Shown here piece after piece: positions 1-64,000 of a stretch of 64,000 bases of DNA. Numbering within the stretch: position 1 is the first letter of the stretch; every line of letters begins with the position of its first letter. The stretch lies in NCBI GenBank assembly GCA_043824495.1, contig JBDRSV010000005.1:7955-71954 (forward strand). The letters are read 5' to 3'. Below the pieces are notes generated by a model. It had not been told where the DNA came from and searched no databases. It saw nothing but the letters and a program-made list of their open reading frames with translations. Origin of the DNA: Candidatus Aenigmatarchaeota archaeon. GTDB taxonomy: Archaea; Aenigmatarchaeota; Aenigmatarchaeia; QMZP01. The translations under genes were made by a program, and so were the position numbers.

Positions 1-1077
1 CGCAGTAGATGTCCCCTTACCTGATACATACTTACCTCTAGGAACAATATCTGGAACTAGTTTAAGCAACTGAGATTTACCTGAAGCAGGATCACCAATA
101 ATTAGAAGATGTATATCACCTCTTATTCTTGTACGATCTCTTAGTTTTCTTGTAACTCCTCCAAAAAGCTGCATTATTATTGCCTCTTTTTCATATTCAA
201 GACCGTACAAAGAAGGAGCTATTGATTGTACTAGTTTCTCATAAATTTTAGGGTCTCTTGCAAAAGCTTTGATTTTTTCTTCGTCTTCCTTATTGATATC
301 TAATTTTTCCCACCCTATTTCAGTTGCCTCGAAATTGTTTACATCTAAGAAAAAATCTAGTTTAACTCCTTGGGCATTTTGTTTTGGTATATCTTTCAAA
401 ATACCACAAAGCAGGAGCTTGTTACCAGGTTCTGTTAGTCTTCTACCATCAGGAGATACTAAATCCTCTGTTACTACAACAGTTACTTGAGATGGTCTTT
501 CACCTTCTGTTAATTCAAATGGTTCTTCAATAACCATCCATCTAGTATCAATCATTTTCTTTCCAACTTCTTTGAAACCTATTCTATTTCTACATGGTTT
601 TCCGCCTATGACACCTGTGCACAAGAAAGGCTTGGGCATGAAGTTGCCTCTCCTTTCTATTGTTAGCTTTTCTTCACATTCAGGGCACTCCCATTCAGTT
701 TCCATTATTTCAGGTCTAATTTCAGATGCTTTTCTTACTATACCTTCAACTGCAAGGAATTTGTTAATATGTCTTGATCTAAGATCTCTGATGCTTGTGA
801 GTTCTGTCAAGTTCTTTACTCTAACTCTAACTGGATTAGGTAAGTCTATCTGAGTAACAGCGTCTTCTGCTACTTGGAAGAATGTTTTAGGATCAAGCAG
901 AAGCAGCTCAGAAAGTTCAGGACCATGCTTACCAAATTTCTGAATCCAATCAAAATCAACCTCTAGAGGAGTTCCTGAATTTGATGCTTCTTCAATATCT
1001 TTGCTATATCTGTCTCTCAGGAACTCATTGAATCGAAGCGTTAGCTCGTCCTTTTTCTCTTCAGAAATATAGGCCAT
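1..1077 (-). CDS. mcm: MCM replicative helicase, N-terminal ~359 aa (gene continues past window start)
   Basis: Own minus-strand translation from the ATG at 1077..1075: MAYISEEKKDELTLRFNEF... It has a zinc motif CPECEEK...CTGVIGGKPC and a Walker A IIGDPASGKSQLLK at the window edge. It is absent from the ORF track because it runs off the edge. Confidence 0.85.
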   Translation of the reverse strand, partial: MAYISEEKKDELTLRFNEFLRDRYSKDIEEASNSGTPLEVDFDWIQKFGKHGPELSELLLLDPKTFFQVAEDAVTQIDLPNPVRVRVKNLTELTSIRDLRSRHINKFLAVEGIVRKASEIRPEIMETEWECPECEEKLTIERRGNFMPKPFLCTGVIGGKPCRNRIGFKEVGKKMIDTRWMVIEEPFELTEGERPSQVTVVVTEDLVSPDGRRLTEPGNKLLLCGILKDIPKQNAQGVKLDFFLDVNNFEATEIGWEKLDINKEDEEKIKAFARDPKIYEKLVQSIAPSLYGLEYEKEAIIMQLFGGVTRKLRDRTRIRGDIHLLIIGDPASGKSQLLKLVPDIVPRGKYVSGKGTSTA

Positions 1078-1085
1078 AAGATTAA

Positions 1086-1108
1086 TTGGATGTGAAATTT
1101 AAATAATT
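1086..1108 (+). repeat. Left copy of an imperfect direct repeat bracketing GC-rich cassette 1 (TTGGATGTGAAATTTAAATAATT)
   Basis: Aligns by eye with 6800..6822 (TTGGATAGTGAATATTTCATAGT) at about 19 matches with 2 single-nt indels. It also contains the TTTAAAT box about 25 nt upstream of the mcm ATG. Confidence 0.4.
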
Positions 1109-1120
1109 CTTTCTGCCTAT

Positions 1121-1146
1121 ATATCCCTTTAAATTGACAATATAAA
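1121..1146 (+). repeat. Cassette 3'-flank motif, copy A: ATATCCCTTTAAATTGACAATATAAA
   Basis: One of four copies in the window, each 23/26 identical to this one. It lies between the last gene of cassette 1 and the mcm start. Confidence 0.85.
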
Positions 1147-1263
1147 ACACCTAAGAGTCTTGGTTACCTCATGGCCCTAAAGATATTCGACGATTGGACC
1201 TTGAATCCTTGCACATCTACATGTGTGCGTTATTCGCCGAAAAGTTCTTTTTGAGTGCATGGT

Positions 1264-1485
1264 CTAGAGAATCAGTACGAGAAGTCCTGATAACGCGGCA
1301 ATAATTTCGCACCAAAAGCCGACTATCAGGAATGAGATGGCGTCGCCTCTAATGACATACGCTGTAGAATAGTTCCTGATACAGACAGAACTCCGTGACT
1401 TTTTGTCTTCTCTTTTACCAAGAACCATGAAAACGAACCCGGCAAGCAAGAAGACTGCGATGCCGATCAATGCTACTATCTTCAT
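1264..1485 (-). CDS. small two-TM membrane protein (73 aa from MKIVALIG)
   Basis: ORF track 1264..1527. The start was moved to the ATG preceded by GAGAGGTGA. Two hydrophobic segments are present. Confidence 0.4.
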   Translation of the reverse strand: MKIVALIGIAVFLLAGFVFMVLGKREDKKSRSSVCIRNYSTAYVIRGDAISFLIVGFWCEIIAALSGLLVLIL

Positions 1486-1599
1486 TTCTTTCACCTCTCT
1501 TCGTTTCTCCCTTTCGTTCAAAACCAAAAGACGAGCGGATGTTTATCAACATCATATGGCATGTTTCAAGTGCCTAGAAACTCGTCGTGTTCTTTTCTT

Positions 1600-2463
1600 C
1601 TAGCGTTTTAGGAAGACCCACTCCTTGTCGCCGACAATGATCTTGTCGTTGTGGCTTAAAATGACACTTCCATCACGATCCACAGGGATTCCGTTGACCG
1701 TGATACCCGAACTTCCATTCATATTCCTGAAAATCCATTCATCAGCATCCCCATCCTTATTGACTCTCTTGAGGATTTGAGCATGGATTCCGCCGTCGTT
1801 GAGATCCCTGGTGTCACCAACTCCAATTTCCGAGCCCTTGATGTAGTAGTCGGTGCGGACGGTGAAGAAGTCATCGCCCTCCTGCATTAGCATCGGATTT
1901 ATCATGAGGCCCTTGTCCACACGGTCTAGGAACAGCTTCAGATCCGTGACCAACAGATGACATTTGAGATGTTGTAACATGTCGTAGAGGTCCTCGATTT
2001 CTACCCGGCTCATTAAGAGTGTCACTACCCTGTAGATTTCGGAAAATGTCACACTGTCCGATACCGCCATCTGAGAAACATCGTCGCGGCTGAGAGGTGT
2101 GGGTTCGGGCGTTATGAAAATTGTGTAGTCTCCGAATGAGAGGCAAGTCTCTTCGCCGCTCCGTACCCATATCCGATTCGAAATGATGTCGTGATTTCCG
2201 TTAATCCTCAGGTCAGGTATACAGTGGTCGATGGCTGCCAGACATGAGCCTGATGGGGTCACGAATATCTTGAACAACGGTGGTTCGATGGCGCTGTTAT
2301 GATCGCCTCTGGCGGCTTCTTCATCGAGCTTGACATCTTGGTTATGGATCATTCCATTTCCGCAGCCAATCCAGAGGAACTGCCCCCGACAGAGAGTCCT
2401 TTTTTCAGGAACCACATTCTCTCTTTTAAATCCTTTTCGAAGTACTCCAATTGTAAATATCAT
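1600..2463 (-). CDS. FHA-domain protein (C-terminal FHA, possible second N-terminal FHA-like domain)
   Basis: C-terminus reads GSEIGVGDTRDLNDGGIHAQI...NGSSGITVNGIPV...LSHNDKIIVGDKEWVF, which fits the FHA pattern. GGGAGG lies upstream of the ATG. Confidence 0.6.
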   Translation of the reverse strand: MIFTIGVLRKGFKRENVVPEKRTLCRGQFLWIGCGNGMIHNQDVKLDEEAARGDHNSAIEPPLFKIFVTPSGSCLAAIDHCIPDLRINGNHDIISNRIWVRSGEETCLSFGDYTIFITPEPTPLSRDDVSQMAVSDSVTFSEIYRVVTLLMSRVEIEDLYDMLQHLKCHLLVTDLKLFLDRVDKGLMINPMLMQEGDDFFTVRTDYYIKGSEIGVGDTRDLNDGGIHAQILKRVNKDGDADEWIFRNMNGSSGITVNGIPVDRDGSVILSHNDKIIVGDKEWVFLKR

Positions 2464-2521
2464 CTTTACAATTCCTCCCTATGAGATCCCCGATCCGTCG
2501 CCGGGGATCTCTGCCATTTCG

Positions 2522-3484
2522 TTAATTTGTCGGGAAACACGTATTCATTACTGTGTGAAGCCATCCTCCTCCATAGAGATAGTTTCCCACAAGAGTCAGG
2601 CCTCCGATGGCAGGCGGTGTAAGCTTTCTTCTCCACCTAGGATCATCGGGGTCCAGAGAGTTCAAGTGGCTCTCTCTGATGGCGTTCATGAGAATTTCTG
2701 CGCGGCCAGGAATGAGAGCGAGCCTACTCACGTCGGGAAGATATCTCTTTCCCGGGCCCATATCGGAGAAAGGAATGTCGGTATCGGCGGAGACTACAAG
2801 GTCGTGTTTCCACAAGACCTTGTCGAAGACCACTCCGAGAATACGCATGTTTCTGAGAGCATCTGTTATGTCAGTTTCGTCGTGGAGTTCGTGGAAGATA
2901 TGATCCTGAACTGTTCCTTTAACTGTGTCCGAATCTACATTTCCACCGATTCCCCAGCATGCACCAGGATACATTGGAGTTCCACTGCCCCGTCGAGTTA
3001 ATACAAACCCGTCCGGGCATTTGAGCCATAGTACTGGTGCGAGAGGACCTTGGGGTAAAGACATGTTCTCCCGGGTGAATAATTTGCGATACTCGGGTCG
3101 TTGCGTCGCCATGACCTCGGAGAACAACATCTTCTCGACATTGATGGTGGTCGAATTTAGTGGCCAGTTTGTCATCCGGTATTGGATACCGGGATACATA
3201 ATCGGTGTCCAGGAATCGGTTGTGGTCTTTCTTCCCCAGAGTCCATGATGGTGTTCTTCTTCAAAAGGACGGAAGTCCAGAAGAATTTCGCCCTCTGCAG
3301 TGAGCGCCTCAAACTTCGCCAGGACCATGCCGTTCCATATGCTGATCTCGTAAGGCGTCGCCAATTTGGGATACCTTGTCACATGTTCCTGACTGCCGTC
3401 AAACTTCACTATTGATGCAAACGGGACACCTGGTGCCGGCACAGCCCACCATGTAGTTGTCTGTATTTTCTCGGGTAGTTTCAT
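2522..3484 (-). CDS. hypothetical protein, possible degenerate Nudix-like C-terminal half
   Basis: 320-aa ORF in the cassette. The segment PGACWGIGGNVDSDTVKGTVQDHIFHELHDETDI loosely resembles a Nudix box but has the wrong spacing. Confidence 0.5.
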   Translation of the reverse strand: MKLPEKIQTTTWWAVPAPGVPFASIVKFDGSQEHVTRYPKLATPYEISIWNGMVLAKFEALTAEGEILLDFRPFEEEHHHGLWGRKTTTDSWTPIMYPGIQYRMTNWPLNSTTINVEKMLFSEVMATQRPEYRKLFTRENMSLPQGPLAPVLWLKCPDGFVLTRRGSGTPMYPGACWGIGGNVDSDTVKGTVQDHIFHELHDETDITDALRNMRILGVVFDKVLWKHDLVVSADTDIPFSDMGPGKRYLPDVSRLALIPGRAEILMNAIRESHLNSLDPDDPRWRRKLTPPAIGGLTLVGNYLYGGGWLHTVMNTCFPTN

Positions 3485-3507
3485 TCTCGATCTGCCTTTC
3501 TATGATT

Positions 3508-3777
3508 TCACTTCGCTGGCGTTTCGGATTGACTGCCACCGGGCTTAGGAGCGCCATTTGTTGCGATGCTCGCCGGCGATGGGAATGTTCCCTCATGTCC
3601 TCGTCTGAGAGCCGCGTCCAGAATTTCCAGGTGCTCTGACGATCTGTTTTTTGCGATCCATTCACGACATTGCGGGATCGCCGAAGCCTCGACCTGCGAT
3701 AGAATGATGTTGATCAGTTCACTTGCAGGGAGAGCCCCCTTATCCAGGAACTCTTCGAATGTCAGTGTCTTCAGCAT
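3508..3777 (-). CDS. hypothetical 89-aa protein resembling the C-terminal helical domain of the neighbouring FHA proteins
   Basis: GGAGGG SD is present. TFEEFLDKGALPASELINIILSQV...CREWIAKN resembles DTEEFTAMLASRASDEELVLRLLTRV...AAREWMIRI of ORF 5310..5978. Confidence 0.45.
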   Translation of the reverse strand: MLKTLTFEEFLDKGALPASELINIILSQVEASAIPQCREWIAKNRSSEHLEILDAALRRGHEGTFPSPASIATNGAPKPGGSQSETPAK

Positions 3778-3812
3778 TGCAATGCCCTCCAGAAATGTGT
3801 GGGGTGGTCGGA

Positions 3813-4505
3813 CTAGTATTGGGCCGGAGTTTCTATTGTTAGAAGTGTGTTGTACATTTCATCTGGTAGCTTGACATACATCAGGTCCTGAACTCTTTCT
3901 CTTAGGAACCTGACCTTAGGAGTAAGGTCAGTTCCCTTGTCCGACCAGAAGTCGTCTGGATCGAGACAGTTTATTCCGTTATTGATGATGAATTTCATGG
4001 ACCTGAAGAAAGCGTACCGGCTGTTATCTTCGATGAGATTTGCCAGGATGACTTCAGATTTCCAGTCATCTGCCGGAGACAGGACGGAAGTAGAATCCTG
4101 ATTTTCGTATTGCCGGTTGAGTTTATAGCATGTTTCGCTGAGAGTCCAAATGCTTTTCTTGAACTTTTTGGCGGTTCCTCGAATAACCAGTTCCACAACC
4201 TTCAGTGTGGTCTTCGACCCTTCTGACATGCCTTGTGGCATGACGTCTTTGAATTCTTCTTCGAACTGGTTCTTGTAATATCCGAGGCATTTGCTGAGCT
4301 TCGTTCTTGAGCTGTCCGGAAGCAATTCCATCAGGTCGTCGAATGTTTCCAGTACCTCGTCGGTGCGAACATCAACGGTCTGGGCATATGCCTTTTCCGT
4401 ACTCTGTTCCCATGCTGGATTCGGCTTGTCTCCGTCGCCACACGAGATCATGGTCGCGAAGATGATCACGAACAAGACGACCGAGATAGTTCTCTTTGTT
4501 TTCAT
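3813..4505 (-). CDS. bacterial-type lipoprotein (signal peptide plus lipobox)
   Basis: N-terminus MKTKRTISVVLFVIIFATMISCGDG has a lipobox-like MISC. GGAGG SD is present. Confidence 0.6.
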   Translation of the reverse strand: MKTKRTISVVLFVIIFATMISCGDGDKPNPAWEQSTEKAYAQTVDVRTDEVLETFDDLMELLPDSSRTKLSKCLGYYKNQFEEEFKDVMPQGMSEGSKTTLKVVELVIRGTAKKFKKSIWTLSETCYKLNRQYENQDSTSVLSPADDWKSEVILANLIEDNSRYAFFRSMKFIINNGINCLDPDDFWSDKGTDLTPKVRFLRERVQDLMYVKLPDEMYNTLLTIETPAQY

Positions 4506-4609
4506 GTTGCTAACCTCCGTAAACGTGATACAATTCAGTTAATTTCGGTTTCCGACTATCCGAGGTGCATCGGACTTGCACTCGGATTTCTGCATGGAAC
4601 CGCCACGCG

Positions 4610-5179
4610 TCATTCAGGTCGGGATTTGGTGATCTCTTTCAGGATCAGTTCCGTCATTTTGACTTTCCTGGCATGGCTTCTGATTATGGCAACTCGCTCG
4701 TAGATCGGGATTATCTTCCGTGCAGTGTCAGGATGATACTTGCAGAGAAATCCGATGCAAGCAATAACATCATCCTGCAACACTTGTGAGAAAATCATGA
4801 GAGCGAGACGTTCTCCGGAAACTGATCCCTTTGCCAGAGATTCGAACTCGTCCTTGTCGATGAGGGCACGGAACTCGAATTTCAGTTTCCCGGTTGTCAC
4901 GACATCGCCGTTTAGTATTGTACAATCGGCCGAGCCGCATGGCTTGCCATTGATGAATGTCAAGTTTCCCGATGTTTCGTCGTGGATGCATAACTCGTCG
5001 TTGGTCAGTTTGATACTGAAATGTGTATCCTTGAGTCCGAATTTTCCACCTTCTGGTATCGACCATTCGGATTCTGTGGATGTCCCAAAACGTACCGATG
5101 TATCCGGAACTAGATGTAAAGTGGCCTTTCCTTCTTTCGCTCCGGACCAGCGTACTTCTAGAAAGCTCCCCATTGCCAT
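4610..5179 (-). CDS. FHA-domain protein, paralogue of 5310..5978
   Basis: The start was moved to MAMGSFLEVRW (GGAGGG SD), which parallels MAMGRYLNVTW of the neighbour. FHA pattern: FGTSTESEWSIP...HFSI...IHDETSGNLTFINGKP. Confidence 0.6.
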   Translation of the reverse strand: MAMGSFLEVRWSGAKEGKATLHLVPDTSVRFGTSTESEWSIPEGGKFGLKDTHFSIKLTNDELCIHDETSGNLTFINGKPCGSADCTILNGDVVTTGKLKFEFRALIDKDEFESLAKGSVSGERLALMIFSQVLQDDVIACIGFLCKYHPDTARKIIPIYERVAIIRSHARKVKMTELILKEITKSRPE

Positions 5180-5309
5180 GCCCTCCTTCGGTGGTATGTG
5201 TAGTGTTTCATTAACTTTTGTTTTAGTTTCCGGCGAACCCGTAACATTGGAATTGCCCGGGTTTTCTACTGGAACCATCAGCGTCATTCAGGCCGGTTCA
5301 TGTTACCGG

Positions 5310-5978
5310 TCAGTCAGATCCCAGAGTGGATAGATCGTCGTCACCTATGTCTCTTGCTAACGCTCTCTCCGATTTAATTGGGGTCGGAGTACGATCCGCC
5401 GCTTTTTGGATAGCGAGATCTGTCTTATTGATAATGTCGGCACGCGTGATCGCGTTCCCTTCGTGTAAAATGGAGGATGCACGTTCTACGATTCGAATCA
5501 TCCATTCCCGTGCAGCTTGTGGCCTCTTCTCACACAAGACATCAAGACAACTGGGGAAGTCTTGTGTTCTCACTCTTGTGAGAAGTCTGAGAACCAGTTC
5601 TTCGTCACTGGCTCGGCTGGCTAACATGGCAGTGAATTCTTCCGTATCGTAGAGAACATCGAACCAGATTCTGAGTTCTCCGATGCGAATCACGCTTATA
5701 TTGTAGACGTACGTCCCACCGGACTGGACTTTTTCCTCATCCACGAAAGTGCCCGCGTTGGTTCCCAGATCATGGATCCTTAGACACTCGCCGTCATTGG
5801 CCATTGTGATCGAGAAGTGTCTGCCTTTGAAGTCTTCCTCATCAGCCGGAATCAGGAAATCGTCCCCTTCGGATTCCCCGAACACAAGTGTTTGATTCCG
5901 ATCAATTGGAATCATGTTCTCGTCTGCTGATGATGTCCCCTCTGTCCATGTTACATTTAGATAACGTCCCATTGCCAT
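5310..5978 (-). CDS. FHA-domain protein with C-terminal helical domain
   Basis: FGESEGDDFLIP...GRHFSI...IHDLGTNAGTFVDEEKV fits the FHA pattern. GGAGG SD is present. Confidence 0.65.
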   Translation of the reverse strand: MAMGRYLNVTWTEGTSSADENMIPIDRNQTLVFGESEGDDFLIPADEEDFKGRHFSITMANDGECLRIHDLGTNAGTFVDEEKVQSGGTYVYNISVIRIGELRIWFDVLYDTEEFTAMLASRASDEELVLRLLTRVRTQDFPSCLDVLCEKRPQAAREWMIRIVERASSILHEGNAITRADIINKTDLAIQKAADRTPTPIKSERALARDIGDDDLSTLGSD

Positions 5979-6053
5979 GTCCTCCTTCAGATAGATAGCT
6001 ATATTTCAGTTGCCTTCGTTTCAGTGATTAGTTCTTCTATACTTTTCGAATGC

Positions 6054-6596
6054 CTAACCGAAAATTTTACGTGCCATTCCTCGAGCCTCGCGATTTGAGA
6101 GAATAGCTCCCAGTAAAGCAGTTGTCACACACGCCAAGAACGTTAAGACAATTGGATAATAGAGGCTCGTGTTCCATGCAAACATGGGATCACCTGAAGA
6201 ACCTGATCCTACGAAGAGCCAGATGATCCAGAAAATCGCGATCCATGTCAGCCAATTGATGTAGGCAATGTAGATACCCTCACCCAGAAGAAATCTGACA
6301 TAGCCTTCTGGGATAGATGATTCCGACCAATCTCTTTTGAGCATATGTCCTCTCAGTCTATAGAGACGGAATGTTGTGAGAGGTATCATCAGGCTGCAGA
6401 GTTCGATGTAAACTCGTGTCATTTGTAGTTGTCCTGATGTCTCTTGTTCTATCAAGAGATTGCCCAATAGTGCCGCGGGAATGACGATCACCCAGAAATG
6501 CCAGGTGAATCTATCTTTGTTCGAGCGATGTACTAATAGGAAAACCATGGCCAGAACAAGAGAAAAGATTGAGATGAAGATTATGAAGTTGAACAT
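6054..6596 (-). CDS. multi-pass membrane protein, unknown function
   Basis: 180-aa ORF with about 5 hydrophobic helices. AGGAAG SD is present. It is the first gene of cassette 1. Confidence 0.55.
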   Translation of the reverse strand: MFNFIIFISIFSLVLAMVFLLVHRSNKDRFTWHFWVIVIPAALLGNLLIEQETSGQLQMTRVYIELCSLMIPLTTFRLYRLRGHMLKRDWSESSIPEGYVRFLLGEGIYIAYINWLTWIAIFWIIWLFVGSGSSGDPMFAWNTSLYYPIVLTFLACVTTALLGAILSNREARGMARKIFG

Positions 6597-6674
6597 TTTA
6601 TATCTTCCTCGGATAGAGTTCTGTCGGTATACCTCAGACTATGTAAAACACCATACAGAAGTCATTTGATATGA

Positions 6675-6785
6675 CTATTGTTCTGTGTGGTGTTGGTTCC
6701 TAGGTTACAATGCCAATATATCTGCAAGGAAATTTTCCTCAAAGATGTCTAAAGTCAATTGGCGTGAAAGTGTGGAGCATGATAT
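6675..6785 (-). repeat. Cassette 5'-leader module, copy 1 (read on minus strand: ATATCATGCTCCACACTTTCACGCCAATTGAC ... hairpin ... TTGGCATTGTAACCTAGGAACCAACACCACACAG)
   Basis: The core TCATGCTCCACA/TTCACGCCA matches 39325..39359 at 21 identities with 1 mismatch and 1 indel. The downstream TTGGC..GTA..TAGG..CAAC block is also shared. Confidence 0.7.
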
Positions 6786-6799
6786 TTTGACTATTACTA

Positions 6800-6822
6800 T
6801 TGGATAGTGAATATTTCATAGT
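6800..6822 (+). repeat. Right copy of the imperfect direct repeat bracketing cassette 1
   Basis: See 1086..1108. Confidence 0.4.
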
Positions 6823-6873
6823 AAACTTTATATTATTTAGCATTGAGAGTCGTAACAGTAAATATAGAAATTT

Positions 6874-6936
6874 ATAGAAATTACTTGATTTTCAATAGAA
6901 TTTACTTGATTCTAAATAGAAATTACTTAGAATTAT
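6874..6936. repeat. Three tandem 21-nt repeats (ATAGAAATTACTTGATTTTCA-like)
   Basis: Copies start at 6874, 6895 and 6916 with period 21, and there is a partial copy just upstream. The array lies between cassette 1 and the 3' end of gene 6933..7658. Confidence 0.7.
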
Positions 6937-7658
6937 ACAAATTCTTTCTGTGCCAGTTCATAGGCATCTGGCGTGCCTATATCAATCCACTTTCCATCTA
7001 GAATAAATCCGTATGTTGGTGTTTTCTGTCTTAACCAGTCTATAAAGAAACCCATTGTATCTTTATGGTTTCCTTCACTCAGATATTCTTCTATCAATTT
7101 TTTTGTGTTTTCAGGGAAGAAATAAACTGCAGCTGAAGCTAAAGTGCTTTTAGGATTTTCAGCTTTTTCAACAAAGTCTATTATTTTTTTATTGTCATCG
7201 AGTTGAACTGTTCCCATTTTCCTTGCTTCTACCATACTTACGTTGCTTAATCCAACAATTGGTGTTTGTTTCTCTTTGTAAAACATGAAAATTTCTTGGA
7301 GATTGTCTTGGAATATATTATCTCCACCAACAACCAAGAAATTACCATCAACAGATTCTTGGTTCATAAAATACTTCAGAGCACCAATAGAACCTAATTT
7401 TTCTTCTTCTGTTGCAACTGGTTCTACAATAAGCTGGATATCCTTTGAATATTCAAACCCAGAGAGCCATTGTTCCATTATAGGACCAAATTTAGAGTTT
7501 GTAGAAACATATACTTTTTCTAGATCCAAATGCTCCAATTTCCTTAGAGTTCTCTCTAACAAAGTCTTATTGGCTACCTTGAGTAGTGGTTTGGGTGTAT
7601 TTTCTGCTATTTTGCCCATTCTTTTTGCATGTCCACCAGCTAATACCAAAGCTTTCAT
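6933..7658 (-). CDS. sugar-phosphate nucleotidyltransferase (NTP_transferase family)
   Basis: N-terminus MKALVLAGGHAKRMGKIAENTPKPLLKV carries the typical G-rich nucleotidyltransferase signature. Confidence 0.8.
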   Translation of the reverse strand: MKALVLAGGHAKRMGKIAENTPKPLLKVANKTLLERTLRKLEHLDLEKVYVSTNSKFGPIMEQWLSGFEYSKDIQLIVEPVATEEEKLGSIGALKYFMNQESVDGNFLVVGGDNIFQDNLQEIFMFYKEKQTPIVGLSNVSMVEARKMGTVQLDDNKKIIDFVEKAENPKSTLASAAVYFFPENTKKLIEEYLSEGNHKDTMGFFIDWLRQKTPTYGFILDGKWIDIGTPDAYELAQKEFV

Positions 7659-7839
7659 ATTGGGTAATAATTGTATATGAACTAATTAATGTTTTGCGTA
7701 ACTACCGCCAATCACGAGGGAGGGCAAACCTTTATATACCATAGATTTAATTTATAAGATACCCATAAAACGATCGCAGTGAGACGGCTATATAATCTAG
7801 CATCTAGCTTGTTTAGTGATCATGTACGGAGGTAATCGT

Positions 7840-8073
7840 ATGGCAGACGTAGATTTCAAAACTGTAAAAGCTGAAGAAATTAAATTCGGTAAGAACAACT
7901 TCCTTGAAGTTGCAAGGAAAAAGGCTGTTACCGAAGAGGGTGAGACTGAATTCATTGCAATATCAAGAGGATTTTTCTCACCAGATGGATCCAAAAGATT
8001 CAAGAAGTCAATTGCACTTCCTGATGAAAAGGAAATCCGCGATTTCGTATCCAAAAAAATATTAGAACTGTAA
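7840..8073 (+). CDS. small PC4/YdbC-like ssDNA-binding-fold protein (tentative)
   Basis: The start was moved to MADVDFKTV (GGAGGT SD). The pattern FGKNNFLEVARKK...EFIAISRGFFSPDGSKRFKKSIALP resembles PC4-like proteins. Confidence 0.45.
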   Translation: MADVDFKTVKAEEIKFGKNNFLEVARKKAVTEEGETEFIAISRGFFSPDGSKRFKKSIALPDEKEIRDFVSKKILEL

Positions 8074-8212
8074 AAACAACAAAATTGGTTAATACAAGAG
8101 ATGATGAAGAACACGCTGCGAAGCTGACTTAGTCTCTGTTTTTCTTATTATTTTTCCTGTATCACATGTAGCTATTTATTGCAGTGTTCATAAGAATTAA
8201 CATAGTGATTTT

Positions 8213-9862
8213 ATGAAGGATCTGATAATGAAATATGTATTGCAGAATGCAATTTTTTATGAAGGTAAAGCTAATCCAAATGCTATTCTGGGTAAAATTC
8301 TAGGATCAGAACCTGCTCTACGAAAGAATCCAGATAAAGTGAGAAAAGAAATCGAAGAAGTTGCTAAAAAAGTAAATAGTATGGATTTAGCTAAACAAAA
8401 AGAAGAATTGAAAAAAATCGATCCCGAAATGCTTGTTAAAGAGGAGAAAGAGCAAGAAGAGCTGCCACCTCTGAAAGGAGCTGTGGAAGGTAAAGTTGTA
8501 ACAAGATTTGCTCCTTCACCTACTGGTCCTTTGATGATTTATCATTTACTAAGAGCAGTTTATTTGAATTATTTGTATGCACAGAAGTATAACGGAAAAT
8601 TTATTGTTAGAATTGAAGATACAGACCCTGGTAATATCAAAAGAGAATTCTATGAGTGGATAAAAGAAGATTTGAAAAACTCTGGTGTTAAATGGGACGA
8701 ATTGTTTCACCAATCCGATCACATGGATTTGTACTACAAAAATGCAGAGAAATTGATACAAAAGAATGATGTATATGCTTGCTTCTGTAATCCTGACCAA
8801 TTCAAGAAACTCAAGAATAAAAAAATGAATTGTCCTTGTAGAGATGAAGGTAAAACAAAATTCCATTGGGATAAAGCTGTTAGAGGTGATTATGCAGAAG
8901 GAGAAATGATTTTTAGATTGAAAACTTCTATGCAAGATCCTAACCCAGCTATAAGAGATCCTGCATTATTCAGAATAAATAAAAAACATCATCCCTTTAA
9001 AACAATAAAATACAAACTATGGCCTCTGTACAATTTTGCTAATACAATTGATGATCACGAGATGGGTGTTACTCATGTATTCAGAGGAAAAGAACATGAA
9101 CATAACACGACAATACAGAAGATGATTTATGAGAAACTAGGCTGGAAAATGCCTTTTGTGATTAATTTTGGTATGATATATCTTCCAGGAGTCAAGTTGC
9201 ATACTAGAGATATCAAGCAAATGATTGCAGAAGAAAAGTTCACCGGATGGGATGATGTGAGATTACCAACAATCAGATCCATTATTAGACGAGGATTTCA
9301 ACCAGAAGCTATTAGAGAGCTAGCGATTTCAAGCGGTTTAACAAAAACAGATATAAACGTGAGCTGGGAGAAGTTCGAAACTCTTAATAGAAAAATAATA
9401 GATAAAAAAGCTAACAGATACATGGTTGTAAAATCTCCGGTTAGATTAGTAATCAAAGATGCTCCTTCTATGAATCAGGTGAGAGAAAAGATACACCCAG
9501 AATCTGAGAAGACTAGGATCATTCCAGTTAATCTGAAAGAGATATACATAGAGAAAGAAGATTACATAAGACTAAAGGATAGAGATTTCAGATTGAAAGG
9601 TTTGGGTAATATCAGAGTCACAGGTAAAACTGGACGGTATTTAGGTAACGAGATCTACAAAGACATGCATAAGATACAGTGGGTATCTAAACCTCATGCA
9701 GAGGTTATTATTCTAAAGGGTGACGATGTCATTCATGGTATTGGTGAACCTGGGTTAAAGAAACTACACCCAGGTCAAATAATCCAGATGGAGAGAATTG
9801 GTTTTGGTAAGGTAGATGCAAGAACAGATAATGAGATTGTCATCATCTTTGCTCATAGGTAA
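8213..9862 (+). CDS. gltX: archaeal-type glutamyl-tRNA synthetase
   Basis: RFAPSPTGPL...FIVRIEDTDP, THVFRGKEH, GWDDVRLPT and ERIGFG blocks are colinear with archaeal GluRS as I recall it. The archaeal N-terminal extension is present. Confidence 0.85.
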   Translation: MKDLIMKYVLQNAIFYEGKANPNAILGKILGSEPALRKNPDKVRKEIEEVAKKVNSMDLAKQKEELKKIDPEMLVKEEKEQEELPPLKGAVEGKVVTRFAPSPTGPLMIYHLLRAVYLNYLYAQKYNGKFIVRIEDTDPGNIKREFYEWIKEDLKNSGVKWDELFHQSDHMDLYYKNAEKLIQKNDVYACFCNPDQFKKLKNKKMNCPCRDEGKTKFHWDKAVRGDYAEGEMIFRLKTSMQDPNPAIRDPALFRINKKHHPFKTIKYKLWPLYNFANTIDDHEMGVTHVFRGKEHEHNTTIQKMIYEKLGWKMPFVINFGMIYLPGVKLHTRDIKQMIAEEKFTGWDDVRLPTIRSIIRRGFQPEAIRELAISSGLTKTDINVSWEKFETLNRKIIDKKANRYMVVKSPVRLVIKDAPSMNQVREKIHPESEKTRIIPVNLKEIYIEKEDYIRLKDRDFRLKGLGNIRVTGKTGRYLGNEIYKDMHKIQWVSKPHAEVIILKGDDVIHGIGEPGLKKLHPGQIIQMERIGFGKVDARTDNEIVIIFAHR

Positions 9863-10981
9863 TTAAAGAACAAAAACACCGCTTTCTACTATTTCTTCTG
9901 CATAAGCTTCAGCAGCTCTAATTGATTCAGATAATGAAGCACCACCTTCAAGTCCTCTTTCAACCATTCTTCTAACTATATGAGGCAGGTTTCCATGAGC
10001 TTCATATGTTCGAGGTAAATGAGTTCGCCACTGGAAAAGCTCAAGGCCTATCTGATTAGCCTCATCTAATCTAGTATCAAGATTAAGCATGGTATTCAAG
10101 TTAATATCTCCTGGTCTATGATTATAATAACCATCTTTGATTCCTTCTAATACCCATTCTCTTGTATATCTCTTACCTACCCCGAACTCTCGACCACTCC
10201 ATGGATGACGTTTATTCAAATTCCATCCATTACCACTTATGTCCCTCATGGTTAATATTTCTTCCATTACAGCTTTAACTTCTACATGTGTACCATCTGA
10301 ATCAAATGATGCACAATCCAAATCCACCGGGACTACTCTTATTCTATCATCATCTTGATATACCACAAAATTTCCAGGGTGTGCATTTTCTAATCCCCAT
10401 TCAACACCAGAATCTTTCATTAATCTCATTGTGTATCCTGCATCACGTCCAAGACTAACTAGAACATCTCTATACTCTGTAAACGGTGAAAGACCAACAA
10501 AAGAAACAAACATTTCTCTAAAATCTAAGTATTTGAGAAGTTCATCTAATCTTGTATCACCCTCTATTTCAAAAATTGTTGCTCTTGTTCCCTTAGATCC
10601 ATTATAATCATAATAACCAAGTGGATTCATAACATACGTTATTCCAGCTTCTGTTTTTAACCTCTCAGCTAGTCGTTCTGCATGTTCGATCTCATTGTCA
10701 GCATTTGGTGTAAGCTGTCTTCCATATGGTTCGTCATCATTCCAATTACTAGGAGTTTCCGCAAAAACACAACCTTTAATTCTGTATAAATTATCTAAAA
10801 CTTCGGCTAATCCAGAGCGTTTGCCACTTTCTAACCCCACTAAATTATATTCATCTCTATCTGAAATTATTGCTACTGGTCTAGAGAGTGATTCTGGAAG
10901 GCTCTTACCGGGTAATAAAGTTACAGAACCATCTACGTAACTTAAGCCCCTTTGTCCTCTGGGGGAAAACAATCTACTCAT
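9863..10981 (-). CDS. hypothetical protein with protein-kinase-like motifs
   Basis: 372-aa ORF. ENAHPGNFVVY ... VVPVDLDCA resembles the HxxN catalytic loop and DxD of APH/kinase-fold proteins. Confidence 0.5.
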   Translation of the reverse strand: MSRLFSPRGQRGLSYVDGSVTLLPGKSLPESLSRPVAIISDRDEYNLVGLESGKRSGLAEVLDNLYRIKGCVFAETPSNWNDDEPYGRQLTPNADNEIEHAERLAERLKTEAGITYVMNPLGYYDYNGSKGTRATIFEIEGDTRLDELLKYLDFREMFVSFVGLSPFTEYRDVLVSLGRDAGYTMRLMKDSGVEWGLENAHPGNFVVYQDDDRIRVVPVDLDCASFDSDGTHVEVKAVMEEILTMRDISGNGWNLNKRHPWSGREFGVGKRYTREWVLEGIKDGYYNHRPGDINLNTMLNLDTRLDEANQIGLELFQWRTHLPRTYEAHGNLPHIVRRMVERGLEGGASLSESIRAAEAYAEEIVESGVFVL

Positions 10982-11070
10982 AAAACATAATGTTATCGTT
11001 AAATTTATAAATTGACATCACGATTTCAGAGAAGAGCGCTTTTGCTCATAGGTAATTCTTTGTAAATCAA

Positions 11071-13155
11071 TCACGAAGTAACTAAGAATTGAGACATTGC
11101 GTCTTCTATTAAGCCACCGAACATTGTGCTCACACCAAACATGACTAGGAAGTATAACACCAAACCAACTATTATCATTTTTCCTATATTGTTCCATTGA
11201 GCAACTGGGTTGTCTCCTTTTGATATCTTTGTTAAGAACATTCCGAGTATCATGATAACTTGGATCAAGTATATACCAATTATGAGTTGGAATAATGCTG
11301 GTGATGTGGAAGGTGCTCCAACAATCAGTAGAGAAATATCAATACCTAGAGAATCCTCGAATCCAGCATTTTGCATCAGCTGGCCCATTGTTACTAGTAC
11401 TTGTATTATGATATCAGCCATTGCAACTATCATACCAGTGATTATGGGTGTCAAGAAATATGCCTGAAACTTCATTGATGATGTTGTTTCAGTGAGTAGC
11501 TCTCTTATGTATTCTTGTGTTTCTCTTATGTTTTTCAAATACCTAGATATTCTAAGCATACTGTCTGCTGCATAAGTAACGCCTTTCTTAGATGTGTCTA
11601 TTACAGCATACATGATATTGTTGATTATTTTTGATGGGTAGTATTGAAGAGCTCCCCATTTTTTATGGAATAGTGAGTCTTCGAATGTCATACCAAGAGT
11701 CTTAATATTAGCTAATGATCTTTTGAATAAACCAGCTATCTTCAAATCTTTTACATCATCTATAGCTCTCTCAATAGCCACTTCTGTAGGAGTTCCTCCT
11801 GAAATCTTATTTCCTAATTTGAACAACGCTAATTCGAATTCGCTTTCTATACTCTCTATTTCTTCTTGTATTCTCTGTTTCTGGTAATTTGACAACAACA
11901 AGAAAGCTGATATAGCAAAACCTAACCCCATTATGAAAAATGATGACATTAACATTGTAAATTGTGGATTTGTATCTAGAACAGGAATTGTTCCTGCTCC
12001 TGTTGGGGGGAATAATAATTCAGGTGTGGTCCCAAAATATATTATTGGAAGTATCCAGAAACCGATTATTATCAACAATGAAATTGGCCATGCTGGTATA
12101 GATCTACCTTTGATAGAGAAGCTGTGGTTCTTAGGTACATCTGGATGTTTGGATATATCTATCTGCGATAGAGTTACAGGTCTCTTGTTTAATGTATTCA
12201 GAATAAACCACGTGATGATAATAGGTAATGCTATGTCATATCCTATTATGAAATGTATTGGTGATACTAAATCTGACAAGAACACTGCGGCCATTGGAGC
12301 CATTATTGTTCCCATTATAGGTAACACAATACCCATCATGTGGATAACCATGACAGGCATTAATAAATCCTGTGCATAGTGCTTCATTCTTGTCTTTGTT
12401 CCGGTTAAAATAACTTCTAGAGCTTGATCAAGTTCTTTTTTTGCTCTGTCTGGTGTCTGAGATTGAGAGTCTCTTATCAGTCTCAAAGCCTCTGCAAATT
12501 CCTCATTCTCAAATTTCCATCTTATTATATAGTCATCAAGAGCGTCGTTGGCTGAATAATATTTTCTCATCTCTATATCCCAGATAAGCTTTCTCAAATC
12601 CCATGCCAATGCTCCAGATACATTTGAAGCTGCGAATCTTAGAGCACGCTCCATATTAGGAGAAACTCTCATGGACACAACCATGTATAGTATAGCAAGA
12701 ACTACTTGAGAGCTTGCTTGAATACGTAGAGTTTTTACTCTACTCGATGGGTATTTGTAGAAATAATATGCAACAAGGAAACCCATTGCTGCTATAACAA
12801 GACCTATCATTACAGAAACAATTCCTGTGATTATGAATGTTACACCTAGGAGAATGAAGAATATTATTGTTGTGGCCATCAGACCCATTATTTCCGCTGG
12901 TGTTATGTCCATCTCTGTAAAGAGGATAGCAGATTCTAGTTTTTCTTTAGATCCTCTATCTGGATCTATTTTAGCCATACTACCTACAGCTTTCACAAGA
13001 ACTTCATACCAGCCAGGTTTCTCTTCGTCCCCTTTCTTGTATAATCTATACTCTCTTGTTGTGACTACTGGTTCTTCTTGATAATAAGATCTTTCGGCTG
13101 GACGATAAGAAGGTGGCCTTTGTATCTTCCTCTTTTTCTTCCCAAACAAACCCAT
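11071..13155 (-). CDS. polytopic membrane protein, probable T2SS-F/FlaJ/TadC-family pilus assembly platform
   Basis: 694 aa with two repeats of a soluble helical segment followed by TM helices, as in GspF/FlaJ-family proteins. Confidence 0.5.
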   Translation of the reverse strand: MGLFGKKKRKIQRPPSYRPAERSYYQEEPVVTTREYRLYKKGDEEKPGWYEVLVKAVGSMAKIDPDRGSKEKLESAILFTEMDITPAEIMGLMATTIIFFILLGVTFIITGIVSVMIGLVIAAMGFLVAYYFYKYPSSRVKTLRIQASSQVVLAILYMVVSMRVSPNMERALRFAASNVSGALAWDLRKLIWDIEMRKYYSANDALDDYIIRWKFENEEFAEALRLIRDSQSQTPDRAKKELDQALEVILTGTKTRMKHYAQDLLMPVMVIHMMGIVLPIMGTIMAPMAAVFLSDLVSPIHFIIGYDIALPIIITWFILNTLNKRPVTLSQIDISKHPDVPKNHSFSIKGRSIPAWPISLLIIIGFWILPIIYFGTTPELLFPPTGAGTIPVLDTNPQFTMLMSSFFIMGLGFAISAFLLLSNYQKQRIQEEIESIESEFELALFKLGNKISGGTPTEVAIERAIDDVKDLKIAGLFKRSLANIKTLGMTFEDSLFHKKWGALQYYPSKIINNIMYAVIDTSKKGVTYAADSMLRISRYLKNIRETQEYIRELLTETTSSMKFQAYFLTPIITGMIVAMADIIIQVLVTMGQLMQNAGFEDSLGIDISLLIVGAPSTSPALFQLIIGIYLIQVIMILGMFLTKISKGDNPVAQWNNIGKMIIVGLVLYFLVMFGVSTMFGGLIEDAMSQFLVTS

Positions 13156-13262
13156 GATTAATAATTGGCTTGGCTCCTAATAAAAATCGGAGTTTTCTGG
13201 TGTTTTTGGGCATATCTTTAAAAATCTGTCAAGGAAAAGCTGATCAACAGCATAAAGGTGAC

Positions 13263-13370
13263 TATCATATTCCACTCTCAAAAAATCTACAATTTGTATC
13301 AGATAAACAAAGCGTTTAATCTGAAAATGTCTTCATGGACCCATAAATCAACGCACACAAAACACGAAAT
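13263..13370 (+). repeat. Cassette 5'-leader module, degenerate copy 2
   Basis: TATCATATTCCACTCTCA resembles TATCATGCTCCACACTTTCA. It is followed by the hairpin CAGATAAAC-aaagc-GTTTAATCTG and a CAACGCACACAAAAC block resembling CAACACCACACAGAAC of copy 1. Confidence 0.45.
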
Positions 13371-13522
13371 AACACAAAGTGCATTGTTAGCTTAAGCTAT
13401 GGAGAATGAGAAGCCTGAGAGTGATTTTTTCTGTCTTCTGTAAAGAAATTACCAGACTTTTGTCTTAGACGAGAGTCTTTCGCCAATAGAAAAAAATGAT
13501 TCATTGATATGGGGGGTGAACA

Positions 13523-14353
13523 ATGATATCGTGTAAATCAAAACAGGTGGATTCAACACGGCTTGACGCTAGGCCGAAAAAGCGACGAATGCCAGTTCAG
13601 GTCTCGCGTGCCTGGGATGCGTATTTCAGCTCCGGCGACCCTGGTGTTCGTCAGAACCTTCTCAATCATTACCTGCCGCTCGTATGCAATGTGGCGGGTA
13701 GGATGGCTCTAGGCTTTCCCAAAGCTGTTGAGCTGAATGATTTGATTTCCACAGGCACGATCGGCTTGTGCCAGTCCTTAAAGAACTTCGATCCTAAACG
13801 AGGCGTCAAGTTCGAAACCTTTGCGGTTCCCCGAATCCGTGGTGCAATTCTCGACGAGATGCGCAGCTTGGATTGGGTGCCGCGTTCCACACGCTCGAAA
13901 GCACGTAAGATTGATCGAGTCACAACTCAGATCGAACAACAACAGGGACGTGTGTCAATGCATAATGAACTCGCTGTCCTTCTGAAGATCCCGCTGGACG
14001 ATCTGCTAGTGGTGCTGACAGATATTTCGGCATCAAGGCTTATGTCCTTGGATGAATTGGTATATCGAGAGGAGGACAATAGGCAGGTTCCGAGAGTCGA
14101 GACACTCGAACTTCCTGTGAGAAGAGATGCCTTGAGAGAGGTCGAACGCAGAGAGCTAAAGGTATTCCTCATTAACGCCATTTCTACTCTCAACGAGCAA
14201 GAGACACATGTCATTGGCTTATACTACTACGATGAGCTTACCATTCGTGAGATTGGCGAACTCATGAATCTCTCGGAATCCCGAATCTCGCAGGTTCACA
14301 CTAGGTCTGTGGAAAAGTTGCGAAGAATGGTGCGCGATAGATTCGGATACTGA
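13523..14353 (+). CDS. fliA: bacterial FliA/WhiG-type (sigma-28) RNA polymerase sigma factor
   Basis: Region 2 reads LNHYLPLVCNVAGRM...DLISTGTIGLCQSLKNFDPKRGVKFETFAVPRIRGAILDEMR. Region 4 reads LNEQETHVIGLYYYDELTIREIGELMNLSESRISQVHTRSVEKLR. GGGGGGTGA SD is present. Confidence 0.85.
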   Translation: MISCKSKQVDSTRLDARPKKRRMPVQVSRAWDAYFSSGDPGVRQNLLNHYLPLVCNVAGRMALGFPKAVELNDLISTGTIGLCQSLKNFDPKRGVKFETFAVPRIRGAILDEMRSLDWVPRSTRSKARKIDRVTTQIEQQQGRVSMHNELAVLLKIPLDDLLVVLTDISASRLMSLDELVYREEDNRQVPRVETLELPVRRDALREVERRELKVFLINAISTLNEQETHVIGLYYYDELTIREIGELMNLSESRISQVHTRSVEKLRRMVRDRFGY

Positions 14354-14443
14354 ACAACCAACTGTAAATAACGACGCTCATGCCGGGTTTTGTCCGGGCG
14401 GAGAAAGAAAATACAAATGAGAACGAATGGATAAGGAGGGCAA

Positions 14444-14620
14444 ATGCTCCTATGTCAGGAGTGTCACCAAAAACGGGGATGTTATTGGGGTATTCACCCA
14501 CACACTACCAATGGGTCTTGTGGTTGTTGTGGTACGCAAACAGCTTGCGTCGAATGTAATACCCTAGAAACATCTTCACGTCCGATCTCTATGGAAGCCA
14601 CCGAGAATTTCATCGGCTAA
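14444..14620 (+). CDS. 58-aa cysteine-rich protein (not in ORF track, below its length cutoff)
   Basis: AAGGAGGG lies 4 nt before the ATG. Translation MLLCQECHQKRGCYWGIHPHTTNGSCGCCGTQTACVECNTLETSS... contains 9 Cys. Its position right after a sigma gene suggests a zinc-binding partner or anti-sigma factor, which is inference only. Confidence 0.45.
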   Translation: MLLCQECHQKRGCYWGIHPHTTNGSCGCCGTQTACVECNTLETSSRPISMEATENFIG

Positions 14621-14643
14621 GAAATACCAAGCTCGAGAATCAT

Positions 14644-14670
14644 GTGTGTCCCATAACACACTTGGTTCTT
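14644..14670 (+). terminator. hairpin GTGTGT-cccata-ACACAC followed by a T-rich tract
   Basis: A 6-bp perfect stem lies immediately after the last cassette-2 ORF and runs into TTGGTTCTTTATATT. Confidence 0.4.
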
Positions 14671-14694
14671 TATATTGTCTAATTAGAGGGATAT
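14669..14694 (-). repeat. Cassette 3'-flank motif, copy B (reverse complement: ATATCCCTCTAATTAGACAATATAAA)
   Basis: 23/26 identical to copy A. It ends 2 nt before the ATG of backbone ORF 14697. Confidence 0.85.
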
Positions 14695-14696
14695 GA

Positions 14697-15449
14697 ATGA
14701 AAGAAATAAAAAACTTACTATCTAAGTATAAAAGATCTGATATGGCAACTGAAGGATATAAAAGAGTGGTTTTGGGTGCAGGAACTATTGAACCTCATCA
14801 TCTTCTTGTTGTTTATTCTCTTTTCGAACCCGGCAGTGAAGTACAAGCAGTTGATCATAAAGGACGACTTTTAGTAAAGAGAGGCAAAAGATCTCATTAT
14901 AAACTACTTACAACCGATTCTGGTCTCCTGGTTGCGACAAGTGAAGATATACCACTACCAAATGAAGAGCCTTTAGCTTCGAGTTATACAGATGCACATG
15001 TAGGAAGTACAACACCTGATGCTATTGATAGGATCATGAGTGATTGGTTAAAATATTTAGCAGAAACATTTGGAAATCAATATCAAACAGCTCTTATAGC
15101 TGATAATCTTAGTATGTTTTCTTTAGGACGTTCTGTATACAAACCTGATGGAGATAATTCTATCGTTGTTAATACTTCTCAATATAGCAATAAGAAACCA
15201 GTCAGTACATTGAGATTGCATTCAGTTGATGGTATTCAAGATGATATATTTGATACAGGCGGATGCAAAAATCCTCTTGATGTTATGAATAAACTATTTG
15301 AAGAGGAGCAATCCACCTTCGCTGCTGTTGCTGCTTTTGATGGATCTGTGGAACCTGGAGCAGAAATGAATAGAGGAGAACCGCGACATAGAATAATACC
15401 TCCTGGTAGCGGAGAATGGCAGTTACATATAAGAAATAGACACAAGTAA
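14697..15449 (+). CDS. hypothetical protein
   Basis: 250-aa AT-rich ORF with no recognisable motif. Confidence 0.6.
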   Translation: MKEIKNLLSKYKRSDMATEGYKRVVLGAGTIEPHHLLVVYSLFEPGSEVQAVDHKGRLLVKRGKRSHYKLLTTDSGLLVATSEDIPLPNEEPLASSYTDAHVGSTTPDAIDRIMSDWLKYLAETFGNQYQTALIADNLSMFSLGRSVYKPDGDNSIVVNTSQYSNKKPVSTLRLHSVDGIQDDIFDTGGCKNPLDVMNKLFEEEQSTFAAVAAFDGSVEPGAEMNRGEPRHRIIPPGSGEWQLHIRNRHK

Positions 15450-15485
15450 TTAGATAAATATAAGGATATTTTTTCAATCTTAATT

Positions 15486-16070
15486 ATGACATTACCAATG
15501 ACACGAGAACAAGCAGTTGAATTCTTGAAGAGTATGGACCAAGAAGAATCAGATATGAATCATTACTTAGAAACAGAGGCTATAATGCGTGGTCTTGCAA
15601 GAAAATTTGAAGAAGATGTTGAGTATTGGGGAATTCTAGGCTTACTGCACGATGTTGATTGGGCATTAACAAAAAACAATGTGAAAGATCATTGTATTAA
15701 ATCTGCAGAGCTCTTGAAAGAAAAAGGATTTGATGAGAAATTTATCCAAGCAATGCAATCTCATGCATATGGTCATGATGAAATACCAGCGTTGTTGGAT
15801 AAAAAAAGAACAGAGAAAATAGAACATGCTCTAACTGCAGCTGAAACATTAACAGGAATCATTTATGCTTACGCTTTGATGCGAGGTAAAAGGATTAGTG
15901 ACATGGAAGTCAAAGGACTGAAAAAGAAGTTCAAAGATAGGAGCTTTGCTGCAAATTGTGATAGAAACCTAATCAGAGAAATAGAAATAACTGGATTATC
16001 TCTAGATGATTTTTTTGAACTGGCAATCAATTCTTTGAAGGAAATAAAAGAAGTAATTAGTTTGCAATAA
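15486..16070 (+). CDS. HD-domain metal-dependent phosphohydrolase
   Basis: The H...HD pattern is present (NHYLETEA, GLLHDVDW). Confidence 0.7.
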   Translation: MTLPMTREQAVEFLKSMDQEESDMNHYLETEAIMRGLARKFEEDVEYWGILGLLHDVDWALTKNNVKDHCIKSAELLKEKGFDEKFIQAMQSHAYGHDEIPALLDKKRTEKIEHALTAAETLTGIIYAYALMRGKRISDMEVKGLKKKFKDRSFAANCDRNLIREIEITGLSLDDFFELAINSLKEIKEVISLQ

Positions 16071-16109
16071 AGAAAAAGAAGGAAAAGAGGTTTATACTTT
16101 AGGTGGTAG

Positions 16110-17129
16110 CTAAAGAAGAATAACTCCCCTTTCCTGTAAATCCTTTTCTACTTCTTCTGGCCATGTGCTTACTTGAACTTCTCCTATATGGGTCTTGTGT
16201 AGTAGAAGCATACATAATCTAGATTGTCCGATACCACCACCAATAGTGAGAGGTAATTCGTCCATGAGAATTGCTTTGTGAAATTTTAATCCTTTTCTTT
16301 CAGATAATCCCATGAAATCTAGTTGCTTCATAAGAGAAGATTGATCAACTCTTATACCCATTGAAGATAGCTCCAAAGCTTTCTTTCTCATTTCGTCCCA
16401 GACAATGATGTCACCATTGAGACCCCTTTTTCCAGAAATGGTTTCTGTAGACCAGTCGTCATAATCTGCAGCCCGAAGGTCATGGGGTTTTCCTGATTTC
16501 AAAGGATATCCTATCCCTATCAAAAACACTGCTCCATATTTTTCTGCTATTTTATCTTCTCTCTTTTTAGGAGACAGTTGAGGATAGAGTTCTTCTAGTT
16601 CTTCTGTGTGTACAAATGTTATCTTTTTAGGTAACTTTGTTTTCAATTCAGGGAATTCCTTTTCTACTTCTGTTTTTGTTTCTAGTATAGATTCGTATAT
16701 ACTTCTTACAGTTTCTTTTAGGAATTCTAGATCTCTTTCTTCCTTTGTGATCACTCTTTCCCAATCCCATTGATCTACGAACACGCTGTGTGTATCATCT
16801 ATGTCCTCATCTTTTCTGATTGCATCCATATGTGTATACAAACCAGTTCCATGTTTGAATCCATGTCTACCTAGAGTATGTCTCTTCCATTTAGCTAGGC
16901 TGTGTACAATTTCTAGACGTGCATCTGCGAATTTGGTTTCAAATCCAACTGGAATTTGAGTTCCTGCGAGGTCGTCTTGTAGACCAGTTCCTGTTTTCAG
17001 GAATTTCGGTGCAGACACTTTTCTTAGTCTAAGCTTCTCTGCAAGTTTTTTTTCAAATGTGTCCTTTACTAATTGTATTCCTTTTTCTGTTTCGAAAAAG
17101 TCAATTTTTGACTTATATTTTTCTTTCAT
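16110..17129 (-). CDS. asnA: aspartate--ammonia ligase (asparagine synthetase A)
   Basis: Long blocks match E. coli AsnA as I recall it: VHSLAKWKR, GLYTHMDAIRKDED, HSVFVDQWDWERV, DYDDWST, GLNGDIIVW, ELSSMGIRVD, TIGGGIGQSRLCMLLL. Confidence 0.9.
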   Translation of the reverse strand: MKEKYKSKIDFFETEKGIQLVKDTFEKKLAEKLRLRKVSAPKFLKTGTGLQDDLAGTQIPVGFETKFADARLEIVHSLAKWKRHTLGRHGFKHGTGLYTHMDAIRKDEDIDDTHSVFVDQWDWERVITKEERDLEFLKETVRSIYESILETKTEVEKEFPELKTKLPKKITFVHTEELEELYPQLSPKKREDKIAEKYGAVFLIGIGYPLKSGKPHDLRAADYDDWSTETISGKRGLNGDIIVWDEMRKKALELSSMGIRVDQSSLMKQLDFMGLSERKGLKFHKAILMDELPLTIGGGIGQSRLCMLLLHKTHIGEVQVSTWPEEVEKDLQERGVILL

Positions 17130-17243
17130 ATGATCACCTTATTTTTCAATAAATCTAATACCTTAAATTAATATCCCAAAAAATGTGGTAAAAATGACAA
17201 AAAACAGTGGTATTTATATATTAAATGGAACATATGTTTCATT

Positions 17244-17693
17244 ATGGGTCAAATAGACGAGAAAGACATGAAGATTTTGAAAGTTCTAGAAGAACATGGA
17301 GACTATACAACTAGACAGATTTCTAAGAAGACGCTGTTACCTGCAACTACAATACATAACAGGATTAAGAATTTGAAGAAAATTGGAGTGATTAAAAAAT
17401 TCACTGTTGATCTTGATCATTCTAAAGTAGATAAAGGGTTGCTTGTTTATGTTCTAGTCTCTGTGAATTTACAATTGTTAAAACAAAGGAAGAAGAGTCA
17501 ATATGATATTGCAAATGAAATAAGAAAATTCTATTTCACTGATAAAGTTGATATAGTATCTGGTGGAACAGATCTAATGGCTGTTGTGAGAGTTAAAGAC
17601 GTGCAAGAATTCGATAAAGTTTTGCTAGAAAAGCTTCAGATGATTGAGGGTATAGAAAAAACACAATCATTGATCGTAATACATGAAGATTAG
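17244..17693 (+). CDS. Lrp/AsnC-family transcriptional regulator
   Basis: It has an N-terminal wHTH (DMKILKVLEEHGDYTTRQISKKTLLPATTIHNRIKNLKKIGVIKKF) and a C-terminal RAM-like domain. It is divergent from asnA. Confidence 0.85.
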   Translation: MGQIDEKDMKILKVLEEHGDYTTRQISKKTLLPATTIHNRIKNLKKIGVIKKFTVDLDHSKVDKGLLVYVLVSVNLQLLKQRKKSQYDIANEIRKFYFTDKVDIVSGGTDLMAVVRVKDVQEFDKVLLEKLQMIEGIEKTQSLIVIHED

Positions 17694-17729
17694 CTTGCAT
17701 TTTAATATCAAACAAACAAATAATAAACC

Positions 17730-18572
17730 ATGCTAGAATGGATATTGCTTGCAGTTGGTGTTGTAGGTTTTGGAGCAGCTGGTTATCTTGATTTGAAGAC
17801 AACAGAGTTTCCAGATTGGCTTCCTTATTCAATTATAATTGCAGCTTTGGTTATACGTGGTATTTTTGCATATACTACAGGCAATTTAGATTTGATAATC
17901 AATTCTATAACAATTGGAGTAGGGTTCTTACTATTCGGTCTAGCTTTATACTATCTCAGACAGTGGGGAGACGGTGATGCTTGGTTGTTAGGGGCTCTAG
18001 GTTTCTTATTCCCTGATGCAGCAGGATTTATTCCAGCTGCAACTCTAAACTTGCCTTTCTACTATATACAGATATTCAATTTCTTCTTAGTAGCTTTTGC
18101 TTACTTGATAATTTACTCTCTGGCTTTGGGAATGAAGAATCCAAAAATATGGAAGAGTTACAAAAAGGATTTGATTAAAGACAAAAATGGATTGATTATT
18201 TTGATTGTTGCATTTGCTGCAATAGCTTTAGGTGTTGTATATTATCTAAACATATCTGCAGGAATTCCTTTGTATAGAATGTACAATATTTTGTTGTTGC
18301 CACCATTATTCATATTCTTAATATTATTCGTAAGATATGGAAGACATATAGAGAAGGTGCTATTCAGAAAACAAATAGATGTAAAAGATTTGACAGCTGG
18401 AGATGTTCCGATGACTGACAAATGGAGAGTCTTAGATGACAAGGAAGTCAAGGAGCTAAAAAAGAAAGGTGGAAAGATCTGGATAAAAGAAGGAGTCAGA
18501 TTGGCACCTGTATTTATAATCTCTATGTTGATAAGCATTTTCTTTGGCACTTTGCTAGTTTTGTTTATCTAA
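17730..18572 (+). CDS. A24-family prepilin/preflagellin peptidase (PibD/FlaK-like)
   Basis: It is polytopic and carries both catalytic Asp motifs: YLDLKTTEFPDWL and WGDGDAWLLGALG. Confidence 0.8.
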   Translation: MLEWILLAVGVVGFGAAGYLDLKTTEFPDWLPYSIIIAALVIRGIFAYTTGNLDLIINSITIGVGFLLFGLALYYLRQWGDGDAWLLGALGFLFPDAAGFIPAATLNLPFYYIQIFNFFLVAFAYLIIYSLALGMKNPKIWKSYKKDLIKDKNGLIILIVAFAAIALGVVYYLNISAGIPLYRMYNILLLPPLFIFLILFVRYGRHIEKVLFRKQIDVKDLTAGDVPMTDKWRVLDDKEVKELKKKGGKIWIKEGVRLAPVFIISMLISIFFGTLLVLFI

Positions 18573-18607
18573 AATACTTTTATTTCTAAGGGGTAAATGA
18601 GTATTAT

Positions 18608-19327
18608 ATGAAGACGGTATTGGTGAGTGGTGGTACATGGGGCATAGGAAAAGGTGCAGTTATCCAACTACTTAAAGACGGGTTTAATGTTTCTGCGTTT
18701 TCTAGAGATCATAAAAAATGTGATACTTTCAAAAAAGAACTAGAAAGAGATTATGATAAAGAACGATTTCTTATAATGGATGGTGACGTAACAGATGAGG
18801 AAAATTTGCACACAATTATTAATGAAACATTGAAGAAATTTAAAAAAATAGATATTCTATTCAACAATGCAGGTTTTGGTTATTTTGAAGATTGTGATAA
18901 AGTAGACATTGATAGATTCCAAGAAATGGTTCAAACAAACATAATTGGTTTGTCTTTACTCACGAAGCTAATCGTACCTCATATGAAAAAACAGAAGTCT
19001 GGGTTGATAATAAACATGGCATCAATTTCAGGTAAGAGAGCTTTTGCTAACGGAGAATTCTATAGTGCAACAAAGTTTGCTGTTATGGGCTATTCTGAAG
19101 CTATTAGAAATGAACTCAAACCTTTTGGCATAAAAGTATTCACAATATGTCCAGGTATGGTTGAGACAGCATTTTTCACAGAAGAAGAGTTAGCAAGACG
19201 AAGAAAAACTTTAGGAATAAAAAATATAGTGAGACTTAGGGTAGAAGACATTAACAGAATAATTAGTTTAGTTTGTAATCAGTCAGAGCATTGTGACATC
19301 CAAGATCTAACAGTAATGCCGTTTTAG
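18608..19327 (+). CDS. short-chain dehydrogenase/reductase
   Basis: VLVSGGTWGIGKG (TGxxxGIG), NNAG and YSATK motifs are present. Confidence 0.85.
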   Translation: MKTVLVSGGTWGIGKGAVIQLLKDGFNVSAFSRDHKKCDTFKKELERDYDKERFLIMDGDVTDEENLHTIINETLKKFKKIDILFNNAGFGYFEDCDKVDIDRFQEMVQTNIIGLSLLTKLIVPHMKKQKSGLIINMASISGKRAFANGEFYSATKFAVMGYSEAIRNELKPFGIKVFTICPGMVETAFFTEEELARRRKTLGIKNIVRLRVEDINRIISLVCNQSEHCDIQDLTVMPF

Positions 19328-19331
19328 AAAA

Positions 19332-19799
19332 CTAATTATGCCTGTAAGCCATAGGACGCACATTTTCGTCATAATCTGTATAATCATCTACTCTAATCAA
19401 TGCTGTAGTCTCAAAAATTGTTGAAGTTACACTATATCTTGAGAGTCCTCTTCTCAGATAAAAAATAAGAGTATCTCCAAATTGGAAATCATCTCCTTCA
19501 GGTTTGAAATCATCTTCAGAATAATAAGCTGCTACATGATCCCCAAACTCTCTTGAAGTTAGAGGGGTTCTTACACCGTTGAATTTAAGGTTTTCTATTG
19601 TTCTGGTTCCCATGCTTTTTGTGAAAGAGGTTGCCATTCTACCAATTTCTATGAGAGAAGCTAATTCCGGAGAATCATCATAATCGCCTAATCTTTTTTC
19701 TATTCCACCTAGTATATCTTCTGTGGTGACTTCAGTACCTTCTCCGCCTATTCTCTCTTGTAAATAATCTTTCAGGGTTTGTCTTGACATGTAAATCAC
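19332..19799 (-). CDS. hypothetical protein
   Basis: 155-aa ORF with backbone composition. Confidence 0.5.
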   Translation of the reverse strand: MIYMSRQTLKDYLQERIGGEGTEVTTEDILGGIEKRLGDYDDSPELASLIEIGRMATSFTKSMGTRTIENLKFNGVRTPLTSREFGDHVAAYYSEDDFKPEGDDFQFGDTLIFYLRRGLSRYSVTSTIFETTALIRVDDYTDYDENVRPMAYRHN

Positions 19800-19920
19800 T
19801 TGGTTTAGAAATACGATAAGACTTTTTAAAGATTTGCCATGTCAGAATCAAAAAATATATAAAAAAAATAAAAAAATGGGGATTGCTCCCCTTACAGTTT
19901 AAGCTGGTAACATTATGAGT

Positions 19921-20229
19921 TTATCTTCCTCTGATTGTTTTAATTCTTTCTACACCAACTTTTCTAACTGTTGGTTTCCATACGCTTGCTGGTAGCCAAT
20001 CGACTCTGCTGTCTGCTGGGACTGTAACCTTTGCTCTAGAACCCTTGAAGATGTGAATTGTGTAAGTTCTGTCTTTGTTCCTTCGTCCTCGTTCTCTGAG
20101 TCTTATTTCTGTATATCCTCTTGTTGCGGCTTTCAAAGCTGCTTGTCTTGGCTGTCTACCAGTAAAGATAGAAACTCGACTTCCTTTCTTAAGAATGTAA
20201 TATTTCTTTTTTGCTTTTCTTCTAGCCAT
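19921..20229 (-). CDS. archaeal chromatin protein MC1
   Basis: FTGRQPRQAALKAATRGYTEIRLRERG matches the MC1 signature as recalled from Methanosarcina MC1 (FTGKQPRQAALKAANRG...IRLRERG). Confidence 0.8.
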   Translation of the reverse strand: MARRKAKKKYYILKKGSRVSIFTGRQPRQAALKAATRGYTEIRLRERGRRNKDRTYTIHIFKGSRAKVTVPADSRVDWLPASVWKPTVRKVGVERIKTIRGR

Positions 20230-20460
20230 AGTTCACCTCAATTTGTTAAAACTTGTTATATATTTTATGTTCTTAGTATTTATAAACGTTTCCCTGTATG
20301 TCGGTTTTATTACACCGTAATTTGTAACCCACCAGTTGCAAATAATCTTTGTTAAAATAGTCGCGGTGCATCGTTATAACGGTGTTATAAACACAAAAAA
20401 TCTTAGAAAAACAGTAGAAAAACAGTTTAGCATTTAAATCTGGAAAAAATTTAATAAAGT

Positions 20461-20766
20461 ATGAATACCAATCCTCTTTATAACAATCTGAAAAGGTTAA
20501 TGTGGTATTTATTTGCAGGAATGCGAGGCGGACCAACAAGAATAAAAATAATGGATTTCTTGCTTGACAGACCATATAACATGAATCAATTAAGCAAAGA
20601 ATTGAAGATGGACTATAAGACTATTAGGCATCATATAAAAGTCCTAGAACAAAATAGATTAATAACATCAGAAGAAAAGAAATATGGGACCATATATTTC
20701 CCAACACAATTGTTTGAACAACACAAGGAAATATTTGATGAAATTAAAAGTAAGATAAAGGTGTAA
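20461..20766 (+). CDS. ArsR-like winged-helix regulator (module copy 1)
   Basis: RIKIMDFLLDRPYNMNQLSKELKMDYKTIRHHIKVLEQNRLI. It is a paralogue of 27508..27831. Confidence 0.65.
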   Translation: MNTNPLYNNLKRLMWYLFAGMRGGPTRIKIMDFLLDRPYNMNQLSKELKMDYKTIRHHIKVLEQNRLITSEEKKYGTIYFPTQLFEQHKEIFDEIKSKIKV

Positions 20767-20767
20767 T

Positions 20768-21052
20768 ATGGCTTTAGAAGATACATTGACTTTGGGATTA
20801 ATTTTTGTTAACATTGTTCTAGCAATAGCGTTGTTTGTAATATATGCAAGAAGTTTCAAAGCAATCAACTCAAAAACCACTCTGGGACTGCTATTCTTCT
20901 CTCTAGCGTTTGTCATAGAGAATATATTCAATTTTTACTTCTACAACTCGTTGATAGTACAAGAATTACTCAGTTTAACAACATTTAATTTTGCAGTAAA
21001 TTTACTAGAAATGATAGGATTAATTATCCTACTTTGGGTAACTTGGAAATAA
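20768..21052 (+). CDS. small 3-TM membrane protein (module copy 1)
   Basis: It starts 1 nt after the regulator stop. It is a paralogue of 27184..27471, and both end in LLEMIGLIILLW / LLELGGLIALVY. Confidence 0.55.
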   Translation: MALEDTLTLGLIFVNIVLAIALFVIYARSFKAINSKTTLGLLFFSLAFVIENIFNFYFYNSLIVQELLSLTTFNFAVNLLEMIGLIILLWVTWK

Positions 21053-21319
21053 AATATATATTTTTAAACCGATATCAAGCAACATAATGTGGAAGTAAAT
21101 TGGACCTTAGTTGGGAATAAGTTTATATACGGTTTTGAATAACGTTTTAGTATTAAGTAAATCATATTCCTCCAAAACTTTCGGGAATGATCTGATAAGC
21201 TGCTTGTGCTTGTAGTTGATTCGGATGACCCAAAAGCCCTCCTTCATAATAAATTGCCAAGAAACGAGGTTTCGCAACCCGCCTTGTTTCTTGGTATTAT
21301 GTTTTTCTAAAAATATAAA

Positions 21320-21877
21320 TTATTTTGAAACGAAAAGCTCTATAATTTTTTTACAGGTTACTTCAGCTTCCTTTATACAATCATTTAGAGTTAGTAATTT
21401 CTTCTTATCATTCATTTTCTTTAGAACATACTTGACTGAATCTTCGTAACTAAATCCTCTAAGACCTAATTCATGTAGCCATATTAAGCTACCTTCAATT
21501 GTCACAAATTTGAAGCATTCTGCATTTTTGACTACTTCTGCAATCTTAGATTCTGTAGGAACTTTGTCATGATGTGCCTCAATAGAATTTAGAATTATTT
21601 TCTTTTCTTTCTCATCAACTTTCCATTCATCTAAATATTTCTTTGAAAAATCTGCACTTAGTTGAGGGTGATTTTCCCTCATACTGTTCCCCGTTTTGTT
21701 ATCAAAGATTGTGTGAGAAAGATACAGAGAGACTAAAACAAGCTTTTCATCAACGTTATATTTCTTAGCTAATTCTTTCCCCTTTCTGATTGCAATTTCA
21801 GTTAAGAGCCAAGGAGGAGAATCATTCTTCTTACATTGTTCATATGCCAAATCCCTAGATAACTTGACTAGATCCAT
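21320..21877 (-). CDS. hypothetical protein, HD-superfamily-like
   Basis: 185 aa. The LYLSHTIFD and IEAHHD patterns are only loosely HD-like. Confidence 0.4.
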   Translation of the reverse strand: MDLVKLSRDLAYEQCKKNDSPPWLLTEIAIRKGKELAKKYNVDEKLVLVSLYLSHTIFDNKTGNSMRENHPQLSADFSKKYLDEWKVDEKEKKIILNSIEAHHDKVPTESKIAEVVKNAECFKFVTIEGSLIWLHELGLRGFSYEDSVKYVLKKMNDKKKLLTLNDCIKEAEVTCKKIIELFVSK

Positions 21878-22015
21878 GTTTTTATTTAAATTTAATGATT
21901 AAAAAGGAAATATGGATGATCTAGTTTATTATTCAGAAACAGTTGCTAGAGAAATTCATGATAAAATTCATGATAAAGGATGGAATGTTTATAGAGATTC
22001 TGGAAGACACATTCT

Positions 22016-22312
22016 TTGGATTTAATAGATAATTTTGTGGATGGGGATTTAGAATTAGATACTATGTATGAATTATTACCAAAAATAGACGAACCTGAGG
22101 GTGTTGTTCAAATGGCATTCAAACTTGGAAATCCTGGGATCACAAGACCTCTTATAAGGTATGGAGTAACTCGTGTACTAGTAGGATTCAAACTCCGTGA
22201 TGGTTACACTGATATAGTTATTCGGAGAGGATCACAAGCACCTGACACTTCTAATCTTCCTTATAAATCATTTCTAAATGCTCTAGATACTTTAATAGAT
22301 ATCTCAGTATAG
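22016..22312 (+). CDS. hypothetical protein (possibly 3' part of a frameshifted gene starting at 21912)
   Basis: The ORF track entry starts with TTG. A 37-codon ORF at 21912..22025 overlaps it in another frame. Confidence 0.3.
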   Translation: MDLIDNFVDGDLELDTMYELLPKIDEPEGVVQMAFKLGNPGITRPLIRYGVTRVLVGFKLRDGYTDIVIRRGSQAPDTSNLPYKSFLNALDTLIDISV

Positions 22313-22313
22313 T

Positions 22314-23600
22314 CTACCTCTTCATTCTAGAATAAACAAAGTAAATCACAGCTCCAATTATAATCACAACTATTTCTGCTAGTATTATTATAGGTTCGAA
22401 CTGGAAGAGCATAAAGAATGTAGTTATAGCTCCTAGTGCAGCTAGTACAGGGAACTTTCCAACGTTTATAGGAGATCTGAAAGGTCTCTTTTCATCTGGT
22501 TTCTTGAATCTAAGCCAAATAAGAGCCAAATTCACAAAGAAATATGCTATGAATACGCCTATATTTGTGAGAGTGGCTACTATGCTTATATCCCCTATCA
22601 AAGTCAATAGAGCTGCCACAGCAGCTACTAGGATTATAGCATAGTGTGGCGTTCTCCTGCCGCGATGTACGTGCCCTAAGAAGCTAGGTAATCCTCCTTC
22701 TCTAGCCATTCCATAGAGCATGCGCGAAGCTACTATGAGGAATATGAGTATGGTGTTGCCTGTGGCAAAAAGGGCTATTATAGAGTAGATCCAGAGCATC
22801 TGAGGACCTGCTGCAGCTACTGCAACATCTGTCAAAGGAGCATCAGAAGCCGCTAAAGCTGCTGATCCTACTATTGAAGTAGCCGAAATAGCGACTAGTA
22901 TATACAAAATTGTGGAAAATGCAAGAGAAATCAACAACGCTTTCGGAATCACTTTAGTAGCATTTTTAGTCTCCTCGCTGATATTTGCCAGATCCTCGAA
23001 TCCTATGAAAGCAAAAAATACCAGAGTTACTCCAGCAAATATTCCGGGAATTCCACTTGACATATCAAGAAGATTTACTTGGGTGTTACCCAAGAAACTC
23101 AATCCAAGAACTACAATCAGAATCAATCCTCCAGCTTCTATGAATGTAGATAAAATATTGAATTTGGCTGACTCTTTGATTCCAAATAGATTGATTAATG
23201 TGAATAAAATAATTGCACCAATTGCAACAGGAATTATTGGCGTGTTGAACAAACTTTGGAAATATCCAGAGAATCCAATTGCTACAGTAGTTCCTGCAAC
23301 AATCAAACCAATAATAACAATCCAAGAGACTATGAAAGAGATAGACTCTCGATTAAACGCTTTTTTTGTATAAACATATTCTGCAGCTGATTTAGGATAC
23401 ATGGAAGATAATTCAGCATAAGATAATCCAGTGAAAGCAGCTATGATAGCTCCTATAACAAAGGACAACCAAAAAGAGTCTCCTGTTACACCAGCAGCTT
23501 TTCCTATGATTGCGTATATGCCTGCACCAAGAATTATGCCAATTCCATACACTGTAGTTTCGAATAAACCTAGTTCTTTTTTGAGTGCATGTTCAGCCAT
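22314..23600 (-). CDS. APC-superfamily amino acid permease
   Basis: About 12 TM helices. The start was moved to MAEHALKKELGLFE, which removes the overlap with thrS. Confidence 0.8.
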   Translation of the reverse strand: MAEHALKKELGLFETTVYGIGIILGAGIYAIIGKAAGVTGDSFWLSFVIGAIIAAFTGLSYAELSSMYPKSAAEYVYTKKAFNRESISFIVSWIVIIGLIVAGTTVAIGFSGYFQSLFNTPIIPVAIGAIILFTLINLFGIKESAKFNILSTFIEAGGLILIVVLGLSFLGNTQVNLLDMSSGIPGIFAGVTLVFFAFIGFEDLANISEETKNATKVIPKALLISLAFSTILYILVAISATSIVGSAALAASDAPLTDVAVAAAGPQMLWIYSIIALFATGNTILIFLIVASRMLYGMAREGGLPSFLGHVHRGRRTPHYAIILVAAVAALLTLIGDISIVATLTNIGVFIAYFFVNLALIWLRFKKPDEKRPFRSPINVGKFPVLAALGAITTFFMLFQFEPIIILAEIVVIIIGAVIYFVYSRMKR

Positions 23601-23625
23601 GATAAGAATATAGTTGAGGAGGGAA

Positions 23626-25302
23626 TTAAGCTTTACTCCAGATCTCATTTATCAGTTTCTTGATAAAGTCGTCTTTCTTGACACCGAATTCAACTTTCTC
23701 GTGTCCTCTTGTTCTAATAGCTAGAGTTCCAGCTTTCTCTTCTTTGTCACCGATTACAATTGTGTAAGGAATTTTGTGAACTTCGGCGTCTCTTACTTTA
23801 TAATCAAGAGTATCATTTCTAATATCTAGCTCTATTCTAAATCCAATCTTTTTTAGTTCTTCACCTAAAGCTTCTGCAGCTTTTATATTTCTCTCAGTGA
23901 ATGAAAGAACTTTTACTTGAACAGGAGCTAACCAGATAGGGAAGTCACCTTTATAATGTTCAACTAATATTCCTAAGAATCTTTCTATTGCACCGTATAA
24001 TACTCTGTGGATAATCACAGGTCTATGCTCTTTGTTATCTTTACCAGTGTAAGAAATATCAAATCTCTGAGGCATTTGGAAATCTACTTGTATAGTTGCG
24101 CATTGCCAGCTTCTTCCCAAAGAATCTTTTATGTGGAAGTCAATTTTAGGTCCATAGAAAGCTCCATCACCTGGATTGAGTTTGTAATTCATTTTCAGCT
24201 TCTTTAGAGAATCTTCTAAAGCTTTCTCAGCTTTATCCCATATCTCTTTTGAACCCATTGCCTTTTCAGGTCTTGTAGATAATTCTATATCGAATTTGAA
24301 ACCGAATTTTTTGTAAAAACTTGTAACCATTTCAGCAACATTTTCTATTTCTTTTTCTAGTTGCTCTTCGGTCACGAAAATATGAGCATCGTCTTGAGTG
24401 AAAGCTCTTAATCTAAATAGTCCAGATAAAACACCACTCAATTCATTTCTATGTACAAGTCCAAGTTCTGCTAGTTTTAGAGGTAAATCCCTGTAACTCT
24501 TTTTTCCATTCTTGTAAACTAAGATAGCTCCAGGGCAATTCATTGGTTTAACAGCAAAATCAACTTCGTCTATGTTAGTAAAAAACATGTTCTCTTTGTA
24601 GTGGTCCCAGTGACCACTTATTTCCCATATATTCTTGTTCATGATAAGAGGAGTGTTAATCTCTTTGTAATCATATTTTACGTGTTCTTGTCTCCAGAAT
24701 TCAATCATGTTATTCAAAATAACTTTTCCTTTTGGATGGAAGAATACCATACCAGGGGCAACTTCTTGGAAACTATACAAATCTAATTTCTGTCCAAGTA
24801 TTCTGTGATCATTTTCACTTAGTTCTTCTCTGCTTAAGTGGGTTTTACCTGTAATTGTTTTAACATCCTTTTTCTGCTCTTCTTTTGCACTGATTTGTTT
24901 ACTTAGTTCAGATAATGGGTGTCCTTTACAAGATAAATTGAAAGCTTTGTACCAACCAAATGGAGCGCTTTTTATAGGAATTTTCTTCTTGGAAAGTTCC
25001 TGTTCTATTCTTTCAAGTACATGCATTGCGGTGTGAGGACTTGACAGATTCGGCGATAAATGAGCATAAGGATAAATTACAACATTTTTTGCTTTTACTT
25101 GTTCTAAAACTTTTATGATTTCTATTACAGTGTCACCTACAATCTTGTCTGGATTTTTTTCATCGTCCTTCTCAACTGCAGACATCACAACTAGAGCGTC
25201 TTCTACTCTTACCTTTCCTTTTTCTACATCATCTGCAGTTTTGATAGCCTTTTTCTTAGGTTCCCATTCCACAAAATCCGTGTGCAGTAAAAGTATCTTC
25301 AT
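23626..25302 (-). CDS. thrS: threonyl-tRNA synthetase, archaeal type with N-terminal archaeal editing domain
   Basis: The class II core (FRLRAFTQDDAHIF, GAFYGPKIDF, HRVLYGAIERF) sits behind an MKILLLHTDFVEWEP... editing-domain-like N-terminus. Confidence 0.9.
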   Translation of the reverse strand: MKILLLHTDFVEWEPKKKAIKTADDVEKGKVRVEDALVVMSAVEKDDEKNPDKIVGDTVIEIIKVLEQVKAKNVVIYPYAHLSPNLSSPHTAMHVLERIEQELSKKKIPIKSAPFGWYKAFNLSCKGHPLSELSKQISAKEEQKKDVKTITGKTHLSREELSENDHRILGQKLDLYSFQEVAPGMVFFHPKGKVILNNMIEFWRQEHVKYDYKEINTPLIMNKNIWEISGHWDHYKENMFFTNIDEVDFAVKPMNCPGAILVYKNGKKSYRDLPLKLAELGLVHRNELSGVLSGLFRLRAFTQDDAHIFVTEEQLEKEIENVAEMVTSFYKKFGFKFDIELSTRPEKAMGSKEIWDKAEKALEDSLKKLKMNYKLNPGDGAFYGPKIDFHIKDSLGRSWQCATIQVDFQMPQRFDISYTGKDNKEHRPVIIHRVLYGAIERFLGILVEHYKGDFPIWLAPVQVKVLSFTERNIKAAEALGEELKKIGFRIELDIRNDTLDYKVRDAEVHKIPYTIVIGDKEEKAGTLAIRTRGHEKVEFGVKKDDFIKKLINEIWSKA

Positions 25303-25366
25303 ATAACCACTATATAATTTATGTAATAGATGTTTTATAAATTAGAATAACATAAATACACAATAT

Positions 25367-25439
25367 AGCCCTGTAGTCTAGTGGTCAAGGATGCGAGGTT
25401 CTGGTCCTCGTGACAGCGGTTCGAATCCGCTCGGGGCTA
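25367..25439 (+). tRNA. tRNA-Gln (anticodon CTG)
   Basis: Hand-folded cloverleaf: acceptor AGCCCTG/CGGGGCT, anticodon arm CGAGG-TTCTGGT-CCTCG, T arm AGCGG-TTCGAAT-CCGCT. No CCA is encoded. Confidence 0.85.
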
Positions 25440-26507
25440 TGTTCCTATATTCTTTACGTTCTTCCATATACCCTTAAATGATGATAAAAGTATATCACTG
25501 ATACCCCCGGGATCATATGCTTTGAGGATTGCAAACACATATTTCGACTTGAAATTTGGTGGATAAAAGGCCATGTATTTTGGTTCCCAGAAAGTTGGGC
25601 CGAACTTTTGTTTATAATTAAAAAGAGGTTTGAATTTATAAAAGTAGTTAAGATTATTGTATGCAAAATCAAGAGCTTTGTATATGAATTCTTTTTTCTT
25701 CTCATCTTTTGTAACATCAGCTAACGGGGCCGAACCTAAAGTAACAAGTTTGTATCCTTGTTCTCTTAGTATTCGAAATGTATCGGTTATTAATAATTCT
25801 GTTGTTCCTTTTTCTGGATCTTCCTTTCTCCTAAGTATATCAAAATAAACACCATTACGAGAAAATATAGGTACACACACAAGAAAAGCCTCTAGCTTAT
25901 TTTCTTGATTAAAGACAAGAAAATATTTTCTATCACGGGGATCATCTAGAGACGCTGTACCAACTAGAAATGAGAATTCTCCTGTTTTCTTTGATTTTTG
26001 CCATAATTCAGAAAGAGCTGCCATATGGTATTCGTAATCTCTGTCCCGTTTTTCTAATGGTCTATACTCCTCCACTCTGAAACCGTCTTTTTTTGCATGG
26101 TTTATTTCATTGCGCAGGTCCATGAATCTGCCTCCTGCAGTGTTCCATTCATCTAAGTCAAAAAACGGCTCTTCTCCTATCTTAATATAGTTGAATCCCA
26201 TTATCTCTAGAATATCTTTAACCTTCTTGCTGATTGCCTGAAAACAACAGTCTTTATTGTTTCTTCGGCAAAATAATCTAAACTCGTGGACAAAATTTAT
26301 AATGTTCTGGTCATCACACACCGGATCACCGGCAACAAGAAAAATATCCGCTATTTCAATATAAGCTATAACACCTTCTATTCCTTTCTCGCTGAAAAAA
26401 TATTTCTTATTGCCAATTAGTATATTATAAGAAGTTGAGTTGTATCCGTATTTTCTAATCAAGTCTAATATTCTATATTCATTCTCACCAAAATCGACAT
26501 CATTCAT
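25437..26507 (-). CDS. stand-alone DUF2156 / MprF C-terminal-like (aminoacyl-phosphatidylglycerol synthase-like) domain protein
   Basis: Its soluble ~356 aa resemble the MprF synthase domain overall, with no TM flippase part. Start chosen at MNDVDFGENEY. The stop codon overlaps the last 3 nt of tRNA-Gln on the opposite strand. Confidence 0.6.
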   Translation of the reverse strand: MNDVDFGENEYRILDLIRKYGYNSTSYNILIGNKKYFFSEKGIEGVIAYIEIADIFLVAGDPVCDDQNIINFVHEFRLFCRRNNKDCCFQAISKKVKDILEIMGFNYIKIGEEPFFDLDEWNTAGGRFMDLRNEINHAKKDGFRVEEYRPLEKRDRDYEYHMAALSELWQKSKKTGEFSFLVGTASLDDPRDRKYFLVFNQENKLEAFLVCVPIFSRNGVYFDILRRKEDPEKGTTELLITDTFRILREQGYKLVTLGSAPLADVTKDEKKKEFIYKALDFAYNNLNYFYKFKPLFNYKQKFGPTFWEPKYMAFYPPNFKSKYVFAILKAYDPGGISDILLSSFKGIWKNVKNIGT

Positions 26508-27183
26508 ATAACGATTGGCATGACATGGTACAGCCACGAGTTTTTAAAAACTGATGATGACGTTGCGGGTCGCCACAAGGCTCATCCCCGATAAGCATAT
26601 AACCACTTATGAGAGCTTAATGCTGCCATACCCATCCCCTCCATGGAATAATATTGGTGAAGTTAATAAATTCGTTCTCCAGAATGTCTTCATAATTTTC
26701 TCTTATTATTAATGCAATGCGAAAGAACAGTTAGAACATTTGTAGCTGTCGTGGGTTCAATTATGAAGAAAAACTGAATCAGTTATGATACTATATTGTA
26801 AGTTCCTTGGAATATGAATTTAATAAGGAATTCTACTTCTTATTTGGAGACCCCAAATGGAGGTGGTTATATGTGCCCTTTGCAGGCATTTCAGTTCCTA
26901 GAGCCCATAGAATTCAATATCTGTGATAAGTGTAGATCTTACAACAAACATCTAGAATCAACGGATATAGGATGGATATGTAGGTCATGTGTGAGGAGAG
27001 AATATATTGGAGGGGGAATGTTTATATGAAAGAAGACGTTAAACTAGTCCCTGGAAAACAAGAGGAGGCGCCTGATATTCAATTAGTGCCATTCAGCAAA
27101 CAATTGGTATCGCCCGCTGAACAAGAAGATGTATACCTTGACTTGTTTGACGTTGAATCTATCCTCGTTTAATTTTTATTTTT

Positions 27184-27471
27184 TTATTTTCTTGTTGTAT
27201 ATACAAGAGCAATAAGACCTCCTAGCTCTAATAAGTTCAATATTGAGTTGTGGAAGTTTACTCCATTTATATAGTCTATTCCAGAAAATAATCTAAAGTA
27301 AACAGAAGAAACATTGTTAAGGAACAATAGAACTACAAAGAAAAGGAGACCTCCTGTAAACCCGGATTTTATCTTTTTGTGAGTCTTTCCATAAAAAATC
27401 ACAAGGTATAGTAATAGTAGGCTGTTTATTATGCGGACACCGATAGCGAAGTAAATGATATCGAAACTCAT
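27184..27471 (-). CDS. small 3-TM membrane protein (module copy 2)
   Basis: Paralogue of 20768..21052, located downstream of the regulator paralogue. Confidence 0.55.
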   Translation of the reverse strand: MSFDIIYFAIGVRIINSLLLLYLVIFYGKTHKKIKSGFTGGLLFFVVLLFLNNVSSVYFRLFSGIDYINGVNFHNSILNLLELGGLIALVYTTRK

Positions 27472-27507
27472 ATTTATTTACACCCTTAGCTTCTTTTTAT
27501 TTCTTTC

Positions 27508-27831
27508 TCATAATCTCTTCTTAATTTCTTCAAGTGTGGCCTTTTCGCTTTCGAAAAGCTCGGTAAAAAAATATATTTCACCATACGTCTTGCCCTCAGA
27601 GTAAATAATATTGTTATCAACAAGAATTTTTATGTGATGTAGTATTGTTCTATAATCCACATCGAGTTGTTTGCTTAACTGGTGCATGTTATACGGTCTT
27701 TGTTTCAAAAGCTCGACAATTTTTAATCTGGTTGTTCCACCCTTTGTACCTACGAAAATGTACCACATGAGATTCCTAAATCTCTGAGGAGTTATCATGT
27801 TAATAATATGATTTTTATATTTAAATCCCAA
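27508..27831 (-). CDS. ArsR-like winged-helix regulator (module copy 2)
   Basis: RLKIVELLKQRPYNMHQLSKQLDVDYRTILHHIKILVDNNII is colinear with 20461..20766. The true start may be the internal MITPQRF at 27798. Confidence 0.65.
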   Translation of the reverse strand: MGFKYKNHIINMITPQRFRNLMWYIFVGTKGGTTRLKIVELLKQRPYNMHQLSKQLDVDYRTILHHIKILVDNNIIYSEGKTYGEIYFFTELFESEKATLEEIKKRL

Positions 27832-27878
27832 CCTGAAGCATAACAGTTACTTGTTCTCATATTCTACTCTGCGCGGGG

Positions 27879-28871
27879 CTATCTTTTTTCTGCAATGACT
27901 ACATGCATCATTACATCTTCTCTTACTTCTCCATCGGGGATCTTTGGATCGTGTCCCCAATCAACAAGAGCACCATTTTCATAACTAAATCTATTATTTT
28001 GTCCTACATCAGATGGTACGCCCATGAGCATCATGGCTCTTTCACTTATTTCATTTTTAGTTGATCTAGCGTTCGCTCGGACTCTGCCTGCTTGTTCTAA
28101 TCCGAATCCAGAATTTTCCAAAACTTGAGCCATATACGCTGTTAAATAATCATTAACTCCGATGGGTCCATATTCAATAGAATCAAATGATCGAAGAAAT
28201 ACTCCCCTATCATAAAGACGATTATTTACAATGAAAAGTTTCTCTTCATACTCACATGGAATATCTGGACTGGCTCCCATCGCTAATCTTTTTGCAGATT
28301 CTCTCATAAGAAGAGCTGGTTCTCCTGGCTGTAAATCTTGAAAATGAACAAAATGTCCACCTGGTCTTAGGCATCTCTTCGTTTCTTCTGCAGCTATTTC
28401 CTGAAAAACAATTCCATCCCATGAACTAAGACCTGCAATTACATCTACACTAGCGTCAGATAAGGGCATATCATACATGCTCCCAACATCTACTCTAGGA
28501 GTTCTACCAAGACTCTGACTAAATTCTCTATTGTGTTCTACCGCCTGTGGATTGATATCAAATTGTCGCCAGTCAAGACCTTCTGGAAGATAGAAATTTT
28601 GTAACCAACCACGAACACCAGAACCAAATTCTGCACCTTGGTTTATTGACGAGAAATCGAATGCACTTCTTACTAGTTTTTTTGCAGCTTCCATTATTCT
28701 AAATCTTACAATTCTATAATGGTGCTGGTAATCAATAGAATCATTTGCTAGCCAACCAGTCTCATATGCTAACGCTTCATCTGTAAGAAATCCTTCGCCG
28801 GCTAATCTATAATCTCTCCTTACTTCATCACCTGTGACGATTCTACTATAATTTCTATTATGTACTTCCAT
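27879..28871 (-). CDS. class I SAM-dependent methyltransferase-like protein
   Basis: It has motif I-like AEFGSGVRG and the later block LRPGGHFVHFQDL. Confidence 0.6.
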   Translation of the reverse strand: MEVHNRNYSRIVTGDEVRRDYRLAGEGFLTDEALAYETGWLANDSIDYQHHYRIVRFRIMEAAKKLVRSAFDFSSINQGAEFGSGVRGWLQNFYLPEGLDWRQFDINPQAVEHNREFSQSLGRTPRVDVGSMYDMPLSDASVDVIAGLSSWDGIVFQEIAAEETKRCLRPGGHFVHFQDLQPGEPALLMRESAKRLAMGASPDIPCEYEEKLFIVNNRLYDRGVFLRSFDSIEYGPIGVNDYLTAYMAQVLENSGFGLEQAGRVRANARSTKNEISERAMMLMGVPSDVGQNNRFSYENGALVDWGHDPKIPDGEVREDVMMHVVIAEKR

Positions 28872-29001
28872 GGTTTAGGAAGTGAGCTTAATTTTAAATA
28901 GATACGCCCAGAAGAGTGAATCCGAAGATGACCATAAATCTACCTTATAAGAAGTAAAACACAATTATATATTATTAAAATACCAATATGGAGGTAAAAT
29001 T

Positions 29002-29235
29002 ATGGCTACAGCCAAAAGAGAAGAACGAAGAGAAGAACGAAGAGAAGAACGAAGAGAAACACGAAGAGACGGAAGAGTGGATGTTGCAAGATTGGATGTA
29101 CGAGTTGAAAGAGACATTTCCGATGTACGAAGAGAAGCAGCAGAAGCAAGAAGAGACGCATCAGAAGCACGAAGAGAAGCATCAGAAGCACGAAGAATGA
29201 TTGAAGAAAGACTTTTAGAAGAAAGAAGAAGATAA
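29002..29235 (+). CDS. 77-aa highly charged Glu/Arg repeat protein
   Basis: GGAGGT lies 8 nt upstream of the ATG. The 12-nt unit agaagaacgaag is repeated three times, giving EERREERREERRE. Two other frames are also open because of the repeat. Confidence 0.4.
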   Translation: MATAKREERREERREERRETRRDGRVDVARLDVRVERDISDVRREAAEARRDASEARREASEARRMIEERLLEERRR

Positions 29236-29327
29236 ATTTCATTTTTTTTGGAAGTCTTTTTTTATTATTTTTTTTATTATTTTATTGTATACAATCTTTT
29301 ATTGTGTTCTCTATAATACTCAGAATC

Positions 29328-29546
29328 CTATTTCTCATACTTGATAATTTTTACTTTGTATTGTGCTGCTAAACAAATAATCATTATTACAAGATAAAAA
29401 TACCAAGGAAATTCCATGGCGTCGCTTCTAAATTGTGGCCATGCTGTGTATAGAAAAAGTATAAAGAACATTGTAGCTATTATAAGAAGAACTACGTGAT
29501 ATCTCTTCATTTCAAATGTATCATGAAATCTGTCACTTAACCACAT
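29328..29546 (-). CDS. small 2-TM membrane protein
   Basis: 72-aa ORF with two hydrophobic helices. Confidence 0.4.
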   Translation of the reverse strand: MWLSDRFHDTFEMKRYHVVLLIIATMFFILFLYTAWPQFRSDAMEFPWYFYLVIMIICLAAQYKVKIIKYEK

Positions 29547-29634
29547 AATTATCTGCTTCTAGTTTAAACTTCCCCATCAATACTTATAAAACTTGAACAC
29601 AAGAATAAACATAAAAAATCAGAGAGGTGTAAAC

Positions 29635-29805
29635 ATGCCTGTAAAGACAGGAGAATTTAAAGGACATAAAACATTGACCTTGATGAGGAATGAGGATGAT
29701 AAATACCCATTCACTTTCGGTGTTGCAAAAGCAAAGTTAATAATGGAATACTTCGAAGACATCAAGAAATTTGTTGAAGAAAGCGACGCACAACCAGAGG
29801 AATAA
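29635..29805 (+). CDS. small PC4/YdbC-like protein (tentative)
   Basis: The start was moved to MPVKTGEFKGHKTLTL (GAGAGGTG SD). The pattern FKG..TLTL......YPFTFGVAKAKLI...EDIKKFV is PC4-like. Confidence 0.45.
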   Translation: MPVKTGEFKGHKTLTLMRNEDDKYPFTFGVAKAKLIMEYFEDIKKFVEESDAQPEE

Positions 29806-29824
29806 ACACCTCTGGAGTGATGAT

Positions 29825-30289
29825 ATGAAAAAAGAGTTGGTTTTTGGTATTGTGGTTATAGCAGTGGTAGCCTATACAGCCTTTTTTTATCAAGACCCTT
29901 ACACGAGTATCCAGGTCACTGGAGCTCAAACTGAAGATCAAGCAGTTGAACTTAAACAGCAAGTTCTAAATGTTATAGGAAGTAAACTGTCCTCTGTTAC
30001 TGATGTGATTATACATGAGAAAGGAGAGGAAATAGAAACCGGAGACAAAGTAAAGTTAGTGGAAATAGAGAGAGCAGACGGGAAAGTGGTTACATATCTA
30101 GGAAATCCAAAAGCTCAATTATCTCCCATAGTTCCTAAATTCATGAGTGTTTTCTGTACTTCTCAAGTAGTTGAGAAGCATTGTTATGCAAAACCTCTAG
30201 CAAATGGAGACTTTGTTCACTATTACTGTGACGCATCTACTTGTTCTTGTACCCATCCAACGGTGAATGACCCATGCTCAACAGAGTGA
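29825..30289 (+). CDS. membrane-anchored protein with Cys-rich C-terminus
   Basis: It has an MKKELVFGIVVIAVVAYTAFF anchor and 7 Cys in the last ~60 aa. Confidence 0.5.
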   Translation: MKKELVFGIVVIAVVAYTAFFYQDPYTSIQVTGAQTEDQAVELKQQVLNVIGSKLSSVTDVIIHEKGEEIETGDKVKLVEIERADGKVVTYLGNPKAQLSPIVPKFMSVFCTSQVVEKHCYAKPLANGDFVHYYCDASTCSCTHPTVNDPCSTE

Positions 30290-30318
30290 TATATATAGTC
30301 TATAATTAGTGTATACTT

Positions 30319-30615
30319 ATGAGAAATATCATCAATTTTTTGCTTGTAGTTGCACTGACGGTATCAACACTATCTATTACAGCGTTAGCACAAACACCTG
30401 AAGCTTATGGCGATGTAGGAATTCTAGCTGGTATGGCAATTTTATGGACGGCTATTGCAGTCATAAATGTCATCATCTTCATACTGGTTTTGATTGACAT
30501 CTTGAAAGCCAAAAATGCTGCATCTTGGAAAGTAACATGGTTGATAGTGGTTTTGATATTAGGCATAATTGGACTACTGTTATACTGGTTCATAGGAAGA
30601 AAGAAGAAAGTTTGA
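30319..30615 (+). CDS. small membrane protein with PLD-nuclease-N-terminal-like (PLDc_N) segment
   Basis: ILVLIDILKAKNAASWKVTWLIVVLILGIIGLLLYWFIGRKK. Confidence 0.5.
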   Translation: MRNIINFLLVVALTVSTLSITALAQTPEAYGDVGILAGMAILWTAIAVINVIIFILVLIDILKAKNAASWKVTWLIVVLILGIIGLLLYWFIGRKKKV

Positions 30616-30711
30616 TCTTCTTCCTGTAATCAAAGTAATTCCTCAAAAGTAGTGAAAACAATACCTTTATAAAGTTTTATGTTATGTTTTTAGCATAAAA
30701 TTGGAGTTTAT

Positions 30712-32781
30712 ATGAAAATCGCTTTAATTACCCTCGTTTTGACTATGATCTTAGTTTTAGGTTTATCTCAAACAGTTCTAGCACAAGTCAATGTAGGAGA
30801 TTTACCTGCTAAAGGCAATTCTGATGCTCCTATTACAATAGTAGAGTTCTCAGATTTTCAATGTTCATTCTGTGCAAGATTTACATCACAAACTCTTCTA
30901 GAAATACAAACTAAATATATAGACACCGGTAAAGTCAAATTCTATTTCAGAGACTTTCCTTTAAGTTTCCATCAGCAAGCAAAGCCAGCTGCTTTAGCAG
31001 CAAGATGTGCAGATGATCAAGGTAAGTTCTGGGAATTTCATGACTTAATTTTCGAAAATCAACAAGACCTAAGTGAAGCAACATACAAACAATGGGCATC
31101 TGATCTCGAATTAAATACTGTAGAGTTCAATTCATGTTTCGATTCAAATAAATACAGCGCTGAAATTGACGCTGATTTTTCAGCAGGTCAAGCAGTGGGT
31201 GTAAGCGGTACACCATCATTCTTTATTAACGGGCACAAAGTTGTAGGAGCTCAACCATTTGCAGCATTTGAAAATGTAATAGAACAACTTTTAGATGGAA
31301 CTTTAGAACCAGTTGATCCTACTGATATACCAGAACCTACTATTCCAGAAACGCAACCAGTACCACCATTACCTGAAATTGTTGATGTTGATGTTGGAAG
31401 CTTACCAGTAAAAGGTGCTTCAAATGCTCCAGTAACAATTATAGAATTCTCTGATTTCGAATGTCCATTCTGTGGAAGATTCACATCACAAACTCTTTCA
31501 ATGATTGAATCTGAATATGTAGACACAGGAAAGGTAAAATTCTACTACAGAGATTTCCCATTGAGTTTTCATCAACAAGCAATGCCGGCAGCTATTGCTG
31601 CAAGATGTGCAAATGAGCAAGGAGAGTTCTGGGCATTTCATGATTTAAATTACGAAAACCAACAGAATCTTGGTGAATCAGTATACAAACAATGGGCATC
31701 TAATCTTGGTTTAAACATAGCTCAATTCAATTCATGCTTTGATTCAGAAAAATATGAAACAGCTGTTCAAGCAGACTTTGCAGCAGGTCAGGCAGCAGGT
31801 GTAAGTGGAACGCCATCATTCTTTATTGGAAACAGTCAGGACGGATACCAAAAATTGGTTGGAGCTCAATCATTTGCAGCATTCAAAACAGTTATAGATC
31901 AGCAACTTGGTGTAGAACCAGATCCTTATCCTGATACACCGGGAACAGAAGATATGCAACCAGAACCAGTTAAAGGAAATCCAAACGCTCCAGTAACAAT
32001 CGTAGAATTCTCTGATTTCGAATGTCCATTCTGTGCAAGATTCTTTACAAGTACTCATGGACAAATTGTTTCAGAATATGTAGATGCTGGTCATGCAAAA
32101 ATAACATTTAGTAATTTCCCTCTAAGTTTCCATCAGAATGCACAGTCAGCTGCAGAGGCTTCTGAGTGTGCTCATGAACAAGGTAAATTCTGGGAATTCC
32201 ATGATCTTGTATTTGAAAATCAAAATTCTCTAGATGTAACACAATATAAACAGTGGGCATCACAACTAGGGTTGAATACAGCAAGATTTAATTCTTGTGT
32301 AGATACACACAAATATGCACCTGAAGTGAGACATGATTTTGCTCAAGGACAAGCAAAAGGAGTTCGTGGAACACCATCATTCTTCATCAATGGTGAGAAC
32401 CTTGTAGGTGCTCAACCATTCTCAGCATTCAAAGCTGTGATAGATAAATACTTGGATACAGATGAACCAGAAACACAGCCAGATGATATAGACACAGAGA
32501 TCTTAGACATTGTATTCAAGCTTGAGAGCTTGGGAATCAAAGTAGATAAGTTAGCAACACTATCAGGATCACTAGCTTCATATTACTCAAACACAGGTGA
32601 TTTCGCAAGAGCAACTCACTGGCAAGAAGTCGCAAACATGTTCGATAATGTAATGGATTTCATGGATGAGATAAAGAGCGAATTAAACAGAACAAGAGAT
32701 CTATTTGATGCAAGAAACAGCATCTCTGAATTAACAAGCTTCATAGGAAGTATAATTAACAAGATATTAGGATTTGTATGA
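30712..32781 (+). CDS. secreted protein with three tandem DsbA-like thioredoxin domains
   Basis: A signal peptide is present. Three ~200-aa repeats each carry FSDF(Q/E)C(S/P)FC(A/G)RF, FPLSFHQ(Q/N)A, GKFWEFHD and GTPSFFING. Confidence 0.8.
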   Translation: MKIALITLVLTMILVLGLSQTVLAQVNVGDLPAKGNSDAPITIVEFSDFQCSFCARFTSQTLLEIQTKYIDTGKVKFYFRDFPLSFHQQAKPAALAARCADDQGKFWEFHDLIFENQQDLSEATYKQWASDLELNTVEFNSCFDSNKYSAEIDADFSAGQAVGVSGTPSFFINGHKVVGAQPFAAFENVIEQLLDGTLEPVDPTDIPEPTIPETQPVPPLPEIVDVDVGSLPVKGASNAPVTIIEFSDFECPFCGRFTSQTLSMIESEYVDTGKVKFYYRDFPLSFHQQAMPAAIAARCANEQGEFWAFHDLNYENQQNLGESVYKQWASNLGLNIAQFNSCFDSEKYETAVQADFAAGQAAGVSGTPSFFIGNSQDGYQKLVGAQSFAAFKTVIDQQLGVEPDPYPDTPGTEDMQPEPVKGNPNAPVTIVEFSDFECPFCARFFTSTHGQIVSEYVDAGHAKITFSNFPLSFHQNAQSAAEASECAHEQGKFWEFHDLVFENQNSLDVTQYKQWASQLGLNTARFNSCVDTHKYAPEVRHDFAQGQAKGVRGTPSFFINGENLVGAQPFSAFKAVIDKYLDTDEPETQPDDIDTEILDIVFKLESLGIKVDKLATLSGSLASYYSNTGDFARATHWQEVANMFDNVMDFMDEIKSELNRTRDLFDARNSISELTSFIGSIINKILGFV

Positions 32782-33011
32782 AGGGAATTCAAATAGCTTT
32801 GATAATTTTGGTAATATTGGTCTTAGTTAGCTTTGGTTACATTGCTAGCACAACATACACAGGTATGATAGTTGGAGACAATACGGACAATGATAACACA
32901 GTTACAATTTCTGATAATCCAGAACAAAACGAGATCAAAGATGTGCAGAAGCAATTGAGCGAAATACAAAAAGATCTCAAGGATCTACAAGACCAATTAG
33001 CTGACATTTAA
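32778..33011 (+). CDS. small TM plus coiled-coil protein
   Basis: It overlaps the upstream stop by 4 nt. It has an N-terminal TM helix and a charged C-terminal helix. Confidence 0.45.
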   Translation: MKGIQIALIILVILVLVSFGYIASTTYTGMIVGDNTDNDNTVTISDNPEQNEIKDVQKQLSEIQKDLKDLQDQLADI

Positions 33012-34441
33012 AGTTTCTTCTTAAGAGCACTAGCTATTTGATCGCCTGACGCTTTACCCTTAAACTTACCCATGAGTATACCCATGTAAGCACCAAATGA
33101 TAAGCCTGGTTTTTCTTTCATGAGCTTATCAATTTCTGTATCTAGATCTATATCTCCACTCATCTGATATTTCCTGAAGTCTAGCTTCTTGCCATTAGCT
33201 ACACCAGCTAGTATTTCCATCACAGCGTCCTTAGAAATCTTACCTGCGTCTAGCTCTTTGAACACAGATGTGAGGTGTTCACCTGAGATTTTATCAACAT
33301 TAGCGCTTTTGTTCTTTTTGTGTATTTCAGATTTGTATGAAACAATTGTTTCAGCAATGAAAGCAGGCTTTATTTTTTTGAAATTAGAAAGATCTGAGAA
33401 TACTTCATAATACTCTTTATTGTTTCCAATTTTAGTTGCAAGATCATGTCCTAATCCAGCAGCTTCTAATTTTTCAATCTTATCTTCTATTAGTTCAGTC
33501 TTAATCTTCTTCAAATCATCAAGTAAATACTTTGTAATTCTTATTGGGGGTATATCGGTTTCAGGATACAACCTAGCAGCTCCTGGAAGTGGTCTCATGA
33601 ATTGTGTAGTTCCGTTAGCCATTGGTTTTCTTACATCACCTGAAACTTTCTGTTTCTTCTTGATTAACTCCTGTTGTCTTAGAATTTCATTTTCAACATA
33701 TTTCGGAATCATATTCAATTCCTGAACACCTTTGATTTCAACTCTGTGTCCACCAGCAATTGAAACATTTACATCCTGTCTAATTGTTCCTAAACCAGAT
33801 TTTACTTTACCAGTTGATTTTAGAATCATTCCCAGTTTCTGAGAAACTTCTTTGGCTTGTTCTGGTGTGTGTATATCAGGATCTGTTCCTATTTCAACCA
33901 AAGGGATACCCAATCTATCTAAACCGTATCTAGACTCTTTATCATCCTTACCTAGTATCTGGCAAGATTCTTCCTCAACAGCTACACTTGTTATTCCGAC
34001 CTTACCAAAGCTGGTTTCAATCCAACCATCCATCCCAACTATAGCTGTCCTCTGGAATCCAGATGTGTTAGAGCCGTCTATCACAGTCTTTCTCATCACA
34101 TGTATCTCGTCTGGTATGTCACAATTAAGCATCAAAGCTATTCTTAAGCTAAGTTCTAAAGCTTCTTTATTCAGTTCGTGTGGAGGTTCATCATCGGCTT
34201 CAACCAAACAGCTTTCAGCAGGATAAACACTGTAAACAAAGTCCTTGTTCTTGAAGAACTCGTGTAAAGCAGCTGTGTCTAGCTCTCCTAATTCCCCTGA
34301 TACAGCTCTAAGCTTCCTTTTGAAAGTCATGTAAGCTTTGTCAGCTAATCTAGAATCACAACTACAGAAAAGTTTGTGCTGCATATCTAATTGTCTATGA
34401 ATCTCAATTCCACTTTTCAAGCCGATTTTTTTGTAGTCCAT
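33008..34441 (-). CDS. gatE: Glu-tRNA(Gln) amidotransferase subunit E (short form)
   Basis: GLKSGIEIHRQLD..HKLFCSC, SCLVEADDEPPHE, VEIKGVQELN and RPLPGAARLYPETDIPP are present. It is adjacent to gatD. Confidence 0.8.
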   Translation of the reverse strand: MDYKKIGLKSGIEIHRQLDMQHKLFCSCDSRLADKAYMTFKRKLRAVSGELGELDTAALHEFFKNKDFVYSVYPAESCLVEADDEPPHELNKEALELSLRIALMLNCDIPDEIHVMRKTVIDGSNTSGFQRTAIVGMDGWIETSFGKVGITSVAVEEESCQILGKDDKESRYGLDRLGIPLVEIGTDPDIHTPEQAKEVSQKLGMILKSTGKVKSGLGTIRQDVNVSIAGGHRVEIKGVQELNMIPKYVENEILRQQELIKKKQKVSGDVRKPMANGTTQFMRPLPGAARLYPETDIPPIRITKYLLDDLKKIKTELIEDKIEKLEAAGLGHDLATKIGNNKEYYEVFSDLSNFKKIKPAFIAETIVSYKSEIHKKNKSANVDKISGEHLTSVFKELDAGKISKDAVMEILAGVANGKKLDFRKYQMSGDIDLDTEIDKLMKEKPGLSFGAYMGILMGKFKGKASGDQIASALKKKL

Positions 34442-34449
34442 TATTTCAC

Positions 34450-35811
34450 CTAATATAAGAATGTTTCAGGTAAGCTTCTTTTAGTTATCTCGCCTGCATA
34501 ATTTGTTAGCATCATTTCTCTTACTTTTCCAGGAACTTTTGTGTGACCTAGAACCCAACCCAACTTTACATAAGCAGTCTCAGTGAGCATATCATCTGCT
34601 GGTATTGCTCCAGTTTCGTGGAATAAAATTCTCAAGTTCGTATAAACATTTGCATTTACACGACCGTAGATGGATTGAGATGTGACAACTACAGCAATTC
34701 CTTTTTTAGTCAGTTTCTTGACTGTTTCAATCCAAGGCTTTCTTGCAAATGTTGGAACATGACCAAAAGCAGTTCCTTCGATTACTATTCCTTTGTAACC
34801 TTTGTCTGCATAGAAATCTAATACTTTGGGATCAGCGCCTGGATAAGCTTTGACTATCGCGACTTTAGGCTCAAACTTGGAATCAACTTCAACTTTCCCT
34901 TTTCTTCTAGGAATACTGTCACCAATCTTTAGAATCTTTCCATCTGACCAAACCTTTGCAATGGGTAAATCATTGATTGGTCTAAAGGCATCTCTTCTAG
35001 ATGTGTGCATTTTCTTGACCTTAGTTCCTCTCATAAACATACAATAATCATCTGACATGTGTCCATGCATGCAAATTCCCACACCAGATAATTCACTCTT
35101 AGCTATATGAGCAGAGCATATCAAGTTCATTCCAGCATCTGAACTGCCACGATCACTTGATCTCTGTGAACCCATCAAAACAACTGGTTTAGTCAAGCCT
35201 CGTAAGAAGAATGAAAGAGCAGCTGAAGTATATTGTAAAGTATCAGTTCCATGTATGACAATCACACCTTCTGCACTAGAATTAAGTTCTTTTGCAACAA
35301 CTGTAGCTATTTCTTGCCAATCTAGATAGTCCATGTCCTCACTCATTTTTGTAAAAGGACAAACAACTCTCTTCAGATTGGCTATTTTAGATAATTCAGG
35401 AACATTATGTAAGAACTCCTTGGGATCCATCATTCCTGTAACTCCACCAGTTTTATAATCCACTCTAGAAGCTACAGTTCCTCCTGTAGCAATCAAAGAA
35501 ACAGCTGGTTTACTAGCATCATACTTAATCCTTACTAAATCCTTATTGATCTTGCCTAGCTCGAAAGCTCTCTCTTCTTTGATGTTTTTAGGAGTCTTAT
35601 GTTTACTATGAGAAATATCAAAATTACCTTTACATTCTATACCAAAATTATAACCTGTATTTAGCTTCAGAACAACGCATGTAGGATCTCCAACTTCTGT
35701 CTTAGGCATAAGAAGTCCTTCATATTCTTTGCCACCAGTTTTAACAAGAATTCTATCACTTGGTTTGATTCTCTTTTTCTTAAGAAGCAGTTCAATCTTC
35801 TTCGAATACAT
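34450..35811 (-). CDS. gatD: Glu-tRNA(Gln) amidotransferase subunit D (asparaginase-like)
   Basis: Asparaginase-fold motifs (ATGGTVASR, HGTDTL) sit behind the GatD-type N-terminal domain. Confidence 0.9.
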   Translation of the reverse strand: MYSKKIELLLKKKRIKPSDRILVKTGGKEYEGLLMPKTEVGDPTCVVLKLNTGYNFGIECKGNFDISHSKHKTPKNIKEERAFELGKINKDLVRIKYDASKPAVSLIATGGTVASRVDYKTGGVTGMMDPKEFLHNVPELSKIANLKRVVCPFTKMSEDMDYLDWQEIATVVAKELNSSAEGVIVIHGTDTLQYTSAALSFFLRGLTKPVVLMGSQRSSDRGSSDAGMNLICSAHIAKSELSGVGICMHGHMSDDYCMFMRGTKVKKMHTSRRDAFRPINDLPIAKVWSDGKILKIGDSIPRRKGKVEVDSKFEPKVAIVKAYPGADPKVLDFYADKGYKGIVIEGTAFGHVPTFARKPWIETVKKLTKKGIAVVVTSQSIYGRVNANVYTNLRILFHETGAIPADDMLTETAYVKLGWVLGHTKVPGKVREMMLTNYAGEITKRSLPETFLY

Positions 35812-35836
35812 GAATATAATTTATTTTAGAGTCTTA

Positions 35837-36538
35837 TTAATCTGTAAACTCTTTTTTAGCTAAATGCCAGTATAACCCAGCTACATGTACCATATAATCA
35901 ACCATCTCATCTATTCCTAGTTTACTATCCCCTTCTGCTCTATCCTTGAAAACATAGGAGATTTCTTTAGCTTTCTCATATTTCCCTTTAACTAGAATTT
36001 CTAAACCAATTTTATATCCTCTAGGATTAAGTTTGACACCTTTAATTACACTCTTCCTCAGAAAGAAAAACCCAGACATTGGATCCTTTATGTTTGTTAC
36101 AGGAGCTGCAAGTAAAGTAGCGCCCTTAGAGACTATTTTCCTTTTCAGAGGCCAGTTCTTGATTCCACCACCAGGAACATATCTACTCCCTATAACAATA
36201 TCATTTGTCTTTAATGCTTTGATCATATAAGGTATCTTGTTTACAGGATGAGAGAAATCAGCATCCATTACACCTAAAATATCACCCTTAGCTTCTTTGA
36301 ATCCTCTCAAAACAGCAGAACTTAATCCTAGTTTACCTCTCCTCTTTACAACATGAACCTGAAATCTCTTTTCCATTTTCTTAACAACTTCAGCTGTTCC
36401 ATCAGGTGAATTATCATCAACTATTATCACTTCGCCTCGAATATTATTTTTAGAGAAAGTACTGAATATTTCAGGGAGTAGCCTTTTCACATTATCCTTT
36501 TCATTGTATGTGGGTATAATCACAGATACTTCGATCAT
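35837..36538 (-). CDS. GT2 dolichyl-phosphate mannose/glucose synthase-like glycosyltransferase
   Basis: VSVIIPTYNEKDNV, IVDDNSPDGT and DADFSHP are present. Confidence 0.8.
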   Translation of the reverse strand: MIEVSVIIPTYNEKDNVKRLLPEIFSTFSKNNIRGEVIIVDDNSPDGTAEVVKKMEKRFQVHVVKRRGKLGLSSAVLRGFKEAKGDILGVMDADFSHPVNKIPYMIKALKTNDIVIGSRYVPGGGIKNWPLKRKIVSKGATLLAAPVTNIKDPMSGFFFLRKSVIKGVKLNPRGYKIGLEILVKGKYEKAKEISYVFKDRAEGDSKLGIDEMVDYMVHVAGLYWHLAKKEFTD

Positions 36539-36574
36539 ATATAAAATTTAGAAATAATCTATATATAGAGAGTT

Positions 36575-38692
36575 ATGGACGAAGAGAAACCAGTGGAAAA
36601 AGAGCAAGAAAAGGAACAAGAAAAGGAAGAGAGAACAAAAAATGAGATTACTTCTCTAGATCTCAGATTCATAATGAAAGAGCTAAAAGAATTACTCGTC
36701 GGTGGGCTCTTCAGGAAAATATACCAATACGGAGATGCCAAATCAAAAAGACTCTTCTTTGAAGTCTACATGCCAGAAAAAGGAAATAAATGGCTATTCA
36801 TAGATTCTAACAAACTATTCATAACAGATACAAGAAAACCATCTCCACAAGAACCTCCTAGTTTTTGTATGTTTTTGAGAAAACATTTGATGAACAAGAA
36901 AATAATAGATGTCAAGCAACACGATTTTGATAGAATAATAGAAATATACACAGAAGATAATATCTTAATATTAGAGTTATTCTCAAAGGGAAATGTAATT
37001 CTAACAGATACAAAAAAGAAAATAATAATGCCATTGGAGATGCAGAAATGGAAGGACAGAGAAATAAGACCCAAAGTTCCTTATGAATACCCACCAAGAA
37101 AAATAAATCCATTTGGTATAAGCTTTGATGTAATAATGACCCTCCTAAAGAAAGGAGAGAAAAAGCTTATTTCCATGCTTGCATCTGATCTCGGTTTCGG
37201 AGCTATCTATGCATCTGAAATATGCATAAGAGCTGAACTAAATGAAGATACACCAACAGGGGAAATCTCCATACACAAAGTGGTCAACCTGCATAGAGTG
37301 ATAGAAGATCTGGATAAAATAGAAATAGAACCTTGTATATACAAAAACACAGTATCACCATTTCCCTTAAGAACATATAATTTTGAATTACCTGAGAAAA
37401 CTGATACATTCTCAGAAGCTTTAGATCGCTTTTTCACATCTCAAATGACTGAAGAAGAAAGGAAAGAAGAACAAGCAATTACAAATGAAGTGAAAGATGA
37501 ACAAGAAAGAATATTAGAACAACAACAAGATGCTAAAGATAAGTGGAGTGAAACAGACAAGGAATCAAAAGAGATTGCAAATGCTATTTACAACAATTAC
37601 AGTACAGTAGAATCTATTCTAACAGGACTGAAAAAAGCAAGAGATTCTGGGATAGATTGGAAAGATCTAAAAGAAAAAATAAAATCAGAACAAACACCAG
37701 AAGCAGAAGCCATAAAAGAGATTAGAGAAGGTGATGCAGCTGTAGTAGTAAGCTTAGATGGGAAGGATATAGAGCTAGATATAAGAAAAACAGTTGAAGA
37801 GAACGCTGCTAGTTATTATGAAGAGTCTAAACATGCAAGAGGAAAAGCAACTAGAACAGAAAGTGCTATAGGTAAAACAGAATCGGCCATAGAACAACTA
37901 GAAAGAGAAGACAAGGAAAGAGCAGAGCAACTAGCAAGACAAGCAGAACATCCAACTAGTCCAGCGGTTCAACAAGAACAAGAAGCACAAGACCAAGATC
38001 AAATAGATCAGACACAAGAAGATGAAGAACAATCACCAGAAAAGAAGACCAGAAAGAAATGGTATGAGAAGTTCAGATGGTTCTTCTCATCTGATGGATT
38101 CCTAGTAATAGCAGGAAGAAGTGCAGATCAAAATGAAATGATTCTTAAGAAACACACAGATTCAACAGATATAGTGTTCCATGCAGATATCCCAGGAGCA
38201 GCTTTCGTGGTAATTAAGGGTCAGGGTATGGAACCTCCTCATGAAACAATTAAAGAAGCTGCAGAGTTCTCAGCAGCTAACTCAAAGGCATGGTCCAAGG
38301 GCCTAGGAACTGTTGACGTATTCTGCGTTCCAAGAGCGCAGGTAAGCAAGAGTCCACCTTCAGGTCAGCACCTTCCTAAGGGATCTTTCATGGTCACAGG
38401 AGAGAGAATATGGTTTAGAGACATGGAGCTCAAGGTCTCTGTGGGAGTAAAAATAGAAGATGGTGTTCCTAAAGCTATTGCAGGTCCTGTGATGGCCATG
38501 AGAAAGAATAGTAAATACTTTGTAACAATCAGACCAGGCTTCAAGAAGAGCTTAGATCTATCCAAAGCAATCAAAAACAAACTCCTCATAAAAGCAAATC
38601 CAGAGGACAAGAACATAATCAATCAAGTAAATCCAGATGAATTCCAAGTCCTAGTCCCATCAGGAACAGGTGAGATTGTAGAAGTTGTTTAA
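36575..38692 (+). CDS. NFACT-family (FbpA/RqcH/Rqc2-like) ribosome quality control protein
   Basis: It has an NFACT-N-like N-terminus, a long coiled coil and the DUF814-like block WFFSSDGFLVIAGRSADQNEMILKKH...VFHADIPGAAFVVIK. Confidence 0.8.
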   Translation: MDEEKPVEKEQEKEQEKEERTKNEITSLDLRFIMKELKELLVGGLFRKIYQYGDAKSKRLFFEVYMPEKGNKWLFIDSNKLFITDTRKPSPQEPPSFCMFLRKHLMNKKIIDVKQHDFDRIIEIYTEDNILILELFSKGNVILTDTKKKIIMPLEMQKWKDREIRPKVPYEYPPRKINPFGISFDVIMTLLKKGEKKLISMLASDLGFGAIYASEICIRAELNEDTPTGEISIHKVVNLHRVIEDLDKIEIEPCIYKNTVSPFPLRTYNFELPEKTDTFSEALDRFFTSQMTEEERKEEQAITNEVKDEQERILEQQQDAKDKWSETDKESKEIANAIYNNYSTVESILTGLKKARDSGIDWKDLKEKIKSEQTPEAEAIKEIREGDAAVVVSLDGKDIELDIRKTVEENAASYYEESKHARGKATRTESAIGKTESAIEQLEREDKERAEQLARQAEHPTSPAVQQEQEAQDQDQIDQTQEDEEQSPEKKTRKKWYEKFRWFFSSDGFLVIAGRSADQNEMILKKHTDSTDIVFHADIPGAAFVVIKGQGMEPPHETIKEAAEFSAANSKAWSKGLGTVDVFCVPRAQVSKSPPSGQHLPKGSFMVTGERIWFRDMELKVSVGVKIEDGVPKAIAGPVMAMRKNSKYFVTIRPGFKKSLDLSKAIKNKLLIKANPEDKNIINQVNPDEFQVLVPSGTGEIVEVV

Positions 38693-39084
38693 GCCTTATT
38701 ATAAGAAATCTAAATCGCTACCAGGACTTTTGTATCTTTTCTGATATCCCTGAATTTTTTGGTGATAGTCCCCAATATAAAAAACATCATATCCGCCTTT
38801 ACCAAGAGGGTGACGGTCATCCAATCCTGTTTTATATCGCTTTAAATCTCCCATAATAAGACTTTCCATTCAAGAGTTTAAATAAGAAAAATCAGGCTAA
38901 TCAATGTCGATTATACAATCTAGGCATATAAAATAAGCTATCATAAGCTGGCCATCTTCATGTTGTTCATTACACTCTGTACAGATCTTCATGTTATTCA
39001 CTTAACAAAACCTATGATACTCATGTTTTTAAGTGTTTCCCTCTATTAGAGTCTATTTAAATTAAAATCATCTTATTATATTAC

Positions 39085-39249
39085 ATGGAACAATCAACAG
39101 TATGCAGTCAGTGTGGAGAGCTCGCAAGACCTCCAAAGAGCTGCAATATGTGTGGTGCCATTGTGTGTGGCAAGTGTATAGATCATAATATCGGCCTTTG
39201 TAAATTTTGTAGAGCAAAGGCAAAACACCCAAGACCACCTAAGTTTTAG
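39085..39249 (+). CDS. 54-aa zinc-ribbon protein (below ORF-track cutoff)
   Basis: MEQSTVCSQCGELARPPKSCNMCGAIVCGKCIDHNIGLCKFCRAKAKHPRPPKF contains four CxxC pairs. Confidence 0.35.
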   Translation: MEQSTVCSQCGELARPPKSCNMCGAIVCGKCIDHNIGLCKFCRAKAKHPRPPKF

Positions 39250-39324
39250 TAAATTCTACAAACATAGTGCATGACTACGAAAACCTAGATTGAAATGCCT
39301 ATTTAAATTTTACCTTTAAGTTCT

Positions 39325-39430
39325 ATTCATCATGCTCCACAATTCACGCCATTTAAGTCTTTTGACTGATTATTACCAAAATATCTGGTAATAGTTTGGC
39401 TTTTGTATTTTAGGTAAAACAACGGAAGAC
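39325..39430 (+). repeat. Cassette 5'-leader module, copy 3 (ATTCATCATGCTCCACAATTCACGCCATTTAAGTC ... hairpin ATTACCA-aaatatc-TGGTAAT ... TTTGGCTTTTGTATTTTAGGTAAAACAACGG)
   Basis: See 6675..6785. The conserved blocks have the same 37-nt spacing, and that interval holds a different inverted repeat in each copy. Confidence 0.7.
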
Positions 39431-39487
39431 TACTAAAGTCTTCACATCATAGAGAAACGCTTAGTTTTGAGAATATGGGGGTGTGAA

Positions 39488-39832
39488 ATGCGTACAGAAA
39501 CATTATGGACAGGCATGATCTCCGAAGAATATGGTTTCAGATGTGGTCCAGTTCCAGAGATCTATGAATTCAAAGTGACAAGAGAAGGAGGAATCTGCTT
39601 CGTCCAACAGAACAAGGGACCAACTGGACTCGTGACACTAAACGTAGAACCTATTACAGGGAAAGTCAAACTCAAGACAGGGGATGTTATTGAGACTCCG
39701 GACAAATGGGTAAGGTACGTCTTACAGGAACATCAATCGGCAGTGGGAATCGAGATCCCTGTCCGTCAGGACCTCGAAGAAATAGACCCTGAAGACGATC
39801 TTCGTACCTTACCAACACCAGGCTGGTTCTGA
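39488..39832 (+). CDS. hypothetical protein
   Basis: The start was moved to the ATG preceded by GGGGGTG. 114 aa. Confidence 0.5.
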   Translation: MRTETLWTGMISEEYGFRCGPVPEIYEFKVTREGGICFVQQNKGPTGLVTLNVEPITGKVKLKTGDVIETPDKWVRYVLQEHQSAVGIEIPVRQDLEEIDPEDDLRTLPTPGWF

Positions 39833-39904
39833 GTTTGGTGTAAACTGGGAGAGCAGAGGGAAAGCAAATTATAGATGAATTTGAACCAGTAAAGGAGTAC
39901 AACC

Positions 39905-40489
39905 ATGCCGTTCAAGATTATCCTAGTTGATGGAGACGGTGCCGGAGTGAGCGGTGTCGATATCCAACTCAATTTCCATGGTGTAAAGCCGGATGAAAGA
40001 TTCACAGTAGGCACAACTGACGCAAACGGTGAGTTGGAACTGGCAGTCACCACCGTTGACGATGTAGAACTGAAGAGCGCAATCTTTGATATCTCGTTGG
40101 ACGGTGAGAATTTCATGGAATGCGCGACCTTCACCTACGTTCCTGGTGAATCTCTGAAACTGAGTAAAATTCCAGTTTCAATGGCCACTTCGCCAGACAG
40201 TTTCCAAGTTCTGATCTTACAGGAAAACGACAATACACCAGTAGAAGGTGCAAGTGTCGCGATGCTCAAGGGAGGCAAGGTCGTTTGGAGCACACTGACA
40301 AGTGAGCATGGCCTCGCAACCATAGACAACGCGCAAACCGAAAAATGTGAGTTGTGGGTCCAAGGTTCTCTCGTTAAGATCCGTGATGAACTCCATGATG
40401 ACAGAGGAACCATTCGCATTGTTCATGTGGGCGAGCCCGATGGAACTACATGGGCACTTGTCACAGGGATCGATGCCGACGAAGAATAA
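39905..40489 (+). CDS. hypothetical protein with two beta-sandwich-like (carboxypeptidase-regulatory/PEGA-like) repeats, paralogue A
   Basis: AAGGAGTACAACC-ATG leader. The pattern VDGDGAGVSGVDIQL....TTDANGELEL recurs. Confidence 0.55.
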   Translation: MPFKIILVDGDGAGVSGVDIQLNFHGVKPDERFTVGTTDANGELELAVTTVDDVELKSAIFDISLDGENFMECATFTYVPGESLKLSKIPVSMATSPDSFQVLILQENDNTPVEGASVAMLKGGKVVWSTLTSEHGLATIDNAQTEKCELWVQGSLVKIRDELHDDRGTIRIVHVGEPDGTTWALVTGIDADEE

Positions 40490-40563
40490 TCATATGTCCT
40501 ACGACAAAGAATTCATTGAATGGGAGTTATAATCACACCCCACTAACCAGAAGGAGTACACCC

Positions 40564-41196
40564 ATGTACAGAGTTTCGTTAGGGAGGGATGGAGTTAAAG
40601 TTGAGCTCGATTGCTCCAAAACAACACCGGACACCGGAACCGCTGAAGCCGTCACGACTGCGAATGGCGGCGTCGCCGAGTTTCAGGTCACCGTGAATGG
40701 AACCGAAATTGACGGCGAATTAATCACATTGAAGCTGAACGGCGCCGAATTTGCGGACGGAGCGCAGTTCACTTACACACCCGGTGAAATCCTGGAACTT
40801 CATGAGGTTCCTGCTGTCACAGTGACATCACCCGCAGAATTCCGTGTCCGGGTTCTGAGGGTAGCGACAGATGCCGAAACGGTTCCAGTACCTGTGCAGG
40901 ACGTATCTGTTCTGATCACCGAGTCAGATAGCAGCAAAATTCTCCTGAACACACGGACGGACGCCAGGGGATTTGCTATTATGGTAGAACCAACCGGTGA
41001 AGAGATCAGGATCTTTGTCGACGGTGTGGATCTTGATATCGATCCTCCCTACGGTGACGCAGGAACCGTTCACGTCGTGTTCGTGGACGATGTCGACGAG
41101 GGGACCAACTGGGTTCTCACAACCCCGCTTGGTGTCAAGGTCGAGGATGCCGGCGACTTAGCCGACAAAACCAAAGAAGTGTCGCAGCAGTCGTAA
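40564..41196 (+). CDS. paralogue B of 39905..40489
   Basis: The start was moved to MYRVSLGRDG behind a nearly identical AAGGAGTACACCC-ATG leader. It is colinear with paralogue A: FTY(V/T)PGE.L.L..(I/V)P, then a second repeat ending T.W.L(V/T)T. Confidence 0.55.
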   Translation: MYRVSLGRDGVKVELDCSKTTPDTGTAEAVTTANGGVAEFQVTVNGTEIDGELITLKLNGAEFADGAQFTYTPGEILELHEVPAVTVTSPAEFRVRVLRVATDAETVPVPVQDVSVLITESDSSKILLNTRTDARGFAIMVEPTGEEIRIFVDGVDLDIDPPYGDAGTVHVVFVDDVDEGTNWVLTTPLGVKVEDAGDLADKTKEVSQQS

Positions 41197-41269
41197 TTCA
41201 CGGCGACACCACACAAACTCGTGCCGGGGATGGGTTCATGCCTGTCCTCGGCTCCTGAAGGAGATGAAC

Positions 41270-41434
41270 ATGGGATTCTGGTTAAGATCTGCTGATGATG
41301 GTTCAGAAGGTCTTTCGGTTCTCGAGATAGTGGGAGTTGCTATCATCGCTGGAATCGTGTTGGTGGCAGCTATTAGTGTGCCTATTATCATTTTTTCCCC
41401 TAAGATCAATAATCAGAGAAACAAAACCATATGA
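41270..41434 (+). CDS. 54-aa Flp/Fap-pilin-like small hydrophobic protein (tentative)
   Basis: AGGAG SD is present. In MGFWLRSADDGSEGLSVLEIVGVAIIAGIVLVAAISVPIII..., the G-x4-E followed by a hydrophobic helix resembles Flp prepilins. Confidence 0.35.
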   Translation: MGFWLRSADDGSEGLSVLEIVGVAIIAGIVLVAAISVPIIIFSPKINNQRNKTI

Positions 41435-41460
41435 GAAGATGTGAATTTTGCTCTGATTGT

Positions 41461-41486
41461 TTTATATTGTCTACTTAAAGGGATAA
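41461..41486 (-). repeat. Cassette 3'-flank motif, copy C (reverse complement: TTATCCCTTTAAGTAGACAATATAAA)
   Basis: 23/26 identical to copy A. It lies 49 nt upstream of tRNA-Ser. Confidence 0.85.
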
Positions 41487-41535
41487 AATAGAATGAAAAA
41501 TAACTTAAATACGGCAGTGTATATTCTTCTTATAT

Positions 41536-41617
41536 GCCGGGATGGCAGAATGGTTAATGCGCACGACTGGAAATCGTGTGCCCTTTGGGCTTGGGGGTTC
41601 GAATCCCTCTCCCGGCG
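41536..41617 (+). tRNA. tRNA-Ser (anticodon GGA), class II with long variable arm
   Basis: Hand fold: acceptor GCCGGGA/TCCCGGC, anticodon arm CACGA-CTGGAAA-TCGTG, variable arm GCCC-ttt-GGGC, T arm GGGGG-TTCGAAT-CCCTC. Confidence 0.85.
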
Positions 41618-41759
41618 TTTCTTTATTTAATAAGGTCACAGAAATAAACAAAAGATCTAAATAATGTATTTTAATGTGCCCTTACAGAAAATGTATGCAT
41701 GGGCACCAAATTAAACAAAAATAGATAATTTTATATATTATTGTGCCCATATATAAAAT

Positions 41760-42698
41760 ATGGTTTATTTAGAGAAGATTCAGAGAAGAGACAAAACTTA
41801 TTACTACGTCACAAAAAACTTTAGGATCAACGATAAGAAATGGAAAAAAATAAGAAAATATGTAGGTAACACTCCTCCTTCAAAAGAAGACACAAAAAAA
41901 GCAATAAAGGAGATTGAGAGAGAAGCAATAGAAAGAAACCTGAAGAAGTCCTCTTCTAAGTATAATTACCTGAGCAATGAAGAAGCGGAAAAGTTGCAGG
42001 ACTTGAAAGAGATTTTTAACAAATGGTACGGAAAGCTGACTGGTATTGCGAAAAAAAAATATGAAGAGGATTTTGTTGTAAGATTCACATATAATTCGAA
42101 TGCTATTGAAGGCAATCGTTTAAGTCTTCGTGAAACAAGTATGATTTTAACAGAAAATATAATACCTTCGGGTGCTATACCTAATGATTACAATGAAACT
42201 ATCAACTCAAAAGACTGCTATGAATTCATGAAAGAGTATAAAGGAGAATTCAATCAGAAATTTCTACTCAAGATCCAGGAGCTTCTCACAAAGAATACTA
42301 ATTGTAGGATTACAGGAAGATACAGGGATCATGAAGTTAGGATTTCTGGTTCTGAATGGATTCCTCCTCCACATAAAAAAGTCAAAGAGGAAATGAGAAA
42401 GGTTTTTCAATGGTACTATTCTGCTAGTAAGAAGTTACATCCTGTGGAGCTCGGAGCAATTCTGCATAATAAATTAATAAGAATTCATCCATTCTCTGAC
42501 GGAAACGGGAGAACATCAAGGGTTGTAATGAATTGGATATTAATGAGGAGTGATTTCCCTATGGTTTACATAGAATTAAAAGATAAGGCGGCGTATTATG
42601 ATGCTATTGAACAGGGAGACAAAGGAAAAGATGATGCAATAGTACATTACATTACCTCTACTCTTATGAAACAGCACACGTTTAAACCGGAAAATTAG
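41760..42698 (+). CDS. Fic/DOC-family protein (AMPylase-type)
   Basis: The canonical Fic motif HPFSDGNGRTSR is present. Confidence 0.85.
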   Translation: MVYLEKIQRRDKTYYYVTKNFRINDKKWKKIRKYVGNTPPSKEDTKKAIKEIEREAIERNLKKSSSKYNYLSNEEAEKLQDLKEIFNKWYGKLTGIAKKKYEEDFVVRFTYNSNAIEGNRLSLRETSMILTENIIPSGAIPNDYNETINSKDCYEFMKEYKGEFNQKFLLKIQELLTKNTNCRITGRYRDHEVRISGSEWIPPPHKKVKEEMRKVFQWYYSASKKLHPVELGAILHNKLIRIHPFSDGNGRTSRVVMNWILMRSDFPMVYIELKDKAAYYDAIEQGDKGKDDAIVHYITSTLMKQHTFKPEN

Positions 42699-42809
42699 TC
42701 ATTAAATTTCAAGAATCCCAGTCCCGGTGTCTTAAAAAGCAATCCTAGTTTAATAATAATGGAACTTGTATAAGGGTTTCATGACTAAGGAAGACATAAA
42801 AACAAAAAT

Positions 42810-44174
42810 CTAAACTCTCCGATACAGGTTAATAGTAAATGAATCTCCAAAATGAAGTTTTGAATTGAAAGTCTTGTTAAGGTAGTATTTTCCTGGAAGT
42901 ATATCCTCTATGTCTCTTGAGAGATCAGGAGTAAAGAACCCATCTAAAACAATGATATCAAAGAATCTATTATCAACCGCTTCTTTAAAATCATTAAATG
43001 TCGATAGAGTGTCCCCATCATAATCTAAGTAGAATGTTGCATGAGTTTGCTTATTTGGTTCTCTCATAAAATAATATATATATGAATTTGATTCTCCAAG
43101 AATAATATTAGCATCGGGCATGCTTCTTATATAATCCACTGGTTCAGATATATTTGGATACGAACGGTCTAAATAATACACAAAAAATCCAGATGATATT
43201 ACAAAGGCAATCAAAACAATACCCCCAATTTTTACTCGTAGTCTTACAATTCCAGCAGCCATGAGAGGAGAGAGAAAAATAAATGGATATGCCATGTGCT
43301 TAAACATTGTATACTCAAAATTGAAAGTGAATACATGAAAAATAAACATTAAGAGAGATCCGAATAACAAATATTTCCATTCCTTGATCCTATTCTTTGC
43401 CAATAATGCCAAAGAGAAGGGAATGACAAAGTAGAAAAGAATACTAATAAATCTCGTAATATCGATTTGAGCTAATGAATTTAGATGCTTATCAGAGAAA
43501 AATGATAATAATGATATCAAAGAAGAAAAGAACAATATAGCATAAATAGAAAGAAATAATAAAAATACAATCAAGAAGTATAGGCCCTTCTTTTTATTTT
43601 TAGAATAAATGAATGGGAATAAGACTACTGTATATATTATTGCAATATATTTTGATATTACTGAGAAGAAAAATGATATCGGTGATAGATAAAATCCTTT
43701 ATTTTTTGATCCAGCAATTGCAAAGTAAAAACCAGCAGATAGGAAAAAGATGGAGAATATTTCAAACGATACCATTCTACTGACAAATATGAATGGCGCA
43801 TTTAAAACAAATATGGAAAGAGATACAAGAGCTAGCTTTCTATCTAATAGTTCTCTAGATGTAAGATAGACAAAAAATGAAGTCCCAGTAGCTAAAATTA
43901 CACTGAGCAAGCGTGCTGCAAAAAGTCCTCCGATTAAATCCATTATTCCATAAATTAATGGGAAAAGAGTACTACCAAATATATATCTTGGAGGATCGCC
44001 ACCAAAATCATAAATATCCCGTAACTCATTCCCTATGATAAGATACTGTGACTCATCAGTGAAAATAGTATTGAAATTCAGATTAGCAGCCTCGAAAAGG
44101 AAGAACAGAACAAGTATGATAACAAGGATGTATTTGGCATCAGTTCTTTGTATCCATTCAGGCACCGAATTCAT
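42810..44174 (-). CDS. polytopic GT-C-like (PMT_2/ArnT-like) membrane glycosyltransferase (tentative)
   Basis: About 11 TM helices precede a soluble C-terminal domain. An acidic DE motif (FTDESQY) lies in the first loop. Confidence 0.5.
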   Translation of the reverse strand: MNSVPEWIQRTDAKYILVIILVLFFLFEAANLNFNTIFTDESQYLIIGNELRDIYDFGGDPPRYIFGSTLFPLIYGIMDLIGGLFAARLLSVILATGTSFFVYLTSRELLDRKLALVSLSIFVLNAPFIFVSRMVSFEIFSIFFLSAGFYFAIAGSKNKGFYLSPISFFFSVISKYIAIIYTVVLFPFIYSKNKKKGLYFLIVFLLFLSIYAILFFSSLISLLSFFSDKHLNSLAQIDITRFISILFYFVIPFSLALLAKNRIKEWKYLLFGSLLMFIFHVFTFNFEYTMFKHMAYPFIFLSPLMAAGIVRLRVKIGGIVLIAFVISSGFFVYYLDRSYPNISEPVDYIRSMPDANIILGESNSYIYYFMREPNKQTHATFYLDYDGDTLSTFNDFKEAVDNRFFDIIVLDGFFTPDLSRDIEDILPGKYYLNKTFNSKLHFGDSFTINLYRRV

Positions 44175-44202
44175 AAAACATTATTTCTTTAGAATCATAA
44201 AT

Positions 44203-44249
44203 ATCTAATGTTCCATTTGGGCTTGGGGGTTCAAATCCCTCCTCCGGCG
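44203..44249 (+). repeat. Duplicate of the 3' part of tRNA-Ser (att-like direct repeat / tRNA remnant)
   Basis: CCATTTGGGCTTGGGGGTTCAAATCCCTCCTCCGGCG matches 41581..41617 at 33/37, and weaker similarity extends about 10 nt further upstream. No 5' half is present. Confidence 0.65.
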
Positions 44250-44302
44250 TCTTTTCTATATCAGACCTAGTTATATAAAATTTACTATGTTTAATCTTTT
44301 AC

Positions 44303-44668
44303 ATGAACTTCGACGATATGTTCAAACCATATTCTCCTAAAATTAGAGGAGATCTGAAAATATACTTAAGAGAACATGATGGAATGAGAGCAGATAGTCT
44401 ATTTCATGGTTCTGAGTACTTTTTTGTTATCAGAGATAAAGGGTGGATGATTCCAGGTTATACATATATAAGAGTGAATCAAAGTCCTATTCCAGATATT
44501 GGTTATTTTGTAAATGATGATTTTTTGTTAGAAAGTATGGGAACTGGAGACCCTAATATGAGTCTTATGGGTGCAAAAAAAGGTATTTATGATCCAAGTG
44601 ATGCATTAAAAGACCGAACGTGGTCAATTTCAGGTTTGGAGCTTGAACCCGACATCTTCGAAGTTTAA
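44303..44668 (+). CDS. hypothetical protein
   Basis: 121-aa ORF. Confidence 0.5.
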   Translation: MNFDDMFKPYSPKIRGDLKIYLREHDGMRADSLFHGSEYFFVIRDKGWMIPGYTYIRVNQSPIPDIGYFVNDDFLLESMGTGDPNMSLMGAKKGIYDPSDALKDRTWSISGLELEPDIFEV

Positions 44669-45747
44669 TAAACAACAACATCAGCGTTTTCTTTCAGACT
44701 TTTTACGTAGCTAGTTAAGATTGTGTTCTGTTTATCAGTTAGGAGTTCTCCTGAAAGTTGTTCTTTTACGTCAGAGAAAGAAAGCATTTTAGCGTTTTTC
44801 TTTCCTGTTAGCATGATAACATGATAACCGAATTCTGTCTGTACAGGAGTTTCTGTGTATTCTCCAACTGCTTTTAAAGAGAATGCTGCAGTCTCGAACT
44901 CTGGAACCATTGCTCCTACGCCAAAGTATCCCAAGTCACCACCTACTGTGGCACTAGGTCCTATTGAGTTTTCTTTTGCTAAAGTGGCGAAATTCTCTCC
45001 TAGACCAAGCTTTTTGATTAGATCTTCTGCTTCTTCTTTTGTGTTAACTAAAATGTGACTTGCACTGATTTGTTCCTCTGTGATGAAAGCATCAGAATTC
45101 TGATCATAAAAGTCCTTGAGTTCTTGTTCAGTGACAATAACATTACTGGTTATTGAATCGGTAATGAAAGAGTTGATTGTAATCTGTCTCTGGACATAAT
45201 CAATGAATGAGTCATAATTGATATTGTTGGCATTCAGTGATTCTAAGAATTGTTCCATGTCAAATGAAGGGTTCTGTGAAAGAATAGTCTCGGCTTCACT
45301 TGAGTTTGTTGAATATCCTTGTTTTTGAGCTTCTTGTAATAATAATTTCTCAGTTACTGTGTTATCTATAAGCTGCTCTTCTGGTATTTGATCCCTGTAG
45401 CTAGCTGGAACTCCCTGAAGGAATAAGTATATTGAGACGTCATCATTGAAGCTGTTAGTGTAAATATTTTCACCATTCACTTGTGCAGTAATGTCTTGAT
45501 CTTGACTCATGAGGATTTGTCCATCACTTATCATTGCTCCAGTAGTATCTGAGTTTGCATAAAAACCGCCATATAGAACGGCCAATGCACCAACTATAAT
45601 AATAACGATAATGGCTAGAATAGCATAAGACTTTCTAGAAGAAGATGTCTTCTTCTCAGTAACTTTCTTGTTCTCAGTGTTCTTAATCTCTTCTTTCTTT
45701 GTCTCAGGTTGAGAATTCACTTTATCAGCTTTTGAGTCCTTTTCCAT
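44665..45747 (-). CDS. membrane-anchored parvulin-type peptidyl-prolyl isomerase (PrsA/SurA-like)
   Basis: It has an N-terminal TM helix and the PpiC block ASHILV...GGDLGYFGVGAMVPEFETAAF...TEFGYHVI. Confidence 0.8.
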   Translation of the reverse strand: MEKDSKADKVNSQPETKKEEIKNTENKKVTEKKTSSSRKSYAILAIIVIIIVGALAVLYGGFYANSDTTGAMISDGQILMSQDQDITAQVNGENIYTNSFNDDVSIYLFLQGVPASYRDQIPEEQLIDNTVTEKLLLQEAQKQGYSTNSSEAETILSQNPSFDMEQFLESLNANNINYDSFIDYVQRQITINSFITDSITSNVIVTEQELKDFYDQNSDAFITEEQISASHILVNTKEEAEDLIKKLGLGENFATLAKENSIGPSATVGGDLGYFGVGAMVPEFETAAFSLKAVGEYTETPVQTEFGYHVIMLTGKKNAKMLSFSDVKEQLSGELLTDKQNTILTSYVKSLKENADVVVY

Positions 45748-45971
45748 TAAATCGCCTTCTATTTCTTATGTACTTAGCAATATTAGATCATTATGTTTTT
45801 TAAGTGTTATGGATCTAAGGTCCACATTCAGGATAATATGGTGGATATTGTGCACTCGAATTCAGGAATTCTATCCATCTCGGGATTCTCAACCTCCAAT
45901 TAAAGAAGTTTTTTCAAATTAAACATGTTCTTATAATACCTGAATATAACCATCGAGAAAGGAGAGATTAT

Positions 45972-46241
45972 ATGACATATGTAATTATTAGACATGAAGT
46001 TAAAGACTACAGAACATGGAAAAAGGCCTTTGATGATCATGGATCAATGCGAAAAGAAAATGGAGAGCAAAGTATACAAATCTTCAGAGAAGCAGACCAT
46101 GAAAACGTGATCATAGCTATGGCAAAATGGGACACACTTGAAAGAGCAAAACAATTCTTTGAATCCGACGATCTGAAAAAAGGAATGGAAGAAGCTGGTG
46201 TTGTAGGAAAGCCTCATATGCATTTCTTGAATGAAATCTGA
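45972..46241 (+). CDS. small alpha/beta-barrel (ABM-like) protein, tentative
   Basis: 89 aa with an AGGAG SD. The call rests on general pattern only. Confidence 0.45.
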   Translation: MTYVIIRHEVKDYRTWKKAFDDHGSMRKENGEQSIQIFREADHENVIIAMAKWDTLERAKQFFESDDLKKGMEEAGVVGKPHMHFLNEI

Positions 46242-46373
46242 ATTAATTGTGTATAATAAAAACCAGGTCGGACATATACAATATGTAGTGGAGTACTGAG
46301 CTATTTATGTAAATCCCTCTTGGGATTCCAATTCTTATTGGTATCGGTTTTGGCGTAAACTTGGGACTTTAAA

Positions 46374-48863
46374 CTAAATCTGAATATTTATTCCAGCGTC
46401 ATCTAGGATTTGCTGAGCTTGTTGTTTTTCTGATTGTGTTGGATTTGGAGTAGGAACTCCACTCATATCAACATTCCCACAGTCATTCGGATTCTCTGCT
46501 CCTGCAAATAAAATGTCTATAAGCCACCCTAAATCTAAAGCGTCAATCTGTCCATCACCATTAATATCCCCAGATTCAACAGGAATTGGTTCTGCCCCTC
46601 CTGCAAAAAGATAATCAATTAAATAACCGAGATCTAAGGCATCTATAAAGCCAGATGCGTCTACATCACCGCATCCACAATCCACATTGTATAATTCACA
46701 GACATTGACTTCATTCCCAATTGAAGAGATATATGGCAAAAACGGACACCAACCACCTCCCCAAACATCAATCCAATAGTCTAGATTTTCCTCTATATCT
46801 ATTGGCCTCCCATCACATGTTTCCCCTGGCATCACATCACAAAAATCACTAATATCATCTTTAATAATAATCGAACTAGGTTTTACATGCCAACTCCAGG
46901 GGGAATTAAAGTTAGCATTGTTTCTAAAGACTCTTCCCCCACCCTCTCCACCACATAACCCATAATCCCCAACCCAAGCAATTGCATTGTTTATAGACTC
47001 CTCATCTGTTACAAGAATTGTGGCAGTGCGTTCGGGAGTTTCAATTACAGAACCATTTGTGAGCCCCACAGTTAAATTAAAAAATCTACCTTTTCCGAAC
47101 CTTTCTATGCAATACCCGTACTCTTCTACACAAACTTTCTCTTTAGGACAACCGCAAGTGTTGCATTGATCAGACACAAATCCAATATTCCCATTATAGT
47201 CATAACCACATAAAGAATAATCCTCGTAGCGATCATCAGAAAAACACTCTCCAAATTGAACTTCTGTGTCTGTACCTGGGTCATAACAAACACTACGGGG
47301 TATAATTAGAGATATGGCTACTAAAGCCCAATTATCATTTGTTTGTAAGACTCTTATCTCCATATTATTAAATTCATCAATATACGTCTGACCTTCTTCA
47401 AGATATACATACCCATAATCATAACAACCTTGAGAACAATCTCCAAGAGTAGAGTTTCCTGGATGCAAATTTAAAAGTACTGAATTCCCCAACCAATATC
47501 CTACGTTTGTCCCATTTTCATCATGAAGATAATTGTCACCCTTGCCTAACTTTATTAGGACGCCATTTTCTTGAGTTTTGATAGAGTCAAAACCAGTATT
47601 TGTTTTATACTCTAAAAAGTAATAATTCATTCCAAAAACATCAAAAAGATTTACTTCTGGAGAACCCTCCCCAGCCTTGAATGTAATATTGTTTTCGCTC
47701 CAATTAATCGGAATCTTTAATCCTTTTATTTCATTACCTGTGGCCAGAGTATTTATGGGGCTTATAAAATAAGTTCCTTCAGTCACTTCAGGAACATTCG
47801 CGTCAGCAATCCATCCCAAATTAACAAGTCTAAACCCTAGACCAAAAGTTTTAAACGGATTTGCCTCCCCCATAACATCATAAAAATCGCCGTACTCCCG
47901 GTACGTGCATTTGTGACCTAGAGTTGATTCATTTTCTAGTTCTCCACCAAACAATTGTTGAGTTTCACTCCCCCCACATATAAGAACAGAAGCATGACCT
48001 AATCCAAAATTATGTCCCATTTCATGAGCGAGAATTCCAAAATGGGGGTTCTCGTGAAAAAAAGTATTGAACCAAATTTGATATAGTTTAACATTGCCTT
48101 CATCAGTAAAAGCGTCTAATTTCCCTAAGGAAGCAAGCCCTGGATACCAACTACACGAAGTGTTCGGATGAAATACAATTAATCCATCATATTCTGTAAA
48201 ATTGATAAAAGGATCTATTTTTCTAATTGCATCCGTATAAATATCTCCTTCAAAACACAAAGATTCATTAAAACTAAAATTTCCAACATAACCAGAACTA
48301 ACACCGGCTTTCCCGTAGGAAGATTCATTAATAAAAGCATTTGTTAGATTAAACGTGTAATTCGTATAAGTCATAAAATCAAACTGAGTTTCATTTTCTC
48401 TAAAGAAAAAAACAACAGCGTATTTTTGTTCTCCAAGCGTTGGAGGCCAGGGTTCCAAATCACCGGCATTTTTATCTCCAGTCGTTTCAATAGAATCTAC
48501 AATAAATTTATCTCCTTCTATAATTCCCAAAACACTAACTTCCCCTACATAAACCCTAAGAAAATTATCTTCAAACTCCAACTCATATCTTTTTCCATCA
48601 TCAGTCCTCATATAATAAGTATATTCTGCTCTATTATTCTCAAAATCATCCACAATAATTGTTTCAATGGTCCCTGTAAACTCAATAATATTTGTTTCAG
48701 TCTCCAAAGGTACACTTACCTCAGCAGGTTCTGTCATCAAAGGAGCAACTAAAGGAACCCTAAATTGCCCAGCAGGACTCTCATACACAGAAGAAATAGC
48801 AAACACTCCTACTATTACTATGCAAGCAAAAATAATTGAATATGATAATGGAGTTAAACCCAT
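46374..48863 (-). CDS. secreted metzincin-type zinc metalloprotease with C-terminal dockerin repeats
   Basis: A signal/anchor is present. HEMGHNFGLGH fits HExxHxxGxxH. The C-terminus carries GDVDASGFIDALDLGYLIDYLF and GDINGDGQIDALDLGWLIDILF. Confidence 0.7.
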   Translation of the reverse strand: MGLTPLSYSIIFACIVIVGVFAISSVYESPAGQFRVPLVAPLMTEPAEVSVPLETETNIIEFTGTIETIIVDDFENNRAEYTYYMRTDDGKRYELEFEDNFLRVYVGEVSVLGIIEGDKFIVDSIETTGDKNAGDLEPWPPTLGEQKYAVVFFFRENETQFDFMTYTNYTFNLTNAFINESSYGKAGVSSGYVGNFSFNESLCFEGDIYTDAIRKIDPFINFTEYDGLIVFHPNTSCSWYPGLASLGKLDAFTDEGNVKLYQIWFNTFFHENPHFGILAHEMGHNFGLGHASVLICGGSETQQLFGGELENESTLGHKCTYREYGDFYDVMGEANPFKTFGLGFRLVNLGWIADANVPEVTEGTYFISPINTLATGNEIKGLKIPINWSENNITFKAGEGSPEVNLFDVFGMNYYFLEYKTNTGFDSIKTQENGVLIKLGKGDNYLHDENGTNVGYWLGNSVLLNLHPGNSTLGDCSQGCYDYGYVYLEEGQTYIDEFNNMEIRVLQTNDNWALVAISLIIPRSVCYDPGTDTEVQFGECFSDDRYEDYSLCGYDYNGNIGFVSDQCNTCGCPKEKVCVEEYGYCIERFGKGRFFNLTVGLTNGSVIETPERTATILVTDEESINNAIAWVGDYGLCGGEGGGRVFRNNANFNSPWSWHVKPSSIIIKDDISDFCDVMPGETCDGRPIDIEENLDYWIDVWGGGWCPFLPYISSIGNEVNVCELYNVDCGCGDVDASGFIDALDLGYLIDYLFAGGAEPIPVESGDINGDGQIDALDLGWLIDILFAGAENPNDCGNVDMSGVPTPNPTQSEKQQAQQILDDAGINIQI

Positions 48864-48966
48864 AATATAGTATTGTGTAATAACATATAATAATCATATA
48901 CAAGAGCTTGAACTATTGTCTTAATCCTTCTCGGGGCTTTATTACACTAGAGACCAATGTATCAAT

Positions 48967-49380
48967 ATGCTTGTCAAGAACGTGATGAAGAAGGATGTCA
49001 CTACAGCTTCAGAGGAGACGACAATCCAGGAAGCGTCAAGAATAATGGCGGACAATCATATAGGATGTCTAGTTATTACTAAAAACAATACAGTCACAGG
49101 CATAGTCACAGAGTATGATATTTTGAGGTCTGTTGCTGAAGGTAAGGATGCAGAAAAGAAAACAGTTGCACATATAATGACACCATATATTCATGCTGTC
49201 ACACCTGACCAGAAACTTGAAGCAGCGATTAAAATCTTGAAAAAGGAAAGAATAAAAAAACTTCTGGTGATGGACGGAAGAAAGCTGATAGGAATTCTCA
49301 CAGCTACTGATATTATAATCAGCCAACCACAAATGATATCTGAACTGAAGTCTGTATTAAAAAAGAAGAGATCAGGTTGA
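48967..49380 (+). CDS. CBS-domain pair protein
   Basis: Two CBS repeats are present (VMKKDVTTASEETTIQEASRIM..., IMTPYIHAVTPDQKLEAAIKIL...). Confidence 0.8.
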   Translation: MLVKNVMKKDVTTASEETTIQEASRIMADNHIGCLVITKNNTVTGIVTEYDILRSVAEGKDAEKKTVAHIMTPYIHAVTPDQKLEAAIKILKKERIKKLLVMDGRKLIGILTATDIIISQPQMISELKSVLKKKRSG

Positions 49381-49490
49381 ATGTCTAGATCGGTGGTGAA
49401 AAATGGGAGCCTGAAGAAAAACCTTGTCCTCGGTATACTCCTGACGGTCAAATGATATGGTAAACGAGTCCGATATACATTGAAAATAAC

Positions 49491-49895
49491 CTAAGTTTTG
49501 ATCTTCATTGGCTCTAGTTTAAGCGAAGGCATTTTAACTTTTTTCCCTTCCATTTTAGCTAGTTTGATCTCTACAAAAAGACTAGTTACCATGTCATCAA
49601 CTGTTTTGAGCACTTTAACCATTGGGCTCTCAACATTCAATACAAACATCTTAGCTCTTCCGACTGTTCTTCTTTGTTTTATGATACCAAGATCGATAAA
49701 TTGTTTGTATATTGAACTCATGGTTGCCCAGGAGATCCCCGATTTTTTAGCGATCTCAGTAAGACTATAATCGAAGTTTCCGTCAGTATTCAGCAAGAAA
49801 TCCATGACTTTTATGAATGGAGAATCGCCAAAGACTTTTTTAAAACTAGAGTCTCCCATCCGACTTCTATTATTGTTATTGTCCATCCAAGTCAC
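49491..49895 (-). CDS. winged-helix transcriptional regulator
   Basis: YSLTEIAKKSGISWATMSSIYKQFIDLGIIKQ. Confidence 0.6.
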   Translation of the reverse strand: MTWMDNNNNRSRMGDSSFKKVFGDSPFIKVMDFLLNTDGNFDYSLTEIAKKSGISWATMSSIYKQFIDLGIIKQRRTVGRAKMFVLNVESPMVKVLKTVDDMVTSLFVEIKLAKMEGKKVKMPSLKLEPMKIKT

Positions 49896-50061
49896 CTCTA
49901 TTAATGTAAATATTGTATTATAACGCTATGTTTTGTAGCGTTACACTTTGTTATATAACTAATTATGGACTATAATCTTTATAAAGGTATGTATTTTGTA
50001 TATATTTAAACTCATTAATTGAGTTAAGTATTTAAGTACAGAATGTAAAATATTTCAATGT

Positions 50062-50334
50062 ATGGAAGATTTAGAGAAAATCATACTGAGAACTCTATTG
50101 AGGCACAACAAAATTGGAGAGAATTACACAAAAATACAACACGCCACTTCAAAAGTGCCTAACAGTACCAAAAGTGCGGACATTAAAAAAGCCATCAAGA
50201 ATCTTCGTAATGCGGGCTGGATAGAACTGCATAAAAAGAATACCTGTATTTCTCTAACAGGGAACCGAGGGCGCATAGAAGAGATTAAGAAGCTTATAGG
50301 ATTTACGAGATCACTTTTTTCTCTGTTATTTTAA
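50062..50334 (+). CDS. small hypothetical, possibly wHTH-like
   Basis: 90-aa ORF with weak support. Confidence 0.3.
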   Translation: MEDLEKIILRTLLRHNKIGENYTKIQHATSKVPNSTKSADIKKAIKNLRNAGWIELHKKNTCISLTGNRGRIEEIKKLIGFTRSLFSLLF

Positions 50335-50493
50335 TCTACTTCTCCTAATCAACTCAATACCAACAATAAGAACTATCACACCACAAATACCAGCAATAAC
50401 AATAAGTCCCTGAGTTAAGGTATCCGTGACATAAGTATTCTTATATATGGGGAATAATCGATGTCCCCATTTATTTTTCTTTTATTTATTATA

Positions 50494-51960
50494 TCATTTC
50501 AAAGCCGGTCCCTGTAATCCAGGCACAAAATCACAATTACATCCTTCCCAGCACATGTATTTCTTGTTGAACACCTTACAGAAGTTGTTTACAGATACAT
50601 GTATAGGTTCTTCGTCCCAAAAGACTCCATCTGTTACGTTTACTGTGAAATCATATTCTCCGCTGGAGGATGGTCCAGTTTTCCATTGGAAATATGAGCC
50701 TGACCAGGTAAATACTGGGTTATCTATGTGGTATGTTAAATCATCTCCGTTTCTATCCAATGCTTCTGGATAAATTCTTACTAATCCCATTTCATTAACT
50801 GTTATATTTTGGAATGGTTCTAGGACAGGTGCTACCGCTTCACTGACGTTAATTTGATAGCTTTGTTCATCGAATAAGAAGCCATCGGAGACTCTTAGTG
50901 TTACTGTATAATTCCCTGATTGATTATAATTAGGCGACCATGTTACCAATCCATTTAGACTGTCTATTATCATTTCTGGTGGGTATTGGATTAAGAAATA
51001 ATTCAATATGAAACTTCCAGGATAATAAACTTCAACATCATATGAATAAAATTCACCTCCCACTACTTCTGTTATGGGGGTTGATGTTATTTCTGGTACA
51101 AAGCTTCCGCCAAGTGGTTTGTGATCTATTCCATCAAAAGGACCCGGAACGATGTAAGTGTATGGGTATCCAGGGTTTGTTTCAAAATCTCCCCAATAGT
51201 TTCCCATCACCGAGTTATTCCAATAGTTGTTTTCAGCTTGAACTTCTTCAAAAGCGTTTATCGAATTATTGTACATAGAATTATTCCAGAATATGTTATT
51301 ATGCGCTTTATGAACTCTTAGTCCGTATATATTATTCTCGTATAGTACGTTTTCAAATAATTGTGCATAATCTGTTTCACCGACAAGAATTCCGTAGTTG
51401 TTATTGTGCGCAATGTTTTTTGATAACACACTTCTGTGTGCAAAATTCTGATTTGCAATCCCCTGGTTATTCAAAAAAATATGATTTCTAGATATTATGG
51501 TGTTTTGACTGCCAATGATTAATAATCCGGCATCAAAGTTATCATGGACTGTATTATTTTCTAGAGTGTTATTGTTGGCCGCCGAATATATTTTTATTCC
51601 GTGAAGAAAATCGGTAACTTCGCAATTTTTGATAATTACATTGTCATATCCTTCATTTGAAATGCCTTCATAGAGCATGCTATTAATACCATCTAGTAAA
51701 TGGCCATTGCAATCTAGTGTTACATTGTTGGCAGCTATTCTAATTGGTATTCCACTACAGCTTGTGATGTCATACCACATTGTGTGATTAGAAGATAAAT
51801 AATCACCACATTGACATGCAACGAGATCACCGCATATACCTTCAGGGCTGTTTATTTCATTGACTTCCAAATTCTCAGCTGATAGTTTCTGTCCATAAAC
51901 AAAACTAACACTGATAGAAGCAACAATTACACATACTAGTAGTACGAGAGCAACCCTCAT
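50494..51960 (-). CDS. secreted right-handed beta-helix (NosD-like) protein with two Ig-like domains
   Basis: A signal peptide is present. Repeated N-rich ~22-aa beta-helix turns (NNTLENNTVHDN, ISRNHIFLNNQG...) are followed by two Ig-like repeats (GNYTVTLRVSDG, GEYDFTVNVTDG). Confidence 0.65.
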   Translation of the reverse strand: MRVALVLLVCVIVASISVSFVYGQKLSAENLEVNEINSPEGICGDLVACQCGDYLSSNHTMWYDITSCSGIPIRIAANNVTLDCNGHLLDGINSMLYEGISNEGYDNVIIKNCEVTDFLHGIKIYSAANNNTLENNTVHDNFDAGLLIIGSQNTIISRNHIFLNNQGIANQNFAHRSVLSKNIAHNNNYGILVGETDYAQLFENVLYENNIYGLRVHKAHNNIFWNNSMYNNSINAFEEVQAENNYWNNSVMGNYWGDFETNPGYPYTYIVPGPFDGIDHKPLGGSFVPEITSTPITEVVGGEFYSYDVEVYYPGSFILNYFLIQYPPEMIIDSLNGLVTWSPNYNQSGNYTVTLRVSDGFLFDEQSYQINVSEAVAPVLEPFQNITVNEMGLVRIYPEALDRNGDDLTYHIDNPVFTWSGSYFQWKTGPSSSGEYDFTVNVTDGVFWDEEPIHVSVNNFCKVFNKKYMCWEGCNCDFVPGLQGPALK

Positions 51961-52018
51961 AATTAGAATAGATAGAAAGATTTAAAATACTTTTTAATCC
52001 TCCCTCTAAGATTTTGTT

Positions 52019-52156
52019 ATGAGCAAATCATTCAAGTGTAGTTTAGGAATCCACAAATACCAGAAGTTCATGGGATATCAGAATGTGGGTGGAGGAAAGT
52101 TCAGACAGCAATACAAATGTATCCACTGTGACCATATCATGGAGAAAATTGCATGA
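52019..52156 (+). CDS. 45-aa zinc-ribbon-like peptide, translationally coupled to next ORF
   Basis: MSKSFKCSLGIHKYQKF...YKCIHCDHIMEKIA. Its stop overlaps the ATG of 52153 (ATGA). Confidence 0.3.
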   Translation: MSKSFKCSLGIHKYQKFMGYQNVGGGKFRQQYKCIHCDHIMEKIA

Positions 52157-52599
52157 AACTACCAACTAGAAGAAAAGAAGATACTAGTAAGAAAAGACTA
52201 TTCAAATTACCAACCTTTATTATGGTCCTTTATCCTGGTTGGCAACTATATAGAGATATTACGGATCCGATATCATTTTTTAATAATAAAAAAGGAATAA
52301 TCCAGGTTTTAACATTCACAAGAGATAAAGAAATAGAATTGGGTGCCACAAAACCAGAAGAAGTTTTGAAAAAATATATAGAGAAAGAGACAAAGTCTGA
52401 AGTGAAAATGAAACGCTTTGAAAAGAATGATTCTACTTACGTTTTATCTGACTATTACAAAACAAAGGATAAAACTATGAGAGCAATGTTCATTGAGAAT
52501 AAGAAGAAAGCCGCATTTGTCACATTTGCTCATGAAACAATCCCCAAAGATGATGAAGACATAGAAAAAATGCTCATATCCTTTGAGTTAGGGAATTGA
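52153..52599 (+). CDS. hypothetical protein
   Basis: 148-aa ORF. Confidence 0.5.
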   Translation: MKLPTRRKEDTSKKRLFKLPTFIMVLYPGWQLYRDITDPISFFNNKKGIIQVLTFTRDKEIELGATKPEEVLKKYIEKETKSEVKMKRFEKNDSTYVLSDYYKTKDKTMRAMFIENKKKAAFVTFAHETIPKDDEDIEKMLISFELGN

Positions 52600-52912
52600 T
52601 AGAAAGATTTAAAAAGACTTTTATGGTCTTGTACGAAGGTCTTGTACGAAGATTTAGTAATGAAGAGTTGGGTTCTCTCCCAACGTGTTAATTTCTACTA
52701 AAATAAACAATTATTAGACCTAGAACACCTATGAATATTCCTATTACTGTTTGGATTGTTGGATCGAAAATTGACCAGTCCACAATAATATTGTCTGCGA
52801 CTCCTAGAAATAGTAATGAAACAAATATCAGTATTAGTCCAAATAATAACATACCTGAGGGTTTCATGAAGATCTTTTAGCAGATGGTATTAAAACGTTT
52901 AAGTTGAAGTAT

Positions 52913-53818
52913 TTACCTGCTTGCCCTCAAAACGCCTGTAGGCACTTTAGTTACGTCAACAGAGTTTCCAAGAGTTTCGAGATATTTTCTTACAAAGCTT
53001 CCATTTCTCATGAAGTATAAACTAGATGAATCGTACCTATCATGCCAATTAATAAGAAAATCTGGGAAGTCTGAATCGGATATAAACTTTTCTGATAATC
53101 TCAAATCATTGAGGCTTCTACTTCTTGTGTTGTCTAGACAATCTCCATCAGAATAACCTTGTTGATTCCAGAACATTTTTTCAAGTCTGTAAGCAGTACC
53201 TTCAGATAAACCATAAAGAACTTTTAAAACATCTCCAAATTCCTCGTCTCTTTCTATGACTCGCTTCATTATATCTATCATGTTCCCATCAACTCCATGA
53301 ACAGATTTCATATAGTCCATTGTGAGTATTAGTGCGTTTATTACAGGAATATCTTGAATAGAGTAGCATGCGAACTTACTTAGAACGTGTATGAATGAGT
53401 CTGCATATTTAGGAAGTTTGGGTCTCCTCTCTGTGCTAACACCTAAATTTTCTTCCCCAACAACAAAAACAGGTGCAGTTTTTAGTTTAATCTGAACTGG
53501 TGCTGGTTTTATTTCGATGGCAGATGGTGAAATTGTAATATCAGCTTCTTCGTCAGTATGAAATCCTTTGAAATGATCATAACCAAATCTTCTTGGTTCA
53601 ATATCATGTTCTATCCCAAATCCTGAAGCTCGAACGCCTGTCATTGTTTCAGGTCCTATAGGATTGAAACTTTCTTCATCTACAGACGCCAAGCCCATTC
53701 CTATTCTAACTAAATCCGAGCCAAGAAGACCCCTATAAAAATCCTTGAGACGATCTTCATACTCGGAAACAAGTTCAGCCATTCCAGGCTCCATGTTTCT
53801 TGTAAATTCTTCTAGCAT
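52913..53818 (-). CDS. hypothetical protein
   Basis: 301-aa ORF. Confidence 0.55.
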   Translation of the reverse strand: MLEEFTRNMEPGMAELVSEYEDRLKDFYRGLLGSDLVRIGMGLASVDEESFNPIGPETMTGVRASGFGIEHDIEPRRFGYDHFKGFHTDEEADITISPSAIEIKPAPVQIKLKTAPVFVVGEENLGVSTERRPKLPKYADSFIHVLSKFACYSIQDIPVINALILTMDYMKSVHGVDGNMIDIMKRVIERDEEFGDVLKVLYGLSEGTAYRLEKMFWNQQGYSDGDCLDNTRSRSLNDLRLSEKFISDSDFPDFLINWHDRYDSSSLYFMRNGSFVRKYLETLGNSVDVTKVPTGVLRASR

Positions 53819-54064
53819 ATATTTGAGTCTTGAATGTAAAATTTAAATTCGTTTAATGTACTACAAGAACTTAAATTCTATCAAAACCAATTATATATAC
53901 ATATTATAATATTTAGAATCGATAGGATGATCATATGATTACACCAAATAGCTTAATGCCACTCCCAATAAGAATACTGATTGCAATCATTATACTTTTG
54001 ATAATATTTTTCGTTTATGGTTGGCCTTTTGTTTAATTGAATAAGTTTTTAAGAGCGTTTATTG

Positions 54065-54577
54065 CTAATCATCGAATATTTCTCTGGGCCAGTGGTGTGT
54101 GAGTGCGAAGTATGCTCCTGCATCTACGTCTTCTTTCTCTTGCCGACTTAGACGGGAGAATTTTATTGGATTTCTTTTGTTGTAAACTTTCTCTGGGAAG
54201 CTTTCTGGGAGACCTTCTTCTGGGAGGAAAGTATATGGATCGCAGTCTCTATCGCATCCAAACCAGAGGTTATGATTTCTATATAGTCTTATGCCGAGTT
54301 GAGCTGGACTAAAATCCACGTCTAATATTTTGAGTCTTCCATAGCCGGAATAACGGCCTTTATGTTTACCTCTTTTCCTGGGTTTTACTGTGCTTGGTAT
54401 TGGTCTTATCTCGAATCCGCAGTAGAAAGCATCTCTATAATAATACTTTGCTTTGAGTGTGAAGTATATTGTTTCAAATCCTTTCTTGCTTACATAACCT
54501 CGGTGTTCATAGCTAAGTCGCATCCCAGACATTTCTTCTTCTAAGAATTCTCTAATAAAATCTGGAACTTCATTCAT
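54065..54577 (-). CDS. hypothetical protein
   Basis: 170-aa ORF, somewhat more GC-rich than its neighbours but without the cassette flank motifs. Confidence 0.5.
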   Translation of the reverse strand: MNEVPDFIREFLEEEMSGMRLSYEHRGYVSKKGFETIYFTLKAKYYYRDAFYCGFEIRPIPSTVKPRKRGKHKGRYSGYGRLKILDVDFSPAQLGIRLYRNHNLWFGCDRDCDPYTFLPEEGLPESFPEKVYNKRNPIKFSRLSRQEKEDVDAGAYFALTHHWPREIFDD

Positions 54578-54687
54578 TACTATCTTTAATATGTAGTGTT
54601 GTATTTTTGATAATCATTTATGTGAGAAAATGTGTGTACTGTTGTTATATTGGATATACTTTTAACTCCTTTTACTAAGTCTTCTAT

Positions 54688-54951
54688 ATGCATTGTGATA
54701 AATGTAAGAAAACAGTAACTCAGGCAGTATTTAATTATTCTGTAGCGAAATATGAAAAAACTCTATGTATGAGTTGTCAAAGAGTGTATACAACTGTAAC
54801 ACGTAAGGTCGTTGGGGATAAGAGTAAAGAAGTTGGAGAAGATCTACATTGCGATAAATGTAAGAAAAATGTGAGTCAAGCAGTGTATGATTATTCTAAA
54901 AAGAGACATGAAAGAGCTCTATGCATGAACTGTCAAAAAAGGGTTAAGTAA
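54688..54951 (+). CDS. tandem double zinc-ribbon protein
   Basis: The two halves are HCDKCKKTVTQAVFNYSVAKYEKTLCMSCQR and HCDKCKKNVSQAVYDYSKKRHERALCMNCQKR. Confidence 0.5.
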   Translation: MHCDKCKKTVTQAVFNYSVAKYEKTLCMSCQRVYTTVTRKVVGDKSKEVGEDLHCDKCKKNVSQAVYDYSKKRHERALCMNCQKRVK

Positions 54952-54984
54952 AAATAGAAAGAATTGAAAGTCTTTTTAGTGTTA

Positions 54985-57081
54985 CTATCTCCTACAAGTT
55001 GGGGCTGGATCGCCTGCGAATAAGTGATCAATCATTATAGCCAAATCCAATGCAGTTGGAAAACCATCCCCATCTAAGTCAGCAAGCCATGGAGGATCAG
55101 GCAGAGGTTCTCCTGCGAACAGTATGTCAATAAGTTTTGCAAGATCTAACGCTGTGAGGAAGCCGTCATAGTCTAAGTCTCCGCATACAATATTGTTGAC
55201 AGTTATAGTAACTTCCTGTTCATCATAAAGTTCAGTAGTGTCTGTAACTCTGAATGTAACATTATATACTCCAGAATCATTAAATGTTGGAGTCCAGTTG
55301 AATAATCCAGTTTGTGGATCAAATGAGTATGGGCTTGGTAGGCCTTCATCTATTTCGAAGGATAAATCATCTTCATTAGCATCTGTAGCATTTAATTGAA
55401 TAACTACTGAATATGTTTCATAAACTTCTTGATTGGCAATAGTATCAAGAACGGGTGGTGTTGGACCAATTATTGCAGTTATCAATTGTGAGTCATTGTT
55501 GTTTGAATTATTCATTTCTATTTTTACTAGATCCTCATCAACTCTAGCTTCTATTAGATGATCACCTATACCAGAAACTATGTGAAGTAGTACAAACTGT
55601 TTAAGGTTGTATTTGTTGATATTTTGGAAATCTTCAACAAGAAGTTCATCATTATCATATATTTTGGTTGAGATGTTTTTCATATTAACTCCTCCAATAT
55701 TGTTAATAGTAACAGTGATTGTAATTTCTTCGCCATCAATTGGATTTTCATTGGAAATGTTAATTGTTGGAATTAGATCACCAAACCAGTCAAAGTCGCT
55801 GTATGGCATAGTAGGAGTTTGATTACTGTTTGATATATTTCTTGCACCAAAACCATGACCATCTACTCCACCACCAGAGTAATAATTCCACATTGGATCA
55901 GTTTGTGTCAAATAGTCTGTGTGTCCCATTGCTCTACCAAAAATATTAATCACAAAAGCGTCAGTGTAATAGATGTATGGTGGACCCAAGCTGAATGTTC
56001 TATCAAGTGTATCTTTGTTGTCATTTAATATTTTGTAGAATCGTTCTCTATCCATACCTTCTTCATATTCCAGTTTAGATAATAAATGACCTGTAATGTC
56101 GTATCCGTGAGATCTCTGAAGCTCTCTGTCATATATAGTAGTATCATGATAATCATTTGCAACATAAGCTGCCCATTGATACCCTGAGAATCCGTTTTCT
56201 AAATATGTATCAGCTGTTTCTTGGTTAATTGCACCGGATATAGCATTAACATTATACATGTGATGTTCAGCAAAGCCTTCTGTCAACCATGATCTAGTGT
56301 ATATTGGATATGGGTTAATAGAGTGAGACGCTTCATGGAGTGCCGTATTCATGTATGGCCACCAATCACCTAATTCACCAGTGTTGTTGTAATATGTGGT
56401 CCCATTCACGTAATATGGCTTATTACAACCAGTCTTATACATTGGATCAGAGAAAACAACATTAGAGTGTGTAGGAGAAGCATTTCCACCGTAACAGGCT
56501 GCAGGATGTCCGTAATTATATATCTCTAAAGGAACTCCAAACCATCCTTTTGAACTCCAACCAGTTATATTCTTTAGAATTTCATACCTTGGTACGAAAT
56601 TATCCCAGAAAGCGTCTAATGTTGCCTGGTTGTTCGAATAGAAAACACTTTCGATGTAAATGTCAAGTGAAACATTTCCTTGATCATCAAAATATGGTTT
56701 ATGCACAAAGGTTGATTCTGGAGAATTTATTTCAACGGGTGTTTTTATAATATTTTTAAGGGGCTTTTCTTTTGTTTTTTCTAAAGGCTGTCCTTCTGGA
56801 TATTGAAGCTCATCAACAACAATTGGGGTTTCTACACCATCAAGATTAACAATACCCTTTGCAAAATCAATTTCAAGAATAGAACCCTCTCCTGTTACAA
56901 CAGTCTTGACGTTTGAGCTATCTCCATTAAGCATCAAAAAGCTGTCAGTTAAATCAATTGGTTCTACACTTCTTATTTGAGCAGCTGCTTGACCAAAGAA
57001 AAATAATGTTACTCCTGTCATTATAGAAAATATGATTAAACTCATTAAATATTTCTGAATCTTGTCATTCATGATTAACAT
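54985..57081 (-). CDS. secreted HExxH protein with Ig/cadherin-like domain and C-terminal dockerin repeats
   Basis: A signal peptide is present, along with ALHEASHSINP and an Ig-like block (GVYNVTFRVTDT). The C-terminus carries GDLDYDGFLTALDLAKLIDILF and ADLDGDGFPTALDLAIMIDHLF. Confidence 0.65.
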   Translation of the reverse strand: MLIMNDKIQKYLMSLIIFSIMTGVTLFFFGQAAAQIRSVEPIDLTDSFLMLNGDSSNVKTVVTGEGSILEIDFAKGIVNLDGVETPIVVDELQYPEGQPLEKTKEKPLKNIIKTPVEINSPESTFVHKPYFDDQGNVSLDIYIESVFYSNNQATLDAFWDNFVPRYEILKNITGWSSKGWFGVPLEIYNYGHPAACYGGNASPTHSNVVFSDPMYKTGCNKPYYVNGTTYYNNTGELGDWWPYMNTALHEASHSINPYPIYTRSWLTEGFAEHHMYNVNAISGAINQETADTYLENGFSGYQWAAYVANDYHDTTIYDRELQRSHGYDITGHLLSKLEYEEGMDRERFYKILNDNKDTLDRTFSLGPPYIYYTDAFVINIFGRAMGHTDYLTQTDPMWNYYSGGGVDGHGFGARNISNSNQTPTMPYSDFDWFGDLIPTINISNENPIDGEEITITVTINNIGGVNMKNISTKIYDNDELLVEDFQNINKYNLKQFVLLHIVSGIGDHLIEARVDEDLVKIEMNNSNNNDSQLITAIIGPTPPVLDTIANQEVYETYSVVIQLNATDANEDDLSFEIDEGLPSPYSFDPQTGLFNWTPTFNDSGVYNVTFRVTDTTELYDEQEVTITVNNIVCGDLDYDGFLTALDLAKLIDILFAGEPLPDPPWLADLDGDGFPTALDLAIMIDHLFAGDPAPTCRR

Positions 57082-57088
57082 TAACAGA

Positions 57089-57110
57089 AAGATTTATATT
57101 GGTTTTAAGA
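57089..57110 (+). repeat. Left direct repeat bracketing cassette 4: AAGATTTATATTGGTTTTAAGA
   Basis: Eighteen consecutive nt are identical to 60761..60778. After a 1-nt indel, AAGA matches again. Confidence 0.75.
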
Positions 57111-57153
57111 CGCGTTTCTATTCATTGTTTTCTTATTAGAAAATCTTGAACAT

Positions 57154-57179
57154 ATATCCCTTTTATTTGACAATACAAA
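57154..57179 (+). repeat. Cassette 3'-flank motif, copy D: ATATCCCTTTTATTTGACAATACAAA
   Basis: 23/26 identical to copy A. It lies 72 nt from the start of backbone gene 54985..57081. Confidence 0.85.
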
Positions 57180-57213
57180 GGGGATGGTCCATCACTGTAG
57201 ACCATTAATCCCC
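57180..57213 (-). terminator. stem-loop immediately after the FadB-like stop codon
   Basis: GGGG-ATGGTC-catcactgta-GACCAT-taat-CCCC. On the transcribed strand it is followed by TTTGTATT, the start of the 3' motif. Confidence 0.45.
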
Positions 57214-57218
57214 ATAAG

Positions 57219-59303
57219 TCAGACTTTCATGACTTTGTCGCATTCACGTCCGACGCGTCCACCTCGGCATACTTCGGATATCATGAAATGAGCAGAATGA
57301 TCTGCTTGGCGAGATATGGAATCGTTCAAATTACATCCACACGCTTCTTGTATACAGTTCATGATAGCCTTTCTTGCAAATTCCGTGCTAGCATTGTCAG
57401 TGTCTGGCAGGTTAGTGATACTCAGTGGCACATCTGTCAGGCGGTCAGTCTTCAGATTTCTTTCCGTGAGACCATGATCACCGCCCGTAGCAACCTTCCA
57501 TGCCATTTCAAGCGCACGTGTCATCGGAGCAGCGTGGTCGATCAGCCATCCCACAGCCTCGGATGCATCAATAGAATGTCCACTCAAGAGCATGTAGATG
57601 ATTTTAGGCCAATCAGTTCTACGTGCCTTGCGAAATGGCCAGTGGCATCCTTCCATGCCAGGGACAACCGGAAGCGTCACCTCTGGCATGCCGAGCTTTG
57701 CATCATTAACTGAAATCAGAAAGTGACAATGCATGAGAAGCTCAAGCATACCACCTAGACAGCGCTTGCCATTGACAAACCCAACGGATACCTTGAACTT
57801 ATCATTGAGCCTTCTGGCTGTACGAGACCACTGCATGGATATTCTGTGTCCAGTATGTACATTCTCAAGCGCAGGATAGAACTCGCTTGTGTCCGCGCCG
57901 ACTAGCTGAGTGGAGAGATGGAAGTCGCCGGAGACAATCACGCGTTCGATTCCTTCGGCTTTCAGCCAATCAATGGCTCGGTTGAGTTCAGCGTCGACAT
58001 CGCTGTTGTAACTCTCGCGACTTATGGCGATGACACCAACTGTTCCATCATGTTCTGCGTTGACGTACAACTGCTGCCATTCTGGTGTGTCCATATGACC
58101 AAAGACACTCGGACACCAGCAGACGCTCGCTGCTTCTGGATGTGACAGGTGATAAGATTCCACGGTCCTGATCACATTATCCGGACCAAGTCCACGAATG
58201 ACAGCGAGTATACCGTGATTGAACTGAGCACAGAGTTCACCGATGGCGTTGATGTGGGAGAGATGGCCGCGATTTTCATGAAGCATGAGACTGGTCATTT
58301 GGAACAGAGGACCGAGAATCCATGTTTTGAACTCGTCAACTCCGGCTGTATCCAAACTCCAGTTCACAAGAGGACGGAAGTGATCTGGTGGATACCAGTC
58401 TTGTCTACTTTCCTTATGTTCCATCAACTCAGGAGTTGGCGCGAACAATTCAGCACCATAATGCTCATGTAAGTGGTGGAGACATGACCAGGTAAGGAAG
58501 TTCGCACCAGCCGCACCGATCGCGTCATGCGCTCGGAACGGGTTCGGACCAAGCAACTTGCGGATAAATTTGTCGATCTTCCAGTAGGGCATGTTGCTGG
58601 CCTGGTGATAACGCAATCCGGCGAGCGTCAGGCCGCAGAACAAGACATCGAGAACAAACGACCATTTGTCAGCAACAGGAATCGGGATCATACCCAAAGC
58701 CCAGAAGAGCTTATCGGTAGATGTGTCATCTCCCACAGTCTCCCACACTTTGCTGACCTCATGTGGGAATGCCGGATGTGCGATGCCAACTCCCAGTTCT
58801 GAACTTGGGAATCCCGAGGTTACGGATCTGATGTGGATACCCGGGAATGCTGCTCTGAAGAGACCGTAGTGATCCTTCTTGACACTGAGAATCTCTGGAA
58901 TTGCTTCCAACAGAAATTTCGGATTGAATTGGCCGAGTTCACCTGGAAGAGTAGTTCCGTCATAACTCATACGGATAATACTCCTCATGATCTCATCAGC
59001 CTTTGACCTACCAAAGGCGCGTACCAATCCTGGGTACTGTCTCCCAATGCCATCAGGTGCACTGGGGAAATCTAGTCCGATGATACGAACACCGTGTGGT
59101 TGAAGCCGGGAACCGAGTTGCATTGTCTTGCCAGCACCAACAATTCCATTGGCGCCGGAGATGACAAGTGATCCTCGATTACTTGCTTTACCAAACACAT
59201 TCGAAACTGCATCGGATGCAGTGACAGGTAATCCATTCTTGAAGATCCCGAGAACAGTTCCGAGACCCAATGTTTGGATTGTTGAAGTTCTCATCATTTT
59301 CAT
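57219..59303 (-). CDS. fusion protein: N-terminal 3-hydroxyacyl-CoA dehydrogenase-like, C-terminal enoyl-CoA hydratase/crotonase-like
   Basis: It has the Rossmann motif ISGANGIVGAGKT and the C-terminal crotonase pattern CLGGMLELLMHCHFLISVNDAKLGMPEVTLPVVPGMEG. Confidence 0.75.
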   Translation of the reverse strand: MKMMRTSTIQTLGLGTVLGIFKNGLPVTASDAVSNVFGKASNRGSLVISGANGIVGAGKTMQLGSRLQPHGVRIIGLDFPSAPDGIGRQYPGLVRAFGRSKADEIMRSIIRMSYDGTTLPGELGQFNPKFLLEAIPEILSVKKDHYGLFRAAFPGIHIRSVTSGFPSSELGVGIAHPAFPHEVSKVWETVGDDTSTDKLFWALGMIPIPVADKWSFVLDVLFCGLTLAGLRYHQASNMPYWKIDKFIRKLLGPNPFRAHDAIGAAGANFLTWSCLHHLHEHYGAELFAPTPELMEHKESRQDWYPPDHFRPLVNWSLDTAGVDEFKTWILGPLFQMTSLMLHENRGHLSHINAIGELCAQFNHGILAVIRGLGPDNVIRTVESYHLSHPEAASVCWCPSVFGHMDTPEWQQLYVNAEHDGTVGVIAISRESYNSDVDAELNRAIDWLKAEGIERVIVSGDFHLSTQLVGADTSEFYPALENVHTGHRISMQWSRTARRLNDKFKVSVGFVNGKRCLGGMLELLMHCHFLISVNDAKLGMPEVTLPVVPGMEGCHWPFRKARRTDWPKIIYMLLSGHSIDASEAVGWLIDHAAPMTRALEMAWKVATGGDHGLTERNLKTDRLTDVPLSITNLPDTDNASTEFARKAIMNCIQEACGCNLNDSISRQADHSAHFMISEVCRGGRVGRECDKVMKV

Positions 59304-60505
59304 TTGCCACTGCTCCCTTCATCAACCTTGAAGATCGCCGCTATACCAACATCACCGGCAGCACAACCGAAGATGAGAACATATCCGCCACCGAGCGAGA
59401 CCGCCTCTACAAAGGATTCAATCAGAACTCTCGTAAGAGTCGGTCCTTGCGGATGACCCCATACAAGCGGGCAGCCGGTTTTGTTCATGTTGTGCCAGTC
59501 GTAGTCCATGACCTTCGCGAAGATGGCGTCGTTGACTGCGAACGGATTGTGGTTTTTCACCACGATCATATCAGCCATTGTCAGTCCGGTGCGGCGCAGA
59601 AGTTTTTGTACCGCCAACGCAGGTGCTTCGGGCATGAGACTCGGATGCGCGCGTACTTCGGTTTTTGCGATAAAGGTAATATCGATCTCTGGTTGCGAAC
59701 TGAAGTCTGAAACTCTCTCCTTGTTCACAACCAGTAGGCACGCCATGCCGTCAGATGCATGTGTCTGTGTGCCGGTGGTCACGCAGGTATCGAGTTCGAA
59801 AAGGCGGTTCAATCCATCCATCGTCAGCTTGCGGACGCCGAAATCGTCGTCGATTGTTCCCATGGGCTTGCCCTGGAGATTGAGGATTTCGAGCGGGACA
59901 AGCACCTTGTCGAGAAAGCCAGATTCTTTGGCTTGAAAATACTGCTCATGCCGATGGAAGGCGATCTCGTCCACTTCTTTACGGTTGATCTTGTGCTTCC
60001 TTGCGGCCTCTCCTCCGCAAGCAATCATTGCTTTTCCGGTTGCCGGATCGAAACCAAAGTTGTCCCATACATCGGCGAGTGCTTCTGTCCGACGATAACT
60101 GCGACGCTCTGGGAAGACACCAGCCGGAGAGTCACTTGTCCGGTCGAATGTCAGAACGCCGACGACATCGTGCGAACCACTGTTCACCTCTGCACCCGCA
60201 AGGAGCACTGCCTGTAGACCTGTAGCACATGCCTGTTCAACGTGGAATCCTGGGATTCGAATTCCCATACAACTGGCCACCAACGGGGCATTCCAGAATT
60301 TCCAGTGCCACGGGATAGTTGATCCGATGACAAGGTACTCGAGCAGACTCTTGGGCACTTTCCTTAACCCAAGAATCCTGTTCATTGCTTCCCCGGCGAA
60401 CTGGCCTGGATTGACCTCCGCCAGGGGTGAAGTTTGCCAGGCAGGGAAATAACTACTCCCCCAAGTCCCGTATGGGATCCTGGCATTTGGGTACATCGGT
60501 TGCAT
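59300..60505 (-). CDS. thiolase-family acyl-CoA acetyltransferase
   Basis: The active-site Cys context is HVEQACATGLQAV and the C-terminus carries GCAAGDVG. The SD is GGAAGGAGAGGG. Confidence 0.75.
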   Translation of the reverse strand: MQPMYPNARIPYGTWGSSYFPAWQTSPLAEVNPGQFAGEAMNRILGLRKVPKSLLEYLVIGSTIPWHWKFWNAPLVASCMGIRIPGFHVEQACATGLQAVLLAGAEVNSGSHDVVGVLTFDRTSDSPAGVFPERRSYRRTEALADVWDNFGFDPATGKAMIACGGEAARKHKINRKEVDEIAFHRHEQYFQAKESGFLDKVLVPLEILNLQGKPMGTIDDDFGVRKLTMDGLNRLFELDTCVTTGTQTHASDGMACLLVVNKERVSDFSSQPEIDITFIAKTEVRAHPSLMPEAPALAVQKLLRRTGLTMADMIVVKNHNPFAVNDAIFAKVMDYDWHNMNKTGCPLVWGHPQGPTLTRVLIESFVEAVSLGGGYVLIFGCAAGDVGIAAIFKVDEGSSGK

Positions 60506-60566
60506 AAACCCTCTCCTTCCGTAGAAAAAGACCTAAACAAAACTAACATCAATTTGTCTGTCGTTT

Positions 60567-60675
60567 ACGTATGATGTCGATTCCTAAGATGCAGTACCAA
60601 TTCCAGTATCGAACAGATGTCGACAATAGTCAGCGTCAGCTGATTGGCAATTATATTGTTTTGGGAAGCATGAAT
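60567..60675 (-). repeat. Cassette 5'-leader module, degenerate copy 4
   Basis: On the minus strand, ATTCATGCTTCCC...GCCAAT resembles ATATCATGCTCCACA...GCCAAT. CTTAGGAATCGACATCATACG matches CCTAGGAACCAACACCACACAG of copy 1 at about 15/21. Confidence 0.45.
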
Positions 60676-60760
60676 GCGAAGATATTACTTTCTATATAAC
60701 TAAAATTTATAAAACCAAAAAACTCGCTATAACAATTTATAATTGATAGAAAATTTTAAG

Positions 60761-60783
60761 AAGATTTATATTGGTTTTTAAGA
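60761..60783 (+). repeat. Right direct repeat bracketing cassette 4: AAGATTTATATTGGTTTTTAAGA
   Basis: See 57089..57110. Confidence 0.75.
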
Positions 60784-60827
60784 TATGAAGAGTAGCCTAT
60801 TTATTCTTTCATAAACAAATAAATTGC

Positions 60828-61118
60828 ATGGATAGATTAAGTGATGATGTTAGAAAACTTATGAACATCATGGAAACTTCTATGACTACAGATGACATAT
60901 TCTTTCATGCAACAAACCAGATAGCAAGACAATTACCTCGATTACAGAGATTGCGACAGGCTGAAGAGAGACCTGGTCAATTTAATGAAGAAGTTGCAGA
61001 AATGGCTATTCTAGTGGCTATGCTGAGAGATATTGGTGGAGTTCCTGATTTCATGATTTCTGACAAAATGAGTGAACTCATAAATGAGGCTAACAGTAAT
61101 CATAGAAGAAATAGATGA
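60828..61118 (+). CDS. small helical protein, possibly MazG-like nucleotide pyrophosphohydrolase fold
   Basis: 96 aa. EEVAEMAILVAMLRD is only weakly MazG-like. Confidence 0.35.
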   Translation: MDRLSDDVRKLMNIMETSMTTDDIFFHATNQIARQLPRLQRLRQAEERPGQFNEEVAEMAILVAMLRDIGGVPDFMISDKMSELINEANSNHRRNR

Positions 61119-61228
61119 TTTCACCTATAAATTATTTCATTTTAAGACATAATGAATGACAGAGGATATACAAAACTACGTTGAGGAAGTCACTAGATAC
61201 GGAACGAGTGTAGAAACTGGAGAGTTTA

Positions 61229-62326
61229 GTGAATGGAAAATCAGATACGTGCCGTCTAGAATGTCATCGTTTTCTAAGCGGTGATTTGAGAGATGAGAGG
61301 TCATCAAGAGAAGAGAGAGAAGATTTCAAATGTAGACAGAAAGCATTTGAATATATACTCAGAGTGAATATGGGAAATATTCTAAATCGTCTTGTAAATC
61401 CAGACAAACTCGAAGAGTATGAAAGTCCTTCTCTCTACGGAGATGGTGTTATTTCATATGATATTGACATGGATCATGAGTTCGGTTTTCGTGAATTAAC
61501 AAGAGCAGATAAAATAGCAAATAATCTTAAATTTACGAGGGAGTTTCAAAACGCTATAAGCGGGCTTTCTAGAAGTAAGGGAGTTAATGCAGTTGTAGAT
61601 GATTATGTTAGAGTTCAAGAACTTCTAGTAGATCCAAATGGATTTGGTGATCTTGCTAAATGGTGCGAACCAGTTATTGATAGATGGACATATGATTTTA
61701 GTGTGGGTGGAGTGGATAGAGAAGATCAGCATCAAGAAGGTCTTTTAACACTGTGGGCAGCAGATCCTAAATACCAAGGAAGAAATTTTGCAAGATTTCA
61801 TACTATGCTAAGAGCATCTCTACGTTTCAAGCTTCTCAACATGCTTAGATATTCTTACGCTGATAAGAGAAGAATAAATCGAGATACATTGGCTATGGGA
61901 TCTGCAACAAATCCTGGAGATTCTTATTATGCTAGTCTACTTGACCAATTTTCACGTGATGCATGGAAACTTGAACAAACAGAGCAGAATCTAAATGACA
62001 ATCCTGATCCATTTGCCACAACACCTTTAGTCGATATGATGAATGTTTCTAGAGAATTCAAGAAAGCAAGAGTTAGACAAGTTACCACAAGAAAAAAATC
62101 AACTTGGAGAAGAGACGAATATGGTGGTATAGAAGAAGTGTGGGGAGATGAAATAGATCAAGATAATTTCCCTTACTTAGATGAAGAAAAGTTGAGAATC
62201 ATGTTAGAGCTCGATACAGATCCAGGGCATAGACCTATGGCAGTAAAATGGAATGGTCTTAGTGTTCCTGCTAAACATGAAAGAGTAGTGATTAGCAGGG
62301 AATCTATGTATGATAGATGGGAGTAG
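61229..62326 (+). CDS. hypothetical protein with sigma-70 region-2-like segment
   Basis: DREDQHQEGLLTLWAADPKYQGRNFARFHTMLRASLRFKLLNMLR resembles sigma region 2.1-2.4. The track start is GTG, so the real start may be a downstream ATG (MGNILNRL). Confidence 0.5.
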   Translation: MNGKSDTCRLECHRFLSGDLRDERSSREEREDFKCRQKAFEYILRVNMGNILNRLVNPDKLEEYESPSLYGDGVISYDIDMDHEFGFRELTRADKIANNLKFTREFQNAISGLSRSKGVNAVVDDYVRVQELLVDPNGFGDLAKWCEPVIDRWTYDFSVGGVDREDQHQEGLLTLWAADPKYQGRNFARFHTMLRASLRFKLLNMLRYSYADKRRINRDTLAMGSATNPGDSYYASLLDQFSRDAWKLEQTEQNLNDNPDPFATTPLVDMMNVSREFKKARVRQVTTRKKSTWRRDEYGGIEEVWGDEIDQDNFPYLDEEKLRIMLELDTDPGHRPMAVKWNGLSVPAKHERVVISRESMYDRWE

Positions 62327-62327
62327 A

Positions 62328-63317
62328 TTACTCAGACATCTGTTTCAAGCCCGTTCTACCTTGATTGAGCCAGTATTCATTTTCTTCAGTATTATCACCT
62401 TCTCCGACTTTCTCATAATTAGCTCTTATTACATGCATTGCGTGAGCAAGTTTTATGTATGTAGGAAGAACTTCTAATTCTCTTGGTGTTAGTTCAATGG
62501 ATTTTTGATATTCATCTAGAGCTGTATTGAGATTTGCTTGGCTTTTCTCTTTACTTTTTTCATCGAAAAGAATATTACAAGCCATTACAGATAGCTCTTG
62601 TATACGAGGATAATAGTTTGAGACTGCAAAATCAATGATCCAGATCTTGTTATTTTTGTCTTTCATTACATTTGTTGCAATGAAATCCCCATGAACAAAA
62701 CAGTGAGGTAGCTCTTCTATATTCATGTTCTTGAATTCTTCTATTAGAGGTTCTATTGTTTGTTTATCTTCAGAAGAGAGGAAATCTCCTTTCTTTTCGT
62801 ATTCTTTGAGTATGCTTGTGATAGCCCAGGAATCATATACAAATTCTGGATTGATAGTCATACTGTTTGTGAGAGCAGCTTGACGAGCTAGTTCTCTAAT
62901 TTCTTCTTCTGCAGGCTTAGTTTTCAGATTGAAATAATCTTTACCATCTATGAATCGCATGACTACAAGTCTGATTCTAGTGCTATGGACATCTGTTATG
63001 TGTAGATAGCCTTGGTCAGATTTGTATAATTTTGGGAAAGAAATATCATTTTCTATTACTTTGAGCATGACATCAACATATCTCCGACAATCTTCATCCT
63101 TTCTGAAATTGGAGAATGTTTTGATGAAGTATTTGCCTTTTGTCGTTTCTATGATAAAGTTGAAATCTTCATATCCTAGTTCTATGAGCTTGTCTGATTT
63201 GAATTCTCCGAGATTGAAGTCCTTACAAATAGCTTTGGAAATATCAGATAGTTCTCCTTCATAACCTATTCTTGTGTAGAATTGTTTCATAATATTCTTC
63301 TTATAAAGCCACCACAT
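62328..63317 (-). CDS. aminoglycoside/choline/homoserine-kinase-family (APH-fold) phosphotransferase
   Basis: HCFVHGDFIATNVM and IWIIDFAVSNY supply the catalytic loop and the DFG-like motif. Confidence 0.75.
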   Translation of the reverse strand: MWWLYKKNIMKQFYTRIGYEGELSDISKAICKDFNLGEFKSDKLIELGYEDFNFIIETTKGKYFIKTFSNFRKDEDCRRYVDVMLKVIENDISFPKLYKSDQGYLHITDVHSTRIRLVVMRFIDGKDYFNLKTKPAEEEIRELARQAALTNSMTINPEFVYDSWAITSILKEYEKKGDFLSSEDKQTIEPLIEEFKNMNIEELPHCFVHGDFIATNVMKDKNNKIWIIDFAVSNYYPRIQELSVMACNILFDEKSKEKSQANLNTALDEYQKSIELTPRELEVLPTYIKLAHAMHVIRANYEKVGEGDNTEENEYWLNQGRTGLKQMSE

Positions 63318-64000
63318 TGTCTGGGTTGCCTTTCAGATATGTTCTTATATCATTTAGAGTTGTTTCTCTTAGTCTTTGTTGGGCTTCTTTTGTCATCCAG
63401 CCAAAGTGTGGCGTGAGATAAATGTTGTCTAGGGCTCCGAACTTATCTCTTATGTCCTTTTCTTCTATTGCTTCAAACCAGGCAGTAAGTTTCTTCTCTT
63501 TACAAAGATTATATACAACATTCAGGTCAACAAGTTCTGATCTTCCTGGATCAAGTAAAACAGCACCTGGTTTCATGAGTTTTAATTTTGATTCAGTAAG
63601 AATTTTTTCTGTATCCTTGTTCAAGGAGCAGTTTAAGCTTACAACGTCACTCTCTCTTAATAAGTCGTCGAGTTTAGTATATTTCATGCCCTTTGTATCT
63701 AATTCAGGTTTTTTTGTACGAGAATAGTGCATTACATTCATCCCGAGACCCTGGGCAATCTCTGCAACTCTGGTTCCTATTCTTCCTATTCCAATAATTC
63801 CTAATGTTTTGCCTTTGAGTTCCCAGCCCATAAAATTTTCAAAACCCCAGTTACCTTGTTTGACAAAAGTCATTGCGTCGTGAGTTTGTCTTGAAATATT
63901 CAGGAGTGCTGAAATTGTTAGTTCTGCAACTGCCTCAGAAGAATATCCAGGGACGTTTGCTAATATTATACCATTCTTTTTTAGCAGGTCTAGATTGAAG
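63301..64000 (-). CDS. D-isomer-specific 2-hydroxyacid dehydrogenase (partial, continues past window end)
   Basis: The NAD-binding motif is GKTLGIIGIGRIGTRVA. My translation upstream of the track start stays open to the window edge (...LANVPGYSSEAVAELTISALLNISRQTHDAMTF...). Confidence 0.8.
   Translation of the reverse strand, partial: FNLDLLKKNGIILANVPGYSSEAVAELTISALLNISRQTHDAMTFVKQGNWGFENFMGWELKGKTLGIIGIGRIGTRVAEIAQGLGMNVMHYSRTKKPELDTKGMKYTKLDDLLRESDVVSLNCSLNKDTEKILTESKLKLMKPGAVLLDPGRSELVDLNVVYNLCKEKKLTAWFEAIEEKDIRDKFGALDNIYLTPHFGWMTKEAQQRLRETTLNDIRTYLKGNPDNVVAL

What the first reader, a model, noticed from the sequence alone, without database searches (positions are those of the whole stretch)
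13523..14620. A bacterial flagellar-type sigma factor gene inside an archaeal backbone, followed by an unannotated Cys-rich mini-ORF
ORF 13523..14353 has clear sigma-70-family regions 2, 3 and 4 of the FliA/WhiG type. Archaea transcribe with TBP/TFB and do not use sigma factors, so this gene has no obvious partner polymerase here. Ninety nt downstream, behind a perfect AAGGAGGG box, lies a 58-codon ORF (14444..14620) with 9 cysteines (CQECH, CGCCG, CVEC). It fell below the ORF-track cutoff. Its position is where anti-sigma or partner genes usually sit, but it does not resemble FlgM. The pair ends in a hairpin and then the cassette 3' motif.
Basis: partly seen in the sequence, partly recalled or inferred. 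Interest (0 to 1): 0.6.

Follow-up and report, generated by a model that had tools for sequence, protein, structure and literature searches.

The report
Bacterial flagellar sigma in archaeal cassette
A tiny symbiont-type archaeon carries an intact bacterial flagellar sigma-factor gene that shows signs of purifying selection although the archaeon lacks the polymerase it needs, and the gene sits in one of many bacterial-style gene blocks whose shared end motif tracks a small archaeal DNA-binding protein, which hints at a system that acts on a bacterial partner.

Summary
Confirmed: 13523-14353 is an intact FliA/WhiG sigma (TIGR02479 above cut-off), nested among Zixibacteria on a very long branch, in an Aenigmarchaeota chromosome. 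A second assembly (perhaps the same sample) shows no mis-join. Only 10 of 105 invariant sites changed, against 29-56 expected under drift; regions 2, 3.2 and 4.2 are spared. The genome has no bacterial core polymerase and no FlgM hit. The mini-ORF has 8, not 9, cysteines and no homologue; it is probably a real orphan gene, with no support as an anti-sigma. The pair fills one of 19 cassettes: leader, co-oriented bacterial-type genes, hairpin, 3' motif. This scan noted the motif and islands before, elsewhere in this genome; DPANN sigma genes are in print (Castelle 2021). New here: a homologous 5' leader family, and a single-copy zinc-ribbon/HTH protein (transposase DNA-binding part without DDE) found in 23 of 32 motif-positive and 0 of 59 motif-negative genomes, with the motif over its own promoter. 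Best guess (0.4): the sigma acts on a bacterial partner's polymerase. Close rival (0.35): a passenger selected earlier in an unsampled replicon.

The parts
13266..13522 (+). Cassette 5' leader: starts at the conserved left-end motif (T)CATRYTCC, holds a hairpin (13299-13324) and the ribosome-binding box GGGGGGTGA (13511-13519) of fliA
   Evidence: fold z -2.0; homologous leaders in other cassettes and in G001. No TATA-like box at the usual distance here (nearest at -49); the donors' sigma-28 box is absent
13523..14353 (+). fliA/whiG-type sigma-28 gene, intact, Zixibacteria-derived, long branch, purifying selection
   Evidence: GC 0.50 against 0.36 in both flanking genes
14433..14440 (+). Shine-Dalgarno box AAGGAGGG, 4 nt from AGGAGG to the ATG of the mini-ORF
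   Evidence: the same 4-nt spacing leads three long cassette genes (225, 311, 399 aa)
14444..14620 (+). Orphan 58-aa mini-ORF, 8 Cys and 3 His, two CxxC plus CxCC; probable small metal-binding protein (about 0.6 that it is a gene)
   Evidence: for: (Cys pattern); against: codon score like off-frame DNA, no homologue
14635..14669 (+). Terminal hairpin followed by a short T run (intrinsic-terminator-like)
   Evidence: 15 of 19 cassettes have z < -2 here against 11 of 150 control windows
14669..14693 (+). 3' motif TTTRYAY-TGTC-N8-GGGATA: inferred operator of a zinc-ribbon/HTH protein encoded outside the window (G000:C24:108305-108694, +)
8213..9862 (+). Archaeal glutamate-tRNA ligase, marks the backbone as archaeal
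   Evidence: TIGR00463 501.9 bits over cut-off
11071..13155 (-). Left flank, host-composition membrane protein with a weak T2SS-F/TadC-like hit
   Evidence: PF00482 E 9e-4, below cut-off; a relative lies at the matching locus of G001
14697..15449 (+). Right flank, orphan host-composition ORF starting 3 nt after the motif
   Evidence: no family; no match in the 46 other genomes of the family
1122..6781 (-). Sister cassette (FHA-domain and unknown genes), same leader and motif
39331..41485 (+). Sister cassette (Ig-like/unknown genes), same leader and motif
57155..60672 (-). Sister cassette (thiolase and crotonase-like genes), same leader and motif

Best explanation
A Zixibacteria fliA entered the chromosome of an Aenigmarchaeota archaeon as the cargo of one of 19 self-contained cassettes. 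SHOWN: each cassette runs leader, co-oriented bacterial-type genes, hairpin with T run, 3' motif. SHOWN by co-occurrence and position, not by binding assay: the motif is the operator of a single-copy, self-regulating zinc-ribbon/HTH protein, the DNA-binding front end of an IS6-like transposase without its DDE domain. INFERRED: the cassettes are read from the left end by the archaeal polymerase as separate units, and the protein bound just past the hairpin closes or controls all of them together. SHOWN: the sigma stayed intact under purifying selection on a long branch. INFERRED: this happened inside the AT-biased archaeal chromosome, because one amount of host-biased drift explains both its GC loss and the change at its free sites. 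INFERRED, the weakest step: since selection spared regions 2, 3.2 and 4.2 and the archaeon has no bacterial core polymerase, the sigma works on the polymerase of a Zixibacteria-type partner cell, reaching it as protein or as cassette RNA/DNA and switching on sigma-28 (motility/developmental) genes. The mini-ORF is most likely just the last small gene of the cassette, not an anti-sigma.
For: Origin: nearest relatives 70-71% identical; the named ones are Zixibacteria; end branch 1.02 against a median of 0.047, inside that clade (quick tree). Selection: 71 of 247 sites differ from the sister-clade consensus, but only 10 of 105 invariant sites (neutral 28.8+-3.6, minimum 16 in 3000 runs); mean BLOSUM +0.21 against -0.61; region 2 8/73, region 3.2 1/23, linker/region 3 27/54. 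Timing: GC at four-fold sites 0.52, host 0.19+-0.06 (526 genes), 8 bacterial homologues 0.60-0.80. Host-biased drift from the closest DNA homologue L090 down to this value predicts 32.6+-5.2 of 61 variable sites changed (observed 35), 55.7+-8.0 of 105 invariant sites (observed 10), and a stop-free gene in 0 of 1000 runs. System: 19 cassettes, 61.6 kb, 49 of 54 long ORFs co-oriented, AGGAG-type boxes in 29 of 48 genes against 89 of 858 host genes; hairpin 15 of 19. Motif in 32 of 91 genomes of the order. The short zinc-ribbon gene is in 23 of 91, all 23 motif-positive, 0 of 59 motif-negative (Fisher p 1e-14, kin not independent). A site lies within 130 nt upstream of it in 15 of 23 loci against 1 of 150 host genes. 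Cargo that needs or suits bacterial machinery recurs: CsrA in G001 and G021, STAS, a T9SS/FlgD tail, PEP-CTERM, pilins, a response regulator. A second, unrelated FliA/WhiG lies among host-type genes in G026 of the same order.
Against: No delivery route was found: no TrwC-type relaxase in 47 genomes, only weak TrwB-like ATPase hits, and the FliA has no N-terminal extension. Cassette leaders show no excess of sigma-70 promoters (7 against 6.7+-2.5), and only 1 sigma-28-like site lies in 61.6 kb of cassettes, 7 in the genome. A TATA-like box at the usual distance is found at 8 of 15 left ends and not at this one. Four of the eight region-2 changes cluster at 79-85 at sites 89-100% conserved, a helix that by recalled sigma-70 genetics touches core polymerase. 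The drift argument depends on L090 standing for the ancestor; with the other three proxies the variable-site count does not fit. Much cargo is plain metabolism that the archaeon could use itself (PurH, PurM, PyrE/F, HisI, peptidases). G000 and G001 share only one cargo homologue pair (39%), and one cassette has no long ORF. Li et al. 2021 (PMC8407114, passages) argue against bacterial hosts for this phylum.
Confidence: 0.4

Rival explanations
1. Passenger: the sigma diverged under selection in an unsampled bacterial replicon of about 50% GC (phage, plasmid or fast-evolving symbiont), was captured with other DNA by the cassette system, and does nothing in the archaeon. The motif and its protein only bound or insulate foreign blocks.
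For: Cassette codon use is donor-like, not simply half-way to the host (Ile ATA 0.14, donors 0.19, host 0.52). Cargo turns over within a genus. One cassette is decayed. No delivery genes. No bacterial promoters.
Against: No closer source among 5.8 billion clusters; 8 other cargo proteins are singletons at 90%; the only viral hit is a fragment; no second contig of 90% identity or more covers the gene in run X1. 18 of 19 cassettes keep long intact ORFs in a 1-Mb genome. The drift fit needs no intermediate.
Confidence: 0.35
2. Repurposed in the archaeon: the sigma is made by the archaeon and used without core polymerase, as a DNA-binding regulator (region 4.2 HTH) or a single-strand/-10 binder, perhaps for the cassettes themselves.
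For: Sigma-70 region 2 hits in 69 of 371 genomes of the phylum; two more sigma-like genes in this genome have host-like GC4 (0.14 and 0.22) and lie outside cassettes, so sigma genes do become resident. The fliA start has an archaeal-style GGTGA box.
Against: Regions 2 and 3.2 are the best conserved, although the 3.2 finger acts only inside holoenzyme (established knowledge). No excess of sigma-28 boxes in the genome.
Confidence: 0.15
3. The motif is only the leftover end of an IS6-type element that once pulled in foreign DNA; the blocks are transposition scars with no present system behind them.
For: The zinc-ribbon protein is homologous to the front of IS6-like transposases (36-37%, E 4e-18 and 8e-16; TM 0.89-0.90 to such clusters). 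G004 has two motifs head to head, MITE-like. One cassette is flanked by a 322-bp, 93.5% direct repeat. Earlier scan notes proposed this.
Against: The motif does not flank any of the 5 IS6-like transposase loci of the order (inverted-repeat search on 4 of them). The short protein is single-copy, 47-68% conserved across genera and sits under its own motif, which is maintenance, not decay. A conserved left end also exists.
Confidence: 0.07
4. Artefact: a bacterial fragment mis-joined into the archaeal contig.
For: Sharp GC and CpG step at the block.
Against: A 33,318-bp Logan contig at depth 39.4 covers 6000-20000 with no difference or gap (may be the source sample). The same ends bound 19 blocks here and occur in 31 related genomes. 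The donor operon neighbours are missing. The protein occurs on this contig only.
Confidence: 0.03

Closest known systems
Sigma-70 genes of DPANN archaea (fam00359; Castelle et al. 2021, PMC8204110, passages read)
   Same: Bacterial sigma gene in a DPANN genome, mis-binning excluded, no anti-sigma, function unknown.
   Different: The passages describe them as prevalent in Woesearchaeota and name no FliA type, donor or cassette (Supplementary Table 3 not seen). This one has a traceable donor clade, unameliorated composition, and a cassette context; the other two sigma genes of this genome are host-like.
FliA/WhiG (sigma-28) of Zixibacteria-type bacteria
   Same: 70% identical; regions 2, 3.2 and 4.2 conserved.
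   Different: Out of its flhF-flhG-fliA operon (neighbour labels read by eye); the sigma-28 box seen in 22 of 28 bacterial loci is missing; no FlgM hit; branch about 20 times the median.
Integron gene cassettes, including archaeal ones (Ghaly et al. 2022, PMC9668308, passages)
   Same: Co-oriented foreign ORFs ended by a hairpin; cross-domain gene uptake.
   Different: Dispersed multi-gene blocks of 1-9 kb with their own leaders, not tandem arrays; a fixed double-strand motif follows a variable hairpin; the adjacent tyrosine recombinase does not track the motif.
IS6/IS26-family ends and long IS6-like transposases (Harmer & Hall 2019, PMC6807381, passages); IS1 InsA as a functional analogy (recalled; PMC12428005 seen as listing only)
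   Same: The candidate binding protein is the zinc-ribbon/HTH front of such transposases and appears to regulate its own promoter, as InsA does.
   Different: No DDE domain, no paired ends round a transposase, single-copy and conserved; the sites mark gene blocks, not an IS.
Phage-encoded sigma factors (PMC9429907, search listing only) and Agrobacterium T-DNA (recalled)
   Same: A parasite keeps genes built for its host's machinery, including sigma factors.
   Different: Here the carrier is a cell of another domain, and no transfer machinery or partner has been identified.

Membership tests
FliA/WhiG sigma-28 | Scores above the family cut-off | tested here: met
   TIGR02479 233.9 over 189.6; NF005413 217.2 over 201
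FliA/WhiG sigma-28 | Regions 2, 3 and 4 present, ORF intact | tested here: met
   PF04542, PF04539, PF04545 over cut-off; aligns over residues 43-269 with E. coli FliA 6PMI
FliA/WhiG sigma-28 | Cognate bacterial core RNA polymerase in the same cell | tested here: not met
   TIGR02013: three sub-cut-off pieces in the split archaeal gene only; genome 80% complete
FliA/WhiG sigma-28 | Flagellar context, sigma-28 promoter upstream, FlgM | tested here: not met
FliA/WhiG sigma-28 | Directs transcription from sigma-28 promoters | not testable with these tools
   needs in vitro transcription
Anti-sigma factor (FlgM, RsiG, zinc anti-sigma) for the mini-ORF | Match to an anti-sigma family | tested here: not met
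   0 families in Pfam and NCBIfam; the zinc anti-sigma His-x3-Cys-x2-Cys pattern (recalled) is not in the translation
Anti-sigma factor (FlgM, RsiG, zinc anti-sigma) for the mini-ORF | Conserved next to the cognate sigma | tested here: not met
   tblastn against all loci held, including 80 bacterial fliA loci: best E 0.07, no relative
Integron cassette | Tandem array of short cassettes | tested here: not met
   19 dispersed blocks on 4 contigs, a few tandem pairs only
Integron cassette | attC site with R/L boxes and extrahelical bases | not tested
   no attC model was run; hairpins were folded only
Integron cassette | IntI-type recombinase linked to the sites | tested here: inconclusive
   7 tyrosine-recombinase hits; the one beside a cassette is not found at E 1e-30 in motif-rich G314, G018, G005, G316; the other six were not tracked
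IS6/IS26-type element | DDE transposase between paired terminal repeats matching the motif | tested here: not met
   PF13610 in 5 of 91 genomes, none in G000; motif not at their ends
IS6/IS26-type element | DNA-binding domain homologous to IS6-like transposases | tested here: met
   model shows a zinc ribbon and three helices
IS6/IS26-type element | 8-bp target duplication | not tested
   flanks were printed and compared by BLAST only
MOB-F oriT (R388/TrwC nic site) | Sequence-specific hairpin arm 5' of the nick, free sequence 3' of it, TrwC-type relaxase | tested here: not met
   hairpins vary and the invariant letters lie mostly 3' (exact 9-letter match in 6 of 137 sites); requirements from PMC4176350 passages; PF08751 in 0 of 47 genomes
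IS110/bridge-RNA or serine-recombinase element | Cognate recombinase in the genome | tested here: not met
   PF01548 and PF00239: 0 matches in G000; genome 80% complete

The most novel reading that the evidence does not exclude
A family of Aenigmarchaeota are parasites of diderm bacteria and keep a regulon of bacterial-style gene cassettes (sigma-28, CsrA, anti-anti-sigma, pilins, T9SS and PEP-CTERM substrates, nucleotide and opine enzymes), controlled by a domesticated transposase DNA-binding protein, whose RNA or DNA is delivered into the host and expressed there: cross-domain reprogramming of a host, akin to T-DNA.
Probability: 0.2. Interest if true: 0.97.

Novelty: new variant of a known kind. 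Interest (0 to 1): 0.7.

Why it matters
Why DPANN archaea keep bacterial sigma factors, and whether any have bacterial hosts, are stated as open questions in PMC8204110. This gene offers a named donor clade, a measurable selection signal and a direct assay (activity with bacterial core polymerase). The motif plus its candidate binding protein turn the unexplained islands into a testable protein-DNA system and give a marker pair that can be scored in any Aenigmarchaeota genome. If the partner reading holds, it would show an archaeon acting on a bacterium's transcription; none of my ten paper searches returned such a case.

Tried and rejected
Co-folding of the sigma with the mini-ORF: 'no answer'; not used either way. 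No RNA holder listed for 12000-16000, and the two RNA runs of the same study laid only one short unrelated piece; not used either way. Circle-junction idea (the two cassette ends join into a near-palindrome): the joined pattern gave 2 chance hits inside a phage coding sequence and only ordinary motif sites in relatives; no empty site could be shown; left open, not supported. oriT/TrwC likeness rejected. IS110 and serine recombinase not found; the one Y1 transposase has its own ends; the one reverse transcriptase was located but not examined. Sigma-70 promoters in leaders and sigma-28 promoters in cassettes: chance level. Rfam on L022 and L171: one chance hit. Mini-ORF searches: no candidate; 2 giant Cys-rich repeat proteins only; one E 0.4 phage hit; Atlas hits 0.91-0.92 to unnamed clusters with low recognition; its exact sequence is not in the 15-billion collection. 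The E237D change matches by numbering position 203 of enterobacterial FliA, recalled as a FlgM-bypass allele; no paper in the library confirmed it. Pairwise dN/dS: synonymous sites saturated. The genome-contig scan missed close relatives. FliA model low-confidence (pLDDT 65), not searched. Zinc-ribbon protein: no PDB match by sequence or fold. No 16S 3' end was found for an anti-SD test. The careful tree did not finish; the quick tree is quoted.

Full report
1. Observation. ORF 13523-14353 (276 aa) is a FliA/WhiG sigma factor: Pfam regions 2, 3 and 4 over cut-off, TIGR02479 233.9 bits against 189.6. It sits between host-composition genes (GC 0.50 against 0.36 on both sides) in an archaeal backbone (gltX_arch over cut-off). 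A protein of a same-family genome is named Ca. Aenigmarchaeota by its source. The genome is 1.01 Mb, 80% complete, 0.2% contaminated. A 33,318-bp Logan contig at depth 39.4 covers window 6000-20000 with no difference; it may come from the source sample, so it is a second assembly, not a second sample. The mini-ORF is at the stated place, 90 nt downstream, but has 8 cysteines.

2. Origin of the sigma. The best of 2923 relatives are 70-71% identical, and those with a taxon name are Zixibacteria. In a quick tree of 120 proteins the gene nests in that clade on an end branch of 1.02 against a median of 0.047 (the careful search did not finish and long rows are placed with doubt). In most bacterial loci printed, fliA follows flhF/flhG-like genes (labels by eye; the output was cut) and is followed by other genes; 22 of 28 have a sigma-28 box upstream. 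None of this came along. No bacterial rpoB and no FlgM were found in the genome.

3. Selection. Against the consensus of 14 sister proteins, 71 of 247 sites differ: 37 of 61 variable sites but 10 of 105 invariant ones, where neutral runs give 28.8+-3.6 (minimum 16 of 3000); the changes are conservative (BLOSUM +0.21 against -0.61+-0.19); 203 of 3000 neutral runs stayed stop-free. Changes spare region 2 (8/73) and the 3.2 finger (1/23), are conservative in 4.2 (7/24), and pile up in the linker and region 3 (27/54). Four region-2 changes cluster at 79-85, a point against full activity. GC at four-fold sites is 0.52, between the host (0.19+-0.06) and eight bacterial homologues (0.60-0.80). Drifting the closest DNA homologue L090 under host bias to that value needs 0.38 substitutions per site and predicts 32.6+-5.2 variable-site changes (observed 35), 55.7+-8.0 invariant-site changes (observed 10) and stops in all 1000 runs. 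With three more distant proxies the invariant-site deficit stays, but the variable-site count does not fit, as expected for non-ancestors. So selection on this branch is shown; that it acted inside the archaeal chromosome is the simplest reading, not proven.

4. The mini-ORF. No family, no homologue. For a gene: an AGGAGG box 4-9 nt before ATG occurs 14 times on the sense strand of the cassettes, always before an ORF of 50 aa or more, and the 4-nt spacing leads three long genes; its stop lies 55 nt before the motif core, within the range of the other cassettes (31-151), whereas fliA's stop is 322 nt away. Eight Cys with two CxxC occur in 0 of 321 off-frame chunks and 0 of 1913 shuffled ORFs. 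Against: its codon score (-0.13) is like off-frame DNA, only 0.7% of true chunks score as low, and an overlapping 46-aa frame without an SD box scores better. I put it at about 0.6 a real orphan metal-binding peptide and under 0.1 an anti-sigma.

5. The cassette system. The motif TTTRYAY-TGTC-N8-GGGATA has 20 sites above 20 bits in the genome, then a gap; 19 close a GC-rich block and one lies in a promoter. The 19 blocks total 61.6 kb; 49 of 54 ORFs of 100 aa or more point toward the motif; GC3 0.54 against host 0.27; AGGAG-type boxes in 29 of 48 genes against 89 of 858 host genes and 18 of 76 genes of bacterial fliA loci. A hairpin abuts the motif in 15 of 19 (controls 11 of 150). I could place a left end (T)CATRYTCC by eye in 15 of 19; the leaders behind it are partly homologous. 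In relatives a matrix of that end found 31 hits in 197 kb upstream of motifs against 21 in 305 kb of control, a modest excess, but in G001, G008, G320 and G018 the hits sit right before the first co-oriented gene, none convincingly in G314; a G001 leader matches G000 leaders by BLAST (E 0.001). TATA-like boxes at -31 to -22 occur at 8 of 15 left ends (host starts 115 of 367), not at this one. The motif is in 32 of 91 genomes of the order, 28 of 46 in the family, with 6 hits of the reversed control pattern in all. Cargo differs between genomes (one homologous pair between G000 and G001, 39%) but recurs by kind: CsrA twice, pilins, PurH, acyl-CoA dehydrogenase, plus STAS, FHA, a T9SS/FlgD tail, PEP-CTERM and a response regulator; most cargo has no family. 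Earlier notes of this scan (e1-5716332, e1-1894130, e1-1894128) described the motif and islands on other stretches of this genome.

6. The candidate binding protein. Between two motif copies at G000:C24:108305-108694 lies a gene for a zinc-ribbon plus three-helix protein, homologous to the front of IS6-like transposases but without DDE. The short form is single-copy in 23 of 91 genomes; all 23 are motif-positive and none of the 59 motif-negative genomes has it; inside the family the table is 22/7/0/18 (p 1e-7, kin not independent), and G026 of another family has both. The 9 motif-positive genomes without it include four with a single site and five of 63-75% completeness. A site lies within 130 nt upstream in 15 of 23 loci (host controls 1 of 150) and downstream in 13 of 23; in 7 loci the best site is at -35/-36 on the opposite strand (5 above threshold), where its centre is the gene's TATA box (host TATA boxes peak at -30 to -27). 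This is the layout of an autoregulated operator. The five full IS6-like transposases of the order are not flanked by the motif. Binding itself is inferred. My sequence and word look-ups found no earlier scan note on this protein.

7. How it most likely works. Shown: anatomy, donor, selection, motif-protein linkage. Inferred: cassettes are separate transcription units closed or controlled by the bound protein. Least certain: the target of the sigma. Selection on the polymerase- and promoter-facing regions, in a cell without that polymerase, points to a bacterial partner (0.4). Against stand the lack of any delivery gene, of bacterial promoters, and the argument of Li et al. 2021 against bacterial hosts (PMC8407114, passages). 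The passenger reading (0.35) needs an unsampled replicon; none was seen. Reuse as a stand-alone regulator (0.15), mere IS6 scars (0.07) and mis-assembly (0.03) follow.

8. Known and new. Sigma-70 genes in DPANN are in print with function unknown (PMC8204110, passages; its Supplementary Table 3 was not seen and may list such genes). Region-2 hits occur in 69 of 371 genomes of the phylum; of 20 loci inspected, at least 8 lie among archaeal-type genes and 3 look like bacterial contigs, by eye. FliA-like hits at E 1e-15 occur in 4 of 371: this one, G026 (with an N-terminal extension, host-type neighbours), G040, and a doubtful 67%-GC region of G324. Papers seen as passages: PMC8204110, PMC6807381, PMC4176350, PMC9668308, PMC8407114; all others as search listings; no supplements were read. 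Searches returned no description of these cassettes or of this protein; the library lacks most subscription papers.

9. Verdict. Real. The sigma is a new member of a reported but unexplained class; its setting, a dispersed cassette set tied to a domesticated transposase DNA-binding protein, appears undescribed. Interest 0.7.

Noticed in passing
G000:C5:105033-106458 (-), outside the window: Two more sigma-70-like genes (231 and 211 aa) in tandem, host-like GC4 (0.22, 0.14), each behind a TATA-like box, not in a cassette.
   Followed up: partly
G000:C24:46122-49573 (L020): A peptidase-M20 cassette lies between a tyrosine-recombinase gene and a 322-bp, 93.5% identical copy of that gene's 3' end; the inserted unit includes the TATA box before the leader.
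   Followed up: partly
G000:C24:111232-114850 (-) (L022): A 3.6-kb GC-rich cassette with leader and motif but no long ORF on either strand and no Rfam match: decayed, or non-coding cargo.
   Followed up: partly
G000:C24:93462 (+) (L021): One textbook-spaced sigma-28-like promoter inside a cassette, between the M32 peptidase and a lipoprotein-like ORF; 7 such sites in the genome, so it may be chance.
   Followed up: partly
window 13257-13268 and 14686-14699: TAT stands at both cassette ends, and removing the cassette would put a GGTGA box 6 nt before the start of ORF 14697; no empty site was found to test this.
   Followed up: partly
L172 (G026:C301:8084-11830): A second FliA/WhiG (37% identical) with an N-terminal extension of about 170 aa among host-type genes in another family of the order.
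   Followed up: partly
L054, L058, L060, L063, L065, L070: Several RpoD-like sigma genes in relatives are 500-840 aa long, some in tandem sets.
   Followed up: no
L052:2241-2293 (G004): Two motif copies head to head about 20 nt apart, MITE-like.
   Followed up: no
L204 (G000:C23:4087-4554): An IS200-like Y1 transposase inserted in a methyltransferase gene; one of its ends shares a few letters with the motif core.
   Followed up: partly
L030:2481-3575 (G000:C5, just beyond the window): A 364-aa protein with a topoisomerase IB catalytic core (PF01028, E 5e-14).
   Followed up: no
window 39085-39243 (+): A small host-composition ORF with four CxxC pairs just before the third cassette (read).
   Followed up: no
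window 30712-32781 (+): A 689-aa protein with three tandem DsbA/thioredoxin domains.
   Followed up: no
G320 (single contig): All 5 motif sites lie on the + strand in the first half of the genome; cassettes there carry PurH, PurM-like, PyrE/PyrF and acyl-CoA dehydrogenase genes.
   Followed up: no
L050 (G010) and L269 (G021): Cassette cargo includes an opine-dehydrogenase-family gene with a weak porin-like neighbour, and a XerC-like recombinase.
   Followed up: no

Follow-up and report, generated by a model that had tools for sequence, protein, structure and literature searches.

When a stretch of foreign DNA in a genome stands between two nearly identical copies of a short sequence, the question is whether the copies are a trace of how that DNA arrived. 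Such a case occurs in an Aenigmatarchaeota (DPANN) archaeon, where a segment of 3.65 kb, here called cassette 4 (C4), lies between the two copies. The initial annotation proposed that the repeat is a target-site duplication or an att core. We examined C4 within the 64-kb stretch of DNA in which it lies (the window), and in comparison with other loci that carry its motifs. The features of the locus are listed in Table 1.

Table 1. Features of the C4 locus, with positions in the window.
Feature	Position	Strand	Sequence or basis
Gene for 698-aa CARDB/He_PIG/dockerin surface protein (left flank, host)	54985..57081	-	probable true start 57072
Left repeat copy	57089..57110	.	AAGATTTATATTGGTTTTAAGA
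AT-rich 44-nt spacer, 3' motif to left copy	57111..57154	-	sequence
Cassette 3' motif	57155..57178	-	TTGTATTGTCAAATAAAAGGGATA; TTRTATTGTC.A.T.A.AGGGATA family, 2 mismatches to strict pattern
Terminator-like hairpin	57180..57213	-	GGGGATTAATGGTCTACAGTGATGGACCATCCCC; -15.5 kcal/mol, then T; immediately 5' of 3' motif
Cargo gene 2, bacterial-type 694-aa protein with C-terminal enoyl-CoA hydratase domain	57219..59303	-	homology
Cargo gene 1, thiolase (acetyl-CoA C-acyltransferase family)	59300..60505	-	Shine-Dalgarno upstream
Degenerate 5' motif	60662..60674	-	TTCATGCTTCCCA; family core TCATGCTMCACA
AT-rich inner 5' flank, 77 nt	60684..60760	-	two cassette-proximal TATA boxes and a host promoter-family unit
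Right repeat copy	60761..60783	.	AAGATTTATATTGGTTTTTAAGA; one additional T relative to left copy
Own promoter of the 96-aa gene	60798..60827	+	TATTTATT, 30 nt ahead of ATG 60828

A bacterial operon between conserved end motifs

The compositional island that had been described at this position was confirmed by both GC content and GC3. The GC content is 0.45-0.51 at 57-61 kb and about 0.35 around it (50% for the island and 35% for the host), while GC3 is 0.49-0.58 in the cargo genes and 0.22-0.31 in host genes. The two cargo genes overlap by 4 nt. The 694-aa protein has 1745 homologs, whose best non-self matches are 72-73% identical and whose named members are all bacterial, and the cargo proteins are 65-73% identical to proteins of Gemmatimonadota, Planctomycetota, Marinimicrobia and Zixibacteria. 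The nearest cargo homologs are found on contigs of 60% GC, in the same two-gene operon (thiolase and a 696-aa protein); the cassette motifs were not found in these bacterial-type operons. By its composition, its homologs and its operon structure, the island is a horizontally acquired bacterial operon.

The 3' motif of C4 is the best PWM match in the window (44 bits), and the order in which a hairpin is followed by this motif is general across the cassette family. The 5' motif is degenerate, with 2 mismatches to the 12-nt core, and a TATA box, TTATATAG (60692-60699), begins 28 nt ahead of its ATG. We define the class to which such cassettes belong by a TATA box, the 5' core 17-45 nt later, cargo, a hairpin with a T run, and the 24-nt 3' motif. 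The 3' end of C4 has the last two of these elements in this order.

The window contains four cassettes, dispersed and each in a separate intergenic region. Each of these four GC-rich islands has the 3' motif at its 3' edge, and no other copy of the motif is present in the window. Together, the foreign cassettes account for about 20% of the 64 kb, and they are placed just upstream of host promoters. The 3' motif was also found in 37 metagenome contigs, and all 14 of its genome matches fall in MAGs of Aenigmatarchaeota or in ones with the label uncultured archaeon; the 5' motif is paired with it in 8 units. Across the class, the cargo includes entire operons of bacterial origin as well as a flagellar sigma factor. 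Judged by its sequence, the C4 island belongs to a lineage-specific class of cassettes with conserved end motifs that has not been described previously.

We also searched for signs of mobility. No inverted copy of the 3' motif was found in the window at up to 3 mismatches, and no inverted repeats were found to bracket the C4 island. A Pfam/NCBIfam scan of window ORFs of at least 80 aa found no integrase, transposase, RT, Cas1 or IntI. A circular or tandem form would predict a contiguous junction of 3' motif, TATA box and 5' motif. Such junctions are not enriched (6 observed, 6.9 expected), and just one of them, in locus L036, is convincing.

The flanking repeat and the promoters around it

As the initial annotation stated, an 18-mer, AAGATTTATATTGGTTTT, is present exactly at 57089-57106 and 60761-60778, and AAGA matches again past a 1-nt indel, which lies within a T run. 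Overall, the copies match at 22/23 nt. Between the left copy and the 3' motif are 44 nt, and 86 nt separate the right copy from the degenerate 5' motif, upstream of which it lies on the minus strand. These distances are close to the 43 and 85 nt given earlier, and the coordinates also support the view that the repeats enclose the entire foreign cassette, both motifs included. The edges of the repeat are sharp, in that similarity is absent directly outside the 22/23 identity, while paralogous promoters of the local family are only about 70-80% alike and have fuzzy edges. A sharp-edged identical core stands at both C4 junctions, as expected of attL and attR.

A search that allowed up to 3 mismatches gave no further match to the 18-mer in the window, where it is the longest dispersed exact direct repeat if intragenic duplications are excluded. 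Among the collected loci, it occurs in a single Logan contig only. The possibility that it is a common intergenic word is therefore not borne out, either in the window or in the collected loci. Local alignment of one C4 flank with the other gave a score of 19, compared with maxima of 15-17 in shuffled sequences (z = 9.1). Among the 703 pairs formed by 38 host intergenic segments, the C4 flanks share the top score of 19 with one pair, which reflects the 3' motif common to cassettes C1 and C4 that was included in the segments compared; the next pair scores 16. These values uphold the earlier judgment that the repeat is hardly due to chance.

On the minus strand, the left copy reads TCTTAAAACCAATATAAATCTT and forms the BRE/TATA core from which the 698-aa gene's promoter (P_698) is built. 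The TATA box, ATATAAAT, is located 19 nt before an ATG at 57072. P_698 is homologous to the NosD promoter from TATA to ATG over 28 nt (P<0.001), the extent of this homology being 28-42 nt. Because promoter and leader are both homologous to those of the NosD gene, 57072 is a more likely start of the 698-aa gene than 57081; the flanking genes are otherwise as annotated. On the other side of the cassette, the 96-aa gene has its own promoter to the right of the right copy, and homology with L002, the nearest relative, begins there (about 60802).

A complete unit of the host promoter family adjoins the right copy on its inner side (minus strand CTTAAAATTTTCTATCAATTATAA; the plus-strand word is GATAGAAAATTTTAAGA, at 60745-60761). 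Over the 24 nt next to this copy, the inner flank resembles the NosD promoter (P = 0.007), and the right copy together with the next 17 nt is identical at 31/38 positions to a host intergenic unit at 52598. Words of the promoter family occur in successive intergenic regions, at 51971, 52598, 54953 and 60745. No similarity was found between the inner 5' flank and the 698 leader (P = 0.81), and the spacer next to the 3' motif has no significant similarity to the inner 5' flank or the 698-aa promoter (P = 0.10-0.36). Deletion of one copy and the interior, which had been predicted to restore a simple divergent intergenic region, would indeed yield a divergent promoter region of 73 nt in which each gene would retain a TATA box at leaderless distance. 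This length falls within the 36-224 nt of the window's other divergent spacers.

Relatives of the locus are distant. The closest relatives of the C4 flank proteins are no nearer than 46% identity, and the exact flank proteins are carried by one contig only. In L002, the Cys-ORF, tRNA-Ser and the 96-aa gene are contiguous, so that cassette C3 is absent. Nothing like C4 was found before the 96-aa gene in L002, and the counterparts of the left and right flanks of C4 are not adjacent there.

A second, independent cassette, in locus L047, is bracketed by an exact 15-nt TATA word that differs from the word at C4. One copy follows the 3' motif at a distance of 8 nt, and the other precedes the 5' motif by 17 nt. 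The L047 island, which is GC-rich and 1.5 kb in length, is carried by five independent assemblies, and the locus itself is rearranged relative to its relatives. With lengths of 22-23 and 15 nt, these are the flank repeats found in 2 of the 10 cassettes with both ends defined, and in 2 of the 38 motif loci; such a repeat is absent from the other 8 and 36, respectively.

Possible origins of the repeat

The explanation that we favor is that the repeat is a junction duplication, which would have resulted from insertion of the C4 segment at a TATA-box promoter region. We put the probability of this tentative reading at roughly 40%. The region in question would be the one that separates the 698-aa gene from the divergent 96-aa gene. 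The incoming DNA would have brought a host-type promoter unit, and recombination of this unit with the chromosomal promoter would have fallen within a short TATA/BRE core identical in the two, as an att-like crossover of the Campbell type. The enzyme would have acted in trans; candidates are a dedicated recombinase and the homologous-recombination machinery of the host, for which the promoter family would have been the substrate. Such a crossover would place one core copy on each side of the cassette. The proximal copy would go on driving the 698-aa gene, while the distal copy would lie upstream of the cassette, whose own TATA box is positioned for possible initiation at the 5' motif. The host-type promoter unit right inside the right copy is expected if the crossover lay in a core common to two units, and we favor an att-like crossover in a short core over a cut by a transposase. 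An insertion is supported by the exceptional score and sharp edges of the repeat, the foreign interior with its class motifs, the lack of C3 and of anything like C4 in L002, the L047 parallel, and the other long flank duplications of the genome (see below). Since the 18-mer is reused at no other cassette, it is not a fixed att core.

Several observations weigh against a junction duplication. The flank repeat is missing from most complete cassettes and motif loci, window ORFs include no recombinase, and an identity of 22 nt is short for homologous recombination. Moreover, the L047 parallel comes from a rearranged locus, and the predicted junction of a circular form is not enriched. The original proposal of a target-site duplication or att core holds only in part: the repeat is non-random, unique and encloses the cassette, but most cassettes have no such repeat and the window has no recombinase.

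Because the repeated word is the BRE/TATA core of a local promoter family, promoter duplication or conversion is a live alternative. According to this explanation, there is no insertion scar; members of the promoter family were made identical over 22 nt by tandem duplication or short-patch gene conversion, and the island merely sits in a promoter-rich intergenic region, hence the flanking copies. The homology of P_698 to the NosD promoter, the similarity of the right copy to the unit at 52598, the family words in consecutive intergenic regions and the many cassettes without a flank repeat are all in its favor. However, conversion or tandem duplication should leave flanking homology, whereas the identity at C4 ends abruptly on both sides. 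In addition, the top-scoring intergenic pair is precisely the one that flanks the island, and the independent cassette of L047, in another genome, has a like pattern with a different word. On balance we find this explanation rather unlikely. We are more doubtful of a true target-site duplication, in which a trans-acting transposase or integrase would cut around a TATA box, possibly one bound by TBP/TFB, with a stagger of about 15-22 bp, and the cassette would be a non-autonomous element; casposases and Cas1 provide a precedent for long duplications. Sharp-edged direct repeats of target-like promoter DNA at two independent cassettes are consistent with such cuts, as is the proximity of the L047 copies to the conserved end motifs, and these asymmetric motifs could be transposase binding sites. 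However, the duplications are unequal in length, the C4 copies lie at a distance from the motifs, the right one having host-type promoter DNA on its inner side, and terminal inverted repeats were not found. The window also encodes no transposase, Cas1 or integrase, and most cassettes have no duplication.

It is also important to consider that AT-rich promoter-like words might coincide by chance, as the AT content is high and TATA-type words have little freedom to vary; at least 2 loose matches to the 18-mer were seen in 3 of 100 shuffles. However, the alignment score lies above the shuffle maxima, the pair is the best among real intergenic pairs and flanks one of only four islands, and L047 provides a second case, so chance is very improbable. 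Even harder to credit is an assembly chimera that joined bacterial and archaeal DNA. A chimera would fit the bacterial type of the cargo and the origin of the window in a metagenome assembly, but each of the four islands returns to host DNA, and the flanks of C3 are syntenic with L002. Independent studies have yielded many MAGs in which lineage-specific motifs occur at the junctions, L001, which is a separate Logan assembly, has identical junctions, and the L047 island recurs in five independent assemblies.

Known systems and the acquisition of foreign genes

C4 resembles elements and islands flanked by att sites of tyrosine recombinases in that a foreign block lies between sharp-edged direct repeats of host sequence (about 15-50 nt), one copy of which preserves a host function, namely a tRNA 3' end in those elements and a promoter in C4. 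It differs in that the window scan found no integrase in or near the island, and in that sister cassettes use other core words or lack one. In addition, a BRE/TATA promoter takes the place of the tRNA as target, and gaps separate the copies from the conserved ends of the cassette. A classical att-like example is present in the window, where the 3' end of tRNA-Ser is duplicated at 44209-44255 around a Fic/PMT island. This tRNA-Ser end and 17 nt around a 372-aa ORF are further long flank duplications in the genome.

Transposons and casposons likewise leave the inserted segment flanked by a direct duplication of target DNA. Casposon duplications are 14-15 bp and those of CRISPR spacer integration are repeat-length, so archaeal integrases can make long ones. 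However, the cassettes lack terminal inverted repeats, a fixed duplication length, and a transposase or Cas1, and most members of the family have no duplication. Promoter-targeting TnGBS/ISLre2 insertions and IS elements with outward promoters share with C4 a position just upstream of a host promoter, co-orientation and the retention of downstream signals. TnGBS/ISLre2-type elements belong to the DDE elements of bacteria, with a transposase gene of their own and short duplications; in C4, by contrast, the duplicated target is the archaeal BRE/TATA itself.

attC sites have been reported in Aenigmatarchaeota among other archaeal phyla (PMC9668308). Like integron cassettes, the cassettes studied here are modular, have cross-domain cargo and carry an element resembling a recombination site after their ORFs. 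Unlike them, they are dispersed singly at promoters and not arrayed, and each has its own TATA box and leader. The 3' element of C4 is a sequence-conserved 24-mer that follows an ordinary 34-nt terminator stem, which also sets it apart from attC, an imperfect palindrome that is conserved in structure. No attC R''/R' cores (GTTRRRY) were found at the C4 hairpin and 3' motif, and IntI was not found in the window. With no such core, no arrays and no IntI in the window, we rejected an identity as integron gene cassettes.

A broader and doubtful possibility, suggested by the motifs and repeats, is that Aenigmatarchaeota have a system of cassette capture and insertion. Motif-bounded units would enter TATA-box promoters and duplicate 15-22 bp of BRE/TATA, with the motifs acting as split attP-like arms. 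In such a system, the cargo would be arbitrary, the free form would consist of 3' motif, TATA box and 5' motif, and a recombinase encoded elsewhere in the genome would recognize both motifs. The cassette and the displaced host gene would each retain a promoter.

The genomes of DPANN archaea are tiny, and horizontal transfer is thought to be the main way in which these archaea gain functions. To our knowledge, it is not known how foreign genes, and especially bacterial ones, are installed and expressed in these organisms. The C4 repeat and its L047 parallel are the sole physical trace of a possible insertion chemistry. If only promoter-family duplication has occurred, the repeat is ordinary, and the cassette motifs are still worth study. 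If the junction duplication of BRE/TATA is true, integration would be targeted to promoters, such that incoming genes would obtain an archaeal promoter and the neighboring gene would not be silenced. This would constitute a concrete and testable route for the acquisition of genes across domains.

The repeat and its promoter context

Cassette 4 (C4), one of four GC-rich islands of foreign appearance in the window (C1 to C4), lies between two copies of a short direct repeat. The initial annotation had reported an exact 18-nt match on both sides of this cassette and considered it hard to ascribe to chance, and both statements were borne out. The 18-mer has only these two matches in the window, even if three mismatches are allowed, and no other fetched locus contains it, repeat retrievals of the same contig excepted; the doubt that it might be a common word is thus answered for these sequences. 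Intragenic duplications aside, no other dispersed exact direct repeat in the window is as long. Local alignment of the two C4 flanks gives a score of 19, while the maxima from shuffled sequences are 15-17. We also scored alignments between 38 intergenic segments taken from the host DNA, covering all 703 possible pairs. The C4 flank pair shares the top score with one other pair, which reflects a cassette motif common to C1 and C4, and the third-ranked pair scores 16. A chance origin of the repeat is unlikely, as is assembly chimerism. As had been proposed, removal of one copy together with the interior would leave a simple divergent promoter region, of 73 nt, with one TATA per gene.

Read on the minus strand, the left copy is TCTTAAAACCAATATAAATCTT, followed by TCTGTTAATGTTAATC and then by an ATG at 57072. 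The region from TATA to ATG is homologous to the promoter of a NosD-like gene at 51960-51990 (P<0.001), and because of this homology the left copy is predicted to be the BRE/TATA core of a leaderless-type promoter belonging to the 698-aa gene, the left host neighbor of C4. After the right copy comes CTTAAAATTTTCTATCAATTATAA, which belongs to the same host promoter family (P = 0.007); together they match the family unit at 52598 at 31/38 positions. The 96-aa gene, which is the right host neighbor, has its own TATA to the right of the repeat, conserved with the nearest relative (L002). We observed a local family of host intergenic units containing GATAGAAAGATTTAAAA. On the minus strand, these units correspond to a TATA plus CTTTCTATC, located ~19 nt before the leaderless ATG of the NosD gene. 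Some members of the family are at convergent gene ends, with no gene start after them. We considered whether the inner spacers of C4 are decayed host-promoter copies from a nested duplication, and rejected this idea, as the similarity is not significant.

Positions of the repeat, the cassette motifs and other features in the window
Feature	Position	Strand	Remark
Repeat, left copy	57089-57110		AAGATTTATATTGGTTTT-AAGA
Repeat, right copy	60761-60783		AAGATTTATATTGGTTTTTAAGA
3' motif, one copy per island	1119-1146	-	
3' motif, one copy per island	14670-14693	+	
3' motif, one copy per island	41462-41485	+	
3' motif, one copy per island	57155-57178	-	
C4 5' motif, degenerate	60662-60674		TTCATGCTTCCCA
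694-aa protein with enoyl-CoA-hydratase domain	57219-59303	-	overlaps thiolase gene
Thiolase gene	59300-60505	-	overlaps 694-aa gene
TATA of 96-aa gene	60798-60805		
GATAGAAAGATTTAAAA family	51971-51987, 52598-52614, 54953-54969, 60745-60761	+	
C1	1600-5978		
21-nt tandem repeat	6874-6928		ATAGAAATTACTTGATTCTAA, 2.6 copies
Flagellar sigma factor (C2)	13523-14353	+	
17-nt direct repeat	9848-9864, 11041-11057		TTTGCTCATAGGTAATT
372-aa ORF	9863-10981	-	
tRNA-Ser(GGA)	41535-41618		
Partial tRNA-Ser copy	44209-44255		47 nt of 3' end, 85% identical
Fic-domain gene	41760-42698		
PMT_2-like membrane protein	42810-44174		
Conserved ~45-nt stretch	8095-8140		L055 1640-1690
689-aa protein	30712-32781		
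87-aa ORF	54688-54951		
Duplication in 87-aa ORF	54686-54781, 54842-54937		96 nt, 77% identical

Cargo and cassette class

The C4 interior has ~50% GC, compared with 35% in the surrounding background, and GC3 is 0.49-0.58 in the cargo versus 0.22-0.31 in ten host genes. There are more than 1700 homologs of the 694-aa protein. The best non-self matches are 72-73% identical, and the named matches are all bacterial (Gemmatimonadota, Planctomycetota, Marinimicrobia, Zixibacteria and Aminicenantes). The three closest homologs are in contigs of 60% GC, in the same operon of a thiolase and a 696-aa protein, which there has its own intrinsic terminator and lacks the cassette motifs. The C4 cargo is accordingly a bacterial operon. 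The host backbone is archaeal, with GatD/GatE, an archaeal ThrRS editing domain and NFACT, and has ~70% nucleotide identity over conserved genes with L055, a contig from a Candidatus Aenigmatarchaeota MAG.

Each of the four islands is closed 3' of its genes by the motif TTRTATTGTC.A.T.A.AGGGATA. A PWM built from other loci only finds exactly four copies in the window (38-44 bits), with everything else at 12 bits or less. Elsewhere, the motif was found in 37 metagenome contigs and 14 stretches of species-representative genomes; the latter all belong to Aenigmatarchaeota MAGs or MAGs labelled uncultured archaeon. Viral contigs in IMG/VR yielded no strict match and two loose ones that look like chance, and we therefore rejected a viral or plasmid vehicle for the cassettes. 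The motif almost always comes after a hairpin and T run that are not conserved, or after the 3' end of a tRNA; the mean MFE upstream is -10.3 kcal/mol, compared with -6.4 in controls (p ~1e-6). In AT-rich hosts, the motif is located exactly at the transition from GC-rich to AT-rich DNA. That it is simply the promoter of the next gene was rejected as a general explanation, since in three fetched loci (L053, L012 and L055) the motif faces genes or RNAs that are convergent with it. At the other end, eight units, C1 and C3 among them, have TCATGCTMCACA 17-45 nt after a TATA box. In C4 this 5' motif is degenerate, and the TATA starts 28 nt before its ATG. Our literature search did not turn up these motifs or cassettes.

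A minimal unit, on the minus strand of a fetched locus (L029, 2132-2352), has ~200 nt between the 5' and 3' motifs and encodes at most a 54-aa leaderless ORF that begins with MLH at the motif's ATG. Several further units begin with short MLH(T/N/K) mini-ORFs that vary in length and frame. Pairing of the 5' and 3' motifs at the RNA level, or a BHB-like helix, was rejected: the 220-nt L029 unit folds no better than shuffled sequences (z = -1.6), and its ends do not pair in the fold. Rfam yielded tRNAs and no other family. In another locus (L008), ~1.2 kb between two 3'-motif copies (1263-2459) contains no ORF of more than 52 aa, looks highly structured, has tRNA-like T-arm words and is possibly a non-coding RNA that lacks annotation. 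The third copy of this locus, at 2803, is reversed and lies 11 nt upstream of a Zn-ribbon ORF of 96 aa. As to other cargo in the window, C2 encodes a bacterial FliA/WhiG-type (sigma-28) flagellar sigma factor (268 bits), here in an archaeal genome without the cognate RNA polymerase, and C1 encodes three FHA-domain proteins and has a weak FliH-like match. Just outside the C1 5' end is a tandem repeat, beside an NTP-transferase stop codon.

Relatives and other duplications

In comparison with L002, where a Cys-rich ORF, tRNA-Ser and the 96-aa gene are contiguous, C3 is accordingly an insertion; L002 also lacks the 19 kb found between tRNA-Ser and the 96-aa gene in the window. Conversely, L055 has a motif-terminated gene at a site where the window holds only ~75 nt. 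For C4, an exact-protein look-up of a 365-aa flank gene and the thiolase returned no record, a scan of genome contigs with the 365-aa protein found no relative, and a search among 5.8 billion proteins found relatives of only 46% and 40%. For the 96-aa and 698-aa proteins, exact look-ups found only the same Logan contig. Given the lack of close relatives in these flank-protein searches, no filled/empty pair was found for C4.

Some further duplications and features are worth recording. The GluRS stop codon falls within the exact 17-nt direct repeat, whose two copies flank a 372-aa ORF; at the syntenic position L055 has an unrelated 401-aa gene and no repeat. We rejected a recombinase function for the 372-aa ORF, which has no family or PDB match and, by eye, a kinase-like HPGN...DLD motif. 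The Fic-domain and PMT_2-like genes lie between tRNA-Ser and the partial copy of its 3' end, which is 2.6 kb downstream of it. This is a classical attL/attR-like signature, yet no integrase is present. Downstream of an 85-aa gene, the stretch AGAGATGATGA...CTGA...CTTAGTCTCTG, conserved with L055, contains words resembling C and D boxes and is a possible small C/D-box sRNA; Rfam had no match to it at the gathering threshold. The 689-aa protein has three tandem DsbA/thioredoxin-like domains, whose ~600-nt DNA repeats are 67-82% identical, and each copy of the duplication within the 87-aa ORF encodes a Cys-rich, Zn-ribbon-like segment.

Origin of the repeat

Most copies of the cassette have no flank repeat, and we therefore rejected such repeats as a family property. 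Only two of the ten units with both ends defined have a significant one, namely C4 and L047, and in a generic flank test of 38 non-redundant motif loci these two alone stand out (z = 9.1 and 5.2, respectively). L047, from an AT-rich Black Sea Aenigmatarchaeota MAG, is a close parallel to C4. Its island (1.5 kb, 45-52% GC) has a single MFS-type gene and a hairpin and ends in the 3' motif. The repeat is an exact 15-nt TATA word, TTTATAAATAAAACA, at 1612-1626 and 3141-3155, with one copy 8 nt beyond the 3' motif and the other 17 nt ahead of a degenerate 5' motif. Divergent EF-1beta and Zn-ribbon genes border the island; in relatives these genes are adjacent and co-directional. An empty site was not found for L047: relatives at 70% identity differ in gene order, and the island is present in all four sufficiently long contigs with an identical EF-1beta, a fifth such contig being too short.

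We favor the interpretation that the C4 repeat is an insertion-junction duplication: incoming DNA would have recombined with the chromosomal promoter within a short BRE/TATA core present in both, in an att-like crossover of the Campbell type. Three observations argue for it: the edges of the duplication are sharp (22/23 identical within, with similarity gone directly outside), a complete host-type promoter unit is directly inside the right copy, and the repeat length differs between C4 and L047. The next rival is a staggered-cut duplication by a trans-acting enzyme; the 64-kb window encodes no integrase, transposase, Cas1 or reverse transcriptase, and the cassettes have no terminal inverted repeats. 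It is also possible that the repeat reflects duplication or conversion within the promoter family, unrelated to insertion, because the copies are not flush with the conserved cassette ends and the C4 empty site was not found. However, true paralogs of this family are 70-80% alike and have fuzzy edges, in contrast to the C4 repeat. A circular or tandem form predicts a contiguous junction of 3' motif, TATA and 5' motif, which is not enriched where units abut; this prediction failed.

In its arrangement, C4 works like an att-flanked genomic island. It is nonetheless distinct from integrase-borne elements, because there is no integrase in the window and the core is not reused; from transposons with target-site duplications, because there are no terminal inverted repeats, constant length or transposase in the window; and from integron cassettes, because there is no attC, array or IntI. 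C4 is best classified as a bacterial operon that was acquired horizontally and belongs to a new, lineage-specific class of cassettes, and its repeat as a putative insertion scar, of a generally known type with an unusual target, an archaeal TATA promoter.
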